Below, piece by piece: positions 1 to 64,000 of a stretch of 64,000 nt of DNA. A program made the position numbers and the translations under genes. The notes below the pieces were generated by a model. It saw nothing but the letters and a program-made list of their open reading frames with translations. It ran no database searches and was not told the origin of the DNA. The stretch is from IMG/VR virus record IMGVR_UViG_3300029985_000693, positions 1 to 64,000 of that record; one strand, written 5' to 3'. Source of the DNA: an uncultured virus (IMG/VR IMGVR_UViG_3300029985_000693). Taxonomy: Duplodnaviria > Heunggongvirae > Uroviricota > Caudoviricetes. How positions within the stretch are numbered: the first letter of the stretch is position 1; each line of letters starts with the position of its first letter.

Positions 1-16
1 GGGAAAGTTCAACCAT

Positions 17-391
17 TTGACTATCGGAGAGGCAAATGAAAAATATATTACATATAATTTAGGTCAGGAAGTATTTGACTACGATAGCAAAGTGGATTGT
101 ATTTCCACGGACTTAGATGTTGCTTTACCTCAACTCTACCTAAAGCGTTTCTTTTCCCAAAACCAAATGGCTTTAATTGAAAATGCCTTTGAAAATGGAG
201 AGGGAGCCAATATGTATTGCTCCCTGAAAGAAGACAAGATGTATAATGCTTCTCAATATTTTCCAGAAGAATGTAAACCAAACGATCGTATCCGCCTATT
301 AATGGAAAATATCATCCTTAATAAGGGTGAATTTAAGCTTAACTTACTTCCCGTCAAGCGCAAGGGTAAGTGGGTTCTGGAAAAACAATAA
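17..391 (+). CDS. Hypothetical protein, probably 5'-truncated by the window edge
   Basis: Frame is open from base 2; no motif recognised; stop abuts the next ATG. Confidence 0.5.
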   Translation: MTIGEANEKYITYNLGQEVFDYDSKVDCISTDLDVALPQLYLKRFFSQNQMALIENAFENGEGANMYCSLKEDKMYNASQYFPEECKPNDRIRLLMENIILNKGEFKLNLLPVKRKGKWVLEKQ

Positions 392-392
392 A

Positions 393-1406
393 ATGAATAA
401 ACCAGATTTATCGTATGACGATGTAGTATTGAAGCCCCGATATTCGACTCTTAGGAGTCGGTCTGAAGCCGATACGTCTGTATCCATTAGTAATGGTATG
501 GGGAAGACTATCACCCTAAAGGTACCTGTGTTAAGTGCCAATATGGATACAATTACAGAGGTAGCCACCGCCAAGGCCATGCATGAAGCTGGAGGTTTGG
601 GATGTCTACATCGATACGCAGATGTGGATGTCACCCTTGCGTGGATTAAACAGCTAAAAGAACACAATACACCTCCATGTGTGTCTGTTGGGGTGGGTTC
701 TGGCGAAGTAGACAAGGCCAAGCTATATATAGAGGCAGGAGCACAGGTTGTTATTGTAGATATAGCTCATGCCCACTCAATACAAATGGGGGAAATGCTC
801 AATAAACTACATGGGTTACCGAACCGTAAGGATTTTATCCTTATTGGAGGGAATGTAGCCACCAAAGAAGCAGCTGTCTATTTAGTAGACAATGGATGTG
901 ACGTAATTAAGGTTGGTATCGGACCGGGTATCGTTTGTACTACTACCAATGTAACAGGGCACGGCCGTCCCCAATTTACCGCCGTGGAAGAATGTGTAAA
1001 TGCCGTTTCAGCCCTTTCTTACCGTAAAACAGTTAAGGTTATAGCTGATGGGGGCCTACGGAGCAGTGGAGATATTGTCAAGGCCCTAGCTGTTGGAGCG
1101 GACCTAGTTATGGTTGGAGGAATGCTAGCTGGCTGCGATGAATGCCCCAAAGACGCCCAAGGCCACACGGTCTACCGAGGTATGGCCAGTGCAGAGGCCC
1201 AACTAGATCACCACCGCTCAGTCCACAATGGAGCCCCAGAAGGAGTATCCAAGCCGGTTACACCTAAAGGTTCAATTGTCAAGGTCATGGAAACCATTGC
1301 TGGAGGTATTCGGTCGGGGATGAGTTACAGTGGTGCTAGAACCCTCAATGAATTAGTCAACAAGGCAGAATTTACAATAACTACCAGTAATTTCAACAAA
1401 AAGTAA
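393..1406 (+). CDS. IMP dehydrogenase / GMP reductase family oxidoreductase without CBS domains
   Basis: LSYDDVVLKP, PVLSANMDT, DIAHAHS, GNVAT, KVGIGPGIVCTT (catalytic Cys), IADGG, YRGMAS and PEG motifs; start moved to ATG 393, directly after the upstream stop. Confidence 0.9.
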   Translation: MNKPDLSYDDVVLKPRYSTLRSRSEADTSVSISNGMGKTITLKVPVLSANMDTITEVATAKAMHEAGGLGCLHRYADVDVTLAWIKQLKEHNTPPCVSVGVGSGEVDKAKLYIEAGAQVVIVDIAHAHSIQMGEMLNKLHGLPNRKDFILIGGNVATKEAAVYLVDNGCDVIKVGIGPGIVCTTTNVTGHGRPQFTAVEECVNAVSALSYRKTVKVIADGGLRSSGDIVKALAVGADLVMVGGMLAGCDECPKDAQGHTVYRGMASAEAQLDHHRSVHNGAPEGVSKPVTPKGSIVKVMETIAGGIRSGMSYSGARTLNELVNKAEFTITTSNFNKK

Positions 1407-1409
1407 AAA

Positions 1410-1499
1410 ATGGAAATACTATTCATCAGTTTTGGTATAACAATTCTATTAGCTACGTTAATCCCTTTAATTGAACTATTTATCGATAAGAGGAAATAA
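1410..1499 (+). CDS. 29-aa hydrophobic peptide MEILFISFGITILLATLIPLIELFIDKRK
   Basis: Translated by hand; ATG 3 nt after the previous stop; one TM-like stretch and a basic tail. Confidence 0.5.
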   Translation: MEILFISFGITILLATLIPLIELFIDKRK

Positions 1500-1534
1500 A
1501 ATGCTATTGACAATTTGTGCATTGGTCGGGTCCC

Positions 1535-1541
1535 AATTTTA
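1535..1541 (+). promoter_or_regulatory. Representative copy of putative late-promoter motif AAT(T/C)TT(A/T)
   Basis: Same heptamer upstream of at least 17 + strand starts, exactly 7 nt before ATG in six cases (see findings). Confidence 0.6.
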
Positions 1542-1548
1542 AAGGGTA

Positions 1549-2832
1549 ATGGCTACCGTAGATATATTCAACACCCAAACCCAAGAGACTTTTGAACTAG
1601 AGGTCTCCAATTCGGAAGAGTTGGAGATCTATCTACGTAGAAATATTAAATTCCTTAACAATAATGTACCTTTTGGTAACTTAGCCAAATGTTTGCAACT
1701 AATAGAAGATGATGGTAATTATCTATTAGACTTCTCCAAAGCAGAAGAGTTGTTTGACTCAATTCCAACTCAAAACATACCAGAAGCCATAGAATCAGAC
1801 CTAAACAGCCACGCCCTTAGCAATTTAGGTAAATCAGAGTCTAGCGTACTGGAAGAAGAGTACGGTATCAAACCAGATAAATGGGCCAAAGTCCTAGGTA
1901 ATAATCTCAAACCATTTAACCCAAAATTAGTAGCACCAAAGGTTATAAGTCCTTGGAATCAGGACGGAATAACCTTCTCCAAAGCCATCAGATCTGCGTT
2001 TGATGCAAATAAAGTACATTACGTACATTTAGGTGGGAAGCACAGTAATGGTAGCATGGTAGCGTTTGATCCATCTACCAAAATACGTTACCTATTAAAG
2101 CCAGGATTTGGAGAGTCTTCTCCTGCGGCTGGTATTAGGGAAACCCCCTACACTCAATCTCAACGAGAAACGGCCTTTTACCATGCATCTGTTTCCATGG
2201 ATTTAGGTAATTATTTACCTGAATGCCAAATGTTGTTGTTTGATGGCAAGGAAGTTGCTTGCATAAAAATGCTTCCGGACTACTTTGTAAATTACGTGGA
2301 CTTCACTACTGAAGACCAGTTTTTAGGTAGAGAAGTTCTGGAAAACTATTTGGTTTCAGGAACCCTACATAAATGGGCTGTCATGGATTACGTTCTCGGG
2401 AACGTAGATAGGCACAGCTCCAACCTAATGGTGGGTAGACCCAAAGGCAACAGCAGCGACGGGAATAAAGGCGTCACTGTTCGCCTAATAGACCACGGTA
2501 GCACCTTGGCTGGTTTGGGTTTTGACCCAGCCAATGATCCTTCCAGCTATTTACCGTATTATTTACGTATGTGGAGTTCCATTTCCAAGTTCCAACGCTT
2601 GATCCCAAAAGACAGGTTTCACCAAATGCCCACAACTTCTTTGGAGGGTGAAAAGATTTTAAGAAACTGGTTCAAAGACCTTGATTTGGTTAAATTGGCA
2701 TGGGTGTTAGAATCTTATGGAATAAACCCCCAACCCATGATTGCCCGTGCGACCCAAATACACCTAAATATGGCAAACGGAAGGCTGGATGAGGCAATAA
2801 ACAAACTATGGGCTGGTTACGATAATCTTTAA
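1549..2832 (+). CDS. PI3K/PI4K/HipA-like atypical kinase, putative virion cargo
   Basis: Gly loop LGGKHSNGS, YLLKP (Lys), QRETAFY (Glu), DYVLGNVDRHSSN catalytic loop, LIDHG (DFG equivalent). Confidence 0.8.
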   Translation: MATVDIFNTQTQETFELEVSNSEELEIYLRRNIKFLNNNVPFGNLAKCLQLIEDDGNYLLDFSKAEELFDSIPTQNIPEAIESDLNSHALSNLGKSESSVLEEEYGIKPDKWAKVLGNNLKPFNPKLVAPKVISPWNQDGITFSKAIRSAFDANKVHYVHLGGKHSNGSMVAFDPSTKIRYLLKPGFGESSPAAGIRETPYTQSQRETAFYHASVSMDLGNYLPECQMLLFDGKEVACIKMLPDYFVNYVDFTTEDQFLGREVLENYLVSGTLHKWAVMDYVLGNVDRHSSNLMVGRPKGNSSDGNKGVTVRLIDHGSTLAGLGFDPANDPSSYLPYYLRMWSSISKFQRLIPKDRFHQMPTTSLEGEKILRNWFKDLDLVKLAWVLESYGINPQPMIARATQIHLNMANGRLDEAINKLWAGYDNL

Positions 2833-2835
2833 TAT

Positions 2836-3147
2836 ATGGAAATATCAGACAAACAAATCAAAGGCAAACCCAAAGTTGTAGGAAGTACCGAAAATGGACC
2901 GGTACTGTCTATGACCACAAAGGGTGGATTGCATTTAATCCTAGGAATGAATAAGGGCGGCAAGACCGAAACTTTAGCTATGGGTTCGCATCCTGCACTT
3001 GCAAGGCATATAGCCTCCAAAAAAGCCGATATTACGTGGAATTCATTAGAAAAATCAGAAGCTAGGGATACCGAAACATTTAAAGAACTAATCCCTAAAT
3101 ACGAAAAACTAACTGACGAAATTAGAGAATTAGAAAACAAGGAATAA
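2836..3147 (+). CDS. Small putative head-associated protein
   Basis: Lies in the late cluster; upstream AATCTTT motif; LEKSE motif. Confidence 0.55.
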   Translation: MEISDKQIKGKPKVVGSTENGPVLSMTTKGGLHLILGMNKGGKTETLAMGSHPALARHIASKKADITWNSLEKSEARDTETFKELIPKYEKLTDEIRELENKE

Positions 3148-4002
3148 ATGGCTCCCAAGAACACCATTACCACAACGCCTATGCCTTATAGCGGGATAAT
3201 GCCCGCTTTCAATCCTGACGATTTTGCGGCTTTCATTGATTCAAATGGAGTAGAGCTTATTCATTATAAGGCCATACCTTGTCCCGTAGGGCTTGAAGAT
3301 GAACAAGATTCTGTTCACAAGAACCATGTACCCCATGCTGGATGCAGTAACGGTTACATATTCATAGAAGCTGGCTGTTTGGTCGCCACCTTCAATAACG
3401 CCCCAAATTTATGGAACCTAGGTGATACCGGACTAGTTTCGGGTTCTACCTGTATGGTTACATTTCCTTTTACTTATACGGATGGAATTACACCCGTAGT
3501 AATAGCCGTACAAGATAGATTTTATCTAAAAGATATACAATGCTATGTTACCTCCCAGCAAAGGTTCCAACGTGGCAACGGTACAACTGATTTCTTACAC
3601 TTTCCCCCAGAATACATAGAATATATCTTTGATTCCAAGGGTTTGCAATACTTGTCTACGGATTATAGCGTTACTCAGGGCTCTCTTCTTTGGGTAGGAA
3701 ACAGACCTGCTGAAGGTACTATTTGTGCCATTAGGTATTTATACCGCCCTTTTTGGTATGCAGCGAGATTATTACACGAAATTCGCGTAGCCAGAACAGA
3801 AAATATGGTTACAGGTGAAAGAGGGCTTACTAGAATGCCTTATTCAGCCCTTTGTAATCGTGAGAACGTAGGTAGAAATGAATATACTCAAATTAACCCA
3901 AATCAAATTGTTCCGCCAAGAGCTATTTTGCCACCCAACCAACGAAATAATTTTTTATCTGGTAAATCACCAAGCTCTATAAGTGAAATAGAGGAAGAAT
4001 AA
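3148..4002 (+). CDS. Putative neck / head-closure protein
   Basis: G-V-E-L-I-H-Y-K-A-I-P-C-P...C-S-N-G-Y pattern resembles large-myovirus head-closure proteins; context. Confidence 0.5.
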   Translation: MAPKNTITTTPMPYSGIMPAFNPDDFAAFIDSNGVELIHYKAIPCPVGLEDEQDSVHKNHVPHAGCSNGYIFIEAGCLVATFNNAPNLWNLGDTGLVSGSTCMVTFPFTYTDGITPVVIAVQDRFYLKDIQCYVTSQQRFQRGNGTTDFLHFPPEYIEYIFDSKGLQYLSTDYSVTQGSLLWVGNRPAEGTICAIRYLYRPFWYAARLLHEIRVARTENMVTGERGLTRMPYSALCNRENVGRNEYTQINPNQIVPPRAILPPNQRNNFLSGKSPSSISEIEEE

Positions 4003-4003
4003 A

Positions 4004-4735
4004 ATGATAGTATATGGATTAGTTTATGCTCTATTGGATCCTTTTGGAAAAATTAGATATATAGGTCAAACATGCGATACAATAGAGCAGAGATTTAAAG
4101 AACACCTATTTCCTTCAAATCTTAAAAATTTAGATCACAAAACCAATTGGATAAAATCATTATTATCAAAAAACCAAAAACCTACGATAAGATTGCTTCA
4201 AGATAATATTCCTGTAAAATTCATAGAAACCAAAGAAAAACAATGGGATATGACTATTATTGATACCACTGAAACAGAATGGATTCGTCTATATAAACTA
4301 ATTGGCGCAAAATTAACCAATAGCACAAATGGAGGGGGAGGTCAGCATGGAAGAATCCCAAGTAAAGAAACTTTACGTAAAATGTCTGAATCTCATAAGG
4401 GTAAAAACAATGGACCCGTAGCTGCTGCTAATATATCAAAAGCCTTAACAGGAAAGAAGAGAGCCCCATTTACAAAAGAACACAAAAGGAATATAGCGAT
4501 AGGAGCTACAGGTAAGCTTCAATCAGAAGAATCAAAATATAAAAAATCAGTTACCTTGAAAGCAAACCAAAAGAACACAGAACATCTACGTAAGCTATCG
4601 GAAGCAAGGAGGGGTGTGCCGCAAAGTCCAGAATTAATAGCAAAAAGAGTGGCTTCCTGTAAACTAACTCTTGAAAGAAACAAAAAAAAGAAAATAGATG
4701 CAATAAATGCTATATTTTCTTTTTTAATGTCTTAA
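4004..4735 (+). CDS. GIY-YIG homing endonuclease with NUMOD3-like repeats
   Basis: LVYALLDP...RYIGQT...RFKEH...E..WI...LTNST.GG, followed by ETLRKMSESHKGK-type repeats. Confidence 0.85.
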   Translation: MIVYGLVYALLDPFGKIRYIGQTCDTIEQRFKEHLFPSNLKNLDHKTNWIKSLLSKNQKPTIRLLQDNIPVKFIETKEKQWDMTIIDTTETEWIRLYKLIGAKLTNSTNGGGGQHGRIPSKETLRKMSESHKGKNNGPVAAANISKALTGKKRAPFTKEHKRNIAIGATGKLQSEESKYKKSVTLKANQKNTEHLRKLSEARRGVPQSPELIAKRVASCKLTLERNKKKKIDAINAIFSFLMS

Positions 4736-4756
4736 ACCGCAATTTTACCACTAAAT

Positions 4757-5584
4757 ATGAAAGATTCTCAATTTCTACAACTTTTCATTGGTAAAGAAGG
4801 AGCCCAAGCCCTTTCTAAGTCTGCGCGCGCAATCCCCTCTATAAATACCGTTATAGCGCCAACAGTACTTTCCACCTGGATCAGCTTAGTTGAGAACTTC
4901 GATGGGGAGGTCCTGGGTAAATCCATTAAATTCCAAAAGAACGAAGATGGGACATATAATGGTTCAGTTCAATTTTCAAAAGGGATGTCTATAGATTTTA
5001 CCCTAAAGGACATTTTTTACGTGGTATCAGCTATTGCTGTAGCCCATGACTTAACAGGCGATATTGGAAATATCAAAAAAACAGACTTAACTGCTTTAAA
5101 TAAGACTATTTCTGCCTTAGTAACACATACTCTTAATAAATCCCAAATGGTAGGAATAAATGCTGGTTTGGCGGCAAAACCACTAGCTGCAATGACTCCT
5201 ACTCCTCCTAGTCCACCATCAATGAAACCCTTGGGAGCTAAGGCTCAAATACCAGGGATGCCCAAAGCGGATCCTTCCTTGTTGGCCAGTCAAGGGGTAC
5301 CCCCCAATGAAATTCATTCCCCCAGTAGCTCTACGGGAACTAGTAGCTTGGGTACCATGAAATTACCTTCCTTGAAGTTGAAGAAGTCAGAAATAGTAGA
5401 CAAATGTGGGATATGTGCCACCAAGCATTTCAAGGAAGACGTACTCAAGGGATGTCTCTGTATTCGGGGATTGCTCAAAACCACAACCGTCGAACTCAAA
5501 GAAGACACCTATGTATTGGTAAATACTAATAATTTAGGTTTAAGTGATTTTGGTTTTATAGCAGACGCCTTGAAGGGTTTTTAA
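4757..5584 (+). CDS. Putative head protein with Pro-rich linker and C-terminal CxxC...CxC domain
   Basis: LSKSA, LNKSQ and LKKSE motifs; CGIC...CLC; upstream AATTTTA. Confidence 0.55.
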   Translation: MKDSQFLQLFIGKEGAQALSKSARAIPSINTVIAPTVLSTWISLVENFDGEVLGKSIKFQKNEDGTYNGSVQFSKGMSIDFTLKDIFYVVSAIAVAHDLTGDIGNIKKTDLTALNKTISALVTHTLNKSQMVGINAGLAAKPLAAMTPTPPSPPSMKPLGAKAQIPGMPKADPSLLASQGVPPNEIHSPSSSTGTSSLGTMKLPSLKLKKSEIVDKCGICATKHFKEDVLKGCLCIRGLLKTTTVELKEDTYVLVNTNNLGLSDFGFIADALKGF

Positions 5585-5586
5585 TA

Positions 5587-6108
5587 ATGGAAAAATCTAA
5601 AGAAAAATCAACCAAAGGTCCCCATAAGTGGATGGACAAATATGTCTTAGTAGACAAAGACGACTCAGCCTCTCTCGATAGGGACAGTGCTGTTGGTGAA
5701 TTTCACAACAAACTCCCCAGAGAGGTAGCCGAAAAGGAAGCTTACCATAAATACACCCAAAAGGTCCATCAAGACGGGGCAATACACCACTTAAAGGGAA
5801 TGAAGGCTGCTGAAGCTACTGGAAATAAAGAAGCCAAAGAGTCCCATGGGTTAAAACTATATCTACATCTTAAGGCTTTGGGTGGAGATCAAACAGAATT
5901 AGCATCTAAAATCAAGGCTTTGGCGGATGAAGACACATCTACCGGTACTTATAAGTTTCAAAGCCATTCTGGGGATGATCTTTTACAAGACTGCCTATCA
6001 AAAACAGAAACAAAAGACTATTTGCGTGAATTACTTAAAAATATGACCAAAAAACTTATCCAGAACGTCTTACAAGACAACAATCTTAATCATAATGAAA
6101 TCAAATAA
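5587..6108 (+). CDS. Hypothetical His/Lys-rich helical protein, putative virion protein
   Basis: Tightly packed in the late cluster; LSKTE motif. Confidence 0.55.
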   Translation: MEKSKEKSTKGPHKWMDKYVLVDKDDSASLDRDSAVGEFHNKLPREVAEKEAYHKYTQKVHQDGAIHHLKGMKAAEATGNKEAKESHGLKLYLHLKALGGDQTELASKIKALADEDTSTGTYKFQSHSGDDLLQDCLSKTETKDYLRELLKNMTKKLIQNVLQDNNLNHNEIK

Positions 6109-7303
6109 AAAATACAAATGTGATATTTTAGACGGAACAAGGATCGGAAGATTGACTGTAGTCGAAAAATTAATAGAAAAGACTAAAAATGGTTCTTTGA
6201 AATATTTATGTAAATGTGATTGTGGCAATCAAAAAATCATAAAAGGAGCCAACCTTTATTCAACAAAAACAATTAAGGCGACACAAAGTTGTGGTTGTTT
6301 ACAAAGGGAATCAATCAAATTAATATTTAAAGACTTAGAAATTATAGAAATTGGTAGCAGGGTGGGTCAAGTAACTATATTAAAAGAACTAGAGATTCGC
6401 AATAAGAATGGAAGTAAATACTTTTTATGTAAATGCGATTGCGGTAAAGAGATAAAGACAACAGCGACAAGACTTAGAATCAAACATAAAAGTTCTGCGA
6501 AATATTCAACCATAGAAAGTTGTGGATGTTTAAGAAGCGAACGACGGTTATCTGGCGGCAAAAATCCGCCTGGGTTAAATATCATTAACAAGCTTGTTAG
6601 TGATTATATCACTGGGGCGAAACATAGAGGATATAGCAATACGCTCACCTGGGATGAGCATGTGTATTTATTTAAACAAAACTGTTATTATTGTAATTTA
6701 CCTCCATCGAATATTTTAAAAGCATATAATTCAAGTTATATTTATTCCGGTATTGATAGAATCGATAATACTATTGGATATACTATAGATAATGTTGTCT
6801 CATCTTGCAAGAAATGTAATATAGCAAAGTTCTCTGGCACACAGTTGAATTTCATTAAATGGATTAAGAGTTTATACGAATTTAAAGAAACAACGAACAT
6901 TTTAATTGATTTCGATCCAAAATTCAGAGCATTGAATCAATTAATCAGTAAATACAAAACTTCAGCAAAACAAAGGAAACTAAAATATGATTTAGACAAA
7001 GAAACAGCAATTTTCCTTTTCAAAGGGGCATGTATTTATTGTAAAAAATCGCCATACAGAATATTCAAGATAAGAGCAAAGAAAGAATATTTATATGTCT
7101 ATAACGGTATAGATAGAGTTGATAACCGTCAAGGATATATTAAGGAAAATGTTGTTTCTTGCTGCACACAATGTAATTATAGTAAAAGGGATTTGTCAGT
7201 ACAAGAATTTAAAGATTGGACATTGAGAGCATACAACCATATGAAATCTAATGGTATTTTTGATAAAATAAAGCCCAAAGACAATATTTACAAGAACTTT
7301 TGA
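6095..7303 (+). CDS. HNH homing endonuclease with duplicated CxCDCG domains and two HNH-like domains
   Basis: YLCKCDCG...SCGC occurs twice; CYYC...GIDRIDNTIGY...NVVSSCKKCN and CIYC...GIDRVDNRQGY...NVVSCCTQCN. Confidence 0.85.
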   Translation: MKSNKKYKCDILDGTRIGRLTVVEKLIEKTKNGSLKYLCKCDCGNQKIIKGANLYSTKTIKATQSCGCLQRESIKLIFKDLEIIEIGSRVGQVTILKELEIRNKNGSKYFLCKCDCGKEIKTTATRLRIKHKSSAKYSTIESCGCLRSERRLSGGKNPPGLNIINKLVSDYITGAKHRGYSNTLTWDEHVYLFKQNCYYCNLPPSNILKAYNSSYIYSGIDRIDNTIGYTIDNVVSSCKKCNIAKFSGTQLNFIKWIKSLYEFKETTNILIDFDPKFRALNQLISKYKTSAKQRKLKYDLDKETAIFLFKGACIYCKKSPYRIFKIRAKKEYLYVYNGIDRVDNRQGYIKENVVSCCTQCNYSKRDLSVQEFKDWTLRAYNHMKSNGIFDKIKPKDNIYKNF

Positions 7304-7379
7304 AAGAAATGGTCGGAAATCTGGCCAAAGCAATAAAGAAGTAAAGCAATAATCTTATTTACAGGAGATTTAAACAATT

Positions 7380-8051
7380 ATGGCAAATAACATTCGAAGT
7401 GCTACAGCGTCAATGGTTAATACGGGCAGCTACGACGGTCTATGCGTACTAAGCAGTGCAGACGCTTTTGACGTTGGGGCTACAGTGAGTATTACCTCAA
7501 CGGTATACCCCCAACCCAACAATCTAGTAATTCTGGCTAAAAATGGAAGCATCCTCACCCTTGGTCTTCCCAATGGTGGTGGTCTAGCCAATTTAAGCCA
7601 ATACTTCTGCCCTCCGATTGACACCGTTACGGTCCAGCAATCAGCCGGTCCTGGTCCTGGCAGCGGTGGCTACAACATTTTCCCTGGTACTCCGGGTCAA
7701 AACTTTTACGGTAATTTCGGTCTAACCCTTGGACCGGACGTTGGAAGTTCAGCTGTTGGTTCAACCTATTGGTCTCTAGCGGCTCTTGCCGATGCGACTA
7801 CGGGTGATGCTCTTATTTGGGTTGCGGCCACTGCTGGTTATAACGCTCCGGCTTGGGGTGCGTCTCAAGTAATTCAAGCTAGCATGCAACGAGCCTCGGG
7901 CGGTAACGTATATGTTGCCCTAAATAGCGGAACGACCAATAGCGGTCAGACCCCTACCGGAACTACTACTTTTACCGGTACAGACGGTATCACTTGGCAA
8001 TTCTTAGCCACTGCGACACCCGCAACCTTCACTCAAATCGGTATCAAATAA
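7380..8051 (+). CDS. Putative virion decoration/fibre protein with CBM-like C-terminus; paralogue of the next gene
   Basis: AW...MQR..G..YVA..SGTT...PTGT...GTDGITW shared with 8138..9016; strong AGGAG RBS and downstream terminator. Confidence 0.6.
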   Translation: MANNIRSATASMVNTGSYDGLCVLSSADAFDVGATVSITSTVYPQPNNLVILAKNGSILTLGLPNGGGLANLSQYFCPPIDTVTVQQSAGPGPGSGGYNIFPGTPGQNFYGNFGLTLGPDVGSSAVGSTYWSLAALADATTGDALIWVAATAGYNAPAWGASQVIQASMQRASGGNVYVALNSGTTNSGQTPTGTTTFTGTDGITWQFLATATPATFTQIGIK

Positions 8052-8077
8052 AATTTAATTAAGGTAAATCTCCTGTG

Positions 8078-8112
8078 AAAGGGTTCTGGGTTTAAACACC
8101 TAGAACCTTTTC
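8078..8112 (+). terminator. Rho-independent terminator
   Basis: Stem GGTTCTGGGT / ACCTAGAACC with loop TTAAAC, followed by TTTTCT. Confidence 0.7.
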
Positions 8113-8137
8113 TATTTGGGGAATAATCTTTAAGCAT

Positions 8138-9016
8138 ATGACTTTCCCCAACCAAGTTTCCAGTACTACCACGGATGTAGGTACCCCTTTTGGCCAGATA
8201 AACGTGGGTAATTCTAATGGCTTTACACCTGGAGCGACTGTATTGATAAGTTCTCAGGTATTTCCTACTCCCTATCAATTAAAAATACTATCCATACAAG
8301 GGAATCAATTAAACCTAGTAACCCTACAAGACACCATACCTGATTTAAGCCAATTTGGTACCCTACCTACAGATACCACCACTATCACCCAAATAACTAC
8401 TCCGATAGGATGGTATACCCTTTTAGATGGTAATCCCGGTTCTTCATATTATGGTTATTTTAACAAAGTTACTGGTCCCGATACTGGCAACGCCAATGAA
8501 TGGGATCAGTTTTGGTGCTTAAATGCATCCAATAATGGTGATTCAATAATTTGGATTTGTTCTTCTCCAGGTGTTTGCGCTCCTCAATGGGCTGAAGGCC
8601 AATCCATCCAAATAAACATGCAACGCAGTAATGCTGGTCAAAACTACGTTGCTACTTCTAGTGGTACTACTACTGGGGGAAATGCCCCTACTGGTACAGC
8701 CACAGAAACAGGAACTGATGGAATTACATGGATTTATGTAAATAGTTTACCTGTTGCTACATTTAACAGTATATTATTGGCAAGTCCTGGTGGAAGTCCT
8801 CCAACCTTTGTAAACAATGAGATACCAACAGGTTCAATAGATGGTATTAACGGTACCTTTACTTTACTACACATACCTCTTGATGGCATTAATGTGTATT
8901 TATCGGGATTAAGAGTCCCCCCTGTTAATTATACTTTAATTGGCAATGTTTTTACTTTCGTATTAGGGCAAATTCCACCAGAAGGATCTTATCTTTATGT
9001 CGATTACTCATATTAA
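8138..9016 (+). CDS. Putative virion protein; paralogue of 7380..8051 with an extra C-terminal beta domain
   Basis: Colinear similarity to the upstream ORF; C-terminal FVNNEIPTGSIDGINGTFTL...VDYSY module typical of phage structural proteins. Confidence 0.6.
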   Translation: MTFPNQVSSTTTDVGTPFGQINVGNSNGFTPGATVLISSQVFPTPYQLKILSIQGNQLNLVTLQDTIPDLSQFGTLPTDTTTITQITTPIGWYTLLDGNPGSSYYGYFNKVTGPDTGNANEWDQFWCLNASNNGDSIIWICSSPGVCAPQWAEGQSIQINMQRSNAGQNYVATSSGTTTGGNAPTGTATETGTDGITWIYVNSLPVATFNSILLASPGGSPPTFVNNEIPTGSIDGINGTFTLLHIPLDGINVYLSGLRVPPVNYTLIGNVFTFVLGQIPPEGSYLYVDYSY

Positions 9017-10244
9017 GTTTTCTCGTATAACAGGTATTTTAGGTGTAATTGGTCTTATAGCTATAGGGGCCGTTGGTTTTAGGTTTAAGGACGCTATTGC
9101 TGCGGCTACTGGTATTAATACCCAACAAGCTATAACCGCTGCTCCTGTTGCTATGAATATGTCCGGTTTGGATGCAGGAGAAGGGGTTAGTGTAGCTTTT
9201 GCCAAGGCCGATCACGTACACCCTATATCCGGTATATTGTCTCCAATTAACGGAGGGACTGGTCTAAGTGTGGATTCTGGCACCTTCATAATGACCAACG
9301 CTTTGGATGGAGGACAAATTAATGTACAAGCATACATAACTGGTAAAACAGATTATACCCAACAAAGTACCACAATGACCGTAATAGGTGGTCTTGGTTC
9401 AAATGACGGTATGGACATTTTCGGTGGAGACTCAACAGATGGAGGTCAATCTGGTTTCGGCCTAGTCATTTGGGCTGGTAACTCCAATGGTGGCTCCGAC
9501 TTAAACGCAGACGGAGGGGTCGGAGGTAGCGCCTTTTTGGCCTTCGGAACAGGAGAAGCTCAAGGACTTACAGGTATTGGTGGTCCCAGGAACGGATGGG
9601 GACTTTTAGGATATGGTGGTTGCCAAGGAGAATTCTACTATTGTGGAGCTATTGCTTCTGAATACGTAGGAGATGGAGTTGAAGGTTATGGTTATGGGGG
9701 TAACGGTTATTACGGTGTAAGAGGTATTGGAGGTACCCTAACAGATGGAGGTGGAACCACTACAGGAGTAAGAGGTGATGGTTCTCAGGCTGGAGGTAAT
9801 GGAGGTCAGTTCTACGCTCACGGTGGTAATTATGCTGGTATTATAACTCAAGGTGGTCCAGATGGTGGTCCAGGAGCATATATAATTGGTGGAACCGATG
9901 GTGGAGCAGCTTTAGTGTTGTCTCCAAATTCTGGTCCAGCAATTGCAATGCTCCCAACAGCCCCTCCAATGAGTCCAACCACAAATGGTTATATTTATCA
10001 AGATAATGTATTAAATTCATTTATGGTAGGAGATGGCACCTATTCCTACCGTATGCCTAAATGCAAAGTTCACGCTCTTAATGGTTCGGGTATTTACACC
10101 CAAAGTGTTGAAACAGGATCTACCGGATGCTCCGTTACGGACCAAGATAACGCTATTGCTGGTAAATGCAAAATAGCAGCAACCACTCTTACCGTAACAA
10201 TACCCGGTGGAGCTTCAGACAATATAAACCTCTGTTACCAATAA
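8997..10244 (+). CDS. Gly-rich fibre-like protein with N-terminal signal/anchor segment
   Basis: ILGVIGLIAIGAVGF hydrophobic segment; AKADHVHP fibre-type motif; G-x-G beta-helix-like repeats; four C-terminal Cys. Confidence 0.6.
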   Translation: MSITHIKFSRITGILGVIGLIAIGAVGFRFKDAIAAATGINTQQAITAAPVAMNMSGLDAGEGVSVAFAKADHVHPISGILSPINGGTGLSVDSGTFIMTNALDGGQINVQAYITGKTDYTQQSTTMTVIGGLGSNDGMDIFGGDSTDGGQSGFGLVIWAGNSNGGSDLNADGGVGGSAFLAFGTGEAQGLTGIGGPRNGWGLLGYGGCQGEFYYCGAIASEYVGDGVEGYGYGGNGYYGVRGIGGTLTDGGGTTTGVRGDGSQAGGNGGQFYAHGGNYAGIITQGGPDGGPGAYIIGGTDGGAALVLSPNSGPAIAMLPTAPPMSPTTNGYIYQDNVLNSFMVGDGTYSYRMPKCKVHALNGSGIYTQSVETGSTGCSVTDQDNAIAGKCKIAATTLTVTIPGGASDNINLCYQ

Positions 10245-10266
10245 TAGACCCCAATTTTAAGGGAAT

Positions 10267-12384
10267 ATGGCTAATGACACTTTAGAGAAAAATTGGAAGA
10301 GTGCCCTATTGGGTGGAGTTTTAGGAGCTGGACTTTTAGCTAACAACAGTATAGGTCACGAACCAGCCCTTCCCAAACCAATAGTTCAACCAAAGGTGGA
10401 CTCACCTTGGTCTACTACCGGTTTGCATCCAGATTTATTGCCAATAGCCTTCCTAGAAAGTTCCGGGGGTAAATTTACCCAGCACCAACCCCACTCGGGG
10501 GGTCCATACTACACGGCCTTTGGATCTGTGGGATTAAAACCCGTAAGTGCTCATGATTATTACCTAAAAAACAAACAAGTACAAGCTAAATATCCAGATC
10601 TTTCCGATAAGGATAAGTTCACTCAAAAACTAAAGACAGATCCAAAATTCTACAACGAAATGGCTTCAGACCTATGGACTCAAAACGCCAATAAGTTCAA
10701 AAACTCTTTACCTCATGCTGTTTATGCATGGCGACACGGACGCAAGGCGGCTATTGATGCAGGTAAAGAAACAGTACAAAATGATCCTTACGTTAAATCA
10801 TATTTAGGATACCAATCTAAACAAAAAGACATGATACCTAAAGTTAAAGCCGTTAAGGCTCCAGAACACCCCAAAGGGATGACTTGTTCCGATGGTCAAT
10901 GCTCGGTACCAAGTCATTACGATCCTGTAGCAGCCGCAAAATACGAAGAAAGCCTTGGCTTAAACAAAAGTCTAACAGAGGGTATGCTGTTTGATATATA
11001 TATAAGCTGGGCGTTAGAAGAAGTTGAGGTGGAAGCTCAACTCTATGCCAAAGAAGGGAACACCCTCGCCTTACGTAATTTAGAAGACAAAATTAAAGAC
11101 GCCAATCAGTTATGGGAATCATTTTGCCTGAGGACCATGGGCGAAGTGATTTGTGTCGGAGGAATATCAGATGTGGGTAGAATCTTGTTGCACCAAGACT
11201 CTTTAGATGAATTACCGACAATTAAAAGCGAGATAGAGGCTATATTCGACTCTCCCGTAAGTATAGGAGCTGGTAGGGATTTAAAAGAATCCGACCAAGC
11301 CCTGTATATTTGCGCTAAAGAAACCCCTGGTAAAATAGTATTCTACACCCAAGAAATAGCATATAAAATCAAATTAATATCCGATTCTATGGCTAAATCC
11401 GAAAATGCCCCTGCGGCTCAAGCCAAGGAAGACGCTCAAGCTAAAAAAAGGAATTGGAAACAAGCCTTCTCTGCTCATGTCACTACCGCTGATCCATCTA
11501 AAAATTCCAATTGGCACAAAACGGGCTCTTTTAGAGGCAAGACTCATGCTGGTTTTATTCATGCCAAAGCCGGTGGGGATGTTCCAAGCGTACACAAGCC
11601 AAAGGCACCTGAACATACACCAGAAAGAGTTGCTGGACTCCGGAAGCCGAAGGATATTTTGAATGATTTAACCAACCTATCTGCCAAGGGTTCCGGTAAA
11701 CCAAAAGAAGACATAGAAGGAATAAAAAAGAAGATAGTCAAACTCCTAGAAAACCTTAAATCAGAAGAACTAGAACAATTAAAAATAGCAAATCCAGACG
11801 CTTACGCTACGATTCTAAAGCTAATAGGAGCCATTACGTCCATCGGAAGGGCTCTTCCTGAAGCTCCAAGGGAGTCCAATGAAGACTGGGTACCACCACC
11901 CGCTCCAGCTCAAGTCGCCAAAACCGAAGATGTTAACATAGTACAGGCTGCATTCCTAGATAACACCAGCAAGGTTGTATATGGTACTGGTTCTTGTCAT
12001 GATATAAACTACTTACCTACCGAATACAACGAAAAAACCTATACGGAAGGTTTCCTTACAGATGAAAATGAATTCGTATCCAGAGAAGAAGCTGGGGGAT
12101 TAAGATCTGAGGACGTATTCAAAACAAATGATTCCAAAGAGTTCCTTGCTAATTTGAATAAGGGGGGTATAAAGCTGCCATCAATTAAGGTGAAAAGGTT
12201 TATTCGTCCGAGCTATCCCATTGGAACAGAAAAACAAAACGGACTAGGAGTTCTAGAAATAAAGGTGCAACACTTAGGTCCGCAAGGCGAGCCAGGGGAA
12301 ATAGGCTGGAACAAGATCGGCTCTGGCAAGATAATGGGTTCAGATGGCCACCCTATAAGTTCTCAAAATCAAAGAGCTAAATAA
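10267..12384 (+). CDS. Multidomain putative head cargo: lytic transglycosylase-like domain, degenerate GGDEF/mCpol-like palm domain, further small domains
   Basis: IAFLESSGG...AFGSVGLKP...YAWRHG (SLT-like); GEVICVGGISD...VSIGAG...SDQALYICAK..GK (palm cyclase-like). Confidence 0.65.
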   Translation: MANDTLEKNWKSALLGGVLGAGLLANNSIGHEPALPKPIVQPKVDSPWSTTGLHPDLLPIAFLESSGGKFTQHQPHSGGPYYTAFGSVGLKPVSAHDYYLKNKQVQAKYPDLSDKDKFTQKLKTDPKFYNEMASDLWTQNANKFKNSLPHAVYAWRHGRKAAIDAGKETVQNDPYVKSYLGYQSKQKDMIPKVKAVKAPEHPKGMTCSDGQCSVPSHYDPVAAAKYEESLGLNKSLTEGMLFDIYISWALEEVEVEAQLYAKEGNTLALRNLEDKIKDANQLWESFCLRTMGEVICVGGISDVGRILLHQDSLDELPTIKSEIEAIFDSPVSIGAGRDLKESDQALYICAKETPGKIVFYTQEIAYKIKLISDSMAKSENAPAAQAKEDAQAKKRNWKQAFSAHVTTADPSKNSNWHKTGSFRGKTHAGFIHAKAGGDVPSVHKPKAPEHTPERVAGLRKPKDILNDLTNLSAKGSGKPKEDIEGIKKKIVKLLENLKSEELEQLKIANPDAYATILKLIGAITSIGRALPEAPRESNEDWVPPPAPAQVAKTEDVNIVQAAFLDNTSKVVYGTGSCHDINYLPTEYNEKTYTEGFLTDENEFVSREEAGGLRSEDVFKTNDSKEFLANLNKGGIKLPSIKVKRFIRPSYPIGTEKQNGLGVLEIKVQHLGPQGEPGEIGWNKIGSGKIMGSDGHPISSQNQRAK

Positions 12385-13127
12385 TGTTTACAGTAAAACT
12401 CAAAGCTCCAGACTTTGATAAGATAGCCAAAGATCTAGGAAGTGAGATAGACGAGCGTATCGATGGACTTGTATCAACTATGGCTCAAAAAGCATTTGAT
12501 CATATAGTTGATATAGCCCAAGAGGAATTAAAGACTCTAAAAGATAAATATATAGAAGGTCTAGAAATAGAACAATTGACTCCAACCTCTTGGTTGATAT
12601 CTATGACCGATAAATCAGGATGGATAGAAACTGGTCACGAACCAGGATTCCAAATGTTACCGGGCTTTTTAAACAGTCCTAAAGCAAAAACAGCCAAAGA
12701 CGGTTCTAAATACCTAATCATACCAATGGAACATGCTACCGAAACTAGTCATTCCACCCAAAAAGGTCAAGAAACCAAAGACCTATTGAAGAGAGAACTC
12801 AGTCAAAGAGGAGTTCCTTTTACCGGTATAGAAAATGGCAACAACGGAAAACCAAAACTAGGAACTTTGCACAATTTCAACTTTGGAGGTCGCCAGGGGC
12901 TCACTGGTATTCCATATCTTCAAGGTGTGAGGATTAGTCAAAAACAAACCAATCAGGGCGTTAAACGGTCTATAATGACCTGGAGGACCGCTTCTAGCAA
13001 GCAAAACCCATCGGAATATTGGGTTCTAGAGAATGGAACCAAAGGATTGGGTGCTTTTGACAAAACTGTGGATTGGATAGAACAAGAATGGGAAAAATTG
13101 GTATTGGGAGAATTTGGTACCAGTTAG
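12384..13127 (+). CDS. Putative neck / tail-completion protein
   Basis: WIETG...MLPGFL...KTAKDGSKYLIIP pattern resembles large-myovirus neck proteins; TAATG coupling. Confidence 0.5.
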   Translation: MFTVKLKAPDFDKIAKDLGSEIDERIDGLVSTMAQKAFDHIVDIAQEELKTLKDKYIEGLEIEQLTPTSWLISMTDKSGWIETGHEPGFQMLPGFLNSPKAKTAKDGSKYLIIPMEHATETSHSTQKGQETKDLLKRELSQRGVPFTGIENGNNGKPKLGTLHNFNFGGRQGLTGIPYLQGVRISQKQTNQGVKRSIMTWRTASSKQNPSEYWVLENGTKGLGAFDKTVDWIEQEWEKLVLGEFGTS

Positions 13128-13459
13128 TCTTTAGGGGTATTGTACTTAAAACCCACCATACTCAATAAGTCACTAACATCCCTAATACTTAAGGCATCGC
13201 TAGGATTGTCTGAGTCAAATTCGGAAATTATTGAGTTAATTAGCTTAATAACCTTATTAACAGCTTTTTGCTTGAAAACCATACGATAATGAGTAGAACA
13301 TGGTCGCCCTAAGGCCACTTGTACTTCTATGGATTTCCTAAGTAAATTACCCCGCTGCACTGGCTCTCTGTAAGCCTTAAGAAAATCCTTAAAACAAGAC
13401 AAAATATAAGCTTCCTTAAACTCTGGTGGCTTTAACTGTTCGGGCATATCTAATAACAT
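13124..13459 (-). CDS. Hypothetical protein in opposite orientation; likely start MLLDMPE
   Basis: Fills the gap between two + genes; TTGACA-18-TAAGAT lies upstream of ATG 13459. Confidence 0.5.
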   Translation of the reverse strand: MLLDMPEQLKPPEFKEAYILSCFKDFLKAYREPVQRGNLLRKSIEVQVALGRPCSTHYRMVFKQKAVNKVIKLINSIISEFDSDNPSDALSIRDVSDLLSMVGFKYNTPKD

Positions 13460-13467
13460 TGCTAGCA

Positions 13468-13497
13468 ATCTTAGTCTACAATGACCACAAATGTCAA
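13468..13497 (-). promoter_or_regulatory. Sigma70-like promoter TTGACA-N18-TAAGAT
   Basis: Read directly; ATG follows 8 nt after the -10 element. Confidence 0.45.
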
Positions 13498-14494
13498 TAC
13501 AGTTTCGGTAGATTCGCCTCCTTTGGCGACACCTCAATTGCTATCCAACACAGAAACCAGGGGTATTGTAGATACTTCTTGGGTATTGCGCACCGCTATT
13601 ATGGCTGGTTTGGAAGATATACGCCAAAATCCAGAACTAATCAATTATGCGCTTTCCAATCTTTTCTTAATAGACCCTATAACCAATAAAGACATAAGAA
13701 CCACTATTATAAATACTGCTAAGGACTGGATTCTTAACAGTAAAATCTCAGTGGTGCTTTACCCCAAATTAGACGAAGTGGAATTTCCTTGTGTAACTAT
13801 TAATATACTGGATTCTGTTGAAGTCGAAAACCAATTAGGAGACATCCACTACAAACCGTCCCAAGAAGGGAATACAGTAGATCCGTACCTATTGGGACCA
13901 ATCACCACCTCTGCCTATAATGTAGATACCGGTGAAATCACTCTACCCGCCAGTGCTGGCTCTATATACAGTACAGAAAGAATGGCTGTAATTGGTACGG
14001 ACGGAAAAGAAATACCCATAGTCAAATCTTGGTATGGAAGCAGTATTTTCATTCCTCCTAATACAAATCCGTCCCTAGTTAATATCATAAGTGTAGGAAC
14101 CGCCTCCCCTAACGCTAGGACGAGGTTGGAGTCTGCTAGATTCCTAGAGAAATTTACCATTGGATGCTTTGCTCAAGGCGAACCGTCTTATACTATTTAT
14201 CTCAATAGCATAATTATGTTTGTTTTGTTAAGATATCGAGAAAATCTACTAGAAGCAAGAGGTTACGAACGTACCACCGTAAGTAATGGAGCTTTAACCA
14301 GCTTTTCTCAATTTATAGAAGGCAAGGAAAACGTATTTGGCCGAAATATCAATATAAGTGGATATACTAATGTAGTTTGGCCTAAGTATACCTCGATCGT
14401 TCTTAATAGTGTTGTGACTCAAGTTGTGGCTCAAGTAGTTGGAGAAACCCCATCCAATCCGGTGCCGGGGAATATCTTGTGGACTTCAAAATAA
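13481..14494 (+). CDS. Putative tail terminator / head-tail joining protein
   Basis: FPCVTINI, FTIGCF and VFGRNINISG beta pattern of tail-terminator folds; lies before the sheath gene. Confidence 0.5.
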   Translation: MTTNVNTVSVDSPPLATPQLLSNTETRGIVDTSWVLRTAIMAGLEDIRQNPELINYALSNLFLIDPITNKDIRTTIINTAKDWILNSKISVVLYPKLDEVEFPCVTINILDSVEVENQLGDIHYKPSQEGNTVDPYLLGPITTSAYNVDTGEITLPASAGSIYSTERMAVIGTDGKEIPIVKSWYGSSIFIPPNTNPSLVNIISVGTASPNARTRLESARFLEKFTIGCFAQGEPSYTIYLNSIIMFVLLRYRENLLEARGYERTTVSNGALTSFSQFIEGKENVFGRNINISGYTNVVWPKYTSIVLNSVVTQVVAQVVGETPSNPVPGNILWTSK

Positions 14495-14541
14495 AGCATT
14501 TTTTGGCCAAACAAAATTACCGGAATCTTAATTTTAAACAG

Positions 14542-15450
14542 ATGGACAAGATAAGATACCATATCTATATATTAAAACATCCTATTACTAATGAAATTAG
14601 ATACGTAGGACAAACGAAAAATACTCTCTCCAACAGACTATATGATCATTTATATGAAGCAAGGAAAAGAAAAAATCTAACATACAAAAATAATTGGGTG
14701 TTTTCATTGCTGCAAAAAGAATTAAAACCAAAAATAGAAATGTTAGATTATGCTTGGGGGATAGAAGAGGCAAATCAAATAGAAAAAACATATATTAAAA
14801 GATTCAAAGAAATGGGAAAAAGATTAACCAATTCAACCACAGGAGGAGAGGGGCATGTACCAATTCCATTAACAGAAGAACAAAAAGATAAGTATCGCAA
14901 ACAAGTTATAGAATTAAATACAGGGAAAATTTACAAAAGCCAAACACATGCCGCTAAAGAATTGGGAGTTCTACCTTCAAGTATATCCGCCATATGCAAG
15001 GGAAAGCATGCTTCTATTCATGGTTATCGATTTCAATACGGGAACACGCCGGTCGATTACAAGAACCCACATAAAGCATTGAAAAGACCAATAATTGAAG
15101 TAAAAAGTGGAATTAAATACAACAATACAAAGGAAGCTGCCGAAACACTAAAGTTAGACAAAAGCCATATATCTGCTGTTTTAAGAGGAGATCGTATTCA
15201 AACGGGTGGTTGTCAATTTAAATACGCAGACGACTCGTCCGTATTTGTATTAAGAAATAGGAAATTCAATAACAAAAAGATCATAGAGACAACCACAAAT
15301 ACAATTTATAACAGTATCAAAGAAGCGGCTTTAAAAAATAACCTTAAGCCATGTTCCCTGTCACAAGCAATTAACGGAAAAATCAAAAAGCTAAGATGTG
15401 GTCTTGTGTTTAAGTTTTTAATAGAAACACAACCAAACCGTAATATTTAA
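14542..15450 (+). CDS. GIY-YIG homing endonuclease with three NUMOD1-like HTH repeats
   Basis: HIYILKHP...RYVGQT...RLYDH...LTNSTTGGEG; three IE..TG.IY.S..EAA..L repeats; start moved to ATG 14542. Confidence 0.85.
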   Translation: MDKIRYHIYILKHPITNEIRYVGQTKNTLSNRLYDHLYEARKRKNLTYKNNWVFSLLQKELKPKIEMLDYAWGIEEANQIEKTYIKRFKEMGKRLTNSTTGGEGHVPIPLTEEQKDKYRKQVIELNTGKIYKSQTHAAKELGVLPSSISAICKGKHASIHGYRFQYGNTPVDYKNPHKALKRPIIEVKSGIKYNNTKEAAETLKLDKSHISAVLRGDRIQTGGCQFKYADDSSVFVLRNRKFNNKKIIETTTNTIYNSIKEAALKNNLKPCSLSQAINGKIKKLRCGLVFKFLIETQPNRNI

Positions 15451-15456
15451 GGGTAT

Positions 15457-17856
15457 ATGTTCTTTAAATGGCGGCAGAATGATACAGCCAATATAGCTGG
15501 GGAGCCCACCCTTCACAGTACCGTTCCCCTAGGAACGAATGGGTCTAGTCATAGTGAATATGTTATCATGCGTTCACCTAAGACCCAAGGCTATACTTTA
15601 GGTCATTTCTTTGGGCATGATCCAAAGCACGAATTACATATTTTAGGTAATAATCACAAAGACATACCTTCTGCTCAAACAGCGGCCGTAGAAGATCATA
15701 AGCTAAATATAGCCAATCCAAACCGTTACGACAAACCGGTACAAGGTGAGCTTTTTCATAAGGCTGAAGCTAAAGACAAAAAGGAAGCCCCGAAGAAGAA
15801 GGCTCCATCTAAAAAGAACAAAGAAGAATCCAAACCGAAGACTTCTAAGCCTAAGGCTAAAAAAGAAGCCGAAAAAGAAACCAAGGCCAAGGAAGAAGCT
15901 CAAAAAGAGATAATCAAACCTAAAGAGGAAGCCGCTACTGAAGCGGCTCCAAAGGCAAAAGCAACGCCTAAAACCAAGAAACCGGCTGGGGAAAAGAAAC
16001 CCAAAGCCAAACAAGCCTTTTCTTGGTTAAACGAATCCAAAGGTAAATCTCCTGCGGCTTTAAAGGTTAAAACCAAAGGTCCAGCCTCTAAAAATGTAGT
16101 AGTGGACCCAAACAAAGCTCCTCCAAAACCAACCATACAAAATACACCTACCTCTTCTACTCCCAATTGGATGGAAAGTCCAAACGATCCTTTCCTTCAG
16201 GCTCCCACTGGAAAGAACGTCCCTCCTCGTCCGCAAGTAGCTAAACCGGCACCAGCCGATACTACTCCCGAATGGATGATGTCTCCTGACTCTAAAGGGC
16301 AACTGCCAGCTAAAAAACCAGTTGAGCCATGGTTTAAATCACCAGATCCAAAAGACAAAAGCGCCCCAACTCCTTTACAACCACGAAGGGTATCACCCTC
16401 TAGCTTAAGAGTCAATCCAGCTACAGATCCAAACAGTAAACCTCCGGCCTGGATGGAATCACCGGAAGATCCTTGGGCTATGTCGGCTCCAACAGGACAA
16501 GTCCCAATCAAACACCCCGCAGTTACTCCTTCTGCTCCCCAGACCGGAGAAGAGTGGCTTAAACCTCCATATGCGTTACCTCCTCCCCCTCCGGCCGATC
16601 ATGACGCTCCAGACGTAGCTCCTGTTGCACCTCAAAGCACTCCATCTGTAGAACAAAACCCAGTAGAGGTGGAGGGGTATGATTATTCCCATTTATTAAA
16701 TCCAAAACACAAAGAAAACGGTGTTGATTTAAGAGTATTCCATGAACCGGGTGGACATAAGGCCGTAATAAGTCATCATGGCAAGCCAGTAAGCTACATG
16801 AAGGCCAAATTCAATCCAGAAGATGGCACAACTACCGCTGGAGCCATGAAACTAGATCCAAGATATGCTGGTTCTGGACATGACAAGATCATGCAACAAG
16901 CTGTTTTTACTCATGGTTTGAGTAGACCAAAAACACCCCATACTGATATTAAACCATTTAAAATCAAACCAGGGGCTACTTTTGATTTAAATACAAATAA
17001 TTATCAAACTCCTTCATCTAATAAAAAATTAATGAGTCAACAAGCTGAGCCTGCATATTCTGAGGATTATGTAGAGAAAAAAGAATCATTAAATAAATCC
17101 CAATCTTATAGTGAAGCAATTACCAATCAGGAGAACGCCTTGGAAGATCCTAAAGTAAATATCAACGAAATCAAGCAGGCTCTATATAAAGCAGCCAAAG
17201 AAGAAATAGCTAATTACACCGTACAGCTAGAAAAACTGCGTAAGGCTGCTATGGATGGCGGGGCTATGGCCCCTGGAATGATGGCGGATCCTGGAACTAT
17301 GAATATGAATGAAAAATCCATGGAAAAGGTAGCCCCTCCTGGATTTGACGAAGCAACAATGCATAAGCTAAAAGCCAAATATGGGGTAGAGTCAGCTTTT
17401 AAAATTGCTTGGGCTGCTCACAACAAGAAAGACAATAAAAAGGATATGAGCAAGGATGAAGACTCTGTGTCCGGCTCAACCTTTCCCAAGGTAACTGGTA
17501 TTGATGCGATCGATGCGGATACCGGTGGTGGTGAAGCTCCTGGAAAATCCAAGGAAATTAGTGCTTCTGGAGCGGGAGGATCTGTTAAGCCCTCAGTTCT
17601 TAAATCAGCCAAAGGTTTAATCAAAAACATCAAGAAGGGGATGGGTGGTGGACTAAAACCCCCAATGGCCCACGCTGGAAGTCCAACTATTCCCTCCATG
17701 GGTGGTGGAATGGGCAAAGATGAAAAATCTATGGGTAAAACCCAAGAACCATCCGGCACAATTCCTGAAAAAACAATATCAGCTAATGGCGAAAAGTCAT
17801 GGAGCAAGGGAGCGGTAATTAAGAATTTAGCTTCTGCTCCAATTAAATCTGAATAA
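15457..17856 (+). CDS. Lys/Pro-rich, largely disordered putative internal head protein with a degenerate GNAT-like domain
   Basis: Low-complexity K/P/A tracts; WxxSP repeats; LDPRYAGSG motif; many hydrophobic-x-K sites. Confidence 0.55.
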   Translation: MFFKWRQNDTANIAGEPTLHSTVPLGTNGSSHSEYVIMRSPKTQGYTLGHFFGHDPKHELHILGNNHKDIPSAQTAAVEDHKLNIANPNRYDKPVQGELFHKAEAKDKKEAPKKKAPSKKNKEESKPKTSKPKAKKEAEKETKAKEEAQKEIIKPKEEAATEAAPKAKATPKTKKPAGEKKPKAKQAFSWLNESKGKSPAALKVKTKGPASKNVVVDPNKAPPKPTIQNTPTSSTPNWMESPNDPFLQAPTGKNVPPRPQVAKPAPADTTPEWMMSPDSKGQLPAKKPVEPWFKSPDPKDKSAPTPLQPRRVSPSSLRVNPATDPNSKPPAWMESPEDPWAMSAPTGQVPIKHPAVTPSAPQTGEEWLKPPYALPPPPPADHDAPDVAPVAPQSTPSVEQNPVEVEGYDYSHLLNPKHKENGVDLRVFHEPGGHKAVISHHGKPVSYMKAKFNPEDGTTTAGAMKLDPRYAGSGHDKIMQQAVFTHGLSRPKTPHTDIKPFKIKPGATFDLNTNNYQTPSSNKKLMSQQAEPAYSEDYVEKKESLNKSQSYSEAITNQENALEDPKVNINEIKQALYKAAKEEIANYTVQLEKLRKAAMDGGAMAPGMMADPGTMNMNEKSMEKVAPPGFDEATMHKLKAKYGVESAFKIAWAAHNKKDNKKDMSKDEDSVSGSTFPKVTGIDAIDADTGGGEAPGKSKEISASGAGGSVKPSVLKSAKGLIKNIKKGMGGGLKPPMAHAGSPTIPSMGGGMGKDEKSMGKTQEPSGTIPEKTISANGEKSWSKGAVIKNLASAPIKSE

Positions 17857-17887
17857 ATAGCAATCTTTAGAACGAGGATAAACAATT

Positions 17888-20389
17888 ATGGCTCAATCAA
17901 TTAATTTCGCAAATCAAACAATCACCATTCCTGGCGGCTACGCGCAATACAACGTGCAGAATGTAGCTAATGGTTTAGCCTCAAGTGGTATTATTACGCT
18001 TGTTGGCGAATCAGAGATTGGTCCCTCATGGAATCTAGAAGCCGATCTAGACCTAAATATCTTTGGACCAGACCAATTAGCAGATGCTATTGCCAAGTAT
18101 GGAGATGGTCGTCTAACCGACGCTATGCGTCAAGGAATCGGTCCATGCCTAGATCCAGCCATTACCGGCTCACCTTCTGGTTTTATTCTGGTAAAGACCA
18201 ATGCAGGAACCCAAGCTTCCCTAGTAATTGCCGACCAAGTTAGCGGCAATTACGGTACTTTGTTTAGTCAAAACTACGGGGCTCAATTCAACAGCCTTTT
18301 TAATACCATTTCAGACTCAGTATCAGAAATAGTGCCTGGATTTACAGCTACTTATATTCCTCCTCAGACCGCTTTCGGTTTAGGCATTCGCGTAGATGGT
18401 GGCTCCTCATCCGCCATTACGGTTGCCAATTCACCCGAACTACCAGCGGCTGTAGTTTCGGCTCTAAATGGTGTAAGTGGCATTACCGCTACGGGGGGTG
18501 TGGCTCAAACACTTCTATCTGGTGGAACCACGGTATCCGGTGTTGTTAATAGCGGTACTGGTTTCGGCACTTCTGTAACTTTCTCCATTCCCGGTTCGTA
18601 TCCCACCCCATCGGTAGGAGATACTCTTTTGATGCTAACGAATACCTTGACGGCTAGCTGGAAGGGAGCCTATTCAGTAACCGGTACATCTACTGGTACT
18701 ATTACAGCCATTAAATTAGCTGATATTGGTGGAACTTCTGGTGTAGTTACTACTCCTACCGGAACTCCATCTGCAAGTCTAACAAGTTCAGACATGGAAA
18801 CGTACACAGCCATTAATGTTGTTACCTCTTCAACTCTAATCGATGGTTTGGGCAAATCACTAGAAATACTACAAACTAGTGGCTCTGCTGCTGAAACCCT
18901 ATTCTACGTTCCCGGAACTGCGGTTCCAAGTGGAGTTATTGCTACCTCTACCACTCCTGAATTAAACGTTTCAGCGGCTGAACGTGTCGTTGGTATGTCC
19001 ATCCTCAATGCGGCCACCAATAATGCTTATAATTTCACTGCCGGTGGACAAGTTGTATTAGAAGTTGGTTATTACACCGCTGCGACAGCTACAATGACCA
19101 TTGGTGTGGTTAATGGAGTTCCCAGCTTCTCAACTACAGTAAGCGGTGGAGCCGGAGCCAGCATTGCCACAACCCCTCTAAGCCAATTCTCCACTGTAGG
19201 AGCTATGGCTACCTGGATTAGCAGCAAACTAGGCTATTACGCCGTTCCTTTTAACGCTACTATTGGTTTAATGCCTACTTCTTCTTTGGACTATGGTACG
19301 TTTGGTATTGCTACCAGCCAAAATACAGCCAGCAAAGCTACTGTAGGTCCGGGTAGGATAAAGTCAGATGCGACTTCGTTCTTCAACGCTCTAAGTGCTT
19401 CTGGAACAGAACAACTAAACAGTCCTGCCGCTAGGGCCAGTTCTGGTCTACCAGCCAATATCACCAGTGTACCATTGGCCGGGGGAACCTTGGGTGGAAC
19501 TACTGAAGCTCAATTCCAAGCTGCTATCGATGCTTGCCAATCTGTTACAACCAACTTCATCGTTCCTCTTATAAGCCAAAACGCCTCTTTGGATATCGCC
19601 AGTGGATTAACCGATCCTTCTTCGACATACCAAATCGATGCGGTTAACTCATACGTATTAAAGCACTGCAACTTCATGTTCGGTCCTCCCAATATGGGAA
19701 ATCGTCAAGGGTTCCTCTCGAAGAGGGACACTCTAGCGAATTGTGAACAAGCTGCTGCCAACCTAAATAGCTCTTTGGTTAGTATGGCTTTCCAAGACAT
19801 TAAAATCGTAGAAGCTAACGGTATAGTTCAAGAACAACCTTGGGCTAATGCGGTTACAGCTGCGGCAATACAAGCGGCTGGATTCTATCAAGGTATATTC
19901 TTCAAATCTATCGATGTCAGTGGTGCGGTTCAAGCGGCTGGAGATTTCAACCCCAAGAACCGTAGCCAATTAACTGCGGCTCTCAAGAGTGGATTATTGA
20001 TTATACAACCTGTAAATGGTTTCCGCTATGTTTCAGACCAAACCACCTACGGTACGGATAACAATCCAATCTACAACTCAATCCAAGCGATTTATGCGGC
20101 CAACCTATGCGCTCTAACTCTAGCTCAACGTATGGAAACAGCCTATGTAGGTAAATCCCTAGCAGACACCAGTGCTTCCTTGGCTTTGGCTTCAATTGAC
20201 CTAATTTGCCAAAATCTATTTAATGCTAAATTGATTGCGGCCAGCACTGGAGCGCCAAAGGGATACACTAACGCATCCGTAAGGATCGTTGGTCCTCAAA
20301 TGATGGTTCAATTGGACTTATACGTCGCTACTTGTTTGTACTTTGTAACCATTAATTTCAACGTACAACAAATCGTCCAAAGCGCCTAA
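17888..20389 (+). CDS. Contractile tail sheath protein
   Basis: N-terminal IPGGY...GIITLVGESEIGP; C-terminal SGLLII...RYVSDQTTY...YVG; 833 aa; followed by a tube gene. Confidence 0.9.
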   Translation: MAQSINFANQTITIPGGYAQYNVQNVANGLASSGIITLVGESEIGPSWNLEADLDLNIFGPDQLADAIAKYGDGRLTDAMRQGIGPCLDPAITGSPSGFILVKTNAGTQASLVIADQVSGNYGTLFSQNYGAQFNSLFNTISDSVSEIVPGFTATYIPPQTAFGLGIRVDGGSSSAITVANSPELPAAVVSALNGVSGITATGGVAQTLLSGGTTVSGVVNSGTGFGTSVTFSIPGSYPTPSVGDTLLMLTNTLTASWKGAYSVTGTSTGTITAIKLADIGGTSGVVTTPTGTPSASLTSSDMETYTAINVVTSSTLIDGLGKSLEILQTSGSAAETLFYVPGTAVPSGVIATSTTPELNVSAAERVVGMSILNAATNNAYNFTAGGQVVLEVGYYTAATATMTIGVVNGVPSFSTTVSGGAGASIATTPLSQFSTVGAMATWISSKLGYYAVPFNATIGLMPTSSLDYGTFGIATSQNTASKATVGPGRIKSDATSFFNALSASGTEQLNSPAARASSGLPANITSVPLAGGTLGGTTEAQFQAAIDACQSVTTNFIVPLISQNASLDIASGLTDPSSTYQIDAVNSYVLKHCNFMFGPPNMGNRQGFLSKRDTLANCEQAAANLNSSLVSMAFQDIKIVEANGIVQEQPWANAVTAAAIQAAGFYQGIFFKSIDVSGAVQAAGDFNPKNRSQLTAALKSGLLIIQPVNGFRYVSDQTTYGTDNNPIYNSIQAIYAANLCALTLAQRMETAYVGKSLADTSASLALASIDLICQNLFNAKLIAASTGAPKGYTNASVRIVGPQMMVQLDLYVATCLYFVTINFNVQQIVQSA

Positions 20390-20433
20390 GTAATAGTAAT
20401 TTTAAGCAATAAATAAGAAAATGGATATAAACT

Positions 20434-20979
20434 ATGGCTACTAATCTACCCCGTGCGAAAATTTGGTCTGGAGCCCGCGCACTTGTATACGTAAATGCGG
20501 TTCCAAACGCAAATGGTTCAGCCTCACCCAGCCAGGGGGGTGGTACCGTTCAACCCACCACTGGAGACGGTCTAGTTCTAATTGGTCTATTCACTACCGT
20601 ATCGTATAATTTCAGCTATATGGAGCAAGACATTGATATACTTGGTCGTTTCGGACCAGTACAAATTGAATACGTAGGGGCTACCACCGTATCAGGTTCA
20701 GCCAGCGGATGGCGTGTAGTTGACAATGGTCCGATGGCTACCGGTTTGTTCCCTACGATGGATCAATTGCTAAATTATACCGATTTGGTATTCCAAATAG
20801 TTGATCGCCAAGACCCAACCAAAATCTTTTGCAATATTACTAATGTTAAGCCTTTAAATTACAGCTCCGGTACTGCCAATAAAACAGCCAGTACGTTCAG
20901 CTTGGATTTCAAGGGTCTAATACTAGAAGAGGACGGCGTTTCCAACGCTGAAATCAACGTACCCAGCTTGCCAATTTAA
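20434..20979 (+). CDS. Tail tube protein
   Basis: SGARALVYV...IG....VSY...ILGRFGP..IEY...FKG; size and position after the sheath gene. Confidence 0.8.
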   Translation: MATNLPRAKIWSGARALVYVNAVPNANGSASPSQGGGTVQPTTGDGLVLIGLFTTVSYNFSYMEQDIDILGRFGPVQIEYVGATTVSGSASGWRVVDNGPMATGLFPTMDQLLNYTDLVFQIVDRQDPTKIFCNITNVKPLNYSSGTANKTASTFSLDFKGLILEEDGVSNAEINVPSLPI

Positions 20980-21015
20980 ATTAAGTAGGACTTGATTTTG
21001 CCCAAGGGGAACGGA

Positions 21016-21348
21016 ATGGCCACAAGTGAATTTGATACTAATCAAATCCTATCTGCTATCGATAGGGTTAATGAAAAGCTTGACAATATCAAGGATAGTC
21101 TTCATTCCGTTCAGTCCGACATGAATGGAAGGTTCAGTGGCTTAACTGAATGGAAAATATCCCAAGAAGACGCCATAGAAGATTTAAAAACCAATTTCAA
21201 AGCTCTTGATACGGCGCGTCAAGAAATGGAAAAAGAATTTGCCGCAAATAGGGCTAAGGATAAAATTGTTACCTTTATAGGTACCACCATATTAACCCTA
21301 GCTGGTTCAGTGGCAACTCATATTTTTTTACATACAGTTACCAAGTAA
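21016..21348 (+). CDS. Coiled-coil protein with C-terminal TM helix (XhlA/holin-like architecture)
   Basis: Heptad pattern followed by IVTFIGTTILTLAGSVATHIFL; start at ATG 21016. Confidence 0.5.
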   Translation: MATSEFDTNQILSAIDRVNEKLDNIKDSLHSVQSDMNGRFSGLTEWKISQEDAIEDLKTNFKALDTARQEMEKEFAANRAKDKIVTFIGTTILTLAGSVATHIFLHTVTK

Positions 21349-21386
21349 TACTTTGATTGCCATAGAAGTCCTAATTTTAGGACCAT

Positions 21387-21968
21387 ATGAACACTCAAAT
21401 ACTAACTGATGCCCTTAATTGGATTATAACCCATAAAACTGCAATAATCGCTGGAGCCTTAGCGGCCCTTCCGACCATTATTACGGCCCTGTCCAACTAC
21501 CCCAAGGCGGCTGGATTAGAAGCTGTACTCAAAACAATTCTAAATATACTGTCTATTGCTACTCACAACGATAGTCCTGGTACATTGAAGCTCCCAGGAA
21601 CGATGTCCAAGCCTCCGGCTGGGCAAACAGCCACACTCAGTGTGGGCAATGGAGCCAAAGTAGCCATAATCATAGCAATGCTACTTCCTTCTACCGGATG
21701 TACCTTCATGAAGTCAATCGCCAAGCCATCAGAACAATGTGGCATGGCCGAAGTTGTTCCAGTGGTAGGAGCTATTTCTGCTGGGGATGAAGCTACGATT
21801 GTTGCTGATCTTGGAAACGCAGTCGAATGTGAAATAGGAGTTATCGTAAGCACTCTTCAAGGTAAAATCGATACTGCTACCGCTGCTGGCAAGGCGAATC
21901 CTTTAACCAAGACCGAACAAAAGTTACTACGGGTTGGTCAAGCATGGCTCAAAGCTCATAACAAATAA
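21387..21968 (+). CDS. Holin-like membrane protein with an internal lipoprotein-signal-like segment
   Basis: Two N-terminal hydrophobic segments, then KVAIIIAMLLPSTGC. Confidence 0.45.
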   Translation: MNTQILTDALNWIITHKTAIIAGALAALPTIITALSNYPKAAGLEAVLKTILNILSIATHNDSPGTLKLPGTMSKPPAGQTATLSVGNGAKVAIIIAMLLPSTGCTFMKSIAKPSEQCGMAEVVPVVGAISAGDEATIVADLGNAVECEIGVIVSTLQGKIDTATAAGKANPLTKTEQKLLRVGQAWLKAHNK

Positions 21969-21994
21969 TTTAGTATTAATTAAAGGAATAAAAA

Positions 21995-23152
21995 ATGGAT
22001 AATTGGCTATTGGTAGCTTTATTTTCTGTAGGAAGCTGGGGGCTCAGCTTTCTTTTAATGAAGCTTTACGACAATAATATAAAATCTGAATTTAAAGCTA
22101 CCGCCAAATCCATTAAAGATACGGCTGATAAGGTAACTAAGGATCTAGTTGCCATTTTAGAAGAAAAGGACAAAACCGTCAATGCTTTGGCACAGGGGAT
22201 CTCTTCACTTAATAGCCACAAAGTTGTAATGGAAGGATTCAGCAAAGAAACAGCTGAAAAACTAGTAGCCATCGATATTGAACACCTTAATGTAAATGGA
22301 AGTATCCGACAAACAAACGATGTATTAAATAAACACAAAACATCGGTTCAAGACAGCTTTACGTCCATAAATAACAAATACGAGGACTTAAGAAATCAAT
22401 TAACAGGCTGTACTCAACACATGGAAATGATGACTAGGATTCAAGAACAAACAACCAAATCCCTAGAATCAGCCATTGCTAATTTAAACGTAAATAAAGC
22501 TACGGTGCTTTCTTTAGATCAAACAAACAATGAAATAAATAAAATCAACCAAGAATTAGCCAAAATCAATAAGTTTGATGAGCTAAAAGAGTCTATTGTA
22601 CGTACAGACATGGCTAAAGTCAACAACGAGAGGCTAACTGAGCTACAAGCCGCCCTATTAGACAACAAGAACCTACACACCCAGCTAGAAATATCCCTTA
22701 AAGAACAACTGGCTAATATTAAAGAATCTTTAATTGGTATTAACAGTGAAAAATCCAAACTAGAATTAGACATAATCAATAAGTTCAATGAATTCAAAGC
22801 TAATTTAGATAAAGAGTCTATTATTAGATTTAATGATCTAAAGAAGGCCGTGGAAAATATTATACCTAATTCCGATACAGCAAATATCGTTAAAACAGCC
22901 ATAGAAGAAGTAGACGCCCTAAAAGATGAAACAATACAAGAATCTATAGTTAAAGCTAAACAAAACCATGAAGCTTATATAGAAGAGCGTAAAAGCCGTA
23001 GGGCTGCTAATCATGAAAATGATCCTAAAACCTTAGAATTTCATCCAGACCAAAAAATAAAAGCCTTAGCCCAAAGAGTCCAAAGAGATTTAACCCAAAA
23101 AGGATACAAAGTAACACTAGAAAAAATAATCAGTATGGTTAAGGGGAGCTAA
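21995..23152 (+). CDS. Membrane-anchored long coiled-coil protein
   Basis: N-terminal TM WLLVALFSVGSWGLSFLLM, then about 300 aa of heptad-rich sequence; AAGGA RBS. Confidence 0.6.
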   Translation: MDNWLLVALFSVGSWGLSFLLMKLYDNNIKSEFKATAKSIKDTADKVTKDLVAILEEKDKTVNALAQGISSLNSHKVVMEGFSKETAEKLVAIDIEHLNVNGSIRQTNDVLNKHKTSVQDSFTSINNKYEDLRNQLTGCTQHMEMMTRIQEQTTKSLESAIANLNVNKATVLSLDQTNNEINKINQELAKINKFDELKESIVRTDMAKVNNERLTELQAALLDNKNLHTQLEISLKEQLANIKESLIGINSEKSKLELDIINKFNEFKANLDKESIIRFNDLKKAVENIIPNSDTANIVKTAIEEVDALKDETIQESIVKAKQNHEAYIEERKSRRAANHENDPKTLEFHPDQKIKALAQRVQRDLTQKGYKVTLEKIISMVKGS

Positions 23153-23156
23153 CCAA

Positions 23157-23498
23157 ATGAATGTATTCACTCCGGTTCCATTTGGACCAACATACAACGT
23201 ATCTACCTTAACTCCATTGATAGGTAATTTTCTTATTAGTGGCTATGATACAGTTATAATTACAATCCAAAACCTAGATTCAACTCATACGGTAACTCTA
23301 GTGGTAGATCCTAGTACTTCTGGGGTCGTATTCAATACAACCCAGCGCCAGCAAAGTTATGCATTGCCGTTAGAGGAAGGGTCGGTGACTATCCAAACTT
23401 CTGCATATCAATATATAAGAGTTTCAGCTCAAACAGACGGTCCATCTTACCCTACCGTTCAAGTAAAGTTTCAAATTAATGGTAGTAAGGATATATAA
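23157..23498 (+). CDS. Small beta-sandwich putative virion protein
   Basis: Alternating beta pattern, YQYIRVSA; TAATG-coupled to the next gene. Confidence 0.5.
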   Translation: MNVFTPVPFGPTYNVSTLTPLIGNFLISGYDTVIITIQNLDSTHTVTLVVDPSTSGVVFNTTQRQQSYALPLEEGSVTIQTSAYQYIRVSAQTDGPSYPTVQVKFQINGSKDI

Positions 23499-26400
23499 TG
23501 AAACGATTTTTCCTACTTATAATTCTAGTGAGTTTTGGTTCTTTAGCCAATGTAAGCGACCCAGCCGTAACAGCTCCGGTTGGTAGGGCTACCCCTTCGG
23601 CCCTGTCTGTTCAAGGTCAAGCCGGAATGATTCCTATAGCTGTTACTTGCTCTAATTGTGGTTCAGGGGGTGGCTCTGGAGGAGGTTCGGGTGGAGGCAG
23701 CGGTGGTTCGGGTGGAGATGTAAACATTATAGAGGTTGGAGGCGCAGCTGTTTCTTTGGGTTCTAAAACTTCTGTTAATAGCTTTCCTGTAGTAATAGCT
23801 TCAGATCAGGGGGATGTGCCTGTTTCTGCTGTTTCTTTGCCACTACCTACCGGCGCGGCAACTTCTGCCAATCAAACCAGTGAAATAACCGTACTGGAAG
23901 CAATTTCAGCTCAATTACCCGCCTCACTAGATGGATCTGGAGATCTAAAGGTACATGAACAAGGCATAGCAAATGTAGATATTACCAACTCAAGCATTCC
24001 CGTGACGCAAAGCGGTTCCTGGACCGTTACAGCTAATGCCGGTACTAACCTAAATACATCCCTGTTGGCCTTGGATACGTCTGTAAATGGTATTTTGGTA
24101 GCCCAAGCATCTACTACCTCTGGAGAAAAGGGACCGCTAGTTCAGGCTGCGGTAACAACATCCGCCCCAACCTATTCCAATGGGCAAACAAGTCCATTAT
24201 CTTTGGATTCTACTGGTAGCTTACGTGTAAACGTAACGGCTGGTGGAGGAGCCAACGCTTCTATAGGTACAATTGGCGCTACTTTGCCTGGATCTGCTAC
24301 CACTGTAGGTTTCAAGGACGGCTCAGGTAATTTGCAAGCGTTTATTGGAGACACCACAAATGGCATTAAAGTACAATTACCTACTGGTTTTGCTACTTCT
24401 GCTTTGCAAACAACAGGAAATGCCACATTGGTTACCATAAATTCAACACTTGGAACCCCTATGCAACAAACAGGTGGTAGCGTTACTGCTAATGCCGGTA
24501 CCAACCTAAACACATCCCTATTGTCTTTGGATACTTCAGTTAATGGTATATTGGTAGCTCAAGGTTCAACGACTTCTGGAGAAAAAGGACCATTAGTTCA
24601 AGCTGCGGTAAACACAGCTGCTCCTGTTTATTTAGACGGTCAAACAAGCGCCCTGTCCTTAGATACTACCGGTAGCTTACGTGTAAACGTAACGGCTGGT
24701 GGAGGAGCCAACGCTTCTATAGGTACAATTGGAAGCGCAATACCATCTTCTGCTACCACTGTTGGATTTAAAGATGGTTCTGGCAATCTACAAGCTTTCA
24801 TTGGTGATACAACAAACGGTATTAAAGTACAATTACCCGGTGGTAGCGTTACTGCTAATGCTGGTACTAACTTAAATACATCCTTATTAGCTTTAGATAC
24901 TTCAGTTAATGGTATTTTAGCTACTCAAGGCTCTACCACCGCTGGAGAAAAGGGTTCCCTGATGATGGGAGCGGTTACCACGTCCGCTCCATCGTACTCC
25001 AATGGGCAGACAAATCCATTCTCTTTGGACGCTGCTGGTAATTTAAGGGTCAACGTAGTGAGCGGAGGTGGTTCTAATGCTTCGGTTGGTTTAACCGGTA
25101 CAACGGCTCCTACTTCAGCGACAGAAATGGGTATGATCACCAGTGGTAACTTAGTTGGTATTACAAGTGGTCAAACAACCATGACGAATAGCCTTCCAGT
25201 GGTAATAGCGTCGGACCAATCTACAATTACGGTACAAGGCGCTGGAACTGGATTAGCTCAATCGGGAGGAGTGTTGTTGACTCAGCCGACCCAAGCAAAA
25301 ACAGCCTCTACCGTATTTAACGCATTAAGTCAAACACTTGTTATCCCTTTGGCTGGCTCTCAAGGGGCTGTATTCCAGCTGACAGCTATTTCAGCGGGTA
25401 CTATGACTGCTGTAGTGGATGCCAGCTGGGACAACGGAACTACGTGGACTAGCTCAGGTTACCAATTCGAAGGAGTATTGAGTTCTGCTACATTTGCATC
25501 CTTAGCTGCAAATACAGGTACAAACGCACTAGACGCTTACATGTTGATCCCAAACAACTCAACCTTTACAGCCAATGCTCCCGCCTACACCCCTACCCAT
25601 TTGAGGATTAGGGTTTCAGCCTATTCATCTGGCTCCATTACAGGAACCCTTACTGCTATACCTGTTAATGCAAATCCAAGCACGGGAGCTATTAACGGCA
25701 CATACAACCTTCCAGGTGCCGCCACCCTAAACGGTGTAGATATCGGTAACGGTTCAATGGGACCCGTTTGGGGTGCAACTGTCAACTCATTAGCTCCTCA
25801 AGTCGGTATGGAAGTATTGACAGGTGTTGCTACGTCGGCTATCAGGGCTGCAACCTCAGGAAATATGGTCATGCCTAGCATCGATAATGCCAACGGAGAT
25901 GCTTTTGTCGAAATTGCGAGCGGTGTAACAAAAGCGGCTGTAGTTACAAACAATACCACCGCCGTTGGTATTGGTTTGGAAGTGCTAGATCACGTAGCTG
26001 AAACACTAGGAAGCACTGCGTCATATTCAACCGGAAATAGCGTGGCCGCAGCTGTGGACCTTTCGGGTCGTACATATATAGTAGGGCAGATAGCAGATAA
26101 CACCGCTGCCGCTGGCAATCCTGTAGCCATTGCAGCCAAGGGCGTAGCCGATGGCGCTGCTCCTTCAGCCGTATCTGCCGGTAGCACTGGTTATCCAATT
26201 ATGTCACTCGATCGTCGTCTTTATGTGGATACCACTCATCCTAATTTTTTCTCTTACAACATGAGCGGACAAACGACAAATACTCAATTAGTTGGTTTAT
26301 CTGGTGCTAGCGTTTCATATTATATTGATTCTGTTACGTTTTCGACTAGCGCTGCTACAAACATGTCTTTGGTTAGTAGCACTACAGCTGGTACGGCTTG

Positions 26401-26572
26401 CGTTTCAACACCAACAATTGTTGTTCCTACTATATACCTAAACTCGGGTGGGGCTGGTGCCACCATGACTTTCCCAAGTCCCATCAAAGTGACCGCAAAC
26501 TCCGCGTTATGCTGCACTGTAAGTGCAGCCAACGCTTCTAGCTGTGTCGTAACTGGACATTTGGCTCCTTAA
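23498..26572 (+). CDS. 1024-aa fibre-like repeat protein with a Sec-type signal peptide
   Basis: MKRFFLLIILVSFGSLA| N-terminus; GGGS linker; long internal repeats; jelly-roll-like middle and C-terminal domains. Confidence 0.7.
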   Translation: MKRFFLLIILVSFGSLANVSDPAVTAPVGRATPSALSVQGQAGMIPIAVTCSNCGSGGGSGGGSGGGSGGSGGDVNIIEVGGAAVSLGSKTSVNSFPVVIASDQGDVPVSAVSLPLPTGAATSANQTSEITVLEAISAQLPASLDGSGDLKVHEQGIANVDITNSSIPVTQSGSWTVTANAGTNLNTSLLALDTSVNGILVAQASTTSGEKGPLVQAAVTTSAPTYSNGQTSPLSLDSTGSLRVNVTAGGGANASIGTIGATLPGSATTVGFKDGSGNLQAFIGDTTNGIKVQLPTGFATSALQTTGNATLVTINSTLGTPMQQTGGSVTANAGTNLNTSLLSLDTSVNGILVAQGSTTSGEKGPLVQAAVNTAAPVYLDGQTSALSLDTTGSLRVNVTAGGGANASIGTIGSAIPSSATTVGFKDGSGNLQAFIGDTTNGIKVQLPGGSVTANAGTNLNTSLLALDTSVNGILATQGSTTAGEKGSLMMGAVTTSAPSYSNGQTNPFSLDAAGNLRVNVVSGGGSNASVGLTGTTAPTSATEMGMITSGNLVGITSGQTTMTNSLPVVIASDQSTITVQGAGTGLAQSGGVLLTQPTQAKTASTVFNALSQTLVIPLAGSQGAVFQLTAISAGTMTAVVDASWDNGTTWTSSGYQFEGVLSSATFASLAANTGTNALDAYMLIPNNSTFTANAPAYTPTHLRIRVSAYSSGSITGTLTAIPVNANPSTGAINGTYNLPGAATLNGVDIGNGSMGPVWGATVNSLAPQVGMEVLTGVATSAIRAATSGNMVMPSIDNANGDAFVEIASGVTKAAVVTNNTTAVGIGLEVLDHVAETLGSTASYSTGNSVAAAVDLSGRTYIVGQIADNTAAAGNPVAIAAKGVADGAAPSAVSAGSTGYPIMSLDRRLYVDTTHPNFFSYNMSGQTTNTQLVGLSGASVSYYIDSVTFSTSAATNMSLVSSTTAGTACVSTPTIVVPTIYLNSGGAGATMTFPSPIKVTANSALCCTVSAANASSCVVTGHLAP
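24025..25085 (+). repeat. Three copies (third partial) of a long coding repeat, including an exact 62-bp duplicate at 24215-24276 and 24671-24732
   Basis: VTANAGTNLNTSLL.LDTSVNGIL..Q.STT.GEKG starts near 24025, 24482 and 24848. Confidence 0.9.
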
Positions 26573-26573
26573 T

Positions 26574-29500
26574 ATGCTTAAGAGATTATTTATATTATTA
26601 ACAATAGTTGGAAGTGCAGCCTATGCCGGAGATGCATGGGTAGGAAGCAACAGTGCTACATCCTATTATAGCACTAATAACGGTTCTACGTGGACTGCTG
26701 CAACTGGAATGGCAAGTCAAGGAATACAACCTTCATGCGTTGGTAGTAATTGCACTACCTTTTTTTATGCAGCTACTGGAAATACAGCTTATTATACAAC
26801 AAATGGAGGAGCTACATGGAGTACATCAACACTGCCAGCAACTCAGGGGTGGCAAACTCCAAGTTGTGTTGGAACCAACTGTAGCGCAACTGCTGGTTGG
26901 TTTGCTGGAGTAAACACAACGACTGCGGCTTTTAGCTCTAACAACGGACAAACATGGGTATCGTCTACATTGCCATCATCTCAATTGTGGTGGGCTCCCT
27001 CTTGTTCTACTGGAAGTGTTTGTGTTGTTGTATCTGGAAGCACATCAACAAACGTTGCCGCTTTTTCTACTAATAGTGGATCTACATGGACCGCTTCTAC
27101 TTTACCGGCAACCGCCTCATGGGGATATTCGGTGTGCAATGGTTCAAACTGTGTCGTCACGGAAACAGGATCAACCACAACGGCGGCCTTTAGCAGTAAT
27201 GGTGGTTCTACCTGGGCAACATCTACGATGCCAAGTTCAGGTCAGTGGAGAGTTTCTTGTTCTGGAACAACATGTGCTGGAACAAGATATGATACAAACA
27301 CAACAGCGGGAGCTTTCTCTTCCAATGGAGGAGCTACTTGGTCTGCGTCAACCCTACCATCAAGCGGAACTTGGAGTTCCATATCATGTTATTCATCTAC
27401 TTGCTTTGCTTTTAGGAATGACTCTGCCACCACCGCTGCTGCCGTATCAACCAATGGTGGCTCTACTTGGTCAGCTTCTACAATGCCATCGTCAGCAGCA
27501 CCGTGGGGTAATCCTTACGCTGATTTTGGCGTTACAAACAATGCAGCCGTTGTCTGCAATGCCACTCTATCTGGGTGTATGACATACAATGGAGGTACTG
27601 GTTATGCCTTTACGGCAAATAGCGGTACTTCTTGGACGGGTGGCACTATTGGTTCTGGTTATAGCGGATGTGGTCTAGCGTATGCTTCAGTGGCACCGGC
27701 TATCACGTCCTTTACTGGCTCTCCAGGTGTATTTGGGGCGGCTGTAACAATTACAGGTTCTGGGTTTACAGGCGCTACATCATTGTTGTTTAATAATTTT
27801 TCCCAACCAACATTCACTATAGCTTCTGATTCTACAATTACAACTACAGTTCCAACCGGGGCAACAACAGGACAATTATCTGTAACATCACCATCAGGTA
27901 CTGGTCTGTCCGCTTCCAATTTCATAGTTTCTGGACATTCTGGTGGGGCCTTCTTTATAGGTAATAACGGTAGCAATCCAAAAGCCAATGTAGCTTACAG
28001 TACAAACGGCTCATCTTGGTTTTCAGCAACAGCTTTTGGATCAACATTTTGGAGTAATCTACAAGGAAATACAACGTCTTGCAATTCTACCACAAATACA
28101 TGTGTTCTTACTGTCGATCCAAGTTCACTGGGTTTTTTTACAGCTTATTCTCCCAATGGAGGTCAAACATGGCAATTAAGTTCTCAATTAGCCGCCAACA
28201 CATGGGGGGGTGGGGTGAGCTGCCCATCTCTTTCTGGATGCGTAATGGTACAAGGTATTTCGACCAATACGGTAGCTTTTTCAACAAATGGAGGCTTATC
28301 ATGGAGTACTTCTACAACTCCATCTACCACGACCTGGAATGCTCCTGCATGTGTTGGAGCTAATTGTACACTTACCTCAAATGCCGGTACGGCTGGAGCG
28401 GCTTATTCAACAAATGGAGGTTCTACATGGACCGCTGCGACGATGCCTTCTGCCGCAACATGGAACACACCTACATGTGTAAGTACGTTTTGTACGGTAA
28501 CGGCTTATTTTACAACTACAACAGCGGCGGCTTATTCAGCCAATAACGGACAAACTTGGTCTGCCGCCATAATGCCTTCTTCCCAATCATGGAATCCTCC
28601 GACTTGTAGCGGAACGACTTGTTCAGCAACAACAAACACAACAACAACCGCAGCTGCCTATAGCACCAACAATGGCTCTACGTGGGGTGCAGCTACAATG
28701 CCATCTTCAAATCAATGGAACTCACCATCTTGTAGCGGAACTGTTTGTGTCGCCACTATAGTAGCATCCGGCACCACAGCGGCTTATTCAACAAATAGCG
28801 GGCAAACCTGGACAGCCGCTACAATGCCATCTTCTCATGCTTGGGGAAATCCAGTTTGTGTGAGTAGCAATTGCATTGCGATTCCTTTTGGAGGTACAGC
28901 TACTACCGCTGCTGCATATTCAATAAACGGTGGTCAAACTTGGACAGCCACTACACTACCAACATCGCAATCGTGGGGTCAACCAACATGTATTAATACA
29001 AATTGTACGGTAACGGCTTATTACAGCTCAAGCGCTGCTGCATATTCGACAAATAACGGTCAAACTTGGACTGCAACAACTATGCCACCGCAAGACGTTC
29101 CATTAAATGCAATATCATGTGGCTCTACAACATGCGCAAGCACAAGTAGCTTGTATTCTGGCACTGGAAGTTTCTATACTGGTAATGGATATTACTGGAC
29201 CAGTCCAAACTCTCTTCCGGGAAATTCATTAAACTGGAAGGCTGCTTCCTGTGCTGGTTCTACATGTTCAACAGTAGTAACCAATTCTAGTACAGCCGCT
29301 GCTTTTAGCTCTAATGGAGGATCGTCTTGGGTATCCGCAACAATGCCTTCTTCGGCAATATGGAATACACCTCTATGTATTGTTGGCGGGTTTTGCGTTG
29401 CAACAAACGCTACATCTGGTACTGCTGCTGCCTATTCGACAAACGGTGGTTCTACTTGGGTCGCAGCAACGATGCCTTCGAGTGGTGTTTGGAACACTCC

Positions 29501-30149
29501 TTCCTGTTATGGAATTTACTGTTCTGCTACAAATACAACCTCCGGAACCGCTGCTGCTTATAGCTCTAATAACGGTTCTACCTGGGTTGCCGCAACGATG
29601 CCTTCGAGTGGTGTCTGGAACGCTCCAGGTTGTTCTGGTTATACTTGTGCCGCCACAACCACGGCATCGGGTACTGTTGCTGCTTATAGCTCTAATAACG
29701 GCTCTACCTGGGTAGCCGCAACGATGCCTTCAAGTGGTGTTTGGAACGCTCCATATTGCTATGGTGTATATTGCATAGCTACACTTACTACGTCTTCCAC
29801 AGCGGCTGCTTATAGTTCTAACGGTGGTTCTACCTGGGTTGCAGCAACGATGCCTTCGGCGGCGGTATGGAATGGTAATCCTATTTGCAATGGAGCTATT
29901 TGTGTAGATGTAACGGCTGCGGCTGGTGTTACGACTATGGCCTACAGTCTTAACAATGGAGCTACTTGGTCTTTGGGTACCCTACCTGTAGCGGCTACGT
30001 GGAGCAATCCAACCGTAGGGGTTCTCAATATCACTATAGCAAATACAGGATTTACTAATTATTGGGGATACAACGACTTAATCCACGATCCTGTGGGTTG
30101 GCCATCCTCATTAGAAATATTTAATCAATACACACGTAATTTTAATTAA
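26574..30149 (+). CDS. 1191-aa Cys-rich BNR/Asp-box-like beta-propeller protein with an IPT/TIG domain and signal peptide
   Basis: MLKRLFILLTIVGSAAYA|; about 24 S-x-N-x-G-x-T-W boxes; PAITSF...GAAVTITGSGFTGAT IPT domain near 27693-27929. Confidence 0.8.
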   Translation: MLKRLFILLTIVGSAAYAGDAWVGSNSATSYYSTNNGSTWTAATGMASQGIQPSCVGSNCTTFFYAATGNTAYYTTNGGATWSTSTLPATQGWQTPSCVGTNCSATAGWFAGVNTTTAAFSSNNGQTWVSSTLPSSQLWWAPSCSTGSVCVVVSGSTSTNVAAFSTNSGSTWTASTLPATASWGYSVCNGSNCVVTETGSTTTAAFSSNGGSTWATSTMPSSGQWRVSCSGTTCAGTRYDTNTTAGAFSSNGGATWSASTLPSSGTWSSISCYSSTCFAFRNDSATTAAAVSTNGGSTWSASTMPSSAAPWGNPYADFGVTNNAAVVCNATLSGCMTYNGGTGYAFTANSGTSWTGGTIGSGYSGCGLAYASVAPAITSFTGSPGVFGAAVTITGSGFTGATSLLFNNFSQPTFTIASDSTITTTVPTGATTGQLSVTSPSGTGLSASNFIVSGHSGGAFFIGNNGSNPKANVAYSTNGSSWFSATAFGSTFWSNLQGNTTSCNSTTNTCVLTVDPSSLGFFTAYSPNGGQTWQLSSQLAANTWGGGVSCPSLSGCVMVQGISTNTVAFSTNGGLSWSTSTTPSTTTWNAPACVGANCTLTSNAGTAGAAYSTNGGSTWTAATMPSAATWNTPTCVSTFCTVTAYFTTTTAAAYSANNGQTWSAAIMPSSQSWNPPTCSGTTCSATTNTTTTAAAYSTNNGSTWGAATMPSSNQWNSPSCSGTVCVATIVASGTTAAYSTNSGQTWTAATMPSSHAWGNPVCVSSNCIAIPFGGTATTAAAYSINGGQTWTATTLPTSQSWGQPTCINTNCTVTAYYSSSAAAYSTNNGQTWTATTMPPQDVPLNAISCGSTTCASTSSLYSGTGSFYTGNGYYWTSPNSLPGNSLNWKAASCAGSTCSTVVTNSSTAAAFSSNGGSSWVSATMPSSAIWNTPLCIVGGFCVATNATSGTAAAYSTNGGSTWVAATMPSSGVWNTPSCYGIYCSATNTTSGTAAAYSSNNGSTWVAATMPSSGVWNAPGCSGYTCAATTTASGTVAAYSSNNGSTWVAATMPSSGVWNAPYCYGVYCIATLTTSSTAAAYSSNGGSTWVAATMPSAAVWNGNPICNGAICVDVTAAAGVTTMAYSLNNGATWSLGTLPVAATWSNPTVGVLNITIANTGFTNYWGYNDLIHDPVGWPSSLEIFNQYTRNFN
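29420..29870 (+). repeat. Near-identical 126-bp (42-aa) tandem coding repeats
   Basis: Box-leading Tyr codons at 29433, 29559, 29685 and 29811. Confidence 0.9.
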
Positions 30150-30169
30150 ATTCAAAGGAAATAATCAAA

Positions 30170-30499
30170 ATGCCAGCTAATTTAAGTTGTGACCGTTGTG
30201 GAACTCCATACGTACCTACAAACGGTGATACCACCGAAAATGCCACTATAAGCATTCGCAGGGCTAGTGATGCTGCTCCTGGAGGTAACTTCGTTCGATT
30301 TGTTTGCCCTACTTGTGAGGCTATGGACGAACAAATCGTTGCTTTTGCATTCCCATGGTCTAATTATGCTGATTTGGTGTTAAATCCACAACAAATAGCG
30401 GCTGCAAAGGCGGCTGTGGTAGCGTCAATGACTCCACCTGTCACTACCACTCAAGCTCCTGCTCAACCTCCGTCTGAAACGACCGTAGCGCCTCAATAA
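30170..30499 (+). CDS. Small CxxC...CxxC protein with Pro/Thr tail
   Basis: CDRC and CPTC; AAGGA RBS. Confidence 0.6.
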   Translation: MPANLSCDRCGTPYVPTNGDTTENATISIRRASDAAPGGNFVRFVCPTCEAMDEQIVAFAFPWSNYADLVLNPQQIAAAKAAVVASMTPPVTTTQAPAQPPSETTVAPQ

Positions 30500-30502
30500 G
30501 CC

Positions 30503-30985
30503 ATGAAAAACATATATTTGGGGTTCTCAAACCACAATGATTGGTTTTCAAAACTAATCATGTGGGTTACCGAGGCACCGGTAAGTCATTGTTTTGTATT
30601 GATTAATGATCCCATATTGGGAGACATGGTTATGCAAGCTACTTCGGGAGGAGTGCAGATAAACACTCTGAAAACCTTTAAATTGACTCACAATATAGTT
30701 ACCGTGATAGAACCCAAAGTTGATTTATCTCAAGCCATAAAGGAAATCATAGAAGAAGACTTGGGAGACGGATATGACTATACGGGTGATTTAGGTGTAG
30801 CTTGGATTAGACTGGGAAAATGGTTAGGAAAGAAATGGCACAACATTTTCCATACCAAAAAACATGAGTTTTGCTCTGCATTGTTAACCAAATTAATACA
30901 AAAAGCCCGGTGGCCTGGATCGGAAACACTGGTACCAGACGAAGTGGACCCTGGCGAACTATTAAAGTTCGTCAGTAAACCTTAA
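30503..30985 (+). CDS. Permuted papain-like (YaeF/YiiX, permuted NlpC/P60) enzyme
   Basis: His before Cys order: VSHCFV...GYDY...EFCSAL. Confidence 0.75.
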   Translation: MKNIYLGFSNHNDWFSKLIMWVTEAPVSHCFVLINDPILGDMVMQATSGGVQINTLKTFKLTHNIVTVIEPKVDLSQAIKEIIEEDLGDGYDYTGDLGVAWIRLGKWLGKKWHNIFHTKKHEFCSALLTKLIQKARWPGSETLVPDEVDPGELLKFVSKP

Positions 30986-31767
30986 TTACTCCAATCTATT
31001 GGGTAAATTAGGTAGTGGTTTCGTATTTTATCTACAGCATGGACTTGTAATGCCTCTTCTGAATCCATCTTCCAGTCAGCATCTTTAATTTTAGAAACAT
31101 AGTCTTCCACCTTCATATACATACGTTTGGCTATAAAATCAGCCATAGAGTTAGACATTTCTTCCAATGAATCCAATCTTTCCTTTAATTCATACTTATT
31201 AAGACTTGACTCAGGAATAACCGAAAACGGTTCATGGGTTAAAAGTATAGCGTCAGGAGCCATTTCTCTGAATGGGCACGCCTGTAATATGTAAAATCCC
31301 ATACTAGCACTGTATTCATCTACATAACAAGTTACAGTCTTAGGGTAGGAGGCGATTAATTGAGCCAATCTCATTCCTATCTCTACATCTCCACCTTCGG
31401 TGTTTAGTCTCAATAAAATGGTATCTATAGAAGGATCCCGAACGTGATCTATAAATATATCTATTAGTTTTATAGAGTTACTACCATTAATCTTGCCGTC
31501 GAAGTCTATAATCAGTTGACGGTCTTTGACTCCCATCTCTATAACCCTATCGGTACTCTTAGTTCCCTCACCGTCAGGTATGCACAAAAGACGGGAAAAT
31601 GGTAAATGTAGGTAATTGGGTACATTTACTACTGTTTGATTCGGAGAATCGTTCTTAATTACGCTTTGGGGTAGCAATCTGCAATCATATCCACCAACTA
31701 AAGGCAATAGAAACAAACCTATATTAAACCCCAACACCAACGCCACAATCTTAGATAATGAAACCAT
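30982..31767 (-). CDS. ClpP-like serine peptidase with N-terminal hydrophobic signal/anchor
   Basis: LNTEGGDV..G, SASMGFYILQAC..R.M, LLTHEP, DWKMDSEEAL....VD. Confidence 0.8.
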   Translation of the reverse strand: MVSLSKIVALVLGFNIGLFLLPLVGGYDCRLLPQSVIKNDSPNQTVVNVPNYLHLPFSRLLCIPDGEGTKSTDRVIEMGVKDRQLIIDFDGKINGSNSIKLIDIFIDHVRDPSIDTILLRLNTEGGDVEIGMRLAQLIASYPKTVTCYVDEYSASMGFYILQACPFREMAPDAILLTHEPFSVIPESSLNKYELKERLDSLEEMSNSMADFIAKRMYMKVEDYVSKIKDADWKMDSEEALQVHAVDKIRNHYLIYPIDWSN

Positions 31768-31790
31768 TTTTACACCCTATATAACTTAAA

Positions 31791-31985
31791 TTACCTCTTA
31801 CGTTTCTGGGTGGAATGGTAAGACCAATTACAGCCTAATTTGATGGCCTCTCTAGTGGAGTCGTTCATTGTATATATTAATCCACAAGACGTACAATAAG
31901 GCCATTTAAGTATTTTACCGCTTGACTTATGCGGTTCATAAGAGTAAGATATACGTTTGGTTTCATTAACTTCATCTATAGTCAT
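31791..31985 (-). CDS. Small Cys/His protein, possibly zinc-binding
   Basis: H...CTSC...C pattern; upstream sigma70-like promoter. Confidence 0.5.
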   Translation of the reverse strand: MTIDEVNETKRISYSYEPHKSSGKILKWPYCTSCGLIYTMNDSTREAIKLGCNWSYHSTQKRKR

Positions 31986-31991
31986 AGTTAT

Positions 31992-32020
31992 ACCCTAACC
32001 CAAAGCAACAAGCAAGTCAA
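31992..32020 (-). promoter_or_regulatory. Possible sigma70-like promoter TTGACT-N17-TAGGGT
   Basis: Read directly; TAGGGT could instead be an RBS, since it also sits 6 nt before ATG 31767. Confidence 0.35.
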
Positions 32021-32040
32021 GTATCAACAAAAGGAAACAC

Positions 32041-32430
32041 ATGTTAAAGTCAGAACCAGTTGATTTTGAAATAAATGTAATTGCCGAAAACGGAGAAGAA
32101 TACCGGGGTTTCTTTTCAGCCCTACCCCAACTATCCCATCGCCTAACCCTCCAAAAGGATCGTAAGTACCGAGAACTATTAGGAGACAAACCCGATCAGG
32201 CTGATGAGTATTCCAAGCTCCTAAGTATTTACTTGGCAGATTTAGGTGTACGTTTAGTACGCACCCCCAATTGGTGGAAGGAAACGGACGGGGGTCTAGA
32301 ATTGGAATCTTTCAATGTAATTAGCGAAATAGCTCAAAAAGTAAGTGAAATCATCAAAAAGGCAAACGATGAAATTCAAGCCAAAGCGGAAAAGTCTCGT
32401 AAAGAACTAAAAGACACAAAACCGCTATAA
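32041..32430 (+). CDS. Putative tail assembly chaperone
   Basis: Small gene two positions before tape measure; Y.G.F...P.WW pattern; AAGGA RBS. Confidence 0.55.
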   Translation: MLKSEPVDFEINVIAENGEEYRGFFSALPQLSHRLTLQKDRKYRELLGDKPDQADEYSKLLSIYLADLGVRLVRTPNWWKETDGGLELESFNVISEIAQKVSEIIKKANDEIQAKAEKSRKELKDTKPL

Positions 32431-32436
32431 TTCAAT

Positions 32437-32853
32437 ATGAATAAGTATCGGGCTATTCAAACAATAGCCCTAAACTCAGTTCTCAAGAAAACCACTGAAT
32501 CCCAATTAAACCATATATTTCGGTGGTTTAGCAGGGAATTTAGCACTCCATTGCATTTAGTGGAAGAAATGAGTTTAGAGTACATTTTAACACAATACTA
32601 TGAAGACTGTTATGAAAACATGACCAAAGAAGAACTAGAAAAGGAACGAATAGATCTATCTTTGGACGAAAATGACATAATAGCCCGAGAAGAAGAGGAC
32701 GATGAGTTCGTAGAAACCATCAAAAAACAGATCAAACAGGCGTCAGTACCCACCCCCATAGCTAGTTCCGTTAAAAACATACATCCCATAACCAAAGAAG
32801 AACTGGAAAAAGAACTAGAGCAATGGAAAGACATTAAAATGACCTTCGATTAG
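32437..32853 (+). CDS. Putative second tail assembly chaperone
   Basis: RWFSREFSTPL; acidic; directly precedes tape measure. Confidence 0.5.
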   Translation: MNKYRAIQTIALNSVLKKTTESQLNHIFRWFSREFSTPLHLVEEMSLEYILTQYYEDCYENMTKEELEKERIDLSLDENDIIAREEEDDEFVETIKKQIKQASVPTPIASSVKNIHPITKEELEKELEQWKDIKMTFD

Positions 32854-32896
32854 ATTTCTGCCCTAATTTTAATAAGTTAACCCCGGAAAATAAGAT

Positions 32897-35038
32897 ATGT
32901 CTGACCCCAAAAAACCCAAATTAGAGATAGGTATTGAAGTTGACAAAAAAGGCGACGCTGAAACCTTAAAAATTCTAAAAGGAACTAAGAGTGAAATCAA
33001 AGGGATAAGCCAAGAGGCAAAGGAAGCCACCAAAAGCCTTAAGGAAATGAAGAGTGCTCTCGATTCTGTTAAATCGACAAGAACGGGAGGAGTTAAAAAC
33101 GGAGGGGGATTTGGGAAACCACCAGACAATGGCGATAGAGGAACTCCGGGAACCAATGGAGGTACTATCGGGGGAAGTGGGAATAATTTTAAATTTCCAG
33201 AAGCTCCAGGTATAGATGAATCGAGATTCTCTCCAAGGAGCAGTCTAGGGGGAAAGTCTTTGGCTGGCATTGCAGCATTGGCCTACAGTGGACTCCGAAT
33301 TCCACAATTAATAACATCTGGATTGGACGCAAACAATCTACAATATAGTCAATATGCCAGTTCTTTTGGGATTCAACAACAGTTTTCCCAGGGTAAGATG
33401 AATAGGGATCTATCCAGCCAAGTGGCGCTCAATAGAATAATGGCGAATCCAAACCGTAGAGCCGAATACGAAGGATTGTCAAATTACAATACAAGATATA
33501 CAGATGCAATCGGAAAAGGATTAGCCAATGTTGGAGGGTTTGCCTCTGGGGCCATTACCGCTGGAACCGGTATAGGACTCATGACTGGAAGTGGTGGGTT
33601 GGGAGCAGGAGTCGGATTGGGAATGTTTGGCTTTGGAGTCAACATGATGAGTGGCTCCAACTTAGCAGAGGGATTGAATTTATTAGGCAATAGCGAAGTT
33701 AGAGATGCATATATAAAGAAAAATATATTAGAAAAACAAAAAATGATGATAGATTCTCAAAAAGAACAAAATCCAATACTTATGGCTGGATTAAGTGCTG
33801 TTGCTGGAAACTCTTCTTCGGATGTCGATCTTCAGCGCAGATTATTTGGAGGTATGTCCAAAGACAATCCTCTACGTAAAAACAATAACAACTTCCAGGA
33901 CTTTTACCAATCAATTGGAAGTGAATATAAATTCAGAGGAAATCAAAAGTTATCACCTGACGACCAAAGGACTTTACTTTCAAATTTAGCGGCGGCCGGA
34001 ACAGCTACTACGGCCGTTAATAGAGGTGTGTTAAATACAGCTATAGACATGAAACTGGCAGGTATAAGTCCACAGGCGGCTGCTACCTTATTGGGAACAT
34101 ACGCCAATGGAAGTATCGTTGGAGCCAAAGCCATGGGAGCCCAACTGGCACACATGTTAGGAGACAATAGAGTGAAGGATCAGGCAGCTGCCTTTGTTGG
34201 AAATCAAGCCTATAGTCTAAATTATGGAGCTACTGACGGCTCAGGTCTATTGAGCACATTAGCGGTAAGGCGTGGAATGAGCGATCCAAACAAAATGTTA
34301 GCCAACACGGCAGCGGTAGCCTCTTTTCCTCAGTGGCAGACAAAAGATCAATATCAAATGGCTTACGGACAGGTTCAAGACTTAAAATTCGCAAAAGCAA
34401 ACGGAGGAAATGTAAATCTAGCCTATGCGTTGGATAGATTTCGACAAAACCCTCAATTTATGAAAATAATGCAAAACGGCTCCTTGCCCCAGGAATTAAT
34501 TGATGAGGGAATGACCCCAAAGGGATGGGAAGACTTTAAACAACACTACGATGTTTATGGAACAAAAACAATTATGGCCAGAAGGATACCATCTGGTATT
34601 CCGGGAAACAAAGGCGACAAAATAGCCAAATTACTAATGGAGCACAATGGAGATTTAAGGGATCCATCAATTACGGACGACCTAAGAGATGCTTACGCAA
34701 GTGACATGGCCGGATTAGGTGTTGATCGGGAAACAGCTCTTTCTCAATGGGACGAAAGACGAAGGGGCTTAGGGGTTAAACACAAAAAACGGAAAGGGAA
34801 CGGGTCCTCATCGGCAGGAGAAGATGTTGCTGAGCAAGGAACAGGGGCAGCTCTTGGGGTTAATTCTGGAGCAGCAGACGAAGCAAGCAGAGCGTACAAT
34901 CAAGGGGTAGGGGCGGTTCTTAATGCTCAATTGTCAGAACAACAGAAAACAAACGTATTCCTAGAGAGATTATTAGGTAAACCTGGAGCATTTTCTGTTG
35001 ATTATTCACACAAACCAAAGAAAACTGGTGGGAAATAA
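32897..35038 (+). CDS. Putative tape measure protein
   Basis: Helical Ala/Gly/Gln-rich sequence with a Gly-rich hydrophobic patch; sits between chaperones and baseplate hub. Confidence 0.65.
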   Translation: MSDPKKPKLEIGIEVDKKGDAETLKILKGTKSEIKGISQEAKEATKSLKEMKSALDSVKSTRTGGVKNGGGFGKPPDNGDRGTPGTNGGTIGGSGNNFKFPEAPGIDESRFSPRSSLGGKSLAGIAALAYSGLRIPQLITSGLDANNLQYSQYASSFGIQQQFSQGKMNRDLSSQVALNRIMANPNRRAEYEGLSNYNTRYTDAIGKGLANVGGFASGAITAGTGIGLMTGSGGLGAGVGLGMFGFGVNMMSGSNLAEGLNLLGNSEVRDAYIKKNILEKQKMMIDSQKEQNPILMAGLSAVAGNSSSDVDLQRRLFGGMSKDNPLRKNNNNFQDFYQSIGSEYKFRGNQKLSPDDQRTLLSNLAAAGTATTAVNRGVLNTAIDMKLAGISPQAAATLLGTYANGSIVGAKAMGAQLAHMLGDNRVKDQAAAFVGNQAYSLNYGATDGSGLLSTLAVRRGMSDPNKMLANTAAVASFPQWQTKDQYQMAYGQVQDLKFAKANGGNVNLAYALDRFRQNPQFMKIMQNGSLPQELIDEGMTPKGWEDFKQHYDVYGTKTIMARRIPSGIPGNKGDKIAKLLMEHNGDLRDPSITDDLRDAYASDMAGLGVDRETALSQWDERRRGLGVKHKKRKGNGSSSAGEDVAEQGTGAALGVNSGAADEASRAYNQGVGAVLNAQLSEQQKTNVFLERLLGKPGAFSVDYSHKPKKTGGK

Positions 35039-35041
35039 AGA

Positions 35042-36880
35042 ATGGCTCAAACATATGATTTGGTTAAGGATTTTAATATAACCTCGAATTCAAGCACTCC
35101 TCAAACCGTCTCAGTTTCGAGTGGATGGGTAGTGGCTATATTTCCCTATCAAAATCAAATTACGGGGAATAGAAGTAAATTATTATCAAGCAATGTCAAC
35201 GACGTGTCTTTCACTAAAGAAGCGGACGTAAAAACCAATCCAACAATAATAATATCCCATGGATGTGTTAGTTTAACTGTTTCTGCACAAAAAGAAAACC
35301 ACACAATGTCTCTTCAGGCAGAGCTAGCCCCCACCAGGAATTTCATAAAAGAGTGCCATCCGGGAGACTGGGTGATGGCCTGGATGTGTCAAAATCAGGA
35401 AGAAATTAACAAAATCATAAAAATTATTAATACAACCAATACATATGTGGGTGGTTCGGCAAGAGCTAATTACTTCAATTCAGGACTTAAATTCGTAGGG
35501 AAAATTTGGAGCGTATCTCAAAATGGTTCAATTGATGGATCTGGAGACAAGAGGATCTCTTATAGCTTAAATGCTTATGGATTTAGTGAATTAGATAATG
35601 AAATATTATACTTTTACGCTATAGAGTTAGCGTCTCAAACCTATGGTGATTGGATGAGTAGGATGGGTATATTGTTTAATGATATAGTAGTGGAGGGGGA
35701 GGCTGATATAAACTTATTGTATCCAGCAATGATACAAGCCACCCTTGGAAATAAAACAGCCACAGGAACACCAAATCCGGCTGGAAGTATACCGGAACTC
35801 CCCCTAACTCCAAACGTACCATACGCCATTCCCGGCAACGTATATTCATATTTAACAGGGAATCCATACAGCGGAGGAACAAAAGCCTATACGGACATAA
35901 TGGCTGCTTTTATTGGAATACAGGACTATGGTAGTAGCAGTTTAACTGAAAATAATACTTTTGGTATATTTTTACCAAAAACCTCCACTCCTATCGAATC
36001 TGATTTTCCTAAATTATACGCAACTAAAACTCCAATGATAGGCAGAACCCCTCCCATCCCTCCATCCTTGGATTATAAACCTATATGGAATATGCTGGGT
36101 GAATTTTTAAATCCTGGATTAAATGAAATGTACATGGCGTTAAGAGTTGCCGATAATTCCGGAAATATATATCCTACATTTGTCTCTAGACAAAAACCAT
36201 TCACTACGAATGAATTAGATCAAGACATAAAAACAGCCAACTCTAGTAGTTCGAGTCTTAATACTACGAATTTTCCATATACAAAATTTACGGATCTACC
36301 AAGATGGTTAATAGATGATGAAATCATTTTAAATTATTCCGTTTCAAATGACAATTCACTTAGGCATAATATGATAGATATTGTCGGAGTTAGTCCTGCC
36401 TTCGATACAGTTCAAAATGCTCCAAGGGATAGATTTTTAAGAGCTAGTCCAAAATGGGACTCAACAGACATATCAAGAAATGGGGTCCGGGCCTTTATGC
36501 AAAACGTAAACGCAACGATACAGGATGTAAATCAAAATAACCCCCAGTGGGTTGCTTTTAATGCTGATATATTAATGAATCAACAATTACAGTTAACGGG
36601 CACCTTTGTTGTTCATGGCATACAGTCCCCCATTGCAATAGGGGACAACCTGCAATACAAAGACGTTGTATACCATATAGAGGGACTAGCGCATTCTTGC
36701 TCCATAGATAGGGGTGGGAACAAAAGATTCTTTACTACCATACAGGTTACAAATGGAATGACATCAGATAAATACGGAGAATACATTGGGGTATACATGT
36801 ATCCCACTCTGACCAAAAACATCAACATAGGCAACGAACCGGCTATCGATGGAACACAAATAACCAAAGGATCTCAATAA
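35042..36880 (+). CDS. Baseplate hub (gp27-like)
   Basis: C-terminal GTFVVHG...IAIGDNL...YHIEGLAHS...FTTIQVTNG; position. Confidence 0.65.
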   Translation: MAQTYDLVKDFNITSNSSTPQTVSVSSGWVVAIFPYQNQITGNRSKLLSSNVNDVSFTKEADVKTNPTIIISHGCVSLTVSAQKENHTMSLQAELAPTRNFIKECHPGDWVMAWMCQNQEEINKIIKIINTTNTYVGGSARANYFNSGLKFVGKIWSVSQNGSIDGSGDKRISYSLNAYGFSELDNEILYFYAIELASQTYGDWMSRMGILFNDIVVEGEADINLLYPAMIQATLGNKTATGTPNPAGSIPELPLTPNVPYAIPGNVYSYLTGNPYSGGTKAYTDIMAAFIGIQDYGSSSLTENNTFGIFLPKTSTPIESDFPKLYATKTPMIGRTPPIPPSLDYKPIWNMLGEFLNPGLNEMYMALRVADNSGNIYPTFVSRQKPFTTNELDQDIKTANSSSSSLNTTNFPYTKFTDLPRWLIDDEIILNYSVSNDNSLRHNMIDIVGVSPAFDTVQNAPRDRFLRASPKWDSTDISRNGVRAFMQNVNATIQDVNQNNPQWVAFNADILMNQQLQLTGTFVVHGIQSPIAIGDNLQYKDVVYHIEGLAHSCSIDRGGNKRFFTTIQVTNGMTSDKYGEYIGVYMYPTLTKNINIGNEPAIDGTQITKGSQ

Positions 36881-37821
36881 TGTCTACAGTAATTCCTCAT
36901 TATCTAAAATCATACGAAACGGATTCCTCCAAAACAGATTCAGAGCATTTTACCAATAAATCATTAAGATACGGCGTCGTAATAAAAGCTTACTATCCAA
37001 AAGATCCTAAAAACACCAATAAAAACTTCATGGAGTATGATGTAAATGTTAATGTAAGAAATGGTCTCAACACCCGAGAGGTGAATACCGTTTATCGTTG
37101 CATTTGTGCAAATTTATTAGGAAGTACCGATTATATCAAATTTGCACTAAGGGTAGATCCATCTCAATTACAAAACAATCAAATATCCGAGGGGGCCAAC
37201 GTGTTGATACTTTGTGCCAACGGAGAGACTACAAATGCAATAATAATAGGCGGAACAAGTAACGGCGGTTCTCATTCAAACAACAAATCAACAACTCCTC
37301 CAGATCCAAATTCCGGCCTATTTTATCAATTTTTATACAACGGAGTAGGTATAAATGTAGACAACGATGGACAACTATCCATATCTGCGGCTGGAGCTAC
37401 CAAAATAGACGGCTCTCCAGACGACAATAGACCAGAAACCAACAAAACACCTACCATTAATTTCACCAAAGAGGGGAATCTGCAATTAACTGACAATACT
37501 ACTGAATCAGTACTATTGGACACGGTTAATTCTGCCCTAAACATAGAAGCTGGCAAACAAATAGAGGTTACGGCCCCTCAGGTAGGTCTTGGACCAGATC
37601 CAATAGGTGGGGCTCTAAATGGAATTGCCTATAACGAAGCCCTAGCACCTATAAACCAGACATTAATACCCCTGTTGACCACAATAGCGGCTCTTTCGGC
37701 TCTACCTGTTGTTCCTGGAGCTACTCTGGTTCCAATTCTGACAGACATAGTAGCTGCCCTTCAAGCCATAATTGGTTCAATCCAACCATCCACCTCTCAA
37801 TCTGTAATTATATCTAAGTAA
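36880..37821 (+). CDS. Baseplate spike (gp5/gpV-like OB fold plus beta-helix)
   Basis: YGVV...EYDV...GANVLILCANG....AIIIGG followed by beta-repeat region. Confidence 0.7.
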   Translation: MSTVIPHYLKSYETDSSKTDSEHFTNKSLRYGVVIKAYYPKDPKNTNKNFMEYDVNVNVRNGLNTREVNTVYRCICANLLGSTDYIKFALRVDPSQLQNNQISEGANVLILCANGETTNAIIIGGTSNGGSHSNNKSTTPPDPNSGLFYQFLYNGVGINVDNDGQLSISAAGATKIDGSPDDNRPETNKTPTINFTKEGNLQLTDNTTESVLLDTVNSALNIEAGKQIEVTAPQVGLGPDPIGGALNGIAYNEALAPINQTLIPLLTTIAALSALPVVPGATLVPILTDIVAALQAIIGSIQPSTSQSVIISK

Positions 37822-37840
37822 GGAGCAATTTTAATCAATT

Positions 37841-40375
37841 ATGGCTACTACTTATGCAAATCCACCCCAAGATACCACTCCGCTAGATACTATAGACCAC
37901 ACAATCATTCCGATTGGTGGTAACAATCTCAATCCTACCCTATTTGCCCAGGTAGGCACGGATGCCACCTTATGGAATAAAGCTTTCCCTTATAGATTTC
38001 AGATACTTGAACAGGATCCCATTAAAGGTCTAATGAATACAGGTAGATATTTCGACCTACCCATCCCACCGGAAGCTTTGGAAATCAACACACCCTTTGC
38101 CATTAATACATCTGTAACCCTAAATGGTATTATAGAACAACACAATGCGTTCCCATTGCTCAATATCTTTCTTAGGGGCTCTACGGGTGTATTAAACAAA
38201 CTAAACGTAAGGACTGGGAGTAATCAATTACCAGCCAAAGGTATTCTTGCTGGTACAATAAACGCTGTAAATGCCTTTGCTAAAGATATTAAAAGCTTAA
38301 ATGCACAACCAGGACCAAATACGGCTATTTATTCTCCTTCACTGATAGGAAATACAGATTTTTCAGGAAGCGGTCAGTCTCTTTCAGATGCAGTAACTGG
38401 AGCTGTTAATGCCTCTTTGGCTGGAACCGGCTATTCCAGGTTCCTGGCCTTACGTAACTTCTTAGAATCATACGCTATTTTGAAGAAACAACAAGCCTAC
38501 CAAGGATATCGATTAGCATTTACCACCTACAAAGACCAATATAGTTATATTTGTACTCCCAAGATGTTCCGTATGGTAAGATCTGCGGAAAGTCCTTTCG
38601 AGTTTAAATACGAAATACAATTGGAATCTTGGCAAAGAATCAAAGCTGACCAAATTAAACCAAATTTTAGCGGTCAGCATCGTGCATCGCAAGCCAATAA
38701 TAGTACTTGGCAAAACATACTGAAATACGTTCAATTAGGATTGACCTTACTAAACGACCTTTCCGGTATAATTTCAGGTGTAATCAGTGACGTTCAAGGC
38801 ATTTTGAATGTTGTTAGGGAAATATCATTATTCCTTAAGAATCTGGTAGGAGTAGCGTTACAAGCTGCCGACATGCCTGCGGTCATTGTTAATAACCTAA
38901 AAAATGCTATTTTAGCTTCTATAAATAATATAGCTACCGCTACTGCTGGTTCCAATGGTCAATTTCCGTCCAGTCAACAAGTTCAAGCAGATTATCAAGC
39001 CTGTTTAAGATGGTGGACGACCCAGCAAATGGTTAATCCAATAGTGATAAACGGTCCTGTTAACAATATGTTAAGGACTAATGTGGATTACATATTTGAA
39101 AATCCAAGCCAGCACTATGGGTTTTTCAACTCTATTGCTTTGAATAGTCTAAACAACATGACTTCAGCTATACAAGCTCAAATCAATACAGAGATTCAAA
39201 ATGTATCGGCTTACAGTGTGGTTGATTTTAAGAACGCAGTAGCCACCCTACAGAACGCATCGAATGTATATGCTCAAGCGGTAGGAGCTAGTGACCCAAC
39301 CTATATAGAAACCTACCAATTGGGATCTGTAAATCAAATAAGGGACACACCTACAGATGATGATTATGCGGTATTAAATACCATTAATGATATGATCATT
39401 CAAACCAACAATATAATAGCAGCTCTACAAAGCAATACAAACATCACAACACCTCAAGCGGTTACATTTGTTGCAAATCTAGCAAATCAGGCCGGAATAC
39501 CGTTTGATATTCCTTTAAGTAAATATCCAATTCCATTTCCTTACGGTGGAACCCTTGAAATGATAGCTCAAAATTACCTAGGAGATCCAGATAAATGGAT
39601 AGAAATAGCCACCCTGAATGGCTTAAGGTCTCCCTATGTAGACGAAATAGGATTTTTGCTAGATTTAACCACCAATGGCAACAACGACACTATTACCGTA
39701 GCGGATGTAAGCAATCTAATACTAGGGCAAACAGTATGGATTGGTTCCAATACGGTGCCAGTACAATCCAGGTCTATTTTGGCAATTAATAATCTAAGTC
39801 CAGATAGCTGGTCTGTGACCTTGGATGGTCCAGATGATCTAGGTATACTAAAAACTAGTGACAATGCCTATTTACATGCATTTTTACCATTTACCGTAAA
39901 CTCACAAGGATTCGTAGCTATTCCATCTCAAAATCCACCGGTTGGAGCTAGCGATCCTGTATCTAGAAACGATCAAATCAGTGTTGCCCAGCAAATATTC
40001 GATGCTGCTGGTACAGATTTATTAATAGACTCCGACAACGACCTAATTATAACTCAAAACGGTGATTGCAGATTAAGCCAAGGTGTCCAAAATATCATCC
40101 AAACCCTCAAAATTCTTATCGAATTACCAAGAGGGTCTCTCCTACATCACCCTACAATAGGTGTAAATCTAGTAGGTGGCAGTTTGGCAGACCTGAGCGC
40201 TACAGACATAGCATCTACCATCAAAACAGCTATAGATCAAGATGGTTTTTTCAGCAATTGGACATATTCCGTTACAGTAAAGGTTGACTCCAATTGGGCC
40301 AATGTAACCATTAACCTAAATGTAAGCAATGTACAACAATTACTGCCAATTACATTCAAGCTAAACATTAACTAA
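37841..40375 (+). CDS. Multidomain baseplate protein with LysM and C-terminal gp25-like domain
   Basis: TLEMIAQNYLGDPDKWIEIATLNGL (LysM); GVQNIIQTLKILI..PRGSLLHHPTIG (gp25/W-like). Confidence 0.7.
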   Translation: MATTYANPPQDTTPLDTIDHTIIPIGGNNLNPTLFAQVGTDATLWNKAFPYRFQILEQDPIKGLMNTGRYFDLPIPPEALEINTPFAINTSVTLNGIIEQHNAFPLLNIFLRGSTGVLNKLNVRTGSNQLPAKGILAGTINAVNAFAKDIKSLNAQPGPNTAIYSPSLIGNTDFSGSGQSLSDAVTGAVNASLAGTGYSRFLALRNFLESYAILKKQQAYQGYRLAFTTYKDQYSYICTPKMFRMVRSAESPFEFKYEIQLESWQRIKADQIKPNFSGQHRASQANNSTWQNILKYVQLGLTLLNDLSGIISGVISDVQGILNVVREISLFLKNLVGVALQAADMPAVIVNNLKNAILASINNIATATAGSNGQFPSSQQVQADYQACLRWWTTQQMVNPIVINGPVNNMLRTNVDYIFENPSQHYGFFNSIALNSLNNMTSAIQAQINTEIQNVSAYSVVDFKNAVATLQNASNVYAQAVGASDPTYIETYQLGSVNQIRDTPTDDDYAVLNTINDMIIQTNNIIAALQSNTNITTPQAVTFVANLANQAGIPFDIPLSKYPIPFPYGGTLEMIAQNYLGDPDKWIEIATLNGLRSPYVDEIGFLLDLTTNGNNDTITVADVSNLILGQTVWIGSNTVPVQSRSILAINNLSPDSWSVTLDGPDDLGILKTSDNAYLHAFLPFTVNSQGFVAIPSQNPPVGASDPVSRNDQISVAQQIFDAAGTDLLIDSDNDLIITQNGDCRLSQGVQNIIQTLKILIELPRGSLLHHPTIGVNLVGGSLADLSATDIASTIKTAIDQDGFFSNWTYSVTVKVDSNWANVTINLNVSNVQQLLPITFKLNIN

Positions 40376-40405
40376 GCACCAATTTTATCATCAGAACCCC
40401 AAATT

Positions 40406-43400
40406 ATGGCAAACTCTCCCCAACCACAGCCGTTGTCGTATCAACAATTGCTAGGTAATAGCGTAAATACGCTTTTAACCAAGCTTGGTCTATCCGGTTT
40501 AACTGTCGGAGGTCCCCTATTATCAGTAATGGAGACCGTAGCTACCGGTCAGGCACGCACCAATGCCGACCTGTTTGCCATGTTGGCTTCTCAGGACTTG
40601 GACAATTGCACTGGAACCGCCCTAATTAATCGGGGAGCAGATGAGGGCTTGACTCCCATCAATGCCACCTACGCCCAGCAAAACAACCTAGTAATTACAG
40701 ATACTTCTTTTACTCCAATTACTTCTTCTGTATACCAAGGGGCTCCAGCCCCAATTGCGGGAAGTTCGGCTGTAGTGATCTTGACTAATACCTCATTCCC
40801 TTCTACCGGAGCTATTTACATCGGTAGGGGTACTCTGAACTACGAAGGCCCTTTAAATTATAGTTCCATAACAAATTCAGGTGCTTACTCTACTATTAAT
40901 TTGACTACCCCCACAACCCGTTACCACAACAAGGGTGAATCAGTAATTCTATCTCAAGGTGGAAGTCGGTTAATCCAAACCGGTACTATTTGCTCCACCC
41001 AGCCAAACAACAACGTATCAGTAGCCCAATACAGTATTTTGAATGATTACACCATTTTAGATGGTGATAATACCTTGGGTGGTATAGCGATTATAGCTCT
41101 AAATCCTGGAAGTGGTGGGAATGCCGCTGCTAATAGTATTACATATTTCCCAACCCCTCCGTTCAATGGTGCTACTATTAACAATCCACAGCCACTCACC
41201 AATGGGTTAGACCAAGAATCAGAAGACTCCTTCCGGCAACGTATAAAAGACGTTATCTCCAGCCGGAACACTGGTACCAACCTAGCCATTACGACCGCCG
41301 TTACAGGGGCTACGGCTCCAGACGAGTCAGCTGTAGTGGTATCAGCTACCACCTATGCCAGTCCGGTAAACACATTATATATTGATGATGGAACCGGTTA
41401 CGAAGAGAAATCCGAAGGAATTGGGCTTGAAACCATTTATGTGGATCCTAGCGGTGGAAGCCAATACGTTGGCCTTACCGGTGGGACCCCAATGGCTAAG
41501 GCTTTCGTTCAAACAACGATTCAAGAACCATACGCTTTGGTCGATGGAGCCGAACTAAGGGTGGCGGTAAACGGAGTAGCCTACAGCGTATTCTTTGACA
41601 GTTATGAGTTTAACAATATTAACAATGCTACGGCCTATGAGGTAGTTGCGGCTATCAATAACGACCCCCAAGCTCCGTTTTTAGCCAGAGTTTGCAATGT
41701 TGGTAATTCAGTAGCCATTCAAGCTAAAGCCGACACAGACGAAGACATTCAAGTTGTATCAGCTTTAAGCACAATTGATGCCAATAATTACCTACAGTTC
41801 CCTCTAACGCATACCTATACGTTAGATCTATACAAAAACGACCGTCTACTAAGTAAAGACGGAGTGTTAGCCCAAGTATACTCTGCCGACCAATCTGTTT
41901 GGGGTGGTATTTCAGATGGAGCTACTTTAGATATAGCCATAGATGGAACCTCTACCCAATCAATAACCTTTACCAATGCAGATTTTATTGCGTTAGGACA
42001 GTTGGGGGTAAGTGCTTCTGTTCCCTTGAGCATATGGGCTCAAGTATTTAATAACAAAATAGCCGGTATCACCGCTACCGTACAAAATGGACAATTATTG
42101 GTAACTTCCAATGCCGGACCGGTTAGCAGGGCTGAAGTATCTATCATAAGTGGTTCTTTAATTACGTCTGGTATGTTTATTGTACAAACAGCCATGGGTC
42201 AACCAAATGATTACACCCTTAATAGAAATACAGCTACTATTAGTTTGACCAATCCACTACTAATCGGAGATACCCTATCGGCCGGTAGTGAATACACTCG
42301 CAGTTATATTAAAAGCCAATCATTTACAACCATAACCACCCCAACGGGAACATCCAATCAGTGGTGGGTTGTAGATGGTAATGTAAATATCATTCAAACT
42401 GGTCTAAATAACAATATATCTATAGCGGTAACATACAATTCAGCTAGGAATTCAACTACCTTAACTGACTCTACCTTTGGTACTGCTTTTTCAACCCTAT
42501 CAGATGGCGATTGGATTATAGTTTGGGACCCAAGTTTAGCCGGAGTGGGAATATCGGGTGTTTTTCGGGTATATTCTTGCAATCCAGCTTCCATTTCTTT
42601 CCGTCAAGCATCCACTCCTACTGTTGGTAGTATTACCATGTCAAACAATGGAGTTACAGCCTTGAGTTGTACCGCTCCAATACAGAAGTTCACAGTAAGC
42701 TCATCAACAACCTATTCTGCCGCTACGCTGCTAAATCTATACCTAGCTCAGCTAGAAGGGGTAGATGTTTACCAAACCAACACGACCAGCTTAAGGGTAG
42801 CCACCAAGACGTGGGGAACTTCTGGTCAAATAGCTTTGGTTGCCGCTGATTTAAATGGCCAATTATTGCCATTTAGTACTGGAATTGTATCCAATCAGTT
42901 TTACCATTATGGATTTGATGTCTCTAAATCTGTACTAGGAACCCCGGAATTCTACTGGTTGGGACAAACTGGCTCCCCTAGTGGTTCTACCATACCTGTT
43001 GATTATGCCCAAGCTAGCTTTATTGGTCTACAGGCTAATTATGAGGATCCAATAAAACTTGGGATAGGACCTCCCACAAGTGCCTGGAACGCATTGTTAA
43101 CTTCCGATAAATACAGTTTCAATAATATTTACGATTTCACCAGTACTTCAATCACTACGGATACCATTACCAATCCATCTATAACAAATGACAGTTTGTT
43201 TTTAACTAATCCTTTTGCCTTGTTACCAACAGACACCCTAGATGTAGTATTTGATGGCGACAATACCTCCAAGAACTACTCGGTACCATTAGGGTATCCA
43301 GTAAAGCCATACTCTCCATCCCCTTCAGATGTAGGTTGGTATCAAACCAATAGTTATCTAACAAATCCAGACGGTACGTCCCTAAATGTACAGTTTGGCA

Positions 43401-46102
43401 ATTCAAATGATTTTAGTCAATACAAGATATTTGCCCATCCAAGGACCTATCTCCAATACCCTCCAAGTTCCAATACGGAAACTCAAGGAATGTTGTTTAG
43501 ATTAAATACCTATGGTTCTTCAGCGGGTACATTCTATAATAACCAGAACAACTTTAGTGGAAATACCTACGTTCAGTACGTAAATCCACCGGTACCCAAC
43601 GCTCCTGTAACTGTTACTGCTGGACCGCAAGTAAGTGGTACGCCCCCTTACAATCTAGATGGATTTGTAATTAATATAGCCCTACCATCAACTCCCCAAT
43701 TAACTGGATTCCAACCCCAACCCTTATGGGCTGCGGAGTACATAGCTGGCTCTTCAACCTCACCCCAAGGTGCAGCCATTATGATGTGTGGCGTTACTGG
43801 AAATGCCACGTATATTAGTTCTAATCTTTGGAGTTTTTCAGTTACAGCTAATGCTTATACCGGAAATCATCACTTCAAAAATGGGGACTATTTTTATATA
43901 TTTTCTGGTTCTGGATTACCTGCGGGCCAATGCCAAGTTCAAGCTGCTGGATTAACTTCTACTGGTTTTGAGTTTGTTTATGTAATTGCAAATGGAAGCA
44001 CGGCAAGTTCAACCAACTCCGTATTGGTTGCCATACCCAACCCCACATACGTACCGGCCACGCCAGCTTGGGGTACCGGAGCGGGACCTGGAGATTTGAT
44101 GTCCTTTTATGGGGCTGGATTCAACAATGCTTTTCTCGATAATGCATTTAGAATCAAAGCCATGGATAATACCAATAGGTTGTGGGTATTAATTTATGGT
44201 GATTACACTTTGTTTGCATCCTTGGGTACGACCTTAAACTACACGACCCTACAACAACCCAACTCACTCTACGCTCCAGACCTTAGCCAAACAACTGCCA
44301 ATTCTGCATTTGCCAACCTAATAAATAGTGCCCCTGGCAATCAATGGGTGACAGCGGCTGCTCCAGTCTGGACTCTTAGCGCCGGACCAGTCACTCAAGT
44401 GAGTGAATCATCTAGCGATCGTTTGTGGTTTCTCGGAGACACCTATTTTGACCAGGGTTTATTTACAGGAGGGGATTTCTATGTGGAATCGTCTGTATAC
44501 AACCCAGGTTCAGCACCAAATGAATACCAATTACAAAGTGGTGTTTTCGCTACGGTCCCAAATCCATCCAACTCGGCATGGGCTACAAACGAAGACTGGC
44601 CATACGAAACAGCATATTTAGTGCCAGTAACCATTAAAAGTTTATTGAATTACCTTAATAATCTCTCCATTAATGGTATTAGTAATACCGGGAACGTAGA
44701 AGCCGCCAATAATATGTTGGAACTACAGATTAATACCGACACTATTGGATCTACCGGTAGTGTGCAAATATCTGCCACTAAGGGCAATACCGCTACCGCC
44801 TCTGTGGTTGGTATGGCCACGCCCCAACTTAATGGTAATTGTACCATGTTCGATGTAGAGACTTCCCAAGCGTTGGGTTTCTGTGCCAATCAATGGGTTT
44901 CTTTACAAAATACTACTCCGGTATCGTTGAACCTAGGTTTTGGTTCAACATCAACAATGACGGTTACCAATCCAACATCAACAACCAGTAGTCTTACGGT
45001 TGGTACTGCTGGTCAATGGGGAACCCAACTTGCTGATATATCGGGAGGAATATGGAGAGTAGAAAAACAAGGTAATTTCGCTTGCTATATACTAATGCCC
45101 GATAATTATTCCAGTTTTGGTGGACCAGACGAGCTATGCTGGGTTAATTTTGCAGATTCTGGTCTTCCGGCTGGGAATCAGGGATATTTCCGTATAGTAA
45201 ACTTCGTAAACAATGGTTCTTCTGGAGCCTTCAAACGTAACGCTATTTGGGTTGAAAATCCAAATGCGGTCGAGGGTGTTTATACTATTTCAGACGTATT
45301 TATTTACGACCAAAATTCAGTACGACCAGGAGACACTCTAAATATAAATGGAACAGTGCTTGGTGCGTCTGTTTCGGGGAGTTATAAAGTATCTGAAATC
45401 ACAGATGCCGGAACCGTAACAACCATAACAGTTACCGGAAACATACCAGCCCAAGGACCTGTAACCCTATCGGGTTCAACTTATGGTCAATTCCAGGTAG
45501 TACCTCAAAAACCAGCTAGATTAATTGAAAAGCTAGCATACGTTCAACCGGATGGAGCCAATATTGGTTATACATTAATGGGTATTTGCTCCGGAAACGG
45601 GTCAGAATACATCTCTGCGGCCCTGGGAACGGTAGTGACAGCCTTGGACAAGCTAGATTTCAATACGGATCTTCTAAGTGGTATCGATGCCTACAGAGTA
45701 AATACAGGTCTAATAGCCCAATGCAACAAAATAGTATATGGAGATCCATCCGATACGGTAACATTTCCAGGAGTATTAAGCTCTGGTACCAATATAAATA
45801 TAAATGGTCCAATTGTAACCAGGGTTGTATTAAGCATGGCTGTTAGAATAGTTCAAGGAATCCAAAACAACATCGTTCCTCAAGTACAGAACGCTGTTAC
45901 TCAGTTGATTAATTCAAACACCATAGGAACTCCAATAGCTCTAAGCTCAATAATCGATGCGGCCAGCAATGTTCCAGGAGTGGAATCGGTCGTAATGATA
46001 TCTCCCCCCTTAACAGATTCTACAGATACCATTTCGGTTCAACCATACGAAAAGGCTATGGTAATTAACGTAAACGATATAGCGGTAAGTGTGTTATCCT
46101 AA
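40406..46102 (+). CDS. Baseplate J / gp6-like wedge protein with a very large central insertion
   Basis: LDNCTGTALINRG; ALNPGSGGN; NGLDQESEDSFRQRI; C-terminal IGTPIALSSIIDAASNVPGVESV. Confidence 0.85.
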   Translation: MANSPQPQPLSYQQLLGNSVNTLLTKLGLSGLTVGGPLLSVMETVATGQARTNADLFAMLASQDLDNCTGTALINRGADEGLTPINATYAQQNNLVITDTSFTPITSSVYQGAPAPIAGSSAVVILTNTSFPSTGAIYIGRGTLNYEGPLNYSSITNSGAYSTINLTTPTTRYHNKGESVILSQGGSRLIQTGTICSTQPNNNVSVAQYSILNDYTILDGDNTLGGIAIIALNPGSGGNAAANSITYFPTPPFNGATINNPQPLTNGLDQESEDSFRQRIKDVISSRNTGTNLAITTAVTGATAPDESAVVVSATTYASPVNTLYIDDGTGYEEKSEGIGLETIYVDPSGGSQYVGLTGGTPMAKAFVQTTIQEPYALVDGAELRVAVNGVAYSVFFDSYEFNNINNATAYEVVAAINNDPQAPFLARVCNVGNSVAIQAKADTDEDIQVVSALSTIDANNYLQFPLTHTYTLDLYKNDRLLSKDGVLAQVYSADQSVWGGISDGATLDIAIDGTSTQSITFTNADFIALGQLGVSASVPLSIWAQVFNNKIAGITATVQNGQLLVTSNAGPVSRAEVSIISGSLITSGMFIVQTAMGQPNDYTLNRNTATISLTNPLLIGDTLSAGSEYTRSYIKSQSFTTITTPTGTSNQWWVVDGNVNIIQTGLNNNISIAVTYNSARNSTTLTDSTFGTAFSTLSDGDWIIVWDPSLAGVGISGVFRVYSCNPASISFRQASTPTVGSITMSNNGVTALSCTAPIQKFTVSSSTTYSAATLLNLYLAQLEGVDVYQTNTTSLRVATKTWGTSGQIALVAADLNGQLLPFSTGIVSNQFYHYGFDVSKSVLGTPEFYWLGQTGSPSGSTIPVDYAQASFIGLQANYEDPIKLGIGPPTSAWNALLTSDKYSFNNIYDFTSTSITTDTITNPSITNDSLFLTNPFALLPTDTLDVVFDGDNTSKNYSVPLGYPVKPYSPSPSDVGWYQTNSYLTNPDGTSLNVQFGNSNDFSQYKIFAHPRTYLQYPPSSNTETQGMLFRLNTYGSSAGTFYNNQNNFSGNTYVQYVNPPVPNAPVTVTAGPQVSGTPPYNLDGFVINIALPSTPQLTGFQPQPLWAAEYIAGSSTSPQGAAIMMCGVTGNATYISSNLWSFSVTANAYTGNHHFKNGDYFYIFSGSGLPAGQCQVQAAGLTSTGFEFVYVIANGSTASSTNSVLVAIPNPTYVPATPAWGTGAGPGDLMSFYGAGFNNAFLDNAFRIKAMDNTNRLWVLIYGDYTLFASLGTTLNYTTLQQPNSLYAPDLSQTTANSAFANLINSAPGNQWVTAAAPVWTLSAGPVTQVSESSSDRLWFLGDTYFDQGLFTGGDFYVESSVYNPGSAPNEYQLQSGVFATVPNPSNSAWATNEDWPYETAYLVPVTIKSLLNYLNNLSINGISNTGNVEAANNMLELQINTDTIGSTGSVQISATKGNTATASVVGMATPQLNGNCTMFDVETSQALGFCANQWVSLQNTTPVSLNLGFGSTSTMTVTNPTSTTSSLTVGTAGQWGTQLADISGGIWRVEKQGNFACYILMPDNYSSFGGPDELCWVNFADSGLPAGNQGYFRIVNFVNNGSSGAFKRNAIWVENPNAVEGVYTISDVFIYDQNSVRPGDTLNINGTVLGASVSGSYKVSEITDAGTVTTITVTGNIPAQGPVTLSGSTYGQFQVVPQKPARLIEKLAYVQPDGANIGYTLMGICSGNGSEYISAALGTVVTALDKLDFNTDLLSGIDAYRVNTGLIAQCNKIVYGDPSDTVTFPGVLSSGTNININGPIVTRVVLSMAVRIVQGIQNNIVPQVQNAVTQLINSNTIGTPIALSSIIDAASNVPGVESVVMISPPLTDSTDTISVQPYEKAMVINVNDIAVSVLS

Positions 46103-46105
46103 TAT

Positions 46106-47449
46106 ATGGCATTTACAGTTACAAACTCAGTTCAAAATAGTAACTTTTCGATCAGGTTAACCTTTTCGTTGCCACCTAGAGCTTTAGGGGATGGAAACTT
46201 TGCCGATGCATTAAATCCTATAAATTATCTGATTAAATCACCAAGTGCGGCTACTGCTCCTACTAGCAACATAAATACAGTTCCAGGAGATCCTCTATCT
46301 ATAGACTTGGTATTCACTCAAATATTAAACACGGGTAATTATCTGGTTCAAGTAGGACCCAATATCGAATCAGCGGGTAACTTACCGGAATCTATAGGTA
46401 TTATTACCAATCTAACGGTGCCCATAGATATATCTATACCCCAAAGCCTTACGGTTGGAATAGACGCCCAAACAAGCGAAACGCAATTAATGGATAATTT
46501 CAATTTAGCCCTTAGGGGTGACAATTGGACTGCCTTGATTTCTTCTTTGGCCGTTGGACAACAAGCCATATCTGAAAACTCAGAAGCTGTATTTAATCAA
46601 TTATTCTACTCTACAGCTCAAGGACAATATCTAGACAAAAAGATGGCTGAGATTAACTTAACCAGACCTATAAATTTTGGTTTAAATGATGAGGTATTTA
46701 GAGAAGTTGGATTGGTTACAAAAAACCATAAGCTGTTAAATAGTTCTATTTGGAAAATACTAGACGCCTATTACGGCGACAACGAAGTTAAAGTATTTCA
46801 AGAAACCACCACATTCCAACCATGGGCTCTATCCAATGGGCAGCAATTATTCATACAAATAGATGGTTTTCCAATGATTAAAGCAACATTTAATACGGCT
46901 AATTTTACAGATATAGCCAATGCCACAGCTATAGAATGTGCGGGAGTAATCAATAGAGCCTTTACGTTAAACAATATAAACGCTTATGCTATAGATTATT
47001 TCAATCCAGAAGATTCAAATACATATTTACGTATATTTTCAAATACATACAGTTTGGCTGCGGACGTAAGGATATTGGGTGGTGAAGCTCAAAATGAGTT
47101 CCTTTTTGCTCTGTTGGTCGGAAGGTCGTTGGGAGAACTACCAACCGTTCCTACTTGGCATATAGTCCCTCAAGGCAACGGAATAGTTAGAATGACTTAC
47201 TATGCTGGACCGACTCCTGATATTTCTGGGGTACAAGTAGGAGATTACCTTAATTTTTATGGTACAACAACAACTAATAGGGGTACCTGGGTTATAACAG
47301 CTATATATGTAGATCCAGTATCCAATACCTATTGGTTTGAATTTTTCAATCTAAATGGAGTTACAGAGACATTTATAGAATCCACAAATACTGATTTGAT
47401 GTTCTTTAGACCGGTTAGGGGAAGTGTTCAGAAGGGGTATGTAGTATAA
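46106..47449 (+). CDS. Baseplate wedge protein (P2 gpI / gp7-like)
   Basis: QLFYSTAQGQYLD...RP...LNDEVFR motif; follows the J gene. Confidence 0.6.
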   Translation: MAFTVTNSVQNSNFSIRLTFSLPPRALGDGNFADALNPINYLIKSPSAATAPTSNINTVPGDPLSIDLVFTQILNTGNYLVQVGPNIESAGNLPESIGIITNLTVPIDISIPQSLTVGIDAQTSETQLMDNFNLALRGDNWTALISSLAVGQQAISENSEAVFNQLFYSTAQGQYLDKKMAEINLTRPINFGLNDEVFREVGLVTKNHKLLNSSIWKILDAYYGDNEVKVFQETTTFQPWALSNGQQLFIQIDGFPMIKATFNTANFTDIANATAIECAGVINRAFTLNNINAYAIDYFNPEDSNTYLRIFSNTYSLAADVRILGGEAQNEFLFALLVGRSLGELPTVPTWHIVPQGNGIVRMTYYAGPTPDISGVQVGDYLNFYGTTTTNRGTWVITAIYVDPVSNTYWFEFFNLNGVTETFIESTNTDLMFFRPVRGSVQKGYVV

Positions 47450-48417
47450 TGTCAGATAATTCAATACTGGTTGTATTACCTGTAACTACTACCTCTTTAT
47501 CCAGGGAAGAGGGTACAGGCTCTTACCTGCACGCCTCCACTGTACACAACATAACAGACTATTCGATTACCATAGCCTCCAACCAAACCACAGCCAGCAT
47601 CATAGTGACTACGGTAGACAACCACGGCCTACAAGTTGGCGATTGGGTGTTTATCGATGGAGTACAATGGCCAGTCACTTTGGTTAGTGGAGATTGGGTT
47701 ATCAATGGAAACGATCCATCCATTATTTTTGCTGCGGGTAGATTAAATGGATTATTCAGGGTCAGCATAATAGGTACCAGCACAATATTTGGTTTTAATA
47801 TAGAAAATACTATTTTAGGACCGTTACCAACCCAACATATTACCAATACAGGTACAGTGGCTGCTGTTGCACAACCAGTAAATACAGAGTTTCCGGGTCC
47901 TTATATATTTGATCCTGTCGATGGTATAAGTATAACCGATACCTCTACTGATATAGAACAATCAATTCCGGTTGGTTCCACCAATCCTGTCTTGACCGTA
48001 TCATCTACAAACGGCTGGCCAAATACTCCTGGCTGGGTAGCCATAGGATATGGTTCTAGTTATTTCGATAGGCCGATTAAATATGTAGGAGTGCAAGATT
48101 CTACCCATTTACAAATAGACCCCAACTATGTTTTTCCAAAGAACATAAGTTCTGGTACAGACGTAACCTTACTATACAGCAAGGCTCCTTGGATTCCTCC
48201 CAATATAACGTCAGTAGGGGCTTTTTGGGCTACCGCCAATACAGCCGGAGTAAATGCAGCCATTACGGATATAACAGCCATAGTTGCTTCAGGAGTGGAT
48301 TTGACCTTTGACGTTATTTATCCAGGAGATACAGGCTTGGGGGCCGCAGGTTATCCTACCAGTGGTAACGGTAAATTATCAAGTATTACGCAGGTATACG
48401 ATATTAACGGGGAATAA
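47449..48417 (+). CDS. Baseplate/tail-associated structural protein
   Basis: TTVDNHGLQVGDWVFIDGV beta domain; IVASGVDLTFDVIYP C-terminus; TAATG coupling. Confidence 0.55.
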   Translation: MSDNSILVVLPVTTTSLSREEGTGSYLHASTVHNITDYSITIASNQTTASIIVTTVDNHGLQVGDWVFIDGVQWPVTLVSGDWVINGNDPSIIFAAGRLNGLFRVSIIGTSTIFGFNIENTILGPLPTQHITNTGTVAAVAQPVNTEFPGPYIFDPVDGISITDTSTDIEQSIPVGSTNPVLTVSSTNGWPNTPGWVAIGYGSSYFDRPIKYVGVQDSTHLQIDPNYVFPKNISSGTDVTLLYSKAPWIPPNITSVGAFWATANTAGVNAAITDITAIVASGVDLTFDVIYPGDTGLGAAGYPTSGNGKLSSITQVYDINGE

Positions 48418-48864
48418 ATGACCCAAGCTGCTTCCAATAAAGTAATGGGTGGTTCCCAAATACTGGTATTTATTAACGGATTTCCATGGGGAAACTGCCG
48501 TAGCATAAGGTTGCGTATCGTAAACACATCCAAAAAGCTGTTTGGATTAGATAGCGCCTTTCCTTTTGATAACATCCCTACCACAATACAGGTAGATGGA
48601 ACCATAGAACTATATAAACTGGTGGGGGATGGAGGGTTGGAGGGACAAGAAATAACAGCCCCTCCTCTTTTGGTTCAAAACTCCATGTTTGCCAGCATAA
48701 TTTTAATAAACAGAATAAGCCAAGAAGTGATATTTCGTTCCGATACCTGTTTGGTCCAATCTCAAGATTGGGATATACCCTCCAGAGGTATAATTAGTGG
48801 GTCAGTAGGCTTTACGGCCATCGATTGGACCAGCGACGGTATCCAACTAGAAAGCACGATTTAA
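48418..48864 (+). CDS. Tube-like baseplate protein (tube initiator)
   Basis: GSQILVFING...GLDS..P...V.G...F.A pattern parallels the tube protein. Confidence 0.55.
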   Translation: MTQAASNKVMGGSQILVFINGFPWGNCRSIRLRIVNTSKKLFGLDSAFPFDNIPTTIQVDGTIELYKLVGDGGLEGQEITAPPLLVQNSMFASIILINRISQEVIFRSDTCLVQSQDWDIPSRGIISGSVGFTAIDWTSDGIQLESTI

Positions 48865-48875
48865 AAGGATAGACT

Positions 48876-48938
48876 ATGAAAAAACAACAACTTGAAAATC
48901 CAAAAATGGCTAAAAAAGAACAAAAAGGCGGTATATAA
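48876..48938 (+). CDS. Possible 20-aa peptide MKKQQLENPKMAKKEQKGGI coupled to the tail fibre gene
   Basis: AAGGA upstream; stop overlaps the next ATG (TAATG). Confidence 0.3.
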   Translation: MKKQQLENPKMAKKEQKGGI

Positions 48939-51247
48939 TGTCTGTACTTAGAGCGGCTGCTTTATATAGTCAACAGCGCGTAGACGTTTCTACATTGCGG
49001 CTTTTTGACGCAGGAGTGCAAGGAGATTTTGACTGTTTAGCCGGTCAAATTATGAGTGGTAGGGATCCTTTGGTGATCAGAGGGGCTACTATCAATCCAG
49101 CCGGTATTGGTGGTCCTCCTACGGCCCTACAATTAGACCTTTCCGATACAGCGCTGCTCCATTATGGAGCCACCTCTTCGGGAACCATATTTTATACAGC
49201 TGAATCAGAGCCAGTACAAATACTATCCACCACAAATCCACTAATTGTTGGTTCCTTTACGGCAAATACAGTAAATTATGTTGGTTTGGATTTGGTCCGA
49301 ATACCAGACGACACAACTGCCGACCAAGTAGCTTTTTTGATACCCAATTTGGATCAAGAAGTATACCGCGAAACAGATACAGGGCAAATTCTACAATACC
49401 GTATTTACATTTCTACTACCCTTTTCGGTTCTAGTCCAAATGTTTGCCCGGTAGCTCAAGTCGCTGTAGATGACCGTGGCAACGTAACGAGCATAGAGGA
49501 CTGCCGACCCATGTCGTTCCGGCTAGGAAGCGGTGGAGACAGTCCTAGCGCCTCAAATAGCTATGTTTGGCCTTCGTCCACCCTGCGCTTAGTAGAACCA
49601 AATATAAGTTCGACCAGCACCAGCAATAATCCATTCGTTTCTGCTGATAAGTCTATTTACAGCCAAAAAGCTTGGCAAGATGCCGTAATGTCTCGTATAT
49701 GGGAAATAGGTGGTGGTAGCAATTGGTACAGCCCATCCACAGGTGCAAACGATGTTGTAACGGCCATAGGTGCTGGAGGTGGATTTACCTATGTATCTCC
49801 AACACTTACATGGACCGGAATAACTGTTGGTTTTACAAATTCAAACGCCAACTACAATACCATTACAAATGGTACTGCCGATTTAAGCGCTACAGGTAGT
49901 GTACTTTACATACTATTAGACAGAAGCGATACCAGCCCTAGTACCGCTTTAGTTCCTGCTGTTTGTCAGTGGAACAACCTATACTTACAGGGATCTGGGA
50001 CTCCTGGAATCCCATATGCTTTGGCTTGGAATTTCAACGGTACGGTTTACGCTAGAGGAGATGGAAATCCAGTTCCTATTGTTTTAGGAGGGGTTGCTAC
50101 GGTTAGCTCTGGAGGTACTGGCACTACTGGTATCGTTGAAATCTACAACGACCCCACTAGCTTATACACAAACAGTGGAACCTCCAGTACCTCCACCCCT
50201 ATTGTACCGGTGATGTCTGGAGCCCATAGCGGACAAATATTAGCTCTAGGCTTAACACGTCCAGCTTCAGGAACAATAATGATTGGTGCCAATACCTATG
50301 ATACTGGAGTGAGTATTGGTCAATCTGGATTTGGAACAAGTTTAACTTTAACTGGCGCTCTTAATCATCACAACTCAGTTTCATCAGGAGTTACATGGTT
50401 TCAGACAGACAACGTAATTGGTGGATATTCAGACGTGTTCCGGGGAAAAGCTGGAAATTCAACCACAAATGCCTTAATTGAGGTGGTTGGACAAACCCCT
50501 GGCGCTCAAATTAAACTAGAAAACGACTCTTCTACTTTATTGAGTTTGGTAGGAAATACAACCGCCTACCCTGCCGCTGGAACAGGAACAGGAGCTACAA
50601 ATACTGGTTCTCAAATCAATACGGGGACATCAGGCCCATTGGTTCTAGTTGGAGGTGGAGTGTCAACTAGCGGTCCTGGAGTGATTTTAAATACAGAAGC
50701 AGCGTTAGTAAGTGGGAAAGCTGTGTCTATTAGAAATTTCAACACAGAAATAGCATCAATAGACTATCAAGGTTATATAACAAGTGCCGGAAATCTAATT
50801 CCACCTCCAGGTGTTGGTATGTGTAATTATGCATCAGCCGCCGTAAGCGTTACAAATAGTCAAAGTCATTTATGGGTAGGTTCCGTAAGTGCAAACCCCG
50901 TAACACCAATTGGCGGTGTTACAATTTCTACAACCGCTGGAGCTACAAATGGAGCACTTACAATACCAGCGACTCAGGGTACATACATAATAACCATTGG
51001 AGGGACGGCCCTTTTTTCAAGCGCTGCAAATTATACCTACTCAATTTATAACATGACTGTTGGTTCGGCATCTTTTACTGGAACAGTCACACTAAGCTCC
51101 ACGGCAGCCGTCGTATTGTCTGGAGCCTATGTCTTCCAGCCACTTGGGATTTCAAATACATTTATTATTTCATTGGTAGCTGGTCTTGCTGGACCATACA
51201 CTGTCACAAGTGATAGTTTGTTTTTAATGGCACAAAGAGTGGCTTAA
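48938..51247 (+). CDS. Tail fibre / baseplate-attached fibre protein
   Basis: N-terminal QQRVD...DF attachment-like domain; Thr/Ser/Gly-rich distal part; follows baseplate genes. Confidence 0.65.
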   Translation: MSVLRAAALYSQQRVDVSTLRLFDAGVQGDFDCLAGQIMSGRDPLVIRGATINPAGIGGPPTALQLDLSDTALLHYGATSSGTIFYTAESEPVQILSTTNPLIVGSFTANTVNYVGLDLVRIPDDTTADQVAFLIPNLDQEVYRETDTGQILQYRIYISTTLFGSSPNVCPVAQVAVDDRGNVTSIEDCRPMSFRLGSGGDSPSASNSYVWPSSTLRLVEPNISSTSTSNNPFVSADKSIYSQKAWQDAVMSRIWEIGGGSNWYSPSTGANDVVTAIGAGGGFTYVSPTLTWTGITVGFTNSNANYNTITNGTADLSATGSVLYILLDRSDTSPSTALVPAVCQWNNLYLQGSGTPGIPYALAWNFNGTVYARGDGNPVPIVLGGVATVSSGGTGTTGIVEIYNDPTSLYTNSGTSSTSTPIVPVMSGAHSGQILALGLTRPASGTIMIGANTYDTGVSIGQSGFGTSLTLTGALNHHNSVSSGVTWFQTDNVIGGYSDVFRGKAGNSTTNALIEVVGQTPGAQIKLENDSSTLLSLVGNTTAYPAAGTGTGATNTGSQINTGTSGPLVLVGGGVSTSGPGVILNTEAALVSGKAVSIRNFNTEIASIDYQGYITSAGNLIPPPGVGMCNYASAAVSVTNSQSHLWVGSVSANPVTPIGGVTISTTAGATNGALTIPATQGTYIITIGGTALFSSAANYTYSIYNMTVGSASFTGTVTLSSTAAVVLSGAYVFQPLGISNTFIISLVAGLAGPYTVTSDSLFLMAQRVA

Positions 51248-51270
51248 CGGAAAGGTAATTTTACTAAATT

Positions 51271-51669
51271 ATGGCTCAACCAACCACTTTACAACAATTT
51301 AACGTAGCATTATCCTCCAACGGCGCTGCCAATGGAACCGTAGTTATTCCAACAAACAACGCATCTATGACTATGGTAGGAGCTACTGTGTTCTTGAACG
51401 ACAGTACCAATACCATTGGGCAAGAATGCGTTGTAACGTCTGTAGACGGGACCACCGGTACGATAGGTATACGGTTTGTACGTAATGAGCAAACTACCAA
51501 CAATGACTATGGTTTCGGTGGAAGCGCCAATTACGGACCGCCTCAATATGGCAGGACTAGTTGTGCGGCTTACCTAACAGCCAATAGTGCCTACATGTTA
51601 CAGCCGGCCCAGCTATTGTTTAATGGTAAATCAGACGATAGCTCAACTGCTGGCCCTCTAACAACCTAG
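51271..51669 (+). CDS. Small virion protein related to the N-terminal domain of 7380 and 8138
   Basis: G..nG.v......vGATVfl pattern; upstream AATTTTA. Confidence 0.55.
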   Translation: MAQPTTLQQFNVALSSNGAANGTVVIPTNNASMTMVGATVFLNDSTNTIGQECVVTSVDGTTGTIGIRFVRNEQTTNNDYGFGGSANYGPPQYGRTSCAAYLTANSAYMLQPAQLLFNGKSDDSSTAGPLTT

Positions 51670-51671
51670 AC

Positions 51672-52118
51672 CTATTTATGGCCCTTGCTGGTCATAAGGA
51701 CACCCCAAGCATGATCTATTTCATGTTGTATACATTGAGCTTTTAAGCCCGTAGCTGTGTCGGTCCATGTAGTACCATGTGGGTCTTGGTAGGTTACCTT
51801 GATTTTATCAAATCTAGATACAAACAGATAATTACCTTTATCAGATAAACACCCTTCGTATTTTTCCACCAAAACACTTCTCGGAGTTGTAACCCAGGAA
51901 GCATTTATGTATACCTTTTTGATACCGTCAATATAGGTAACAAATACTTGTACCGGCACACCTATCTGTACGGCTGATAATCCAACTCCACCCTCTACCA
52001 TTAAGGTGTCTTGAAGATTTTTGATTAAATCAAGGATTTCACTGTTAAATTCAGTAACAGGAGCCGACTTTTGGGAAAGTAACGGCTCTGATATAGAGAG
52101 AACTGGATATACAGCCAT
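51672..52118 (-). CDS. def: Peptide deformylase
   Basis: GVGLSAVQIG, EGCLS and QHEIDH motifs. Confidence 0.95.
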   Translation of the reverse strand: MAVYPVLSISEPLLSQKSAPVTEFNSEILDLIKNLQDTLMVEGGVGLSAVQIGVPVQVFVTYIDGIKKVYINASWVTTPRSVLVEKYEGCLSDKGNYLFVSRFDKIKVTYQDPHGTTWTDTATGLKAQCIQHEIDHAWGVLMTSKGHK

Positions 52119-52126
52119 GGTATTCC

Positions 52127-52411
52127 TTAAGGCAAGAAACCATCTGGAATGCTATTGTTGCTTAGATGGGCTCGTACTTCTTCTTGACTTGGAGGAAGTC
52201 CAAGGACCTGAATTTTCTTGACCCACCGAAACGCATTCATTTGTGACTCAACTGTAGGTTTAGAGGAATTGTCAAAAAAATTACTGTAAACTTTATAGAC
52301 TGGCCAGCCATCTTCCTTGCGTACTAACTCTCCTCGGTACTCAGCTACTATTTTGGTACCAGTAAATGGATCATTAACAAATACTTCGTATTGTTGCTTT
52401 GGAATTGCCAT
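52127..52411 (-). CDS. Hypothetical protein
   Basis: AAGGAAG RBS and upstream promoter. Confidence 0.6.
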   Translation of the reverse strand: MAIPKQQYEVFVNDPFTGTKIVAEYRGELVRKEDGWPVYKVYSNFFDNSSKPTVESQMNAFRWVKKIQVLGLPPSQEEVRAHLSNNSIPDGFLP

Positions 52412-52456
52412 GTGTTTTTCTTCCTTTTAGTTTAGTTAGGTAGAGACTACCCAAGC

Positions 52457-52484
52457 ACTATACCAGACTCTCAATAAAAGTCAA
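52457..52484 (-). promoter_or_regulatory. Sigma70-like promoter TTGACT-N16-TATAGT with TGn extension
   Basis: Read directly upstream of 52411. Confidence 0.5.
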
Positions 52485-52591
52485 GGCTTGCGATTGGAAT
52501 TGATTGCTTTTGTTAATGGGGCCAAAATAACCATTAACAACACAGAACCAAATACAAACTCAGCGATTAATAGCTTTTTAAGCTTAAACAT
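52481..52591 (-). CDS. 36-aa membrane peptide MFKLKKLLIAEFVFGSVLLMVILAPLTKAINSNRKP
   Basis: Translated by hand; TAATG-coupled to the upstream gene. Confidence 0.5.
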   Translation of the reverse strand: MFKLKKLLIAEFVFGSVLLMVILAPLTKAINSNRKP

Positions 52592-52902
52592 TACGCAGCC
52601 TTACGGAATTTACAATCCGAGCAGATCAAAAACACCTTAAATCCTAGATCGTGGACATCTAATTCCCCCTCACAATTAGGGCAGGGAGGCTTAGTAGAAG
52701 GTGGTTGGTCGAATGGCTCGTCTTCTTCTTCAAACGCTTCAGGAGACCCACCCTCGGCCCTAGATAGGGCCTTTCTAGCCTTAGCTAGCTGTCGGGTTAG
52801 GTGTTTGACTTCTGACTCGAGTTCCCTCTCTCGACGACTGAGTTTTGCTTCTCTGCTTGGACGATGTTGTGTTGCTTGCCTATTGAGAGTTCCATGTGCC
52901 AT
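52591..52902 (-). CDS. Coiled-coil protein with C-terminal zinc ribbon
   Basis: CPNC...CSDC; likely start MAHG at 52902 with AGAGG RBS. Confidence 0.6.
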   Translation of the reverse strand: MAHGTLNRQATQHRPSREAKLSRRERELESEVKHLTRQLAKARKALSRAEGGSPEAFEEEDEPFDQPPSTKPPCPNCEGELDVHDLGFKVFLICSDCKFRKAA

Positions 52903-52956
52903 GATGCCTCTTGTATATAAATTGTCTCTACAGAAGCGACAACCCAAGCAGAAAAG

Positions 52957-53199
52957 TTACTTCTTAACAACAGCCTCCATACGGACTATCCAGTACCCAT
53001 CTCTAAAATACATCTCCAAATAGTCAAACGGTTTTCCATCACAAAGAGCGTTGTTTGGGTCCATAAGGAATGTAAGCAAAATACCCCTCTCTTCCAGACC
53101 TTGAAGAGAAAGGGGTTCTTGACAAAAACTAGACTTCAAAACAGTAGAAATTTTCTTGCTACCGTAATCCAAATCTGAGGTATAAACCTTGCGGTCCAT
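52957..53199 (-). CDS. Hypothetical protein
   Basis: AAGGA RBS; operon packing. Confidence 0.55.
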   Translation of the reverse strand: MDRKVYTSDLDYGSKKISTVLKSSFCQEPLSLQGLEERGILLTFLMDPNNALCDGKPFDYLEMYFRDGYWIVRMEAVVKK

Positions 53200-53211
53200 T
53201 CGATCCTTTAG

Positions 53212-53397
53212 TTAGTCTGCAAATGAGAGTTCTTCTTCTTCATCTTTTTTGGCAGGATCATCATGAGCTTCCAAACTCTCTTCCAGCCGAGTAATTACAC
53301 TTTCAATAATATCTGGAATAAGTTCTTCATCTACTTTATTTTCAACCAAAACATCCTCCAAAGAGGATTCCAGCAACTTATAGGCGAGACGGTTCAT
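53212..53397 (-). CDS. Small acidic hypothetical protein
   Basis: AAGGA RBS; operon packing. Confidence 0.55.
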   Translation of the reverse strand: MNRLAYKLLESSLEDVLVENKVDEELIPDIIESVITRLEESLEAHDDPAKKDEEEELSFAD

Positions 53398-53405
53398 GTT
53401 TTTCC

Positions 53406-54035
53406 TTAAAATGTTATACTTGCTTGAATTCCTACGTTTTTTTGCTTATCCGCATAAATTCCCAACCAAATGGGACCTACAATGCGTCTATCTAATTGCA
53501 ACCCAAAGTTTATATTGTCTTTAGTTGGAGTCTGAGTTACGTTCAGGCCAGCATAGATCCCCAACCGCCAGTTTAATGGATCATTTGTTACGGTAACAGT
53601 GTTGATTTTGGTATCTTTATCTATGGTTTTTGTATCTGTAGCTACTTTAGTTTCGGTGGTAGGAATGGATGCTGTTTGATTTTTGTTACTGTAGTCTGTT
53701 TGGTTGTTCCAGTCAATGGTTTTCTTTATGGTTACGTTACCTTGAGGATCCTTATGCTCTTCCACGACTACATGACCGGACCTATGAACCTCTTGGGCTT
53801 TCTCTTCATTCTTTATGGTAGGAGTGGTCGTGACCTGGGTTGTAACGGTTTGACCTACAGTCTTATCGTCATTTTTAATGATTTGTTGCTGTACGGTCTT
53901 TAATGGCTTAGACATCTTACCAGTACCAAAACCTATTAAAAACATAACTATAAGAGCTACGGTAATTCCACCAAGCTTCTTCCAATTAGTCTTTAAATAA
54001 GCTAAAATGTCTGTCAATATAGTAACTTCACTCAT
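53406..54035 (-). CDS. Envelope-spanning-like protein: N-terminal TM, Thr/Lys linker, C-terminal amphipathic beta strands ending in Phe
   Basis: GGITVALIVMFLIGFGTG; WRLGIYAG...FGLQLDRR...WLGIYA...VGIQASITF. Confidence 0.6.
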   Translation of the reverse strand: MSEVTILTDILAYLKTNWKKLGGITVALIVMFLIGFGTGKMSKPLKTVQQQIIKNDDKTVGQTVTTQVTTTPTIKNEEKAQEVHRSGHVVVEEHKDPQGNVTIKKTIDWNNQTDYSNKNQTASIPTTETKVATDTKTIDKDTKINTVTVTNDPLNWRLGIYAGLNVTQTPTKDNINFGLQLDRRIVGPIWLGIYADKQKNVGIQASITF

Positions 54036-54679
54036 TAATTCTTCTTCTTTTTGGTATAAGGTACAATTTCATCAACCAAACCAAGGTCTATAGCCTGTTG
54101 AGCATCGTAATAGGTATCTTTCTTGCAAGCCTTAACTACGTCCGAATGACTCATTTTACCCTTAGACGAATTAGCTAAAACATTGTAATACCGTTCGTTG
54201 TTTTCTTTTAGATCTTCTGCGTGTTCAAGCATTTCGTGAGCTTGAAATTGGTTCTCGCCAGAAATAAATAGTTTCCCCTGGTGAATCATGATCCTACTTT
54301 CCGGCATCATCCTGCGGGTGTCTGCGGCTTGAAGGATAAGGGCTCCAATGCTACTTGCGGCTCCAGCCACGTCCATAGTAACGTGGTTTCGGGCCGTTCT
54401 AATGGCATCGTAGATAGCCATCCCTATCTCCATGGAGCCGCCATTGGAGTGAAAGGTTATATAGATAGGAGCTTCAAAAGTATCCATAACTGAAAATGCA
54501 GTTATAAATGCCTTAAATAGTTCTTCATCTACATCCCCAACCAGAAACAGTCTACGCTCCCTAAGGCTGACACCCATGCTGACGGCTATTTGTAACTCAC
54601 CAGCTACAGTACTAATTTCTACTAACTCACCAGGATCTGTCCTGGTTGTGGTTTTCGTCTTTTTGGGGGCTTTAGGCAT
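54035..54679 (-). CDS. clpP: ClpP protease subunit
   Basis: RRLFLVGDV, HSNGGS...G.AIYD, GAASSIGALILQA, RIMIHQ, DTYY.A.QA...GLVD. Confidence 0.9.
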   Translation of the reverse strand: MPKAPKKTKTTTRTDPGELVEISTVAGELQIAVSMGVSLRERRLFLVGDVDEELFKAFITAFSVMDTFEAPIYITFHSNGGSMEIGMAIYDAIRTARNHVTMDVAGAASSIGALILQAADTRRMMPESRIMIHQGKLFISGENQFQAHEMLEHAEDLKENNERYYNVLANSSKGKMSHSDVVKACKKDTYYDAQQAIDLGLVDEIVPYTKKKKN

Positions 54680-56173
54680 TTATTGACCATTTCCTTGATT
54701 TTGATAGGCTGCTAAGAACTCATCCGTTACAAACTTATTGGGGTACTGTAGCATTAAGTACTGGGCCATGTCAATGTCTGAGGATGTACCCCTATATGCT
54801 ACCCCTCCGAGTTCATTACTATGGGTAGTAGTAGTACCGAAATTACTATTACAGGTAACAGCTATACCGGTTTCGCTGCCACGGGATTTATCCACATAAT
54901 ACGTAATCAAGTTCTTGGCTTGAGATTCAGGGTTACGATTGACAGTTATGATGTTAGAGGCTGTTTGCATAGGTCCGTAAGCTTCGGCTGCATCTTCTTG
55001 CGTTAGGAACCTTGAGTCGTCAGCCTTGTTCACCTTAGCCCCCTCACGGTTGGATTGGTAGGCAACAATGCTATGCCAATTAAATTCCAAAGCGTAATTA
55101 ACGTAATAATCATAGACAATATCCAAGCTAAAACGCTTTTCTAGCTTGCCCCCAGCATTTTGCTTGGTCCGTAGTTTGGCCGGGTAGTCACAAACAAACA
55201 GGTCGTATCCTTTGCCAAACTTAGCGACACGCTCATCCTGCTTGGTTCGGATGATAGGTTCAACGTCTTCAATACTCATTCCGGCTTTAGCGTAATGAAT
55301 AAATGTTAGATTGCGCTTTAGTTGAGCCAAAGCTGTATCTAGACGCTTCTTTCCTTCTGGATCGGTTAGCATCTTAAATAGTTCGGCTCGTTTAACCCCA
55401 AGCATGCATTGCCAGATTTTGAAGTTAATATCTGCTGGACGGCCCTCATGAACCATGAATAATACTGATTTATTGCGCTTTACGTTGGCACAGATGGTAG
55501 TTATTAGGGTTGAAGTTTTGCCAGTATTACTTGGAGCAAGTACGATAGTCTGGTCGCCAGGGAGGAGTCCTCCCCCCTGATTGTCTGGCAGTAAAACCTT
55601 ATCCATAACTCCAATACCAAATGTTAAAGCCTTGTCCCGATCTACTAGTTCTTGTTGGAAATCAGTAAGATAGTTCTCGAATTGAAATTCCTTGTCTTCT
55701 ACGAAGCGGGTGGTTTTAATGTCTTCTATCTTTTTACCAAAAAAATGATAACACTCCTGAAATCGTTGTTGTAGGAACAACGTCTTAGCTTCTTGGGCTG
55801 TACCTTGAAACATTACAGCCTGTAGCCATCCTTGTAGTTCGGTAGCAATTACATCCTTACCATAGTTTTTGGACTCCAAAAGGGAAAGCTTAACCTTTTG
55901 TTGCATTTTGCTACGAACCAAAGGTTCTTCCGTAACGAAGTCTCCCCACTCCGTAAGTTCTTCTACGGTTGGAATGCGCTTAAATTCATCATAAAACTTT
56001 ATCTTGGTGGTCCAAACCTTGCTAGAAATGGCATCTAAAAACCAATTAGCTTGGATTTTATAACGGGAAAGAGTAAAAAACTGAGGATCTGTAAGTAAGT
56101 GACCCAAAACGGCATCTTGTTTTTTAGCACTAAAGGGGAGTTGAATTGCGTCTAGATCGTTTTCGACAGACAT
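54680..56173 (-). CDS. dnaB: DnaB-like (SF4) replicative helicase
   Basis: Walker A APSNTGKT; VHE; FVCDY; YQSNRE; KSR. Confidence 0.85.
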   Translation of the reverse strand: MSVENDLDAIQLPFSAKKQDAVLGHLLTDPQFFTLSRYKIQANWFLDAISSKVWTTKIKFYDEFKRIPTVEELTEWGDFVTEEPLVRSKMQQKVKLSLLESKNYGKDVIATELQGWLQAVMFQGTAQEAKTLFLQQRFQECYHFFGKKIEDIKTTRFVEDKEFQFENYLTDFQQELVDRDKALTFGIGVMDKVLLPDNQGGGLLPGDQTIVLAPSNTGKTSTLITTICANVKRNKSVLFMVHEGRPADINFKIWQCMLGVKRAELFKMLTDPEGKKRLDTALAQLKRNLTFIHYAKAGMSIEDVEPIIRTKQDERVAKFGKGYDLFVCDYPAKLRTKQNAGGKLEKRFSLDIVYDYYVNYALEFNWHSIVAYQSNREGAKVNKADDSRFLTQEDAAEAYGPMQTASNIITVNRNPESQAKNLITYYVDKSRGSETGIAVTCNSNFGTTTTHSNELGGVAYRGTSSDIDMAQYLMLQYPNKFVTDEFLAAYQNQGNGQ

Positions 56174-56197
56174 TTAGATGGTATTCCTTGTTAGAAG

Positions 56198-56515
56198 TTA
56201 GGGTAATTGAGACTTCTTAAATTTATATCCGTACTGCTTTTTCTTTATTATGTCGGGCGAGCACTCTGATACCATATAGGCTTTCGCTGCATTTAATTGT
56301 CTCAAAAGTTCGTCAATCCAAGTACTAGACGCACACATCTGATTAAACCAAACACCATCATCCTCCATTAATATATTAATCATAACGTGTGGGTCTTTAT
56401 CGCCATTGCGAGGGGATAATCCAACCCCAAGACACTTTCCTTTGAATTCTTCGGTGTAATCCATCTCATTGTCTCCATCATACCCAAAATCTGTCATGTC
56501 GTCTGTATCTGCCAT
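56198..56515 (-). CDS. Hypothetical protein
   Basis: AAGGAG RBS; lies between primase and helicase. Confidence 0.6.
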   Translation of the reverse strand: MADTDDMTDFGYDGDNEMDYTEEFKGKCLGVGLSPRNGDKDPHVMINILMEDDGVWFNQMCASSTWIDELLRQLNAAKAYMVSECSPDIIKKKQYGYKFKKSQLP

Positions 56516-56523
56516 AACTCTCC

Positions 56524-58599
56524 TTAGAAGTTAAAAGCTTGATCAAAAATCAGTTTGGCTTTATTTATTCGTTTTGCCACACTATACTGCTCAAGTACTT
56601 CTTCAAATGTCATTTCGCCTAGGTCTTTGTGGCCCTTAGAGGGTTCCATCAAATACAAATCAAACTCATCTTCGTATTTTTGAACCAATTTAATAGTCTC
56701 ATCTAAAGCGTCTGGGTCTAATCCAAGGTATATTTTCTTAATGCCGAGATGGCGTAACAGTTGTATTTGGTGTTTAGTGACGATTTTGCCCATAGAGGCT
56801 ACGTTCCCGCCAATCATATCACAGTTGTGTACAACTGTAAAGTCTTTAAGAAGAAACAAATGATCTCCGTCTGTTTCAATACCATAAAAAACCCCATCTT
56901 CAACTGAATTTATTTTGAACTGGCTTTTTGTTGGAATATGTTTTGGGGTGTAGGAAGTAGGAACTTTTTTTCTAGGGACGCGCAAGGGAATTTCAGACAA
57001 ATCACCACCAATCGTAACACTATAATATAAACTTGGTCTGCCGGGAGTTTTGCTCGTAGAACGCACATAAGGCGTCAGACATGTTTTAAACCCCAAGGAT
57101 CTGGATAGCCACACAAAAGAATCTACGATAACTTTGGATTTTTGAGTAAACCTTATATGATTTTTGTTAGTAGTACCGTCCGTATCAATCAAACCCGCTA
57201 AAAGTTCTAGTCTTTGTTGTCTAGATCCATGTAAATAAATGTCTGGAATGTGTTTATTATTTAATACTCCCAATTCATTTAATTTTAATTTAGAATTAGT
57301 CATTATTGTTCGAGCTTTACCCTTACACCCATTTCTCTTTCTTAGTACCTTTCCTGACAAAAATTCCAAAGCGATAGTAAATGGTTTAGCTGCATATTTT
57401 GAAGCTTTGTTTCCCGTCCTATCTAAAATTTCTACAAAATCATCATTTTTATTGACCCAATTACACCACTCTTGGGCTATCTCACTATCCATACTAGTCA
57501 AAAGAGCTTGATCAGAATCTCCGTCACCCAGCCAAATACCAAGAATATACGGTGGAATGGACAACGATTTTTCTGGAAATTCTAAAATAGCTCGATATAA
57601 AGAAAAGTGTTGTTGAGTGTTATGCTTGTATTTTAAATAATTATTGACCGAAATTTCTATTTTATTATATATAGGTTTTTTATCGTGTCTCTTTTCCAAT
57701 GACAAAATATGTTCTCCATTACAAACCCACGAGTCCCCACCGCCAGATGGAGTGATCTTATATAGCGGACCAAATCCATCATTAACAGAAAGAACGTTAC
57801 GGGCGTTGCCGTCTGGACCCATTAGTTGGTCACCCACTACAATATTTTGAACGGCTTTTGAAGAGCCATCCGACATCATAACCATTGTATCGATACCAAA
57901 ACATTTCATAGAATCCAGAGGCCCCTCGCTTATAACAGCTTTGTCGCCGGGAGTCAAGCGGTCATAAAACATCACCAATTTATCCCTAGGAGTTCCATTT
58001 TCTGTAAGGATCTTGGGGATCCTTCTTACTTGACCATCCTTAAAGTAGGTGGTTTCACCCGTAAAGCGACCTTGCCAGCCGTAAAGGGTACCACCGGCTT
58101 TGACCGGGAAGACCACCCGTCTCGACGTAATGTCATAGTGCAGGTCGTATTTAACGGCAACTTCCAGGGGGATTCCACGGGATTCCAAATAGCGGAGCCC
58201 TCGGGAGGACAACTTGTGCGAGATAGGGTAATAACCATACGGATATACTTTCGGTTCTAATACTAAAGGTTCTTCTGGTTCTGGTTCTTGCTGAAAATCT
58301 AAAAAATTAAATACAAATGTCTCTTCAAAATTACTTAAGGTTATTTCCCCATACAGCTTGGATTTCATTTCACTTAAGGGAATACCAGTCAACACAGATA
58401 GAGCGTATTCTGCTTTGCCCTTGAAATTATTAGTTTCAGCGCAACTAAAGCATATAAACGCTCCATCTTTCTTACGTATATAGAGTTTGTCAGGCTTGTC
58501 GCATAACGGACATCTAAATACGTAAGAATTTGTTGTTGTTCGAAAATTAAGACCCAGGTCGTCTATGACCTTAAATAATTGTTTGGGTTCTATAGACAT
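56524..58599 (-). CDS. dnaG: DNA primase (zinc finger plus TOPRIM) interrupted by an intein
   Basis: CPLC...CFSC; YLESRGI; RVVFP...GWQGR; ISEGPLD; YLGLDPD; KDLGE. Confidence 0.9.
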   Translation of the reverse strand: MSIEPKQLFKVIDDLGLNFRTTTNSYVFRCPLCDKPDKLYIRKKDGAFICFSCAETNNFKGKAEYALSVLTGIPLSEMKSKLYGEITLSNFEETFVFNFLDFQQEPEPEEPLVLEPKVYPYGYYPISHKLSSRGLRYLESRGIPLEVAVKYDLHYDITSRRVVFPVKAGGTLYGWQGRFTGETTYFKDGQVRRIPKILTENGTPRDKLVMFYDRLTPGDKAVISEGPLDSMKCFGIDTMVMMSDGSSKAVQNIVVGDQLMGPDGNARNVLSVNDGFGPLYKITPSGGGDSWVCNGEHILSLEKRHDKKPIYNKIEISVNNYLKYKHNTQQHFSLYRAILEFPEKSLSIPPYILGIWLGDGDSDQALLTSMDSEIAQEWCNWVNKNDDFVEILDRTGNKASKYAAKPFTIALEFLSGKVLRKRNGCKGKARTIMTNSKLKLNELGVLNNKHIPDIYLHGSRQQRLELLAGLIDTDGTTNKNHIRFTQKSKVIVDSFVWLSRSLGFKTCLTPYVRSTSKTPGRPSLYYSVTIGGDLSEIPLRVPRKKVPTSYTPKHIPTKSQFKINSVEDGVFYGIETDGDHLFLLKDFTVVHNCDMIGGNVASMGKIVTKHQIQLLRHLGIKKIYLGLDPDALDETIKLVQKYEDEFDLYLMEPSKGHKDLGEMTFEEVLEQYSVAKRINKAKLIFDQAFNF
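56824..57903 (-). mobile_element. 360-aa intein with LAGLIDADG endonuclease
   Basis: Starts CFGIDT; block B CNGEHIL; LGIWLGDG and LLAGLIDTDG; ends VVHN followed by Cys+1. Confidence 0.95.
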
Positions 58600-58608
58600 G
58601 GGCTCATC

Positions 58609-59694
58609 TTACTTCGATACGATGCCCAAGTCCAGTTCTTTGATTTTCTTTAAAACATCATTATAAAGGACATTATCGTCACGCAAACCTAGTAAAAAGG
58701 CTTCCTTACTAGTAAAAGTCTTACCTCCAAATTCATAGGTGCGATTATTTGGGCGATGAATGATATTTTGGTTTACAGATAGGGTGAAAAGCTCTTCGTG
58801 TTGATTAATAATACCCTTCTTGTAATCAAAAAGGAATTCACCGGTACGACCTACGCAAGAACCGTCAGCTGAACTTCCCTTCATAGTAACTTTGATTTTA
58901 TGACCAGTTAAAATGGGCTTTTCATTAAAGTCCAAACGAGTATCATCTTCAAACTTATTCCCTAATTCATCAACCTTACCGTCTGCATTCATAAGTCTCT
59001 GAACATGCATAAAGTACTCAGCATAGTGTTGGACGCCCCAGCTAGCAGACATCTTGGTTGTGTTTCCACGCATACGTTCAACTTGGTCCAGTTCGGCCCT
59101 AACGTGGGCTGTGGCAATAACAGCAAACTTGTATTTACGTTGAACAGGAAGTATGCGCTTGAAGCCTTCTTGTAGGGTCTGGGCTACATCACCAATGGTC
59201 ATATCCATAATAGACTCATTATTTAAACCTCTGCGTCCTTGAATTTGAGTGATAGAGTCTATAATAATAAGTTTAATCGGCGCGCCCTCTTCGCATTGTT
59301 CAGCTATATTATGCTCAATAGTATCAAATATAGAAGGAGAATTGGTTTGGATAGTGCGAATACGGTCCGGATCTATTCCAAACAGCTTATTGGCTTGTTC
59401 TGTATCATCCTGGCCTCCCTGTAGACCTTCTCTGAACTCAGTGTCGAACTTAATAACCAAAGCTTCCGGATCGTATTTATGAAGGTGACCTGCAAAGTAA
59501 TTACTTAAAACACTTTTTCCACACTTTGGAGGACCATACATAATAAGGCTATAAGCAAGAGGTAAGCCGTGAGACTTCCCAAAAGTATAATTTACACTAG
59601 GTGAAGGAGTTTCGATTGTATGAGCAAATGGGTTATAGTTCTTTTGCATTACACCGTCCCATTTGTCTATTTTTGCCATCCATTTATTAGCCAT
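58609..59694 (-). CDS. recA: RecA/UvsX-like recombinase
   Basis: TPSPSVN; YGPPKCGKS; FDTE; GIDPDR; IIIDSI. Confidence 0.85.
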   Translation of the reverse strand: MANKWMAKIDKWDGVMQKNYNPFAHTIETPSPSVNYTFGKSHGLPLAYSLIMYGPPKCGKSVLSNYFAGHLHKYDPEALVIKFDTEFREGLQGGQDDTEQANKLFGIDPDRIRTIQTNSPSIFDTIEHNIAEQCEEGAPIKLIIIDSITQIQGRRGLNNESIMDMTIGDVAQTLQEGFKRILPVQRKYKFAVIATAHVRAELDQVERMRGNTTKMSASWGVQHYAEYFMHVQRLMNADGKVDELGNKFEDDTRLDFNEKPILTGHKIKVTMKGSSADGSCVGRTGEFLFDYKKGIINQHEELFTLSVNQNIIHRPNNRTYEFGGKTFTSKEAFLLGLRDDNVLYNDVLKKIKELDLGIVSK

Positions 59695-60261
59695 TTATTT
59701 AATATCTCCAAAATACGTATCTACTCTTGCTTTACTATTAAAACCAAGCCGACGATTAGCCTCATCGGCACCATTTAATTCAGATTGACGATTATTTAGG
59801 TTAGGATTATGCTCACCAATCTGCTTCTTGGCTCCAGTATAGCCCATCTCTAAAGACTTTAAATGATGCTTTAGGAGTTCTTGAAGAGCCGCCAATTGCT
59901 CTACTACGTCCTTAATTTGAACGTAGTCAGAATCAGTCTCCATCATTGCGTCTATATTACTTTTAGTGTCTTTGAGGTGCTTTTCCTTTAGTTTAGTAGG
60001 TATTTCATCCAAAACAAGGATACTCTTACGCTTGTTAAGAGCAGCAACAGCATTGATTTCTTCCAAGCGAACAACATTTAAATATTTTCCTAATACCAAA
60101 TAAGCCTTATTAAAAGTACTCATTAGCTCGGGTGCTTTCATTGGGCTTAGGCTTCCAACCTCAGATATGCGACCCAAAACTTCGTATACATGGGTTAGAT
60201 CAACCTCTAGACCATCTGTTCTTCCAGGTAGGGTTGGGATTTTTACTATTAAGTTTGACAT
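59695..60261 (-). CDS. Helical protein, possibly a UvsY-like recombination mediator
   Basis: IDAMMETDSDY followed by coiled coil; lies between SSB-like gene and RecA. Confidence 0.45.
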   Translation of the reverse strand: MSNLIVKIPTLPGRTDGLEVDLTHVYEVLGRISEVGSLSPMKAPELMSTFNKAYLVLGKYLNVVRLEEINAVAALNKRKSILVLDEIPTKLKEKHLKDTKSNIDAMMETDSDYVQIKDVVEQLAALQELLKHHLKSLEMGYTGAKKQIGEHNPNLNNRQSELNGADEANRRLGFNSKARVDTYFGDIK

Positions 60262-60279
60262 AATTTAGATTTATAAAAG

Positions 60280-60430
60280 CTCCCTCTTGTGAAAAATAGC
60301 GTTCAGTCCTAACCCATGGTGGAATTCGTTTACTACTTATCCACATCTCCGGGCCATCCTCCAGGGATACCCGGTATTTTGATTAAAATAGGAGTCGGTT
60401 CCAGCCCGGTTATTTTCCAACAAGAGAGAG
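60280..60430 (-). ncRNA. Candidate structured RNA of about 151 nt
   Basis: About 20-bp closing stem with G-U pairs on the minus strand, three internal hairpins, followed by a U tract. Confidence 0.5.
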
Positions 60431-60483
60431 AAGTATAGTAACATCTATAATACTGCGTTATATTACCTCACCACAACTACATT

Positions 60484-61560
60484 TTACTGACTTAGGTGAT
60501 CCATTAGTTCTTGTTCGGTAGGGGTAGCTACCGTGACTGATTTGTGTTTAGTGGCTGCCCGTAGGTAGTCCAACCCGCTGTCCTCCGAAGCAACAGGAGC
60601 TACGGTACGCTTTACCTCGACAACCCCAGGAGCGGTCGGTTTGGCCTGATTGACTTCGCCTGGAGCTAGCTCTATGACATTATGCAGGGTAGTTTGGGCT
60701 GCATCCATGATTGTATCTACTAGTTCTAGGTTCCCCTCACCATTATCAACCAATTGTTGAATTTGAACTTCCGTTAATACCGGTGTAGCGTGGGCATGAT
60801 TTAGATCCATGCAGAAACGGCTGATCTTCTCAACATCGTCTTGGACCAGAGGAGCCTTTACGCGCTTCTGGAGAGCCTCTCCGTCAACATTGACTTCAAC
60901 GCTGTAAGGTTTGGCTGAATATACAGTCTTACCAGAAGAATCAACTCCCCGACTAAACTCAAAGAAGCAACCTTCCTTGGGGCTAATGGTCTTCTCTTCG
61001 CCCATCTTATCGATGCAATCCTTTACATCGTTATAGGCCCCAGCCCCAATGCACATATTTCCAAAGGTTCCGTCTAGGTACTTAACAGCGATATAGTACT
61101 TGCGATCACAGTTGAAGTTGCGAATCCAAGCTGATAGGTTAACCCAACGGGCATCGGCCTTCTTGGCGACTTTGATTTGTTCCTTGCTGGGATTTGCCCC
61201 TAGGCTGTTCTCAATGTCACTCTCTAGCTTCTTGAGGGTGTTGGATTGTTCCTCAAACGAGGTGCATTGAGGGCAGTTTTGGGTAACCATCTTGGTCTTC
61301 CAGTCTCTTTCTTCAATGCAAAGAAACGGAGCGATCCAGGGAGAACCATTTACGTCCTTTTTGTTGGTACGCTTGAAGCCCCAATGGACGCCATGGCGCT
61401 TGGCCCAGCGACCAATACTCCTATTGCTCTTAAAGGGTGGAACGACCCTGGCAACTACCGTTTCGCCTTCTTTTAGCTTACGGGCACTAAGATAAGTGCG
61501 CTTTGAAAGGGTTTCATTTTTACCAGCTACTCCAAATACATCATCGAAATTATTGTCCAT
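60484..61560 (-). CDS. Putative gp32-like single-stranded DNA-binding protein
   Basis: LKEG..V.RVVPP...HW...C....CP.C...YYI.V; context; start MDNNF with AGAGG RBS. Confidence 0.6.
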   Translation of the reverse strand: MDNNFDDVFGVAGKNETLSKRTYLSARKLKEGETVVARVVPPFKSNRSIGRWAKRHGVHWGFKRTNKKDVNGSPWIAPFLCIEERDWKTKMVTQNCPQCTSFEEQSNTLKKLESDIENSLGANPSKEQIKVAKKADARWVNLSAWIRNFNCDRKYYIAVKYLDGTFGNMCIGAGAYNDVKDCIDKMGEEKTISPKEGCFFEFSRGVDSSGKTVYSAKPYSVEVNVDGEALQKRVKAPLVQDDVEKISRFCMDLNHAHATPVLTEVQIQQLVDNGEGNLELVDTIMDAAQTTLHNVIELAPGEVNQAKPTAPGVVEVKRTVAPVASEDSGLDYLRAATKHKSVTVATPTEQELMDHLSQ

Positions 61561-62275
61561 TTTTGTTTTTCCTCTTTGACTTGTTGCTGCTTTTTGGGGA
61601 CGACATGTCCACTTGGTTTTCAGTGCTAGGTTCAATATTAGGACTCTGTTCGGTCCCAATTGACTTCGTGTAAGTACCCGAAAACATACGGGAAATTGTA
61701 CTTACTTTATTTGGTTTTACATTTTTAATAACAACATTTGGAAGTGTTTCCTTGGTATCCTTGCGTTCGAATAGCTTATCCAAAATAGACTTACTTAGGT
61801 ATCGGTCAGCAAAGTAATCTATATGGGCTTTTTCAAATAGCTCTTTAAGGTGTACTGGTAGTCCTTGAGCGTCTGTTGCAACCGCAAATAAACGACTATA
61901 ATCAATAGCATCGAACTCCATTATACCTAACTCTAGCGCGTTTTCAAGCATAAAATTACGCATGTGAGCTATATTGTTTACATCAAAACGTCCCTTAACG
62001 AAGTTAGGAATAGACTTACCCATATCGACGTAAAACTGATTTGCATCAAACACCAGCGTATCTACCGAAGGCTCTACATCATCGGCAAATACAGGCGTAA
62101 CCGCCTTAGCAATGAGACCACCGTATGAAGAACGTAAGTTCTTTAGCTCTTCCACAGATTGGTTCTTACGCATGGTCCAAGCCGCACGAACGTTCAAGGG
62201 AACCTCATCCACATTCATAGTGCTGGCCTTGACAGCCAATTTGGCCTTGTCTACGATAATATCTATTTTATCCAT
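61550..62275 (-). CDS. Hypothetical protein
   Basis: 241-aa ORF; AAAGGA RBS. Confidence 0.6.
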   Translation of the reverse strand: MDKIDIIVDKAKLAVKASTMNVDEVPLNVRAAWTMRKNQSVEELKNLRSSYGGLIAKAVTPVFADDVEPSVDTLVFDANQFYVDMGKSIPNFVKGRFDVNNIAHMRNFMLENALELGIMEFDAIDYSRLFAVATDAQGLPVHLKELFEKAHIDYFADRYLSKSILDKLFERKDTKETLPNVVIKNVKPNKVSTISRMFSGTYTKSIGTEQSPNIEPSTENQVDMSSPKSSNKSKRKNKNGQ

Positions 62276-62298
62276 TATTAGATTTTCCTTTAAACTAT

Positions 62299-62508
62299 TT
62301 ACGTAACCACTTGAAATAACTTAGCGAATGCAGTTTGGTCCAATACTTGAACAATACCAGTTTCATGGTCCCTGACAACCCAGTCGCCAGGATTGGCGTT
62401 AAGTGCAAAACCAAAGGGGGTTTCGACTTGAATATAATCATCAACTTGATACGCTATTGCCGGTGTAGGTTGATGTACCACCTGTAAATATACGATTTCT
62501 TTAGCCAT
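62299..62508 (-). CDS. Small phage protein with PGDW motif
   Basis: VETPFG...ANPGDWVVRD...AF.K.F pattern. Confidence 0.55.
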   Translation of the reverse strand: MAKEIVYLQVVHQPTPAIAYQVDDYIQVETPFGFALNANPGDWVVRDHETGIVQVLDQTAFAKLFQVVT

Positions 62509-62914
62509 TTTTATTCTTCCTTTTTACCTTCAGCACGTCCGCTAGATTAAGAAGAGGAAACACAAGACGATCTGCTTGATTTTCGTCGTAATAAGCATGA
62601 TCATTCGCCTCCATTACAAGGTCGGCAGCGGTTTCAAATGAAGTCGGATTGCGACTCCAAGGCATTTGTTCGTCATGAAGGTAGTTAGCTTCCCACTTGA
62701 CGTGACCAAGAGCGCAGCTTGGGCCAATGATCTTATCTTTTGAATCAACATTCAATAAATCATTAAATGAATAAAATGTATTATTTGAAACAATAGGTTC
62801 CTTTTTGAATTCCTGTCCAATGTCAAAATGCTTTACTTCCCCACTTGCACATTTTAACGCTAGATTGCGCGCTGCTCGTGCCATTCGTGTACGGATCTTA
62901 TCTTGTGTAGCCAT
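62501..62914 (-). CDS. Hypothetical protein
   Basis: Has its own RBS and promoter; PSCALGH motif. Confidence 0.6.
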   Translation of the reverse strand: MATQDKIRTRMARAARNLALKCASGEVKHFDIGQEFKKEPIVSNNTFYSFNDLLNVDSKDKIIGPSCALGHVKWEANYLHDEQMPWSRNPTSFETAADLVMEANDHAYYDENQADRLVFPLLNLADVLKVKRKNKNG

Positions 62915-63113
62915 TTTTTATTCTTCCTTTTGGGTTATAGGTTCTCTTATTACATTGATTAAAAACTTAACAACAAGATACACTAAAAAAACTTACTTGT
63001 CAAGCAAGACGGGTGGATTTTAAATAATTTGCAGCATTAACACAAAATTATCAATATCTTCCATTTTTTATTCTTCCTTTTGGGTTATAGGTTCTCTTAT
63101 TACATTGATTAAA
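62911..63113. repeat. Exact 53-bp direct repeat at 62911-62963 and 63061-63113; partial third copy near 62502-62524
   Basis: ccattttttattcttccttttgggttataggttctcttattacattgattaaa read at both positions. Confidence 0.95.
62975..63003 (-). promoter_or_regulatory. Sigma70-like promoter TTGACA-N17-TATCTT
   Basis: Consensus -35 and optimal spacing, located between the two repeat copies. Confidence 0.7.
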
Positions 63114-64000
63114 TCAAGTGAAGGATCTTTCCCCTTCTTTGATTTAGTTAAAACAGCAATAACTATACAGCCTGTCAAGTCTTTTTTGAAGGAAGATATT
63201 AACTCTCCTGTATTGTAATCTGGCCACTTTACCACTTTAATTTGTTGTCCAGCTACATCCAATACATACTCCGCAGCTTCCTTGGTTCCATGGTAAGTAA
63301 ACAACCTATACTCCAAAACAACCGCCGCTACAGCCACTGTTGTCTTATTTGGCAATACGGGTAAATCTTCAAGCATAGACAAATAGGAGGGGTTAACAAA
63401 CGGATATCGATCTAGGTAAACATACATCCGTTTTTCTTCATTCCTGGTAACATCCTGGATTTTAGAATCTACCATAATAGGAAGAACAGATCCAGCAAAA
63501 TAAGGCATAAGTTGTTTACGGTACTGGTATCGAGTCAAAGCGTCAAATTTAAGAAACTTTTGTTCTATTGATTTTTGTTTAGATCCAGTAATTAATGCTT
63601 TTTCTTGTTCATACAGTTGTAATTTAGACAATATGTCCATATTTTCAGGAAATAGAGAATCAGCAATACCAGATATAATCAAATTATAAGCAACCTTGCG
63701 ATTTATAGCAGAGTGAGCTTTTTTAATCTTTGGTGGTTCGTTAGGAGTGGAGAATAGGTCTATTTGTTTGGATTCCTTAACCTCTGGCTCTATTGTAGTT
63801 CCATTGGCAATACTTTCGTTTTCTATCTTTTGCAAGAAATCCTTAATATCAGTAAATGGACCAAGCTTGGTCAATTCCAAATACGCCTTTTCTCCAACCC
63901 CCTCTAATAACCATAGCGGGGCTCTTAGTTTGTTTCCTTCTACGATAAAGCCAGAACCGGAGTATTTAATGTCCGGCAACAAAACAAAGCTAGAGCAATA
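63068..64000 (-). CDS. dnaE: DNA polymerase III alpha (DnaE) C-terminal part, running off the window
   Basis: LPDI..S...F.V....LR.PL..L.GVGE.A...GPF....DF; INRKV..NLI.SG; C-terminal OB-like region; frame open to base 64000. Confidence 0.8.
   Translation of the reverse strand, partial: YCSSFVLLPDIKYSGSGFIVEGNKLRAPLWLLEGVGEKAYLELTKLGPFTDIKDFLQKIENESIANGTTIEPEVKESKQIDLFSTPNEPPKIKKAHSAINRKVAYNLIISGIADSLFPENMDILSKLQLYEQEKALITGSKQKSIEQKFLKFDALTRYQYRKQLMPYFAGSVLPIMVDSKIQDVTRNEEKRMYVYLDRYPFVNPSYLSMLEDLPVLPNKTTVAVAAVVLEYRLFTYHGTKEAAEYVLDVAGQQIKVVKWPDYNTGELISSFKKDLTGCIVIAVLTKSKKGKDPSLDLINVIREPITQKEE

Follow-up and report, generated by a model that had tools for sequence, protein, structure and literature searches.

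Two adjacent genes of an Mx1-like myophage, here called A and B, encode proteins that, judged from their sequences, are very probably exported and disulfide-bonded in the periplasm, and we modestly favour the reading, with a probability of about one half, that both dock on particles at lysis and serve there as an accessory appendage for adsorption. Tailed-phage virions assemble in the reducing cytoplasm, and their fibres normally lack signal peptides. The window analysed is the whole stretch of 64,000 nt (positions 1 to 64,000 of IMG/VR record IMGVR_UViG_3300029985_000693). The initial annotation had described two adjacent ORFs of more than 1000 aa with Sec-type leaders and paired cysteines, and their coordinates and N-termini were borne out:

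23157..23498, + strand: 113-aa protein, leaderless, Cys-free, a single jelly roll (AlphaFold2 model from 29 rows, pLDDT 95)
23498..26572, + strand: ORF A, 1024 aa, with a CxxC and Gly linker, shaft repeats, an inner sandwich-like stretch and a Cys-bearing C-terminal domain
23498..23548, + strand: Sec-type leader of A, 17 aa, predicted cut after S-L-A
26574..30149, + strand: ORF B, 1191 aa, with Asp-box (BNR) blades, an IPT/TIG-like domain and a 40-aa C-terminal tail
26574..26627, + strand: Sec-type leader of B, 18 aa, predicted cut after A-Y-A

The ATG of A overlaps the stop codon of the 113-aa gene (TAATG) and lies 7 nt downstream of AAGGA, and the ATG of B stands one base past the stop of A with a weak Shine-Dalgarno match. 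We looked for true starts downstream of the leaders, the refutation that the initial annotation had itself foreseen: no further in-frame ATG occurs before residue 44 in A and residue 46 in B, and an in-frame GTG at residue 11 of A has no Shine-Dalgarno match. A and B each show the sequence features of a Sec/SPase I substrate (basic n-region, hydrophobic core, small residues at −3 and −1, true start), and no second hydrophobic helix was found in either. Leaders were called by our own rule (hydrophobic core, basic n-region), not by SignalP; it passed 6 of 133 ORF N-termini in the 126-kb genome, A, B and ORF 8997 among them, and none of the 524 internal methionines. It could still be argued from the use of this rule, and from the weak Shine-Dalgarno match of B, that the leaders are non-functional, leaving A and B to fold in the cytoplasm like any other fibre, with cysteines that pair after lysis or never. 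This is very improbable, given the textbook n-h-c layout in two adjacent genes, the absence of passing internal starts, and the different leader sequences that precede the same domains in dozens of homologues, together with cysteine gain.

An assembly or start-codon artefact was also rejected for A and B. Contigs from four further runs showed zero letter differences within the parts of 22900-30400 that they cover, one of them covering 18 of 30 bins. Another locus, L163, was identical across 16,339 nt and possibly comes from the same source.

Cysteines accompany the leaders. A has six (51, 54, 968, 1005, 1006 and 1016), and B has 45, an odd count made up of 22 Cx4-6C pairs and C366. Among 120 listed homologues of A, from which 10 ambiguous ones were dropped and whose rows are not independent, the 33 leader-bearing proteins contained 6.2 cysteines per 1000 aa versus 1.6 in the 77 leaderless ones (p 2.5e-8), and the ratio of even non-zero to odd counts was 22:10 versus 24:32 (p 0.027). 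The C968/C1005-6 pair was present in 12 of 15 leader-bearing rows (A included), in two of four ambiguous rows and in none of 12 leaderless rows; three leader-bearing rows without it are exceptions. In a 41-row tree of the family the leader label switches six times, at least three of these switches being forced by strong branches, and the four leaderless rows within the cysteine-pair clade all lack the pair. One homologue, P0001, retains all six cysteines behind a different leader. The Asp-box blades of B carry their cysteine pair at the site of a plain turn in leaderless fibre blades, and the 13 best matches to the B propeller have no regular pair; the leader-bearing Asp-box proteins P0217 and P0196, which have no Cys pair, are further exceptions. 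Leaders and paired cysteines together make leader cleavage, Sec export and periplasmic disulfide bonding of A and B very likely. Since leader and cysteines are correlated in both families, the export and oxidative periplasmic folding proposed earlier have good support.

The shaft of A consists of three repeats of ~125-150 aa (aa 168-585), visible also in the DNA (24025-24381 versus 24481-24837, 80% identity). It is followed by what appears to be an internal beta-sandwich-like stretch (aa ~596-724) and by a C-terminal domain (aa 915-1024) that holds four of the cysteines. B contains 22 regex-matched Asp-box blades of ~43 aa each, most with a Cx4-6C hairpin (Pfam BNR PF02012, E 1e-24), and the array is split at aa ~375-455 by the IPT/TIG-like domain; alignments to many IPT/TIG proteins cover 4-12% of B with ~30-59% identity, and Pfam itself gave no match on this piece. 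A single-sequence structure model of B reached a pLDDT of 29.5. Sialidase and GH33-type enzymes use a catalytic Arg triad and acidic residues. We rejected B as a sialidase: charged residues are nearly absent from it (Arg 0.4%, Glu 0.2%, Asp 0.8%) and no sialidase Pfam match was obtained. With moderate confidence, A may be regarded as a stalk with jelly-roll-type end domains and B as a non-catalytic, three-propeller surface-binding head. No virion-anchor domain was recognisable in either protein by PHROG, Pfam or PDB matches, PDB sequence searches gave nothing credible, and tblastn with A, B, two of their parts and the related protein P0029 (low-complexity filter on) found no cultured phage.

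The genome is that of an Mx1-like myophage, with capsid, sheath, baseplate and replication genes common to both phages and in the same order. Of 50,697 records, Myxococcus phage Mx1 (OR576727.2; PMC10720576) was the sole cultured phage to match the sheath, with identities of 55% for the major capsid protein, 41% for the sheath and 38% for the baseplate fibre. By this kinship, the host is perhaps a diderm, possibly a myxobacterium. The surroundings of the module comprise the following features:

21016..23152, + strand: three membrane-protein genes upstream of the module (110, 193 and 385 aa), described from their anatomy
21373..21379, + strand: late-promoter-like motif AAT(T/C)TTA, the final start-proximal copy ahead of A (next such copy at 30138)
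48938..51247, + strand: leaderless fibre 3' of the baseplate genes, with a Mx1 counterpart (38% over 500 aa to Mx1 139197-141188)

The initial annotation had placed A and B inside the tail module, which is correct for position only. With the presumed tube on one side and the presumed tail chaperones on the other, they occupy a variable interval past the tail tube, and the baseplate genes are ~8-23 kb downstream. Neither a location after baseplate wedge genes nor an N-terminal baseplate-binding domain, the marks of a baseplate-anchored myophage tail fibre, was found for A or B. We rejected them as baseplate fibres, a role filled by the leaderless ORF at 48938, which has a counterpart in Mx1, whereas Mx1 lacks A and B. 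Mx1 has no homologue of ORF 8997 or the 113-aa gene either, nor any large leader-bearing ORF, and its post-tube interval spans 31 kb, an island occupied by tRNAs and accessory genes, among them one for a leaderless pectin-lyase-type tailspike. Among 44 Ala/Gly/Ser/Thr-rich ORFs in 30 of 80 Mx1-like loci, no classical leader was detected (two loose flags were dismissed by eye; 43 loci extend 5 kb past the sheath). By these results, the module is accessory. The presumed tube protein, used as sole query, found no viral relatives.

The motif AAT(T/C)TTA, first picked out by eye and then counted, occurs upstream of 17 of 37 structural-region ORFs versus none of 33 replication-region ORFs, and late-like copies bracket the A-B transcript; a sigma-70 promoter scan remained at chance level. 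The three upstream genes, with no Pfam, NCBIfam or PHROG match at cut-off, resemble a lysis cassette in their predicted anatomy: one appears holin-like, one a holin with an internal lipobox-like motif, and one has an N-terminal anchor and a long coiled coil. The ORFs scanned (46 of 69 outside the window, in a record estimated to be 78% complete) included no Dsb-like gene, and searching the genome for the TraF family gave no match.

Could A and B be a captured bacterial cassette of secreted adhesins that benefits the infected or carrier cell and is unrelated to morphogenesis? The IPT/TIG domain of B matches bacterial secreted proteins, the 7 hits, out of 23, whose blades carry Cys pairs are likewise bacterial-type, and the interval is an accessory island in Mx1. 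Against this, the relatives of A are viral (~90% of its Atlas neighbours), and its repeat was found in only four loci of 185,579 prokaryote genomes, all on MAG contigs, the leader-bearing one in Ca. Acidoferrum. The blades of B are closest to fibre-type blades, the region shows the same codon usage as the phage elsewhere, and translational coupling links the genes within a late region. Such an origin is thus unlikely. Among 67 distinct IMG/VR loci with the A repeat, a leader was present in 25, of which the rule called 17 and inspection by eye the other 8. Of 12 loci scanned for their neighbours, all of them leader-bearing, 9 had a nearby PHROG match to head, tail, ejection or lysis functions (terminase/portal, major head, baseplate, ejection, endolysin). 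The next gene also bore a leader in 10 of 17 leader-bearing versus 5 of 42 leaderless loci.

The more serious competitor, somewhat less probable than docking, is that A and B are exported and disulfide-bonded and never become stable virion parts, staying on the envelope of the infected cell or being freed at lysis as adhesins, decoys or exit helpers. A precedent is XepA, which is reported to be exported and missing from mature particles and whose gene sits in the PBSX lytic cassette (PMC6834076), just as A and B follow three lysis-like membrane genes. The lack of an anchor domain fits this possibility, as does the export of other proteins from the same interval in this lineage (a ClpP-like gene). 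A loosely attached, detachable tailspike has been described for RcGTA (10.64898/2026.07.19.739414). What weighs on the other side is that leaderless homologues of A, unable to leave the cytoplasm before lysis, occur in structural clusters of Mx1-like phages (L026, L038 and L053), and that leader status flips between the close relatives P0113 and P0034. Both observations suggest one job reached by two folding routes.

The initial annotation had further proposed the TAATG-coupled, leaderless 113-aa protein as an adaptor. A fitting jelly-roll fold agrees with this, and the adaptor status stays that of a candidate. The model is a single jelly roll of the XepA/YomS type: its best VIA match was the XepA N-domain (6i56; Z 11.2, rmsd 2.5, 103 aligned residues, 9% identity), and YomS was matched at Z 8.3. 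The jelly roll is generic, unrelated proteins coming next at Z 10.3. The fold resembles pentameric phage jelly rolls (PMC6834076), including the RcGTA head-spike base (PMC7296036), although that base, Rcc01079, was absent from the best 50 fold matches listed and gave no sequence match. The 113-aa protein had no PDB profile match, and its Atlas neighbours were mostly viral; homologues were absent from the viral contigs searched and, in metagenomes, were limited to the identical L163. Profile comparisons of its family with A domains were negative, and those with nine small genes upstream of other A-like genes were weak (probability 4.6%, E 0.009, 78 columns). A complex prediction of four copies with A residues 18-60 scored 0.01 (mark 0.32). 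From its modelled fold, the protein is a reasonable candidate for a cytoplasmic docking base.

Known systems resemble the module in part. XepA is a 279-aa two-domain pentamer from a phage of a monoderm host (XepA/YomS, PDB 6i56 and 6i5o; PMC6834076), and three A homologues carry a precomputed PF27453 (XepA) label; here, in contrast, the small jelly roll has a leaderless gene to itself, and the long repeat protein A bears a leader and predicted disulfides. The RcGTA head spike, with its base Rcc01079 and fibre Rcc01080, mediates reversible first attachment (PMC7296036) and likewise has a small jelly-roll gene followed by a gene for a flexible carbohydrate-binding fibre. That fibre, however, binds through residues 2-10 of an unprocessed N-terminus, where A has its leader and lacks the Leu-Gly repeat. 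The MAT fibres of Bdellovibrio (PMC10769870) are phage-fibre-like adhesins with signal peptides, but they are chromosomal, displayed on predator cells, share a post-leader domain and often end in an S74 chaperone, whereas A and B are phage-encoded. An S74 chaperone had no Pfam match in A or B, which do not qualify as MAT fibres. In the literature we found no case of exported, disulfide-bonded appendage proteins in tailed phages. The pIII protein of filamentous phages is receptor-binding and has a Sec leader, periplasmic disulfides and a membrane anchor, and inoviruses assemble at the membrane; this phage is contractile-tailed, and A and B have no anchor helix.

Proteins folded in the periplasm, as A and B likely are, could reach the particle only at lysis, if they reach it at all. 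In the favoured docking scenario, the host Sec system would export the products of these late-region genes, which would acquire their disulfides in the periplasm, and both proteins would then dock onto finished particles at lysis, possibly through the leaderless jelly-roll protein. We propose the head or neck as the more likely site, rather than the baseplate. A fuller version, which we put forward somewhat more tentatively, is a two-compartment completion in which a cytoplasmic jelly-roll base on the virion captures an exported, disulfide-stapled stalk and three-propeller adhesin at lysis, and in which phages switch to an all-cytoplasmic route, or back, by loss or gain of leader and cysteines. 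If true, this would open to phages, by way of the secretion and oxidative folding of the host, adhesin folds that they could not otherwise deploy, and virion parts would be overlooked wherever annotation assigns leader-bearing phage genes a host-directed role. The locus offers a natural comparison of one protein family with and without leader and cysteines, and Mx1, a cultured relative without the cassette, could serve as a test chassis.

Two further genes of the window are of note:

8997..10244, + strand: ORF 8997, a third leader-bearing protein, Gly-rich, with six Cys, in the neck region, no Mx1 counterpart
30503..30985, + strand: permuted papain-like (YaeF/YiiX) gene

The N-terminal hydrophobic segment attributed to ORF 8997 is present (residues 11-27) and passes our leader rule; the leader is less classical, being longer and followed by FRFKD. 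Two leaderless beta-rich genes (7380-8051 and 8138-9016) precede this ORF. In the relatives L026, L038, L040 and L059, the papain-like gene ends a leaderless appendage cassette with A-like genes.

The initial annotation had proposed that two adjacent large ORFs, A and B, are exported, and the N-termini it described for them were borne out. The relevant features (tube, chaperones and tape measure being assigned from position and partial matches to Myxococcus phage Mx1) are as follows:

17888 (ORF start), sheath of the contractile tail
20434 (ORF start), tube
23157-23498, leaderless 113-aa protein
23498-26572, A, 1024 aa
26574-30149, B, 1191 aa
32041 and 32437 (ORF starts), tail chaperones
32897 (ORF start), tape measure
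37841-48417, baseplate genes

Both starts are coupled to upstream stops, and the next ATG is found only at residue 44 in A and 46 in B. Leaders were called with an in-house rule, not SignalP. Of the genome's 133 N-termini, 6 passed it (those of A, B, the ORFs starting at 8997 and 30982, and two small genes), as did 0 of 524 internal methionines. No sequence differences were found in the A-B region in four further runs, where these covered it.

Of the 120 best homologues of A, 33 carried a leader by the rule and 77 did not; the 10 ambiguous ones were excluded from the two cysteine comparisons that come next. Cysteine density was 6.2 per 1000 in leader-bearing versus 1.6 in leaderless homologues (p 2.5e-8), and even non-zero to odd cysteine counts were 22:10 versus 24:32 (p 0.027). 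The rows in both comparisons are related, and alignment columns and a tree were therefore also examined. The pair C968 and C1005/1006 in the C-terminal domain of A was present in 12 of the 15 rows with a leader and in none of the 12 without one; of the 4 ambiguous rows, 2 had it. On a 41-row tree, with four rows set as leader-bearing by eye and the remaining ambiguous rows taken as leaderless, the leader label changed six times, at least three of these changes being forced. The leader-bearing homologue P0113 is sister to the leaderless P0034, all four leaderless members of the cysteine clade are devoid of the C-terminal pair, and the homologue P0001 retains all six cysteines of A behind a different leader.

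Among 23 propeller matches of B, the best 13 have no regular cysteine pair and mostly show a YG-x-G-x-F turn at the site of B's Cx4-6C, whereas the seven lower-scoring Cys-paired matches, one named as Acidimicrobiales, have a pair in every blade. Several cases run counter to the pattern: 3 of 15 leader-bearing A-family rows do not have the C-terminal pair, two leader-bearing Asp-box proteins have no cysteine pair at all, and none of the seven Cys-paired B matches passed the leader rule, although some have long leaders by eye and others are seemingly truncated. The rule, column, tree and blade comparisons together make it very probable that A and B are exported and form periplasmic disulfides, in line with the oxidative folding first proposed.

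A consists of a CxxC and glycine linker, three long repeats, an internal stretch with a pattern suggestive of a beta-sandwich and a four-cysteine C-terminal domain. No match was found in Pfam, PHROG, NCBIfam or the PDB, but of 7,999 candidates scored, 911 were relatives. About 90% of the Atlas neighbours of A come from viruses, and there is a weak lead to the PBSX protein XepA (0.86). In B, a row of Asp-box blades is interrupted by an IPT/TIG-like domain, an arrangement suggestive of three propellers with about eight blades each. The 45 cysteines of B comprise C366 and 22 Cx4-6C pairs, with most blades having one pair. Judged against the catalytic residues of sialidases, its composition (Arg 0.4%, Glu 0.2%) makes a sialidase unlikely. 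The 113-aa protein is confidently predicted as a jelly roll (pLDDT 95). Compared with 48,161 chains, this model came closest to the N-domain of XepA (Z 11.2, rmsd 2.5, 103 aligned), with unrelated proteins following at a Z score about one unit lower.

A and B do lie within the tail module, but this position supports a virion role less than was initially assumed, because the equivalent interval of Mx1 is a 31-kb accessory island without A or B. The fibre after the baseplate genes is leaderless in both phages, and none of 44 Ala/Gly/Ser/Thr-rich ORFs in 80 sheath-defined relatives had a classical leader (only 43 of the loci extend 5 kb downstream). Leaderless A homologues occur in structural clusters of such relatives, before the sheath region (L026, L038) or after the tube (L053), and several of these clusters end in a permuted papain-like gene, also found after B. 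From IMG/VR, 75 A-repeat loci were fetched, leaving 67 distinct ones after removal of seven duplicates and one without an ORF; a leader was present in 17 by the rule and eight more by eye. Head, tail, ejection or lysis genes were close by in 9 of 12 scanned leader-bearing loci. The position varied: the A-like gene could lie between the terminase and portal genes, downstream of the major head gene or downstream of baseplate genes. The A family is thus a late-region cassette that can move and is not specific to the tail. The next gene also had a leader for 10 of the 17 leader-bearing A-like genes versus 5 of 42 others, some of the five being loci whose A-like leader was missed by the rule.

In such leader-bearing partners, the N- or C-terminus of the mature protein often has a short L-x-L-x-G-x-G peptide (L001:10663, L121:8717, L138, L141:8698, L151:8648, L158, L114:11125; four by post hoc regex, the rest by eye), which is absent from B. 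It is reminiscent of the RcGTA fibre peptide, which is reported to bind a pentamer (PMC7296036).

An AAT(T/C)TTA motif, chosen post hoc, lies 12-36 nt upstream of 17 of the 37 genes in the structural region and of 0 of the 33 replication genes (window 1535-51257, +), and is likely the late promoter. Its distribution, with copies flanking 21387-30149, suggests late expression of that segment. The product of 21387-21968, with one close homologue only, has an N-terminal half that we take to be holin-like; behind it, near residue 105, lies an internal lipobox-like motif.

We consider A-B a real feature, probably a cysteine-stapled, accessory form of a phage appendage cassette, with likely export. 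Late in infection, the 113-aa protein would remain cytoplasmic and may bind the particle, while A and B would pass through Sec, lose their leaders and be oxidised by host Dsb enzymes. Lysis would then mix the compartments, and the appendage would dock on the particle as a flexible first-contact adhesin alongside the ordinary fibre. Of this scheme, the sequence features alone are established, and we give the whole sequence of events a probability of about 0.5. No virion-anchor domain was found in A or B. The literature searched, which included few subscription papers, described no appendage of a tailed phage that has a Sec leader and disulfides formed in the periplasm. The main alternative, which we rate as somewhat less probable, is that A and B are exported without being part of mature particles; XepA is reported as such a case (PMC6834076), and A and B adjoin lysis-like genes.

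When the sheath was compared with 50,697 phage records, Mx1 was the only cultured phage to match; it shares gene order and 55% major capsid protein identity with the window phage. Given this kinship, the host would be a diderm, perhaps a myxobacterium. The virus record, of which the window covers the first 64 kb, is linear (125,960 nt, estimated completeness 78%) and stems from peat metagenomes. Its major capsid block (G000:C1:94946-105348) is on the minus strand and so inverted compared with Mx1, in which the block runs in the same direction as the portal and prohead protease genes. G000:C1:115001-125960 has a GC content of 50-53% versus about 40% elsewhere (DUF932 gene GC3 0.71) and may be an early region that has adapted to a GC-rich host.

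A ClpP-like protease with an N-terminal leader is encoded at 30982-31767 (-). Its homologues in 17 sheath-defined loci, mainly in the post-tube interval, nearly all carry Sec or lipoprotein-like leaders, and export of a ClpP-fold protease seems to be typical of the lineage. Another ClpP (54035-54679) is leaderless. The 132-aa product of 51271-51669 corresponds to the N-terminal part of the Mx1 pectin-lyase tailspike (E 2e-5), as a free-standing anchor-like domain; the products of the ORFs at 7380 and 8138 start with a similar-looking domain. The PI3/PI4-kinase-like gene of the head-neck region (1549-2832), presumably of HipA-type fold, is kept in Mx1 and relatives. The primase (56524-58599, -) is split by an intein that contains a LAGLIDADG homing domain, and the ribonucleotide reductase (G000 71838-74780) is likewise intein-bearing. 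Finally, the product of 53406-54035 (-) has an N-terminal membrane anchor, a linker rich in Thr and Lys and, at the C-terminus, amphipathic beta strands with a terminal Phe; we take it to resemble a one-piece inner-to-outer-membrane (spanin-like) protein, a hint of a diderm host.
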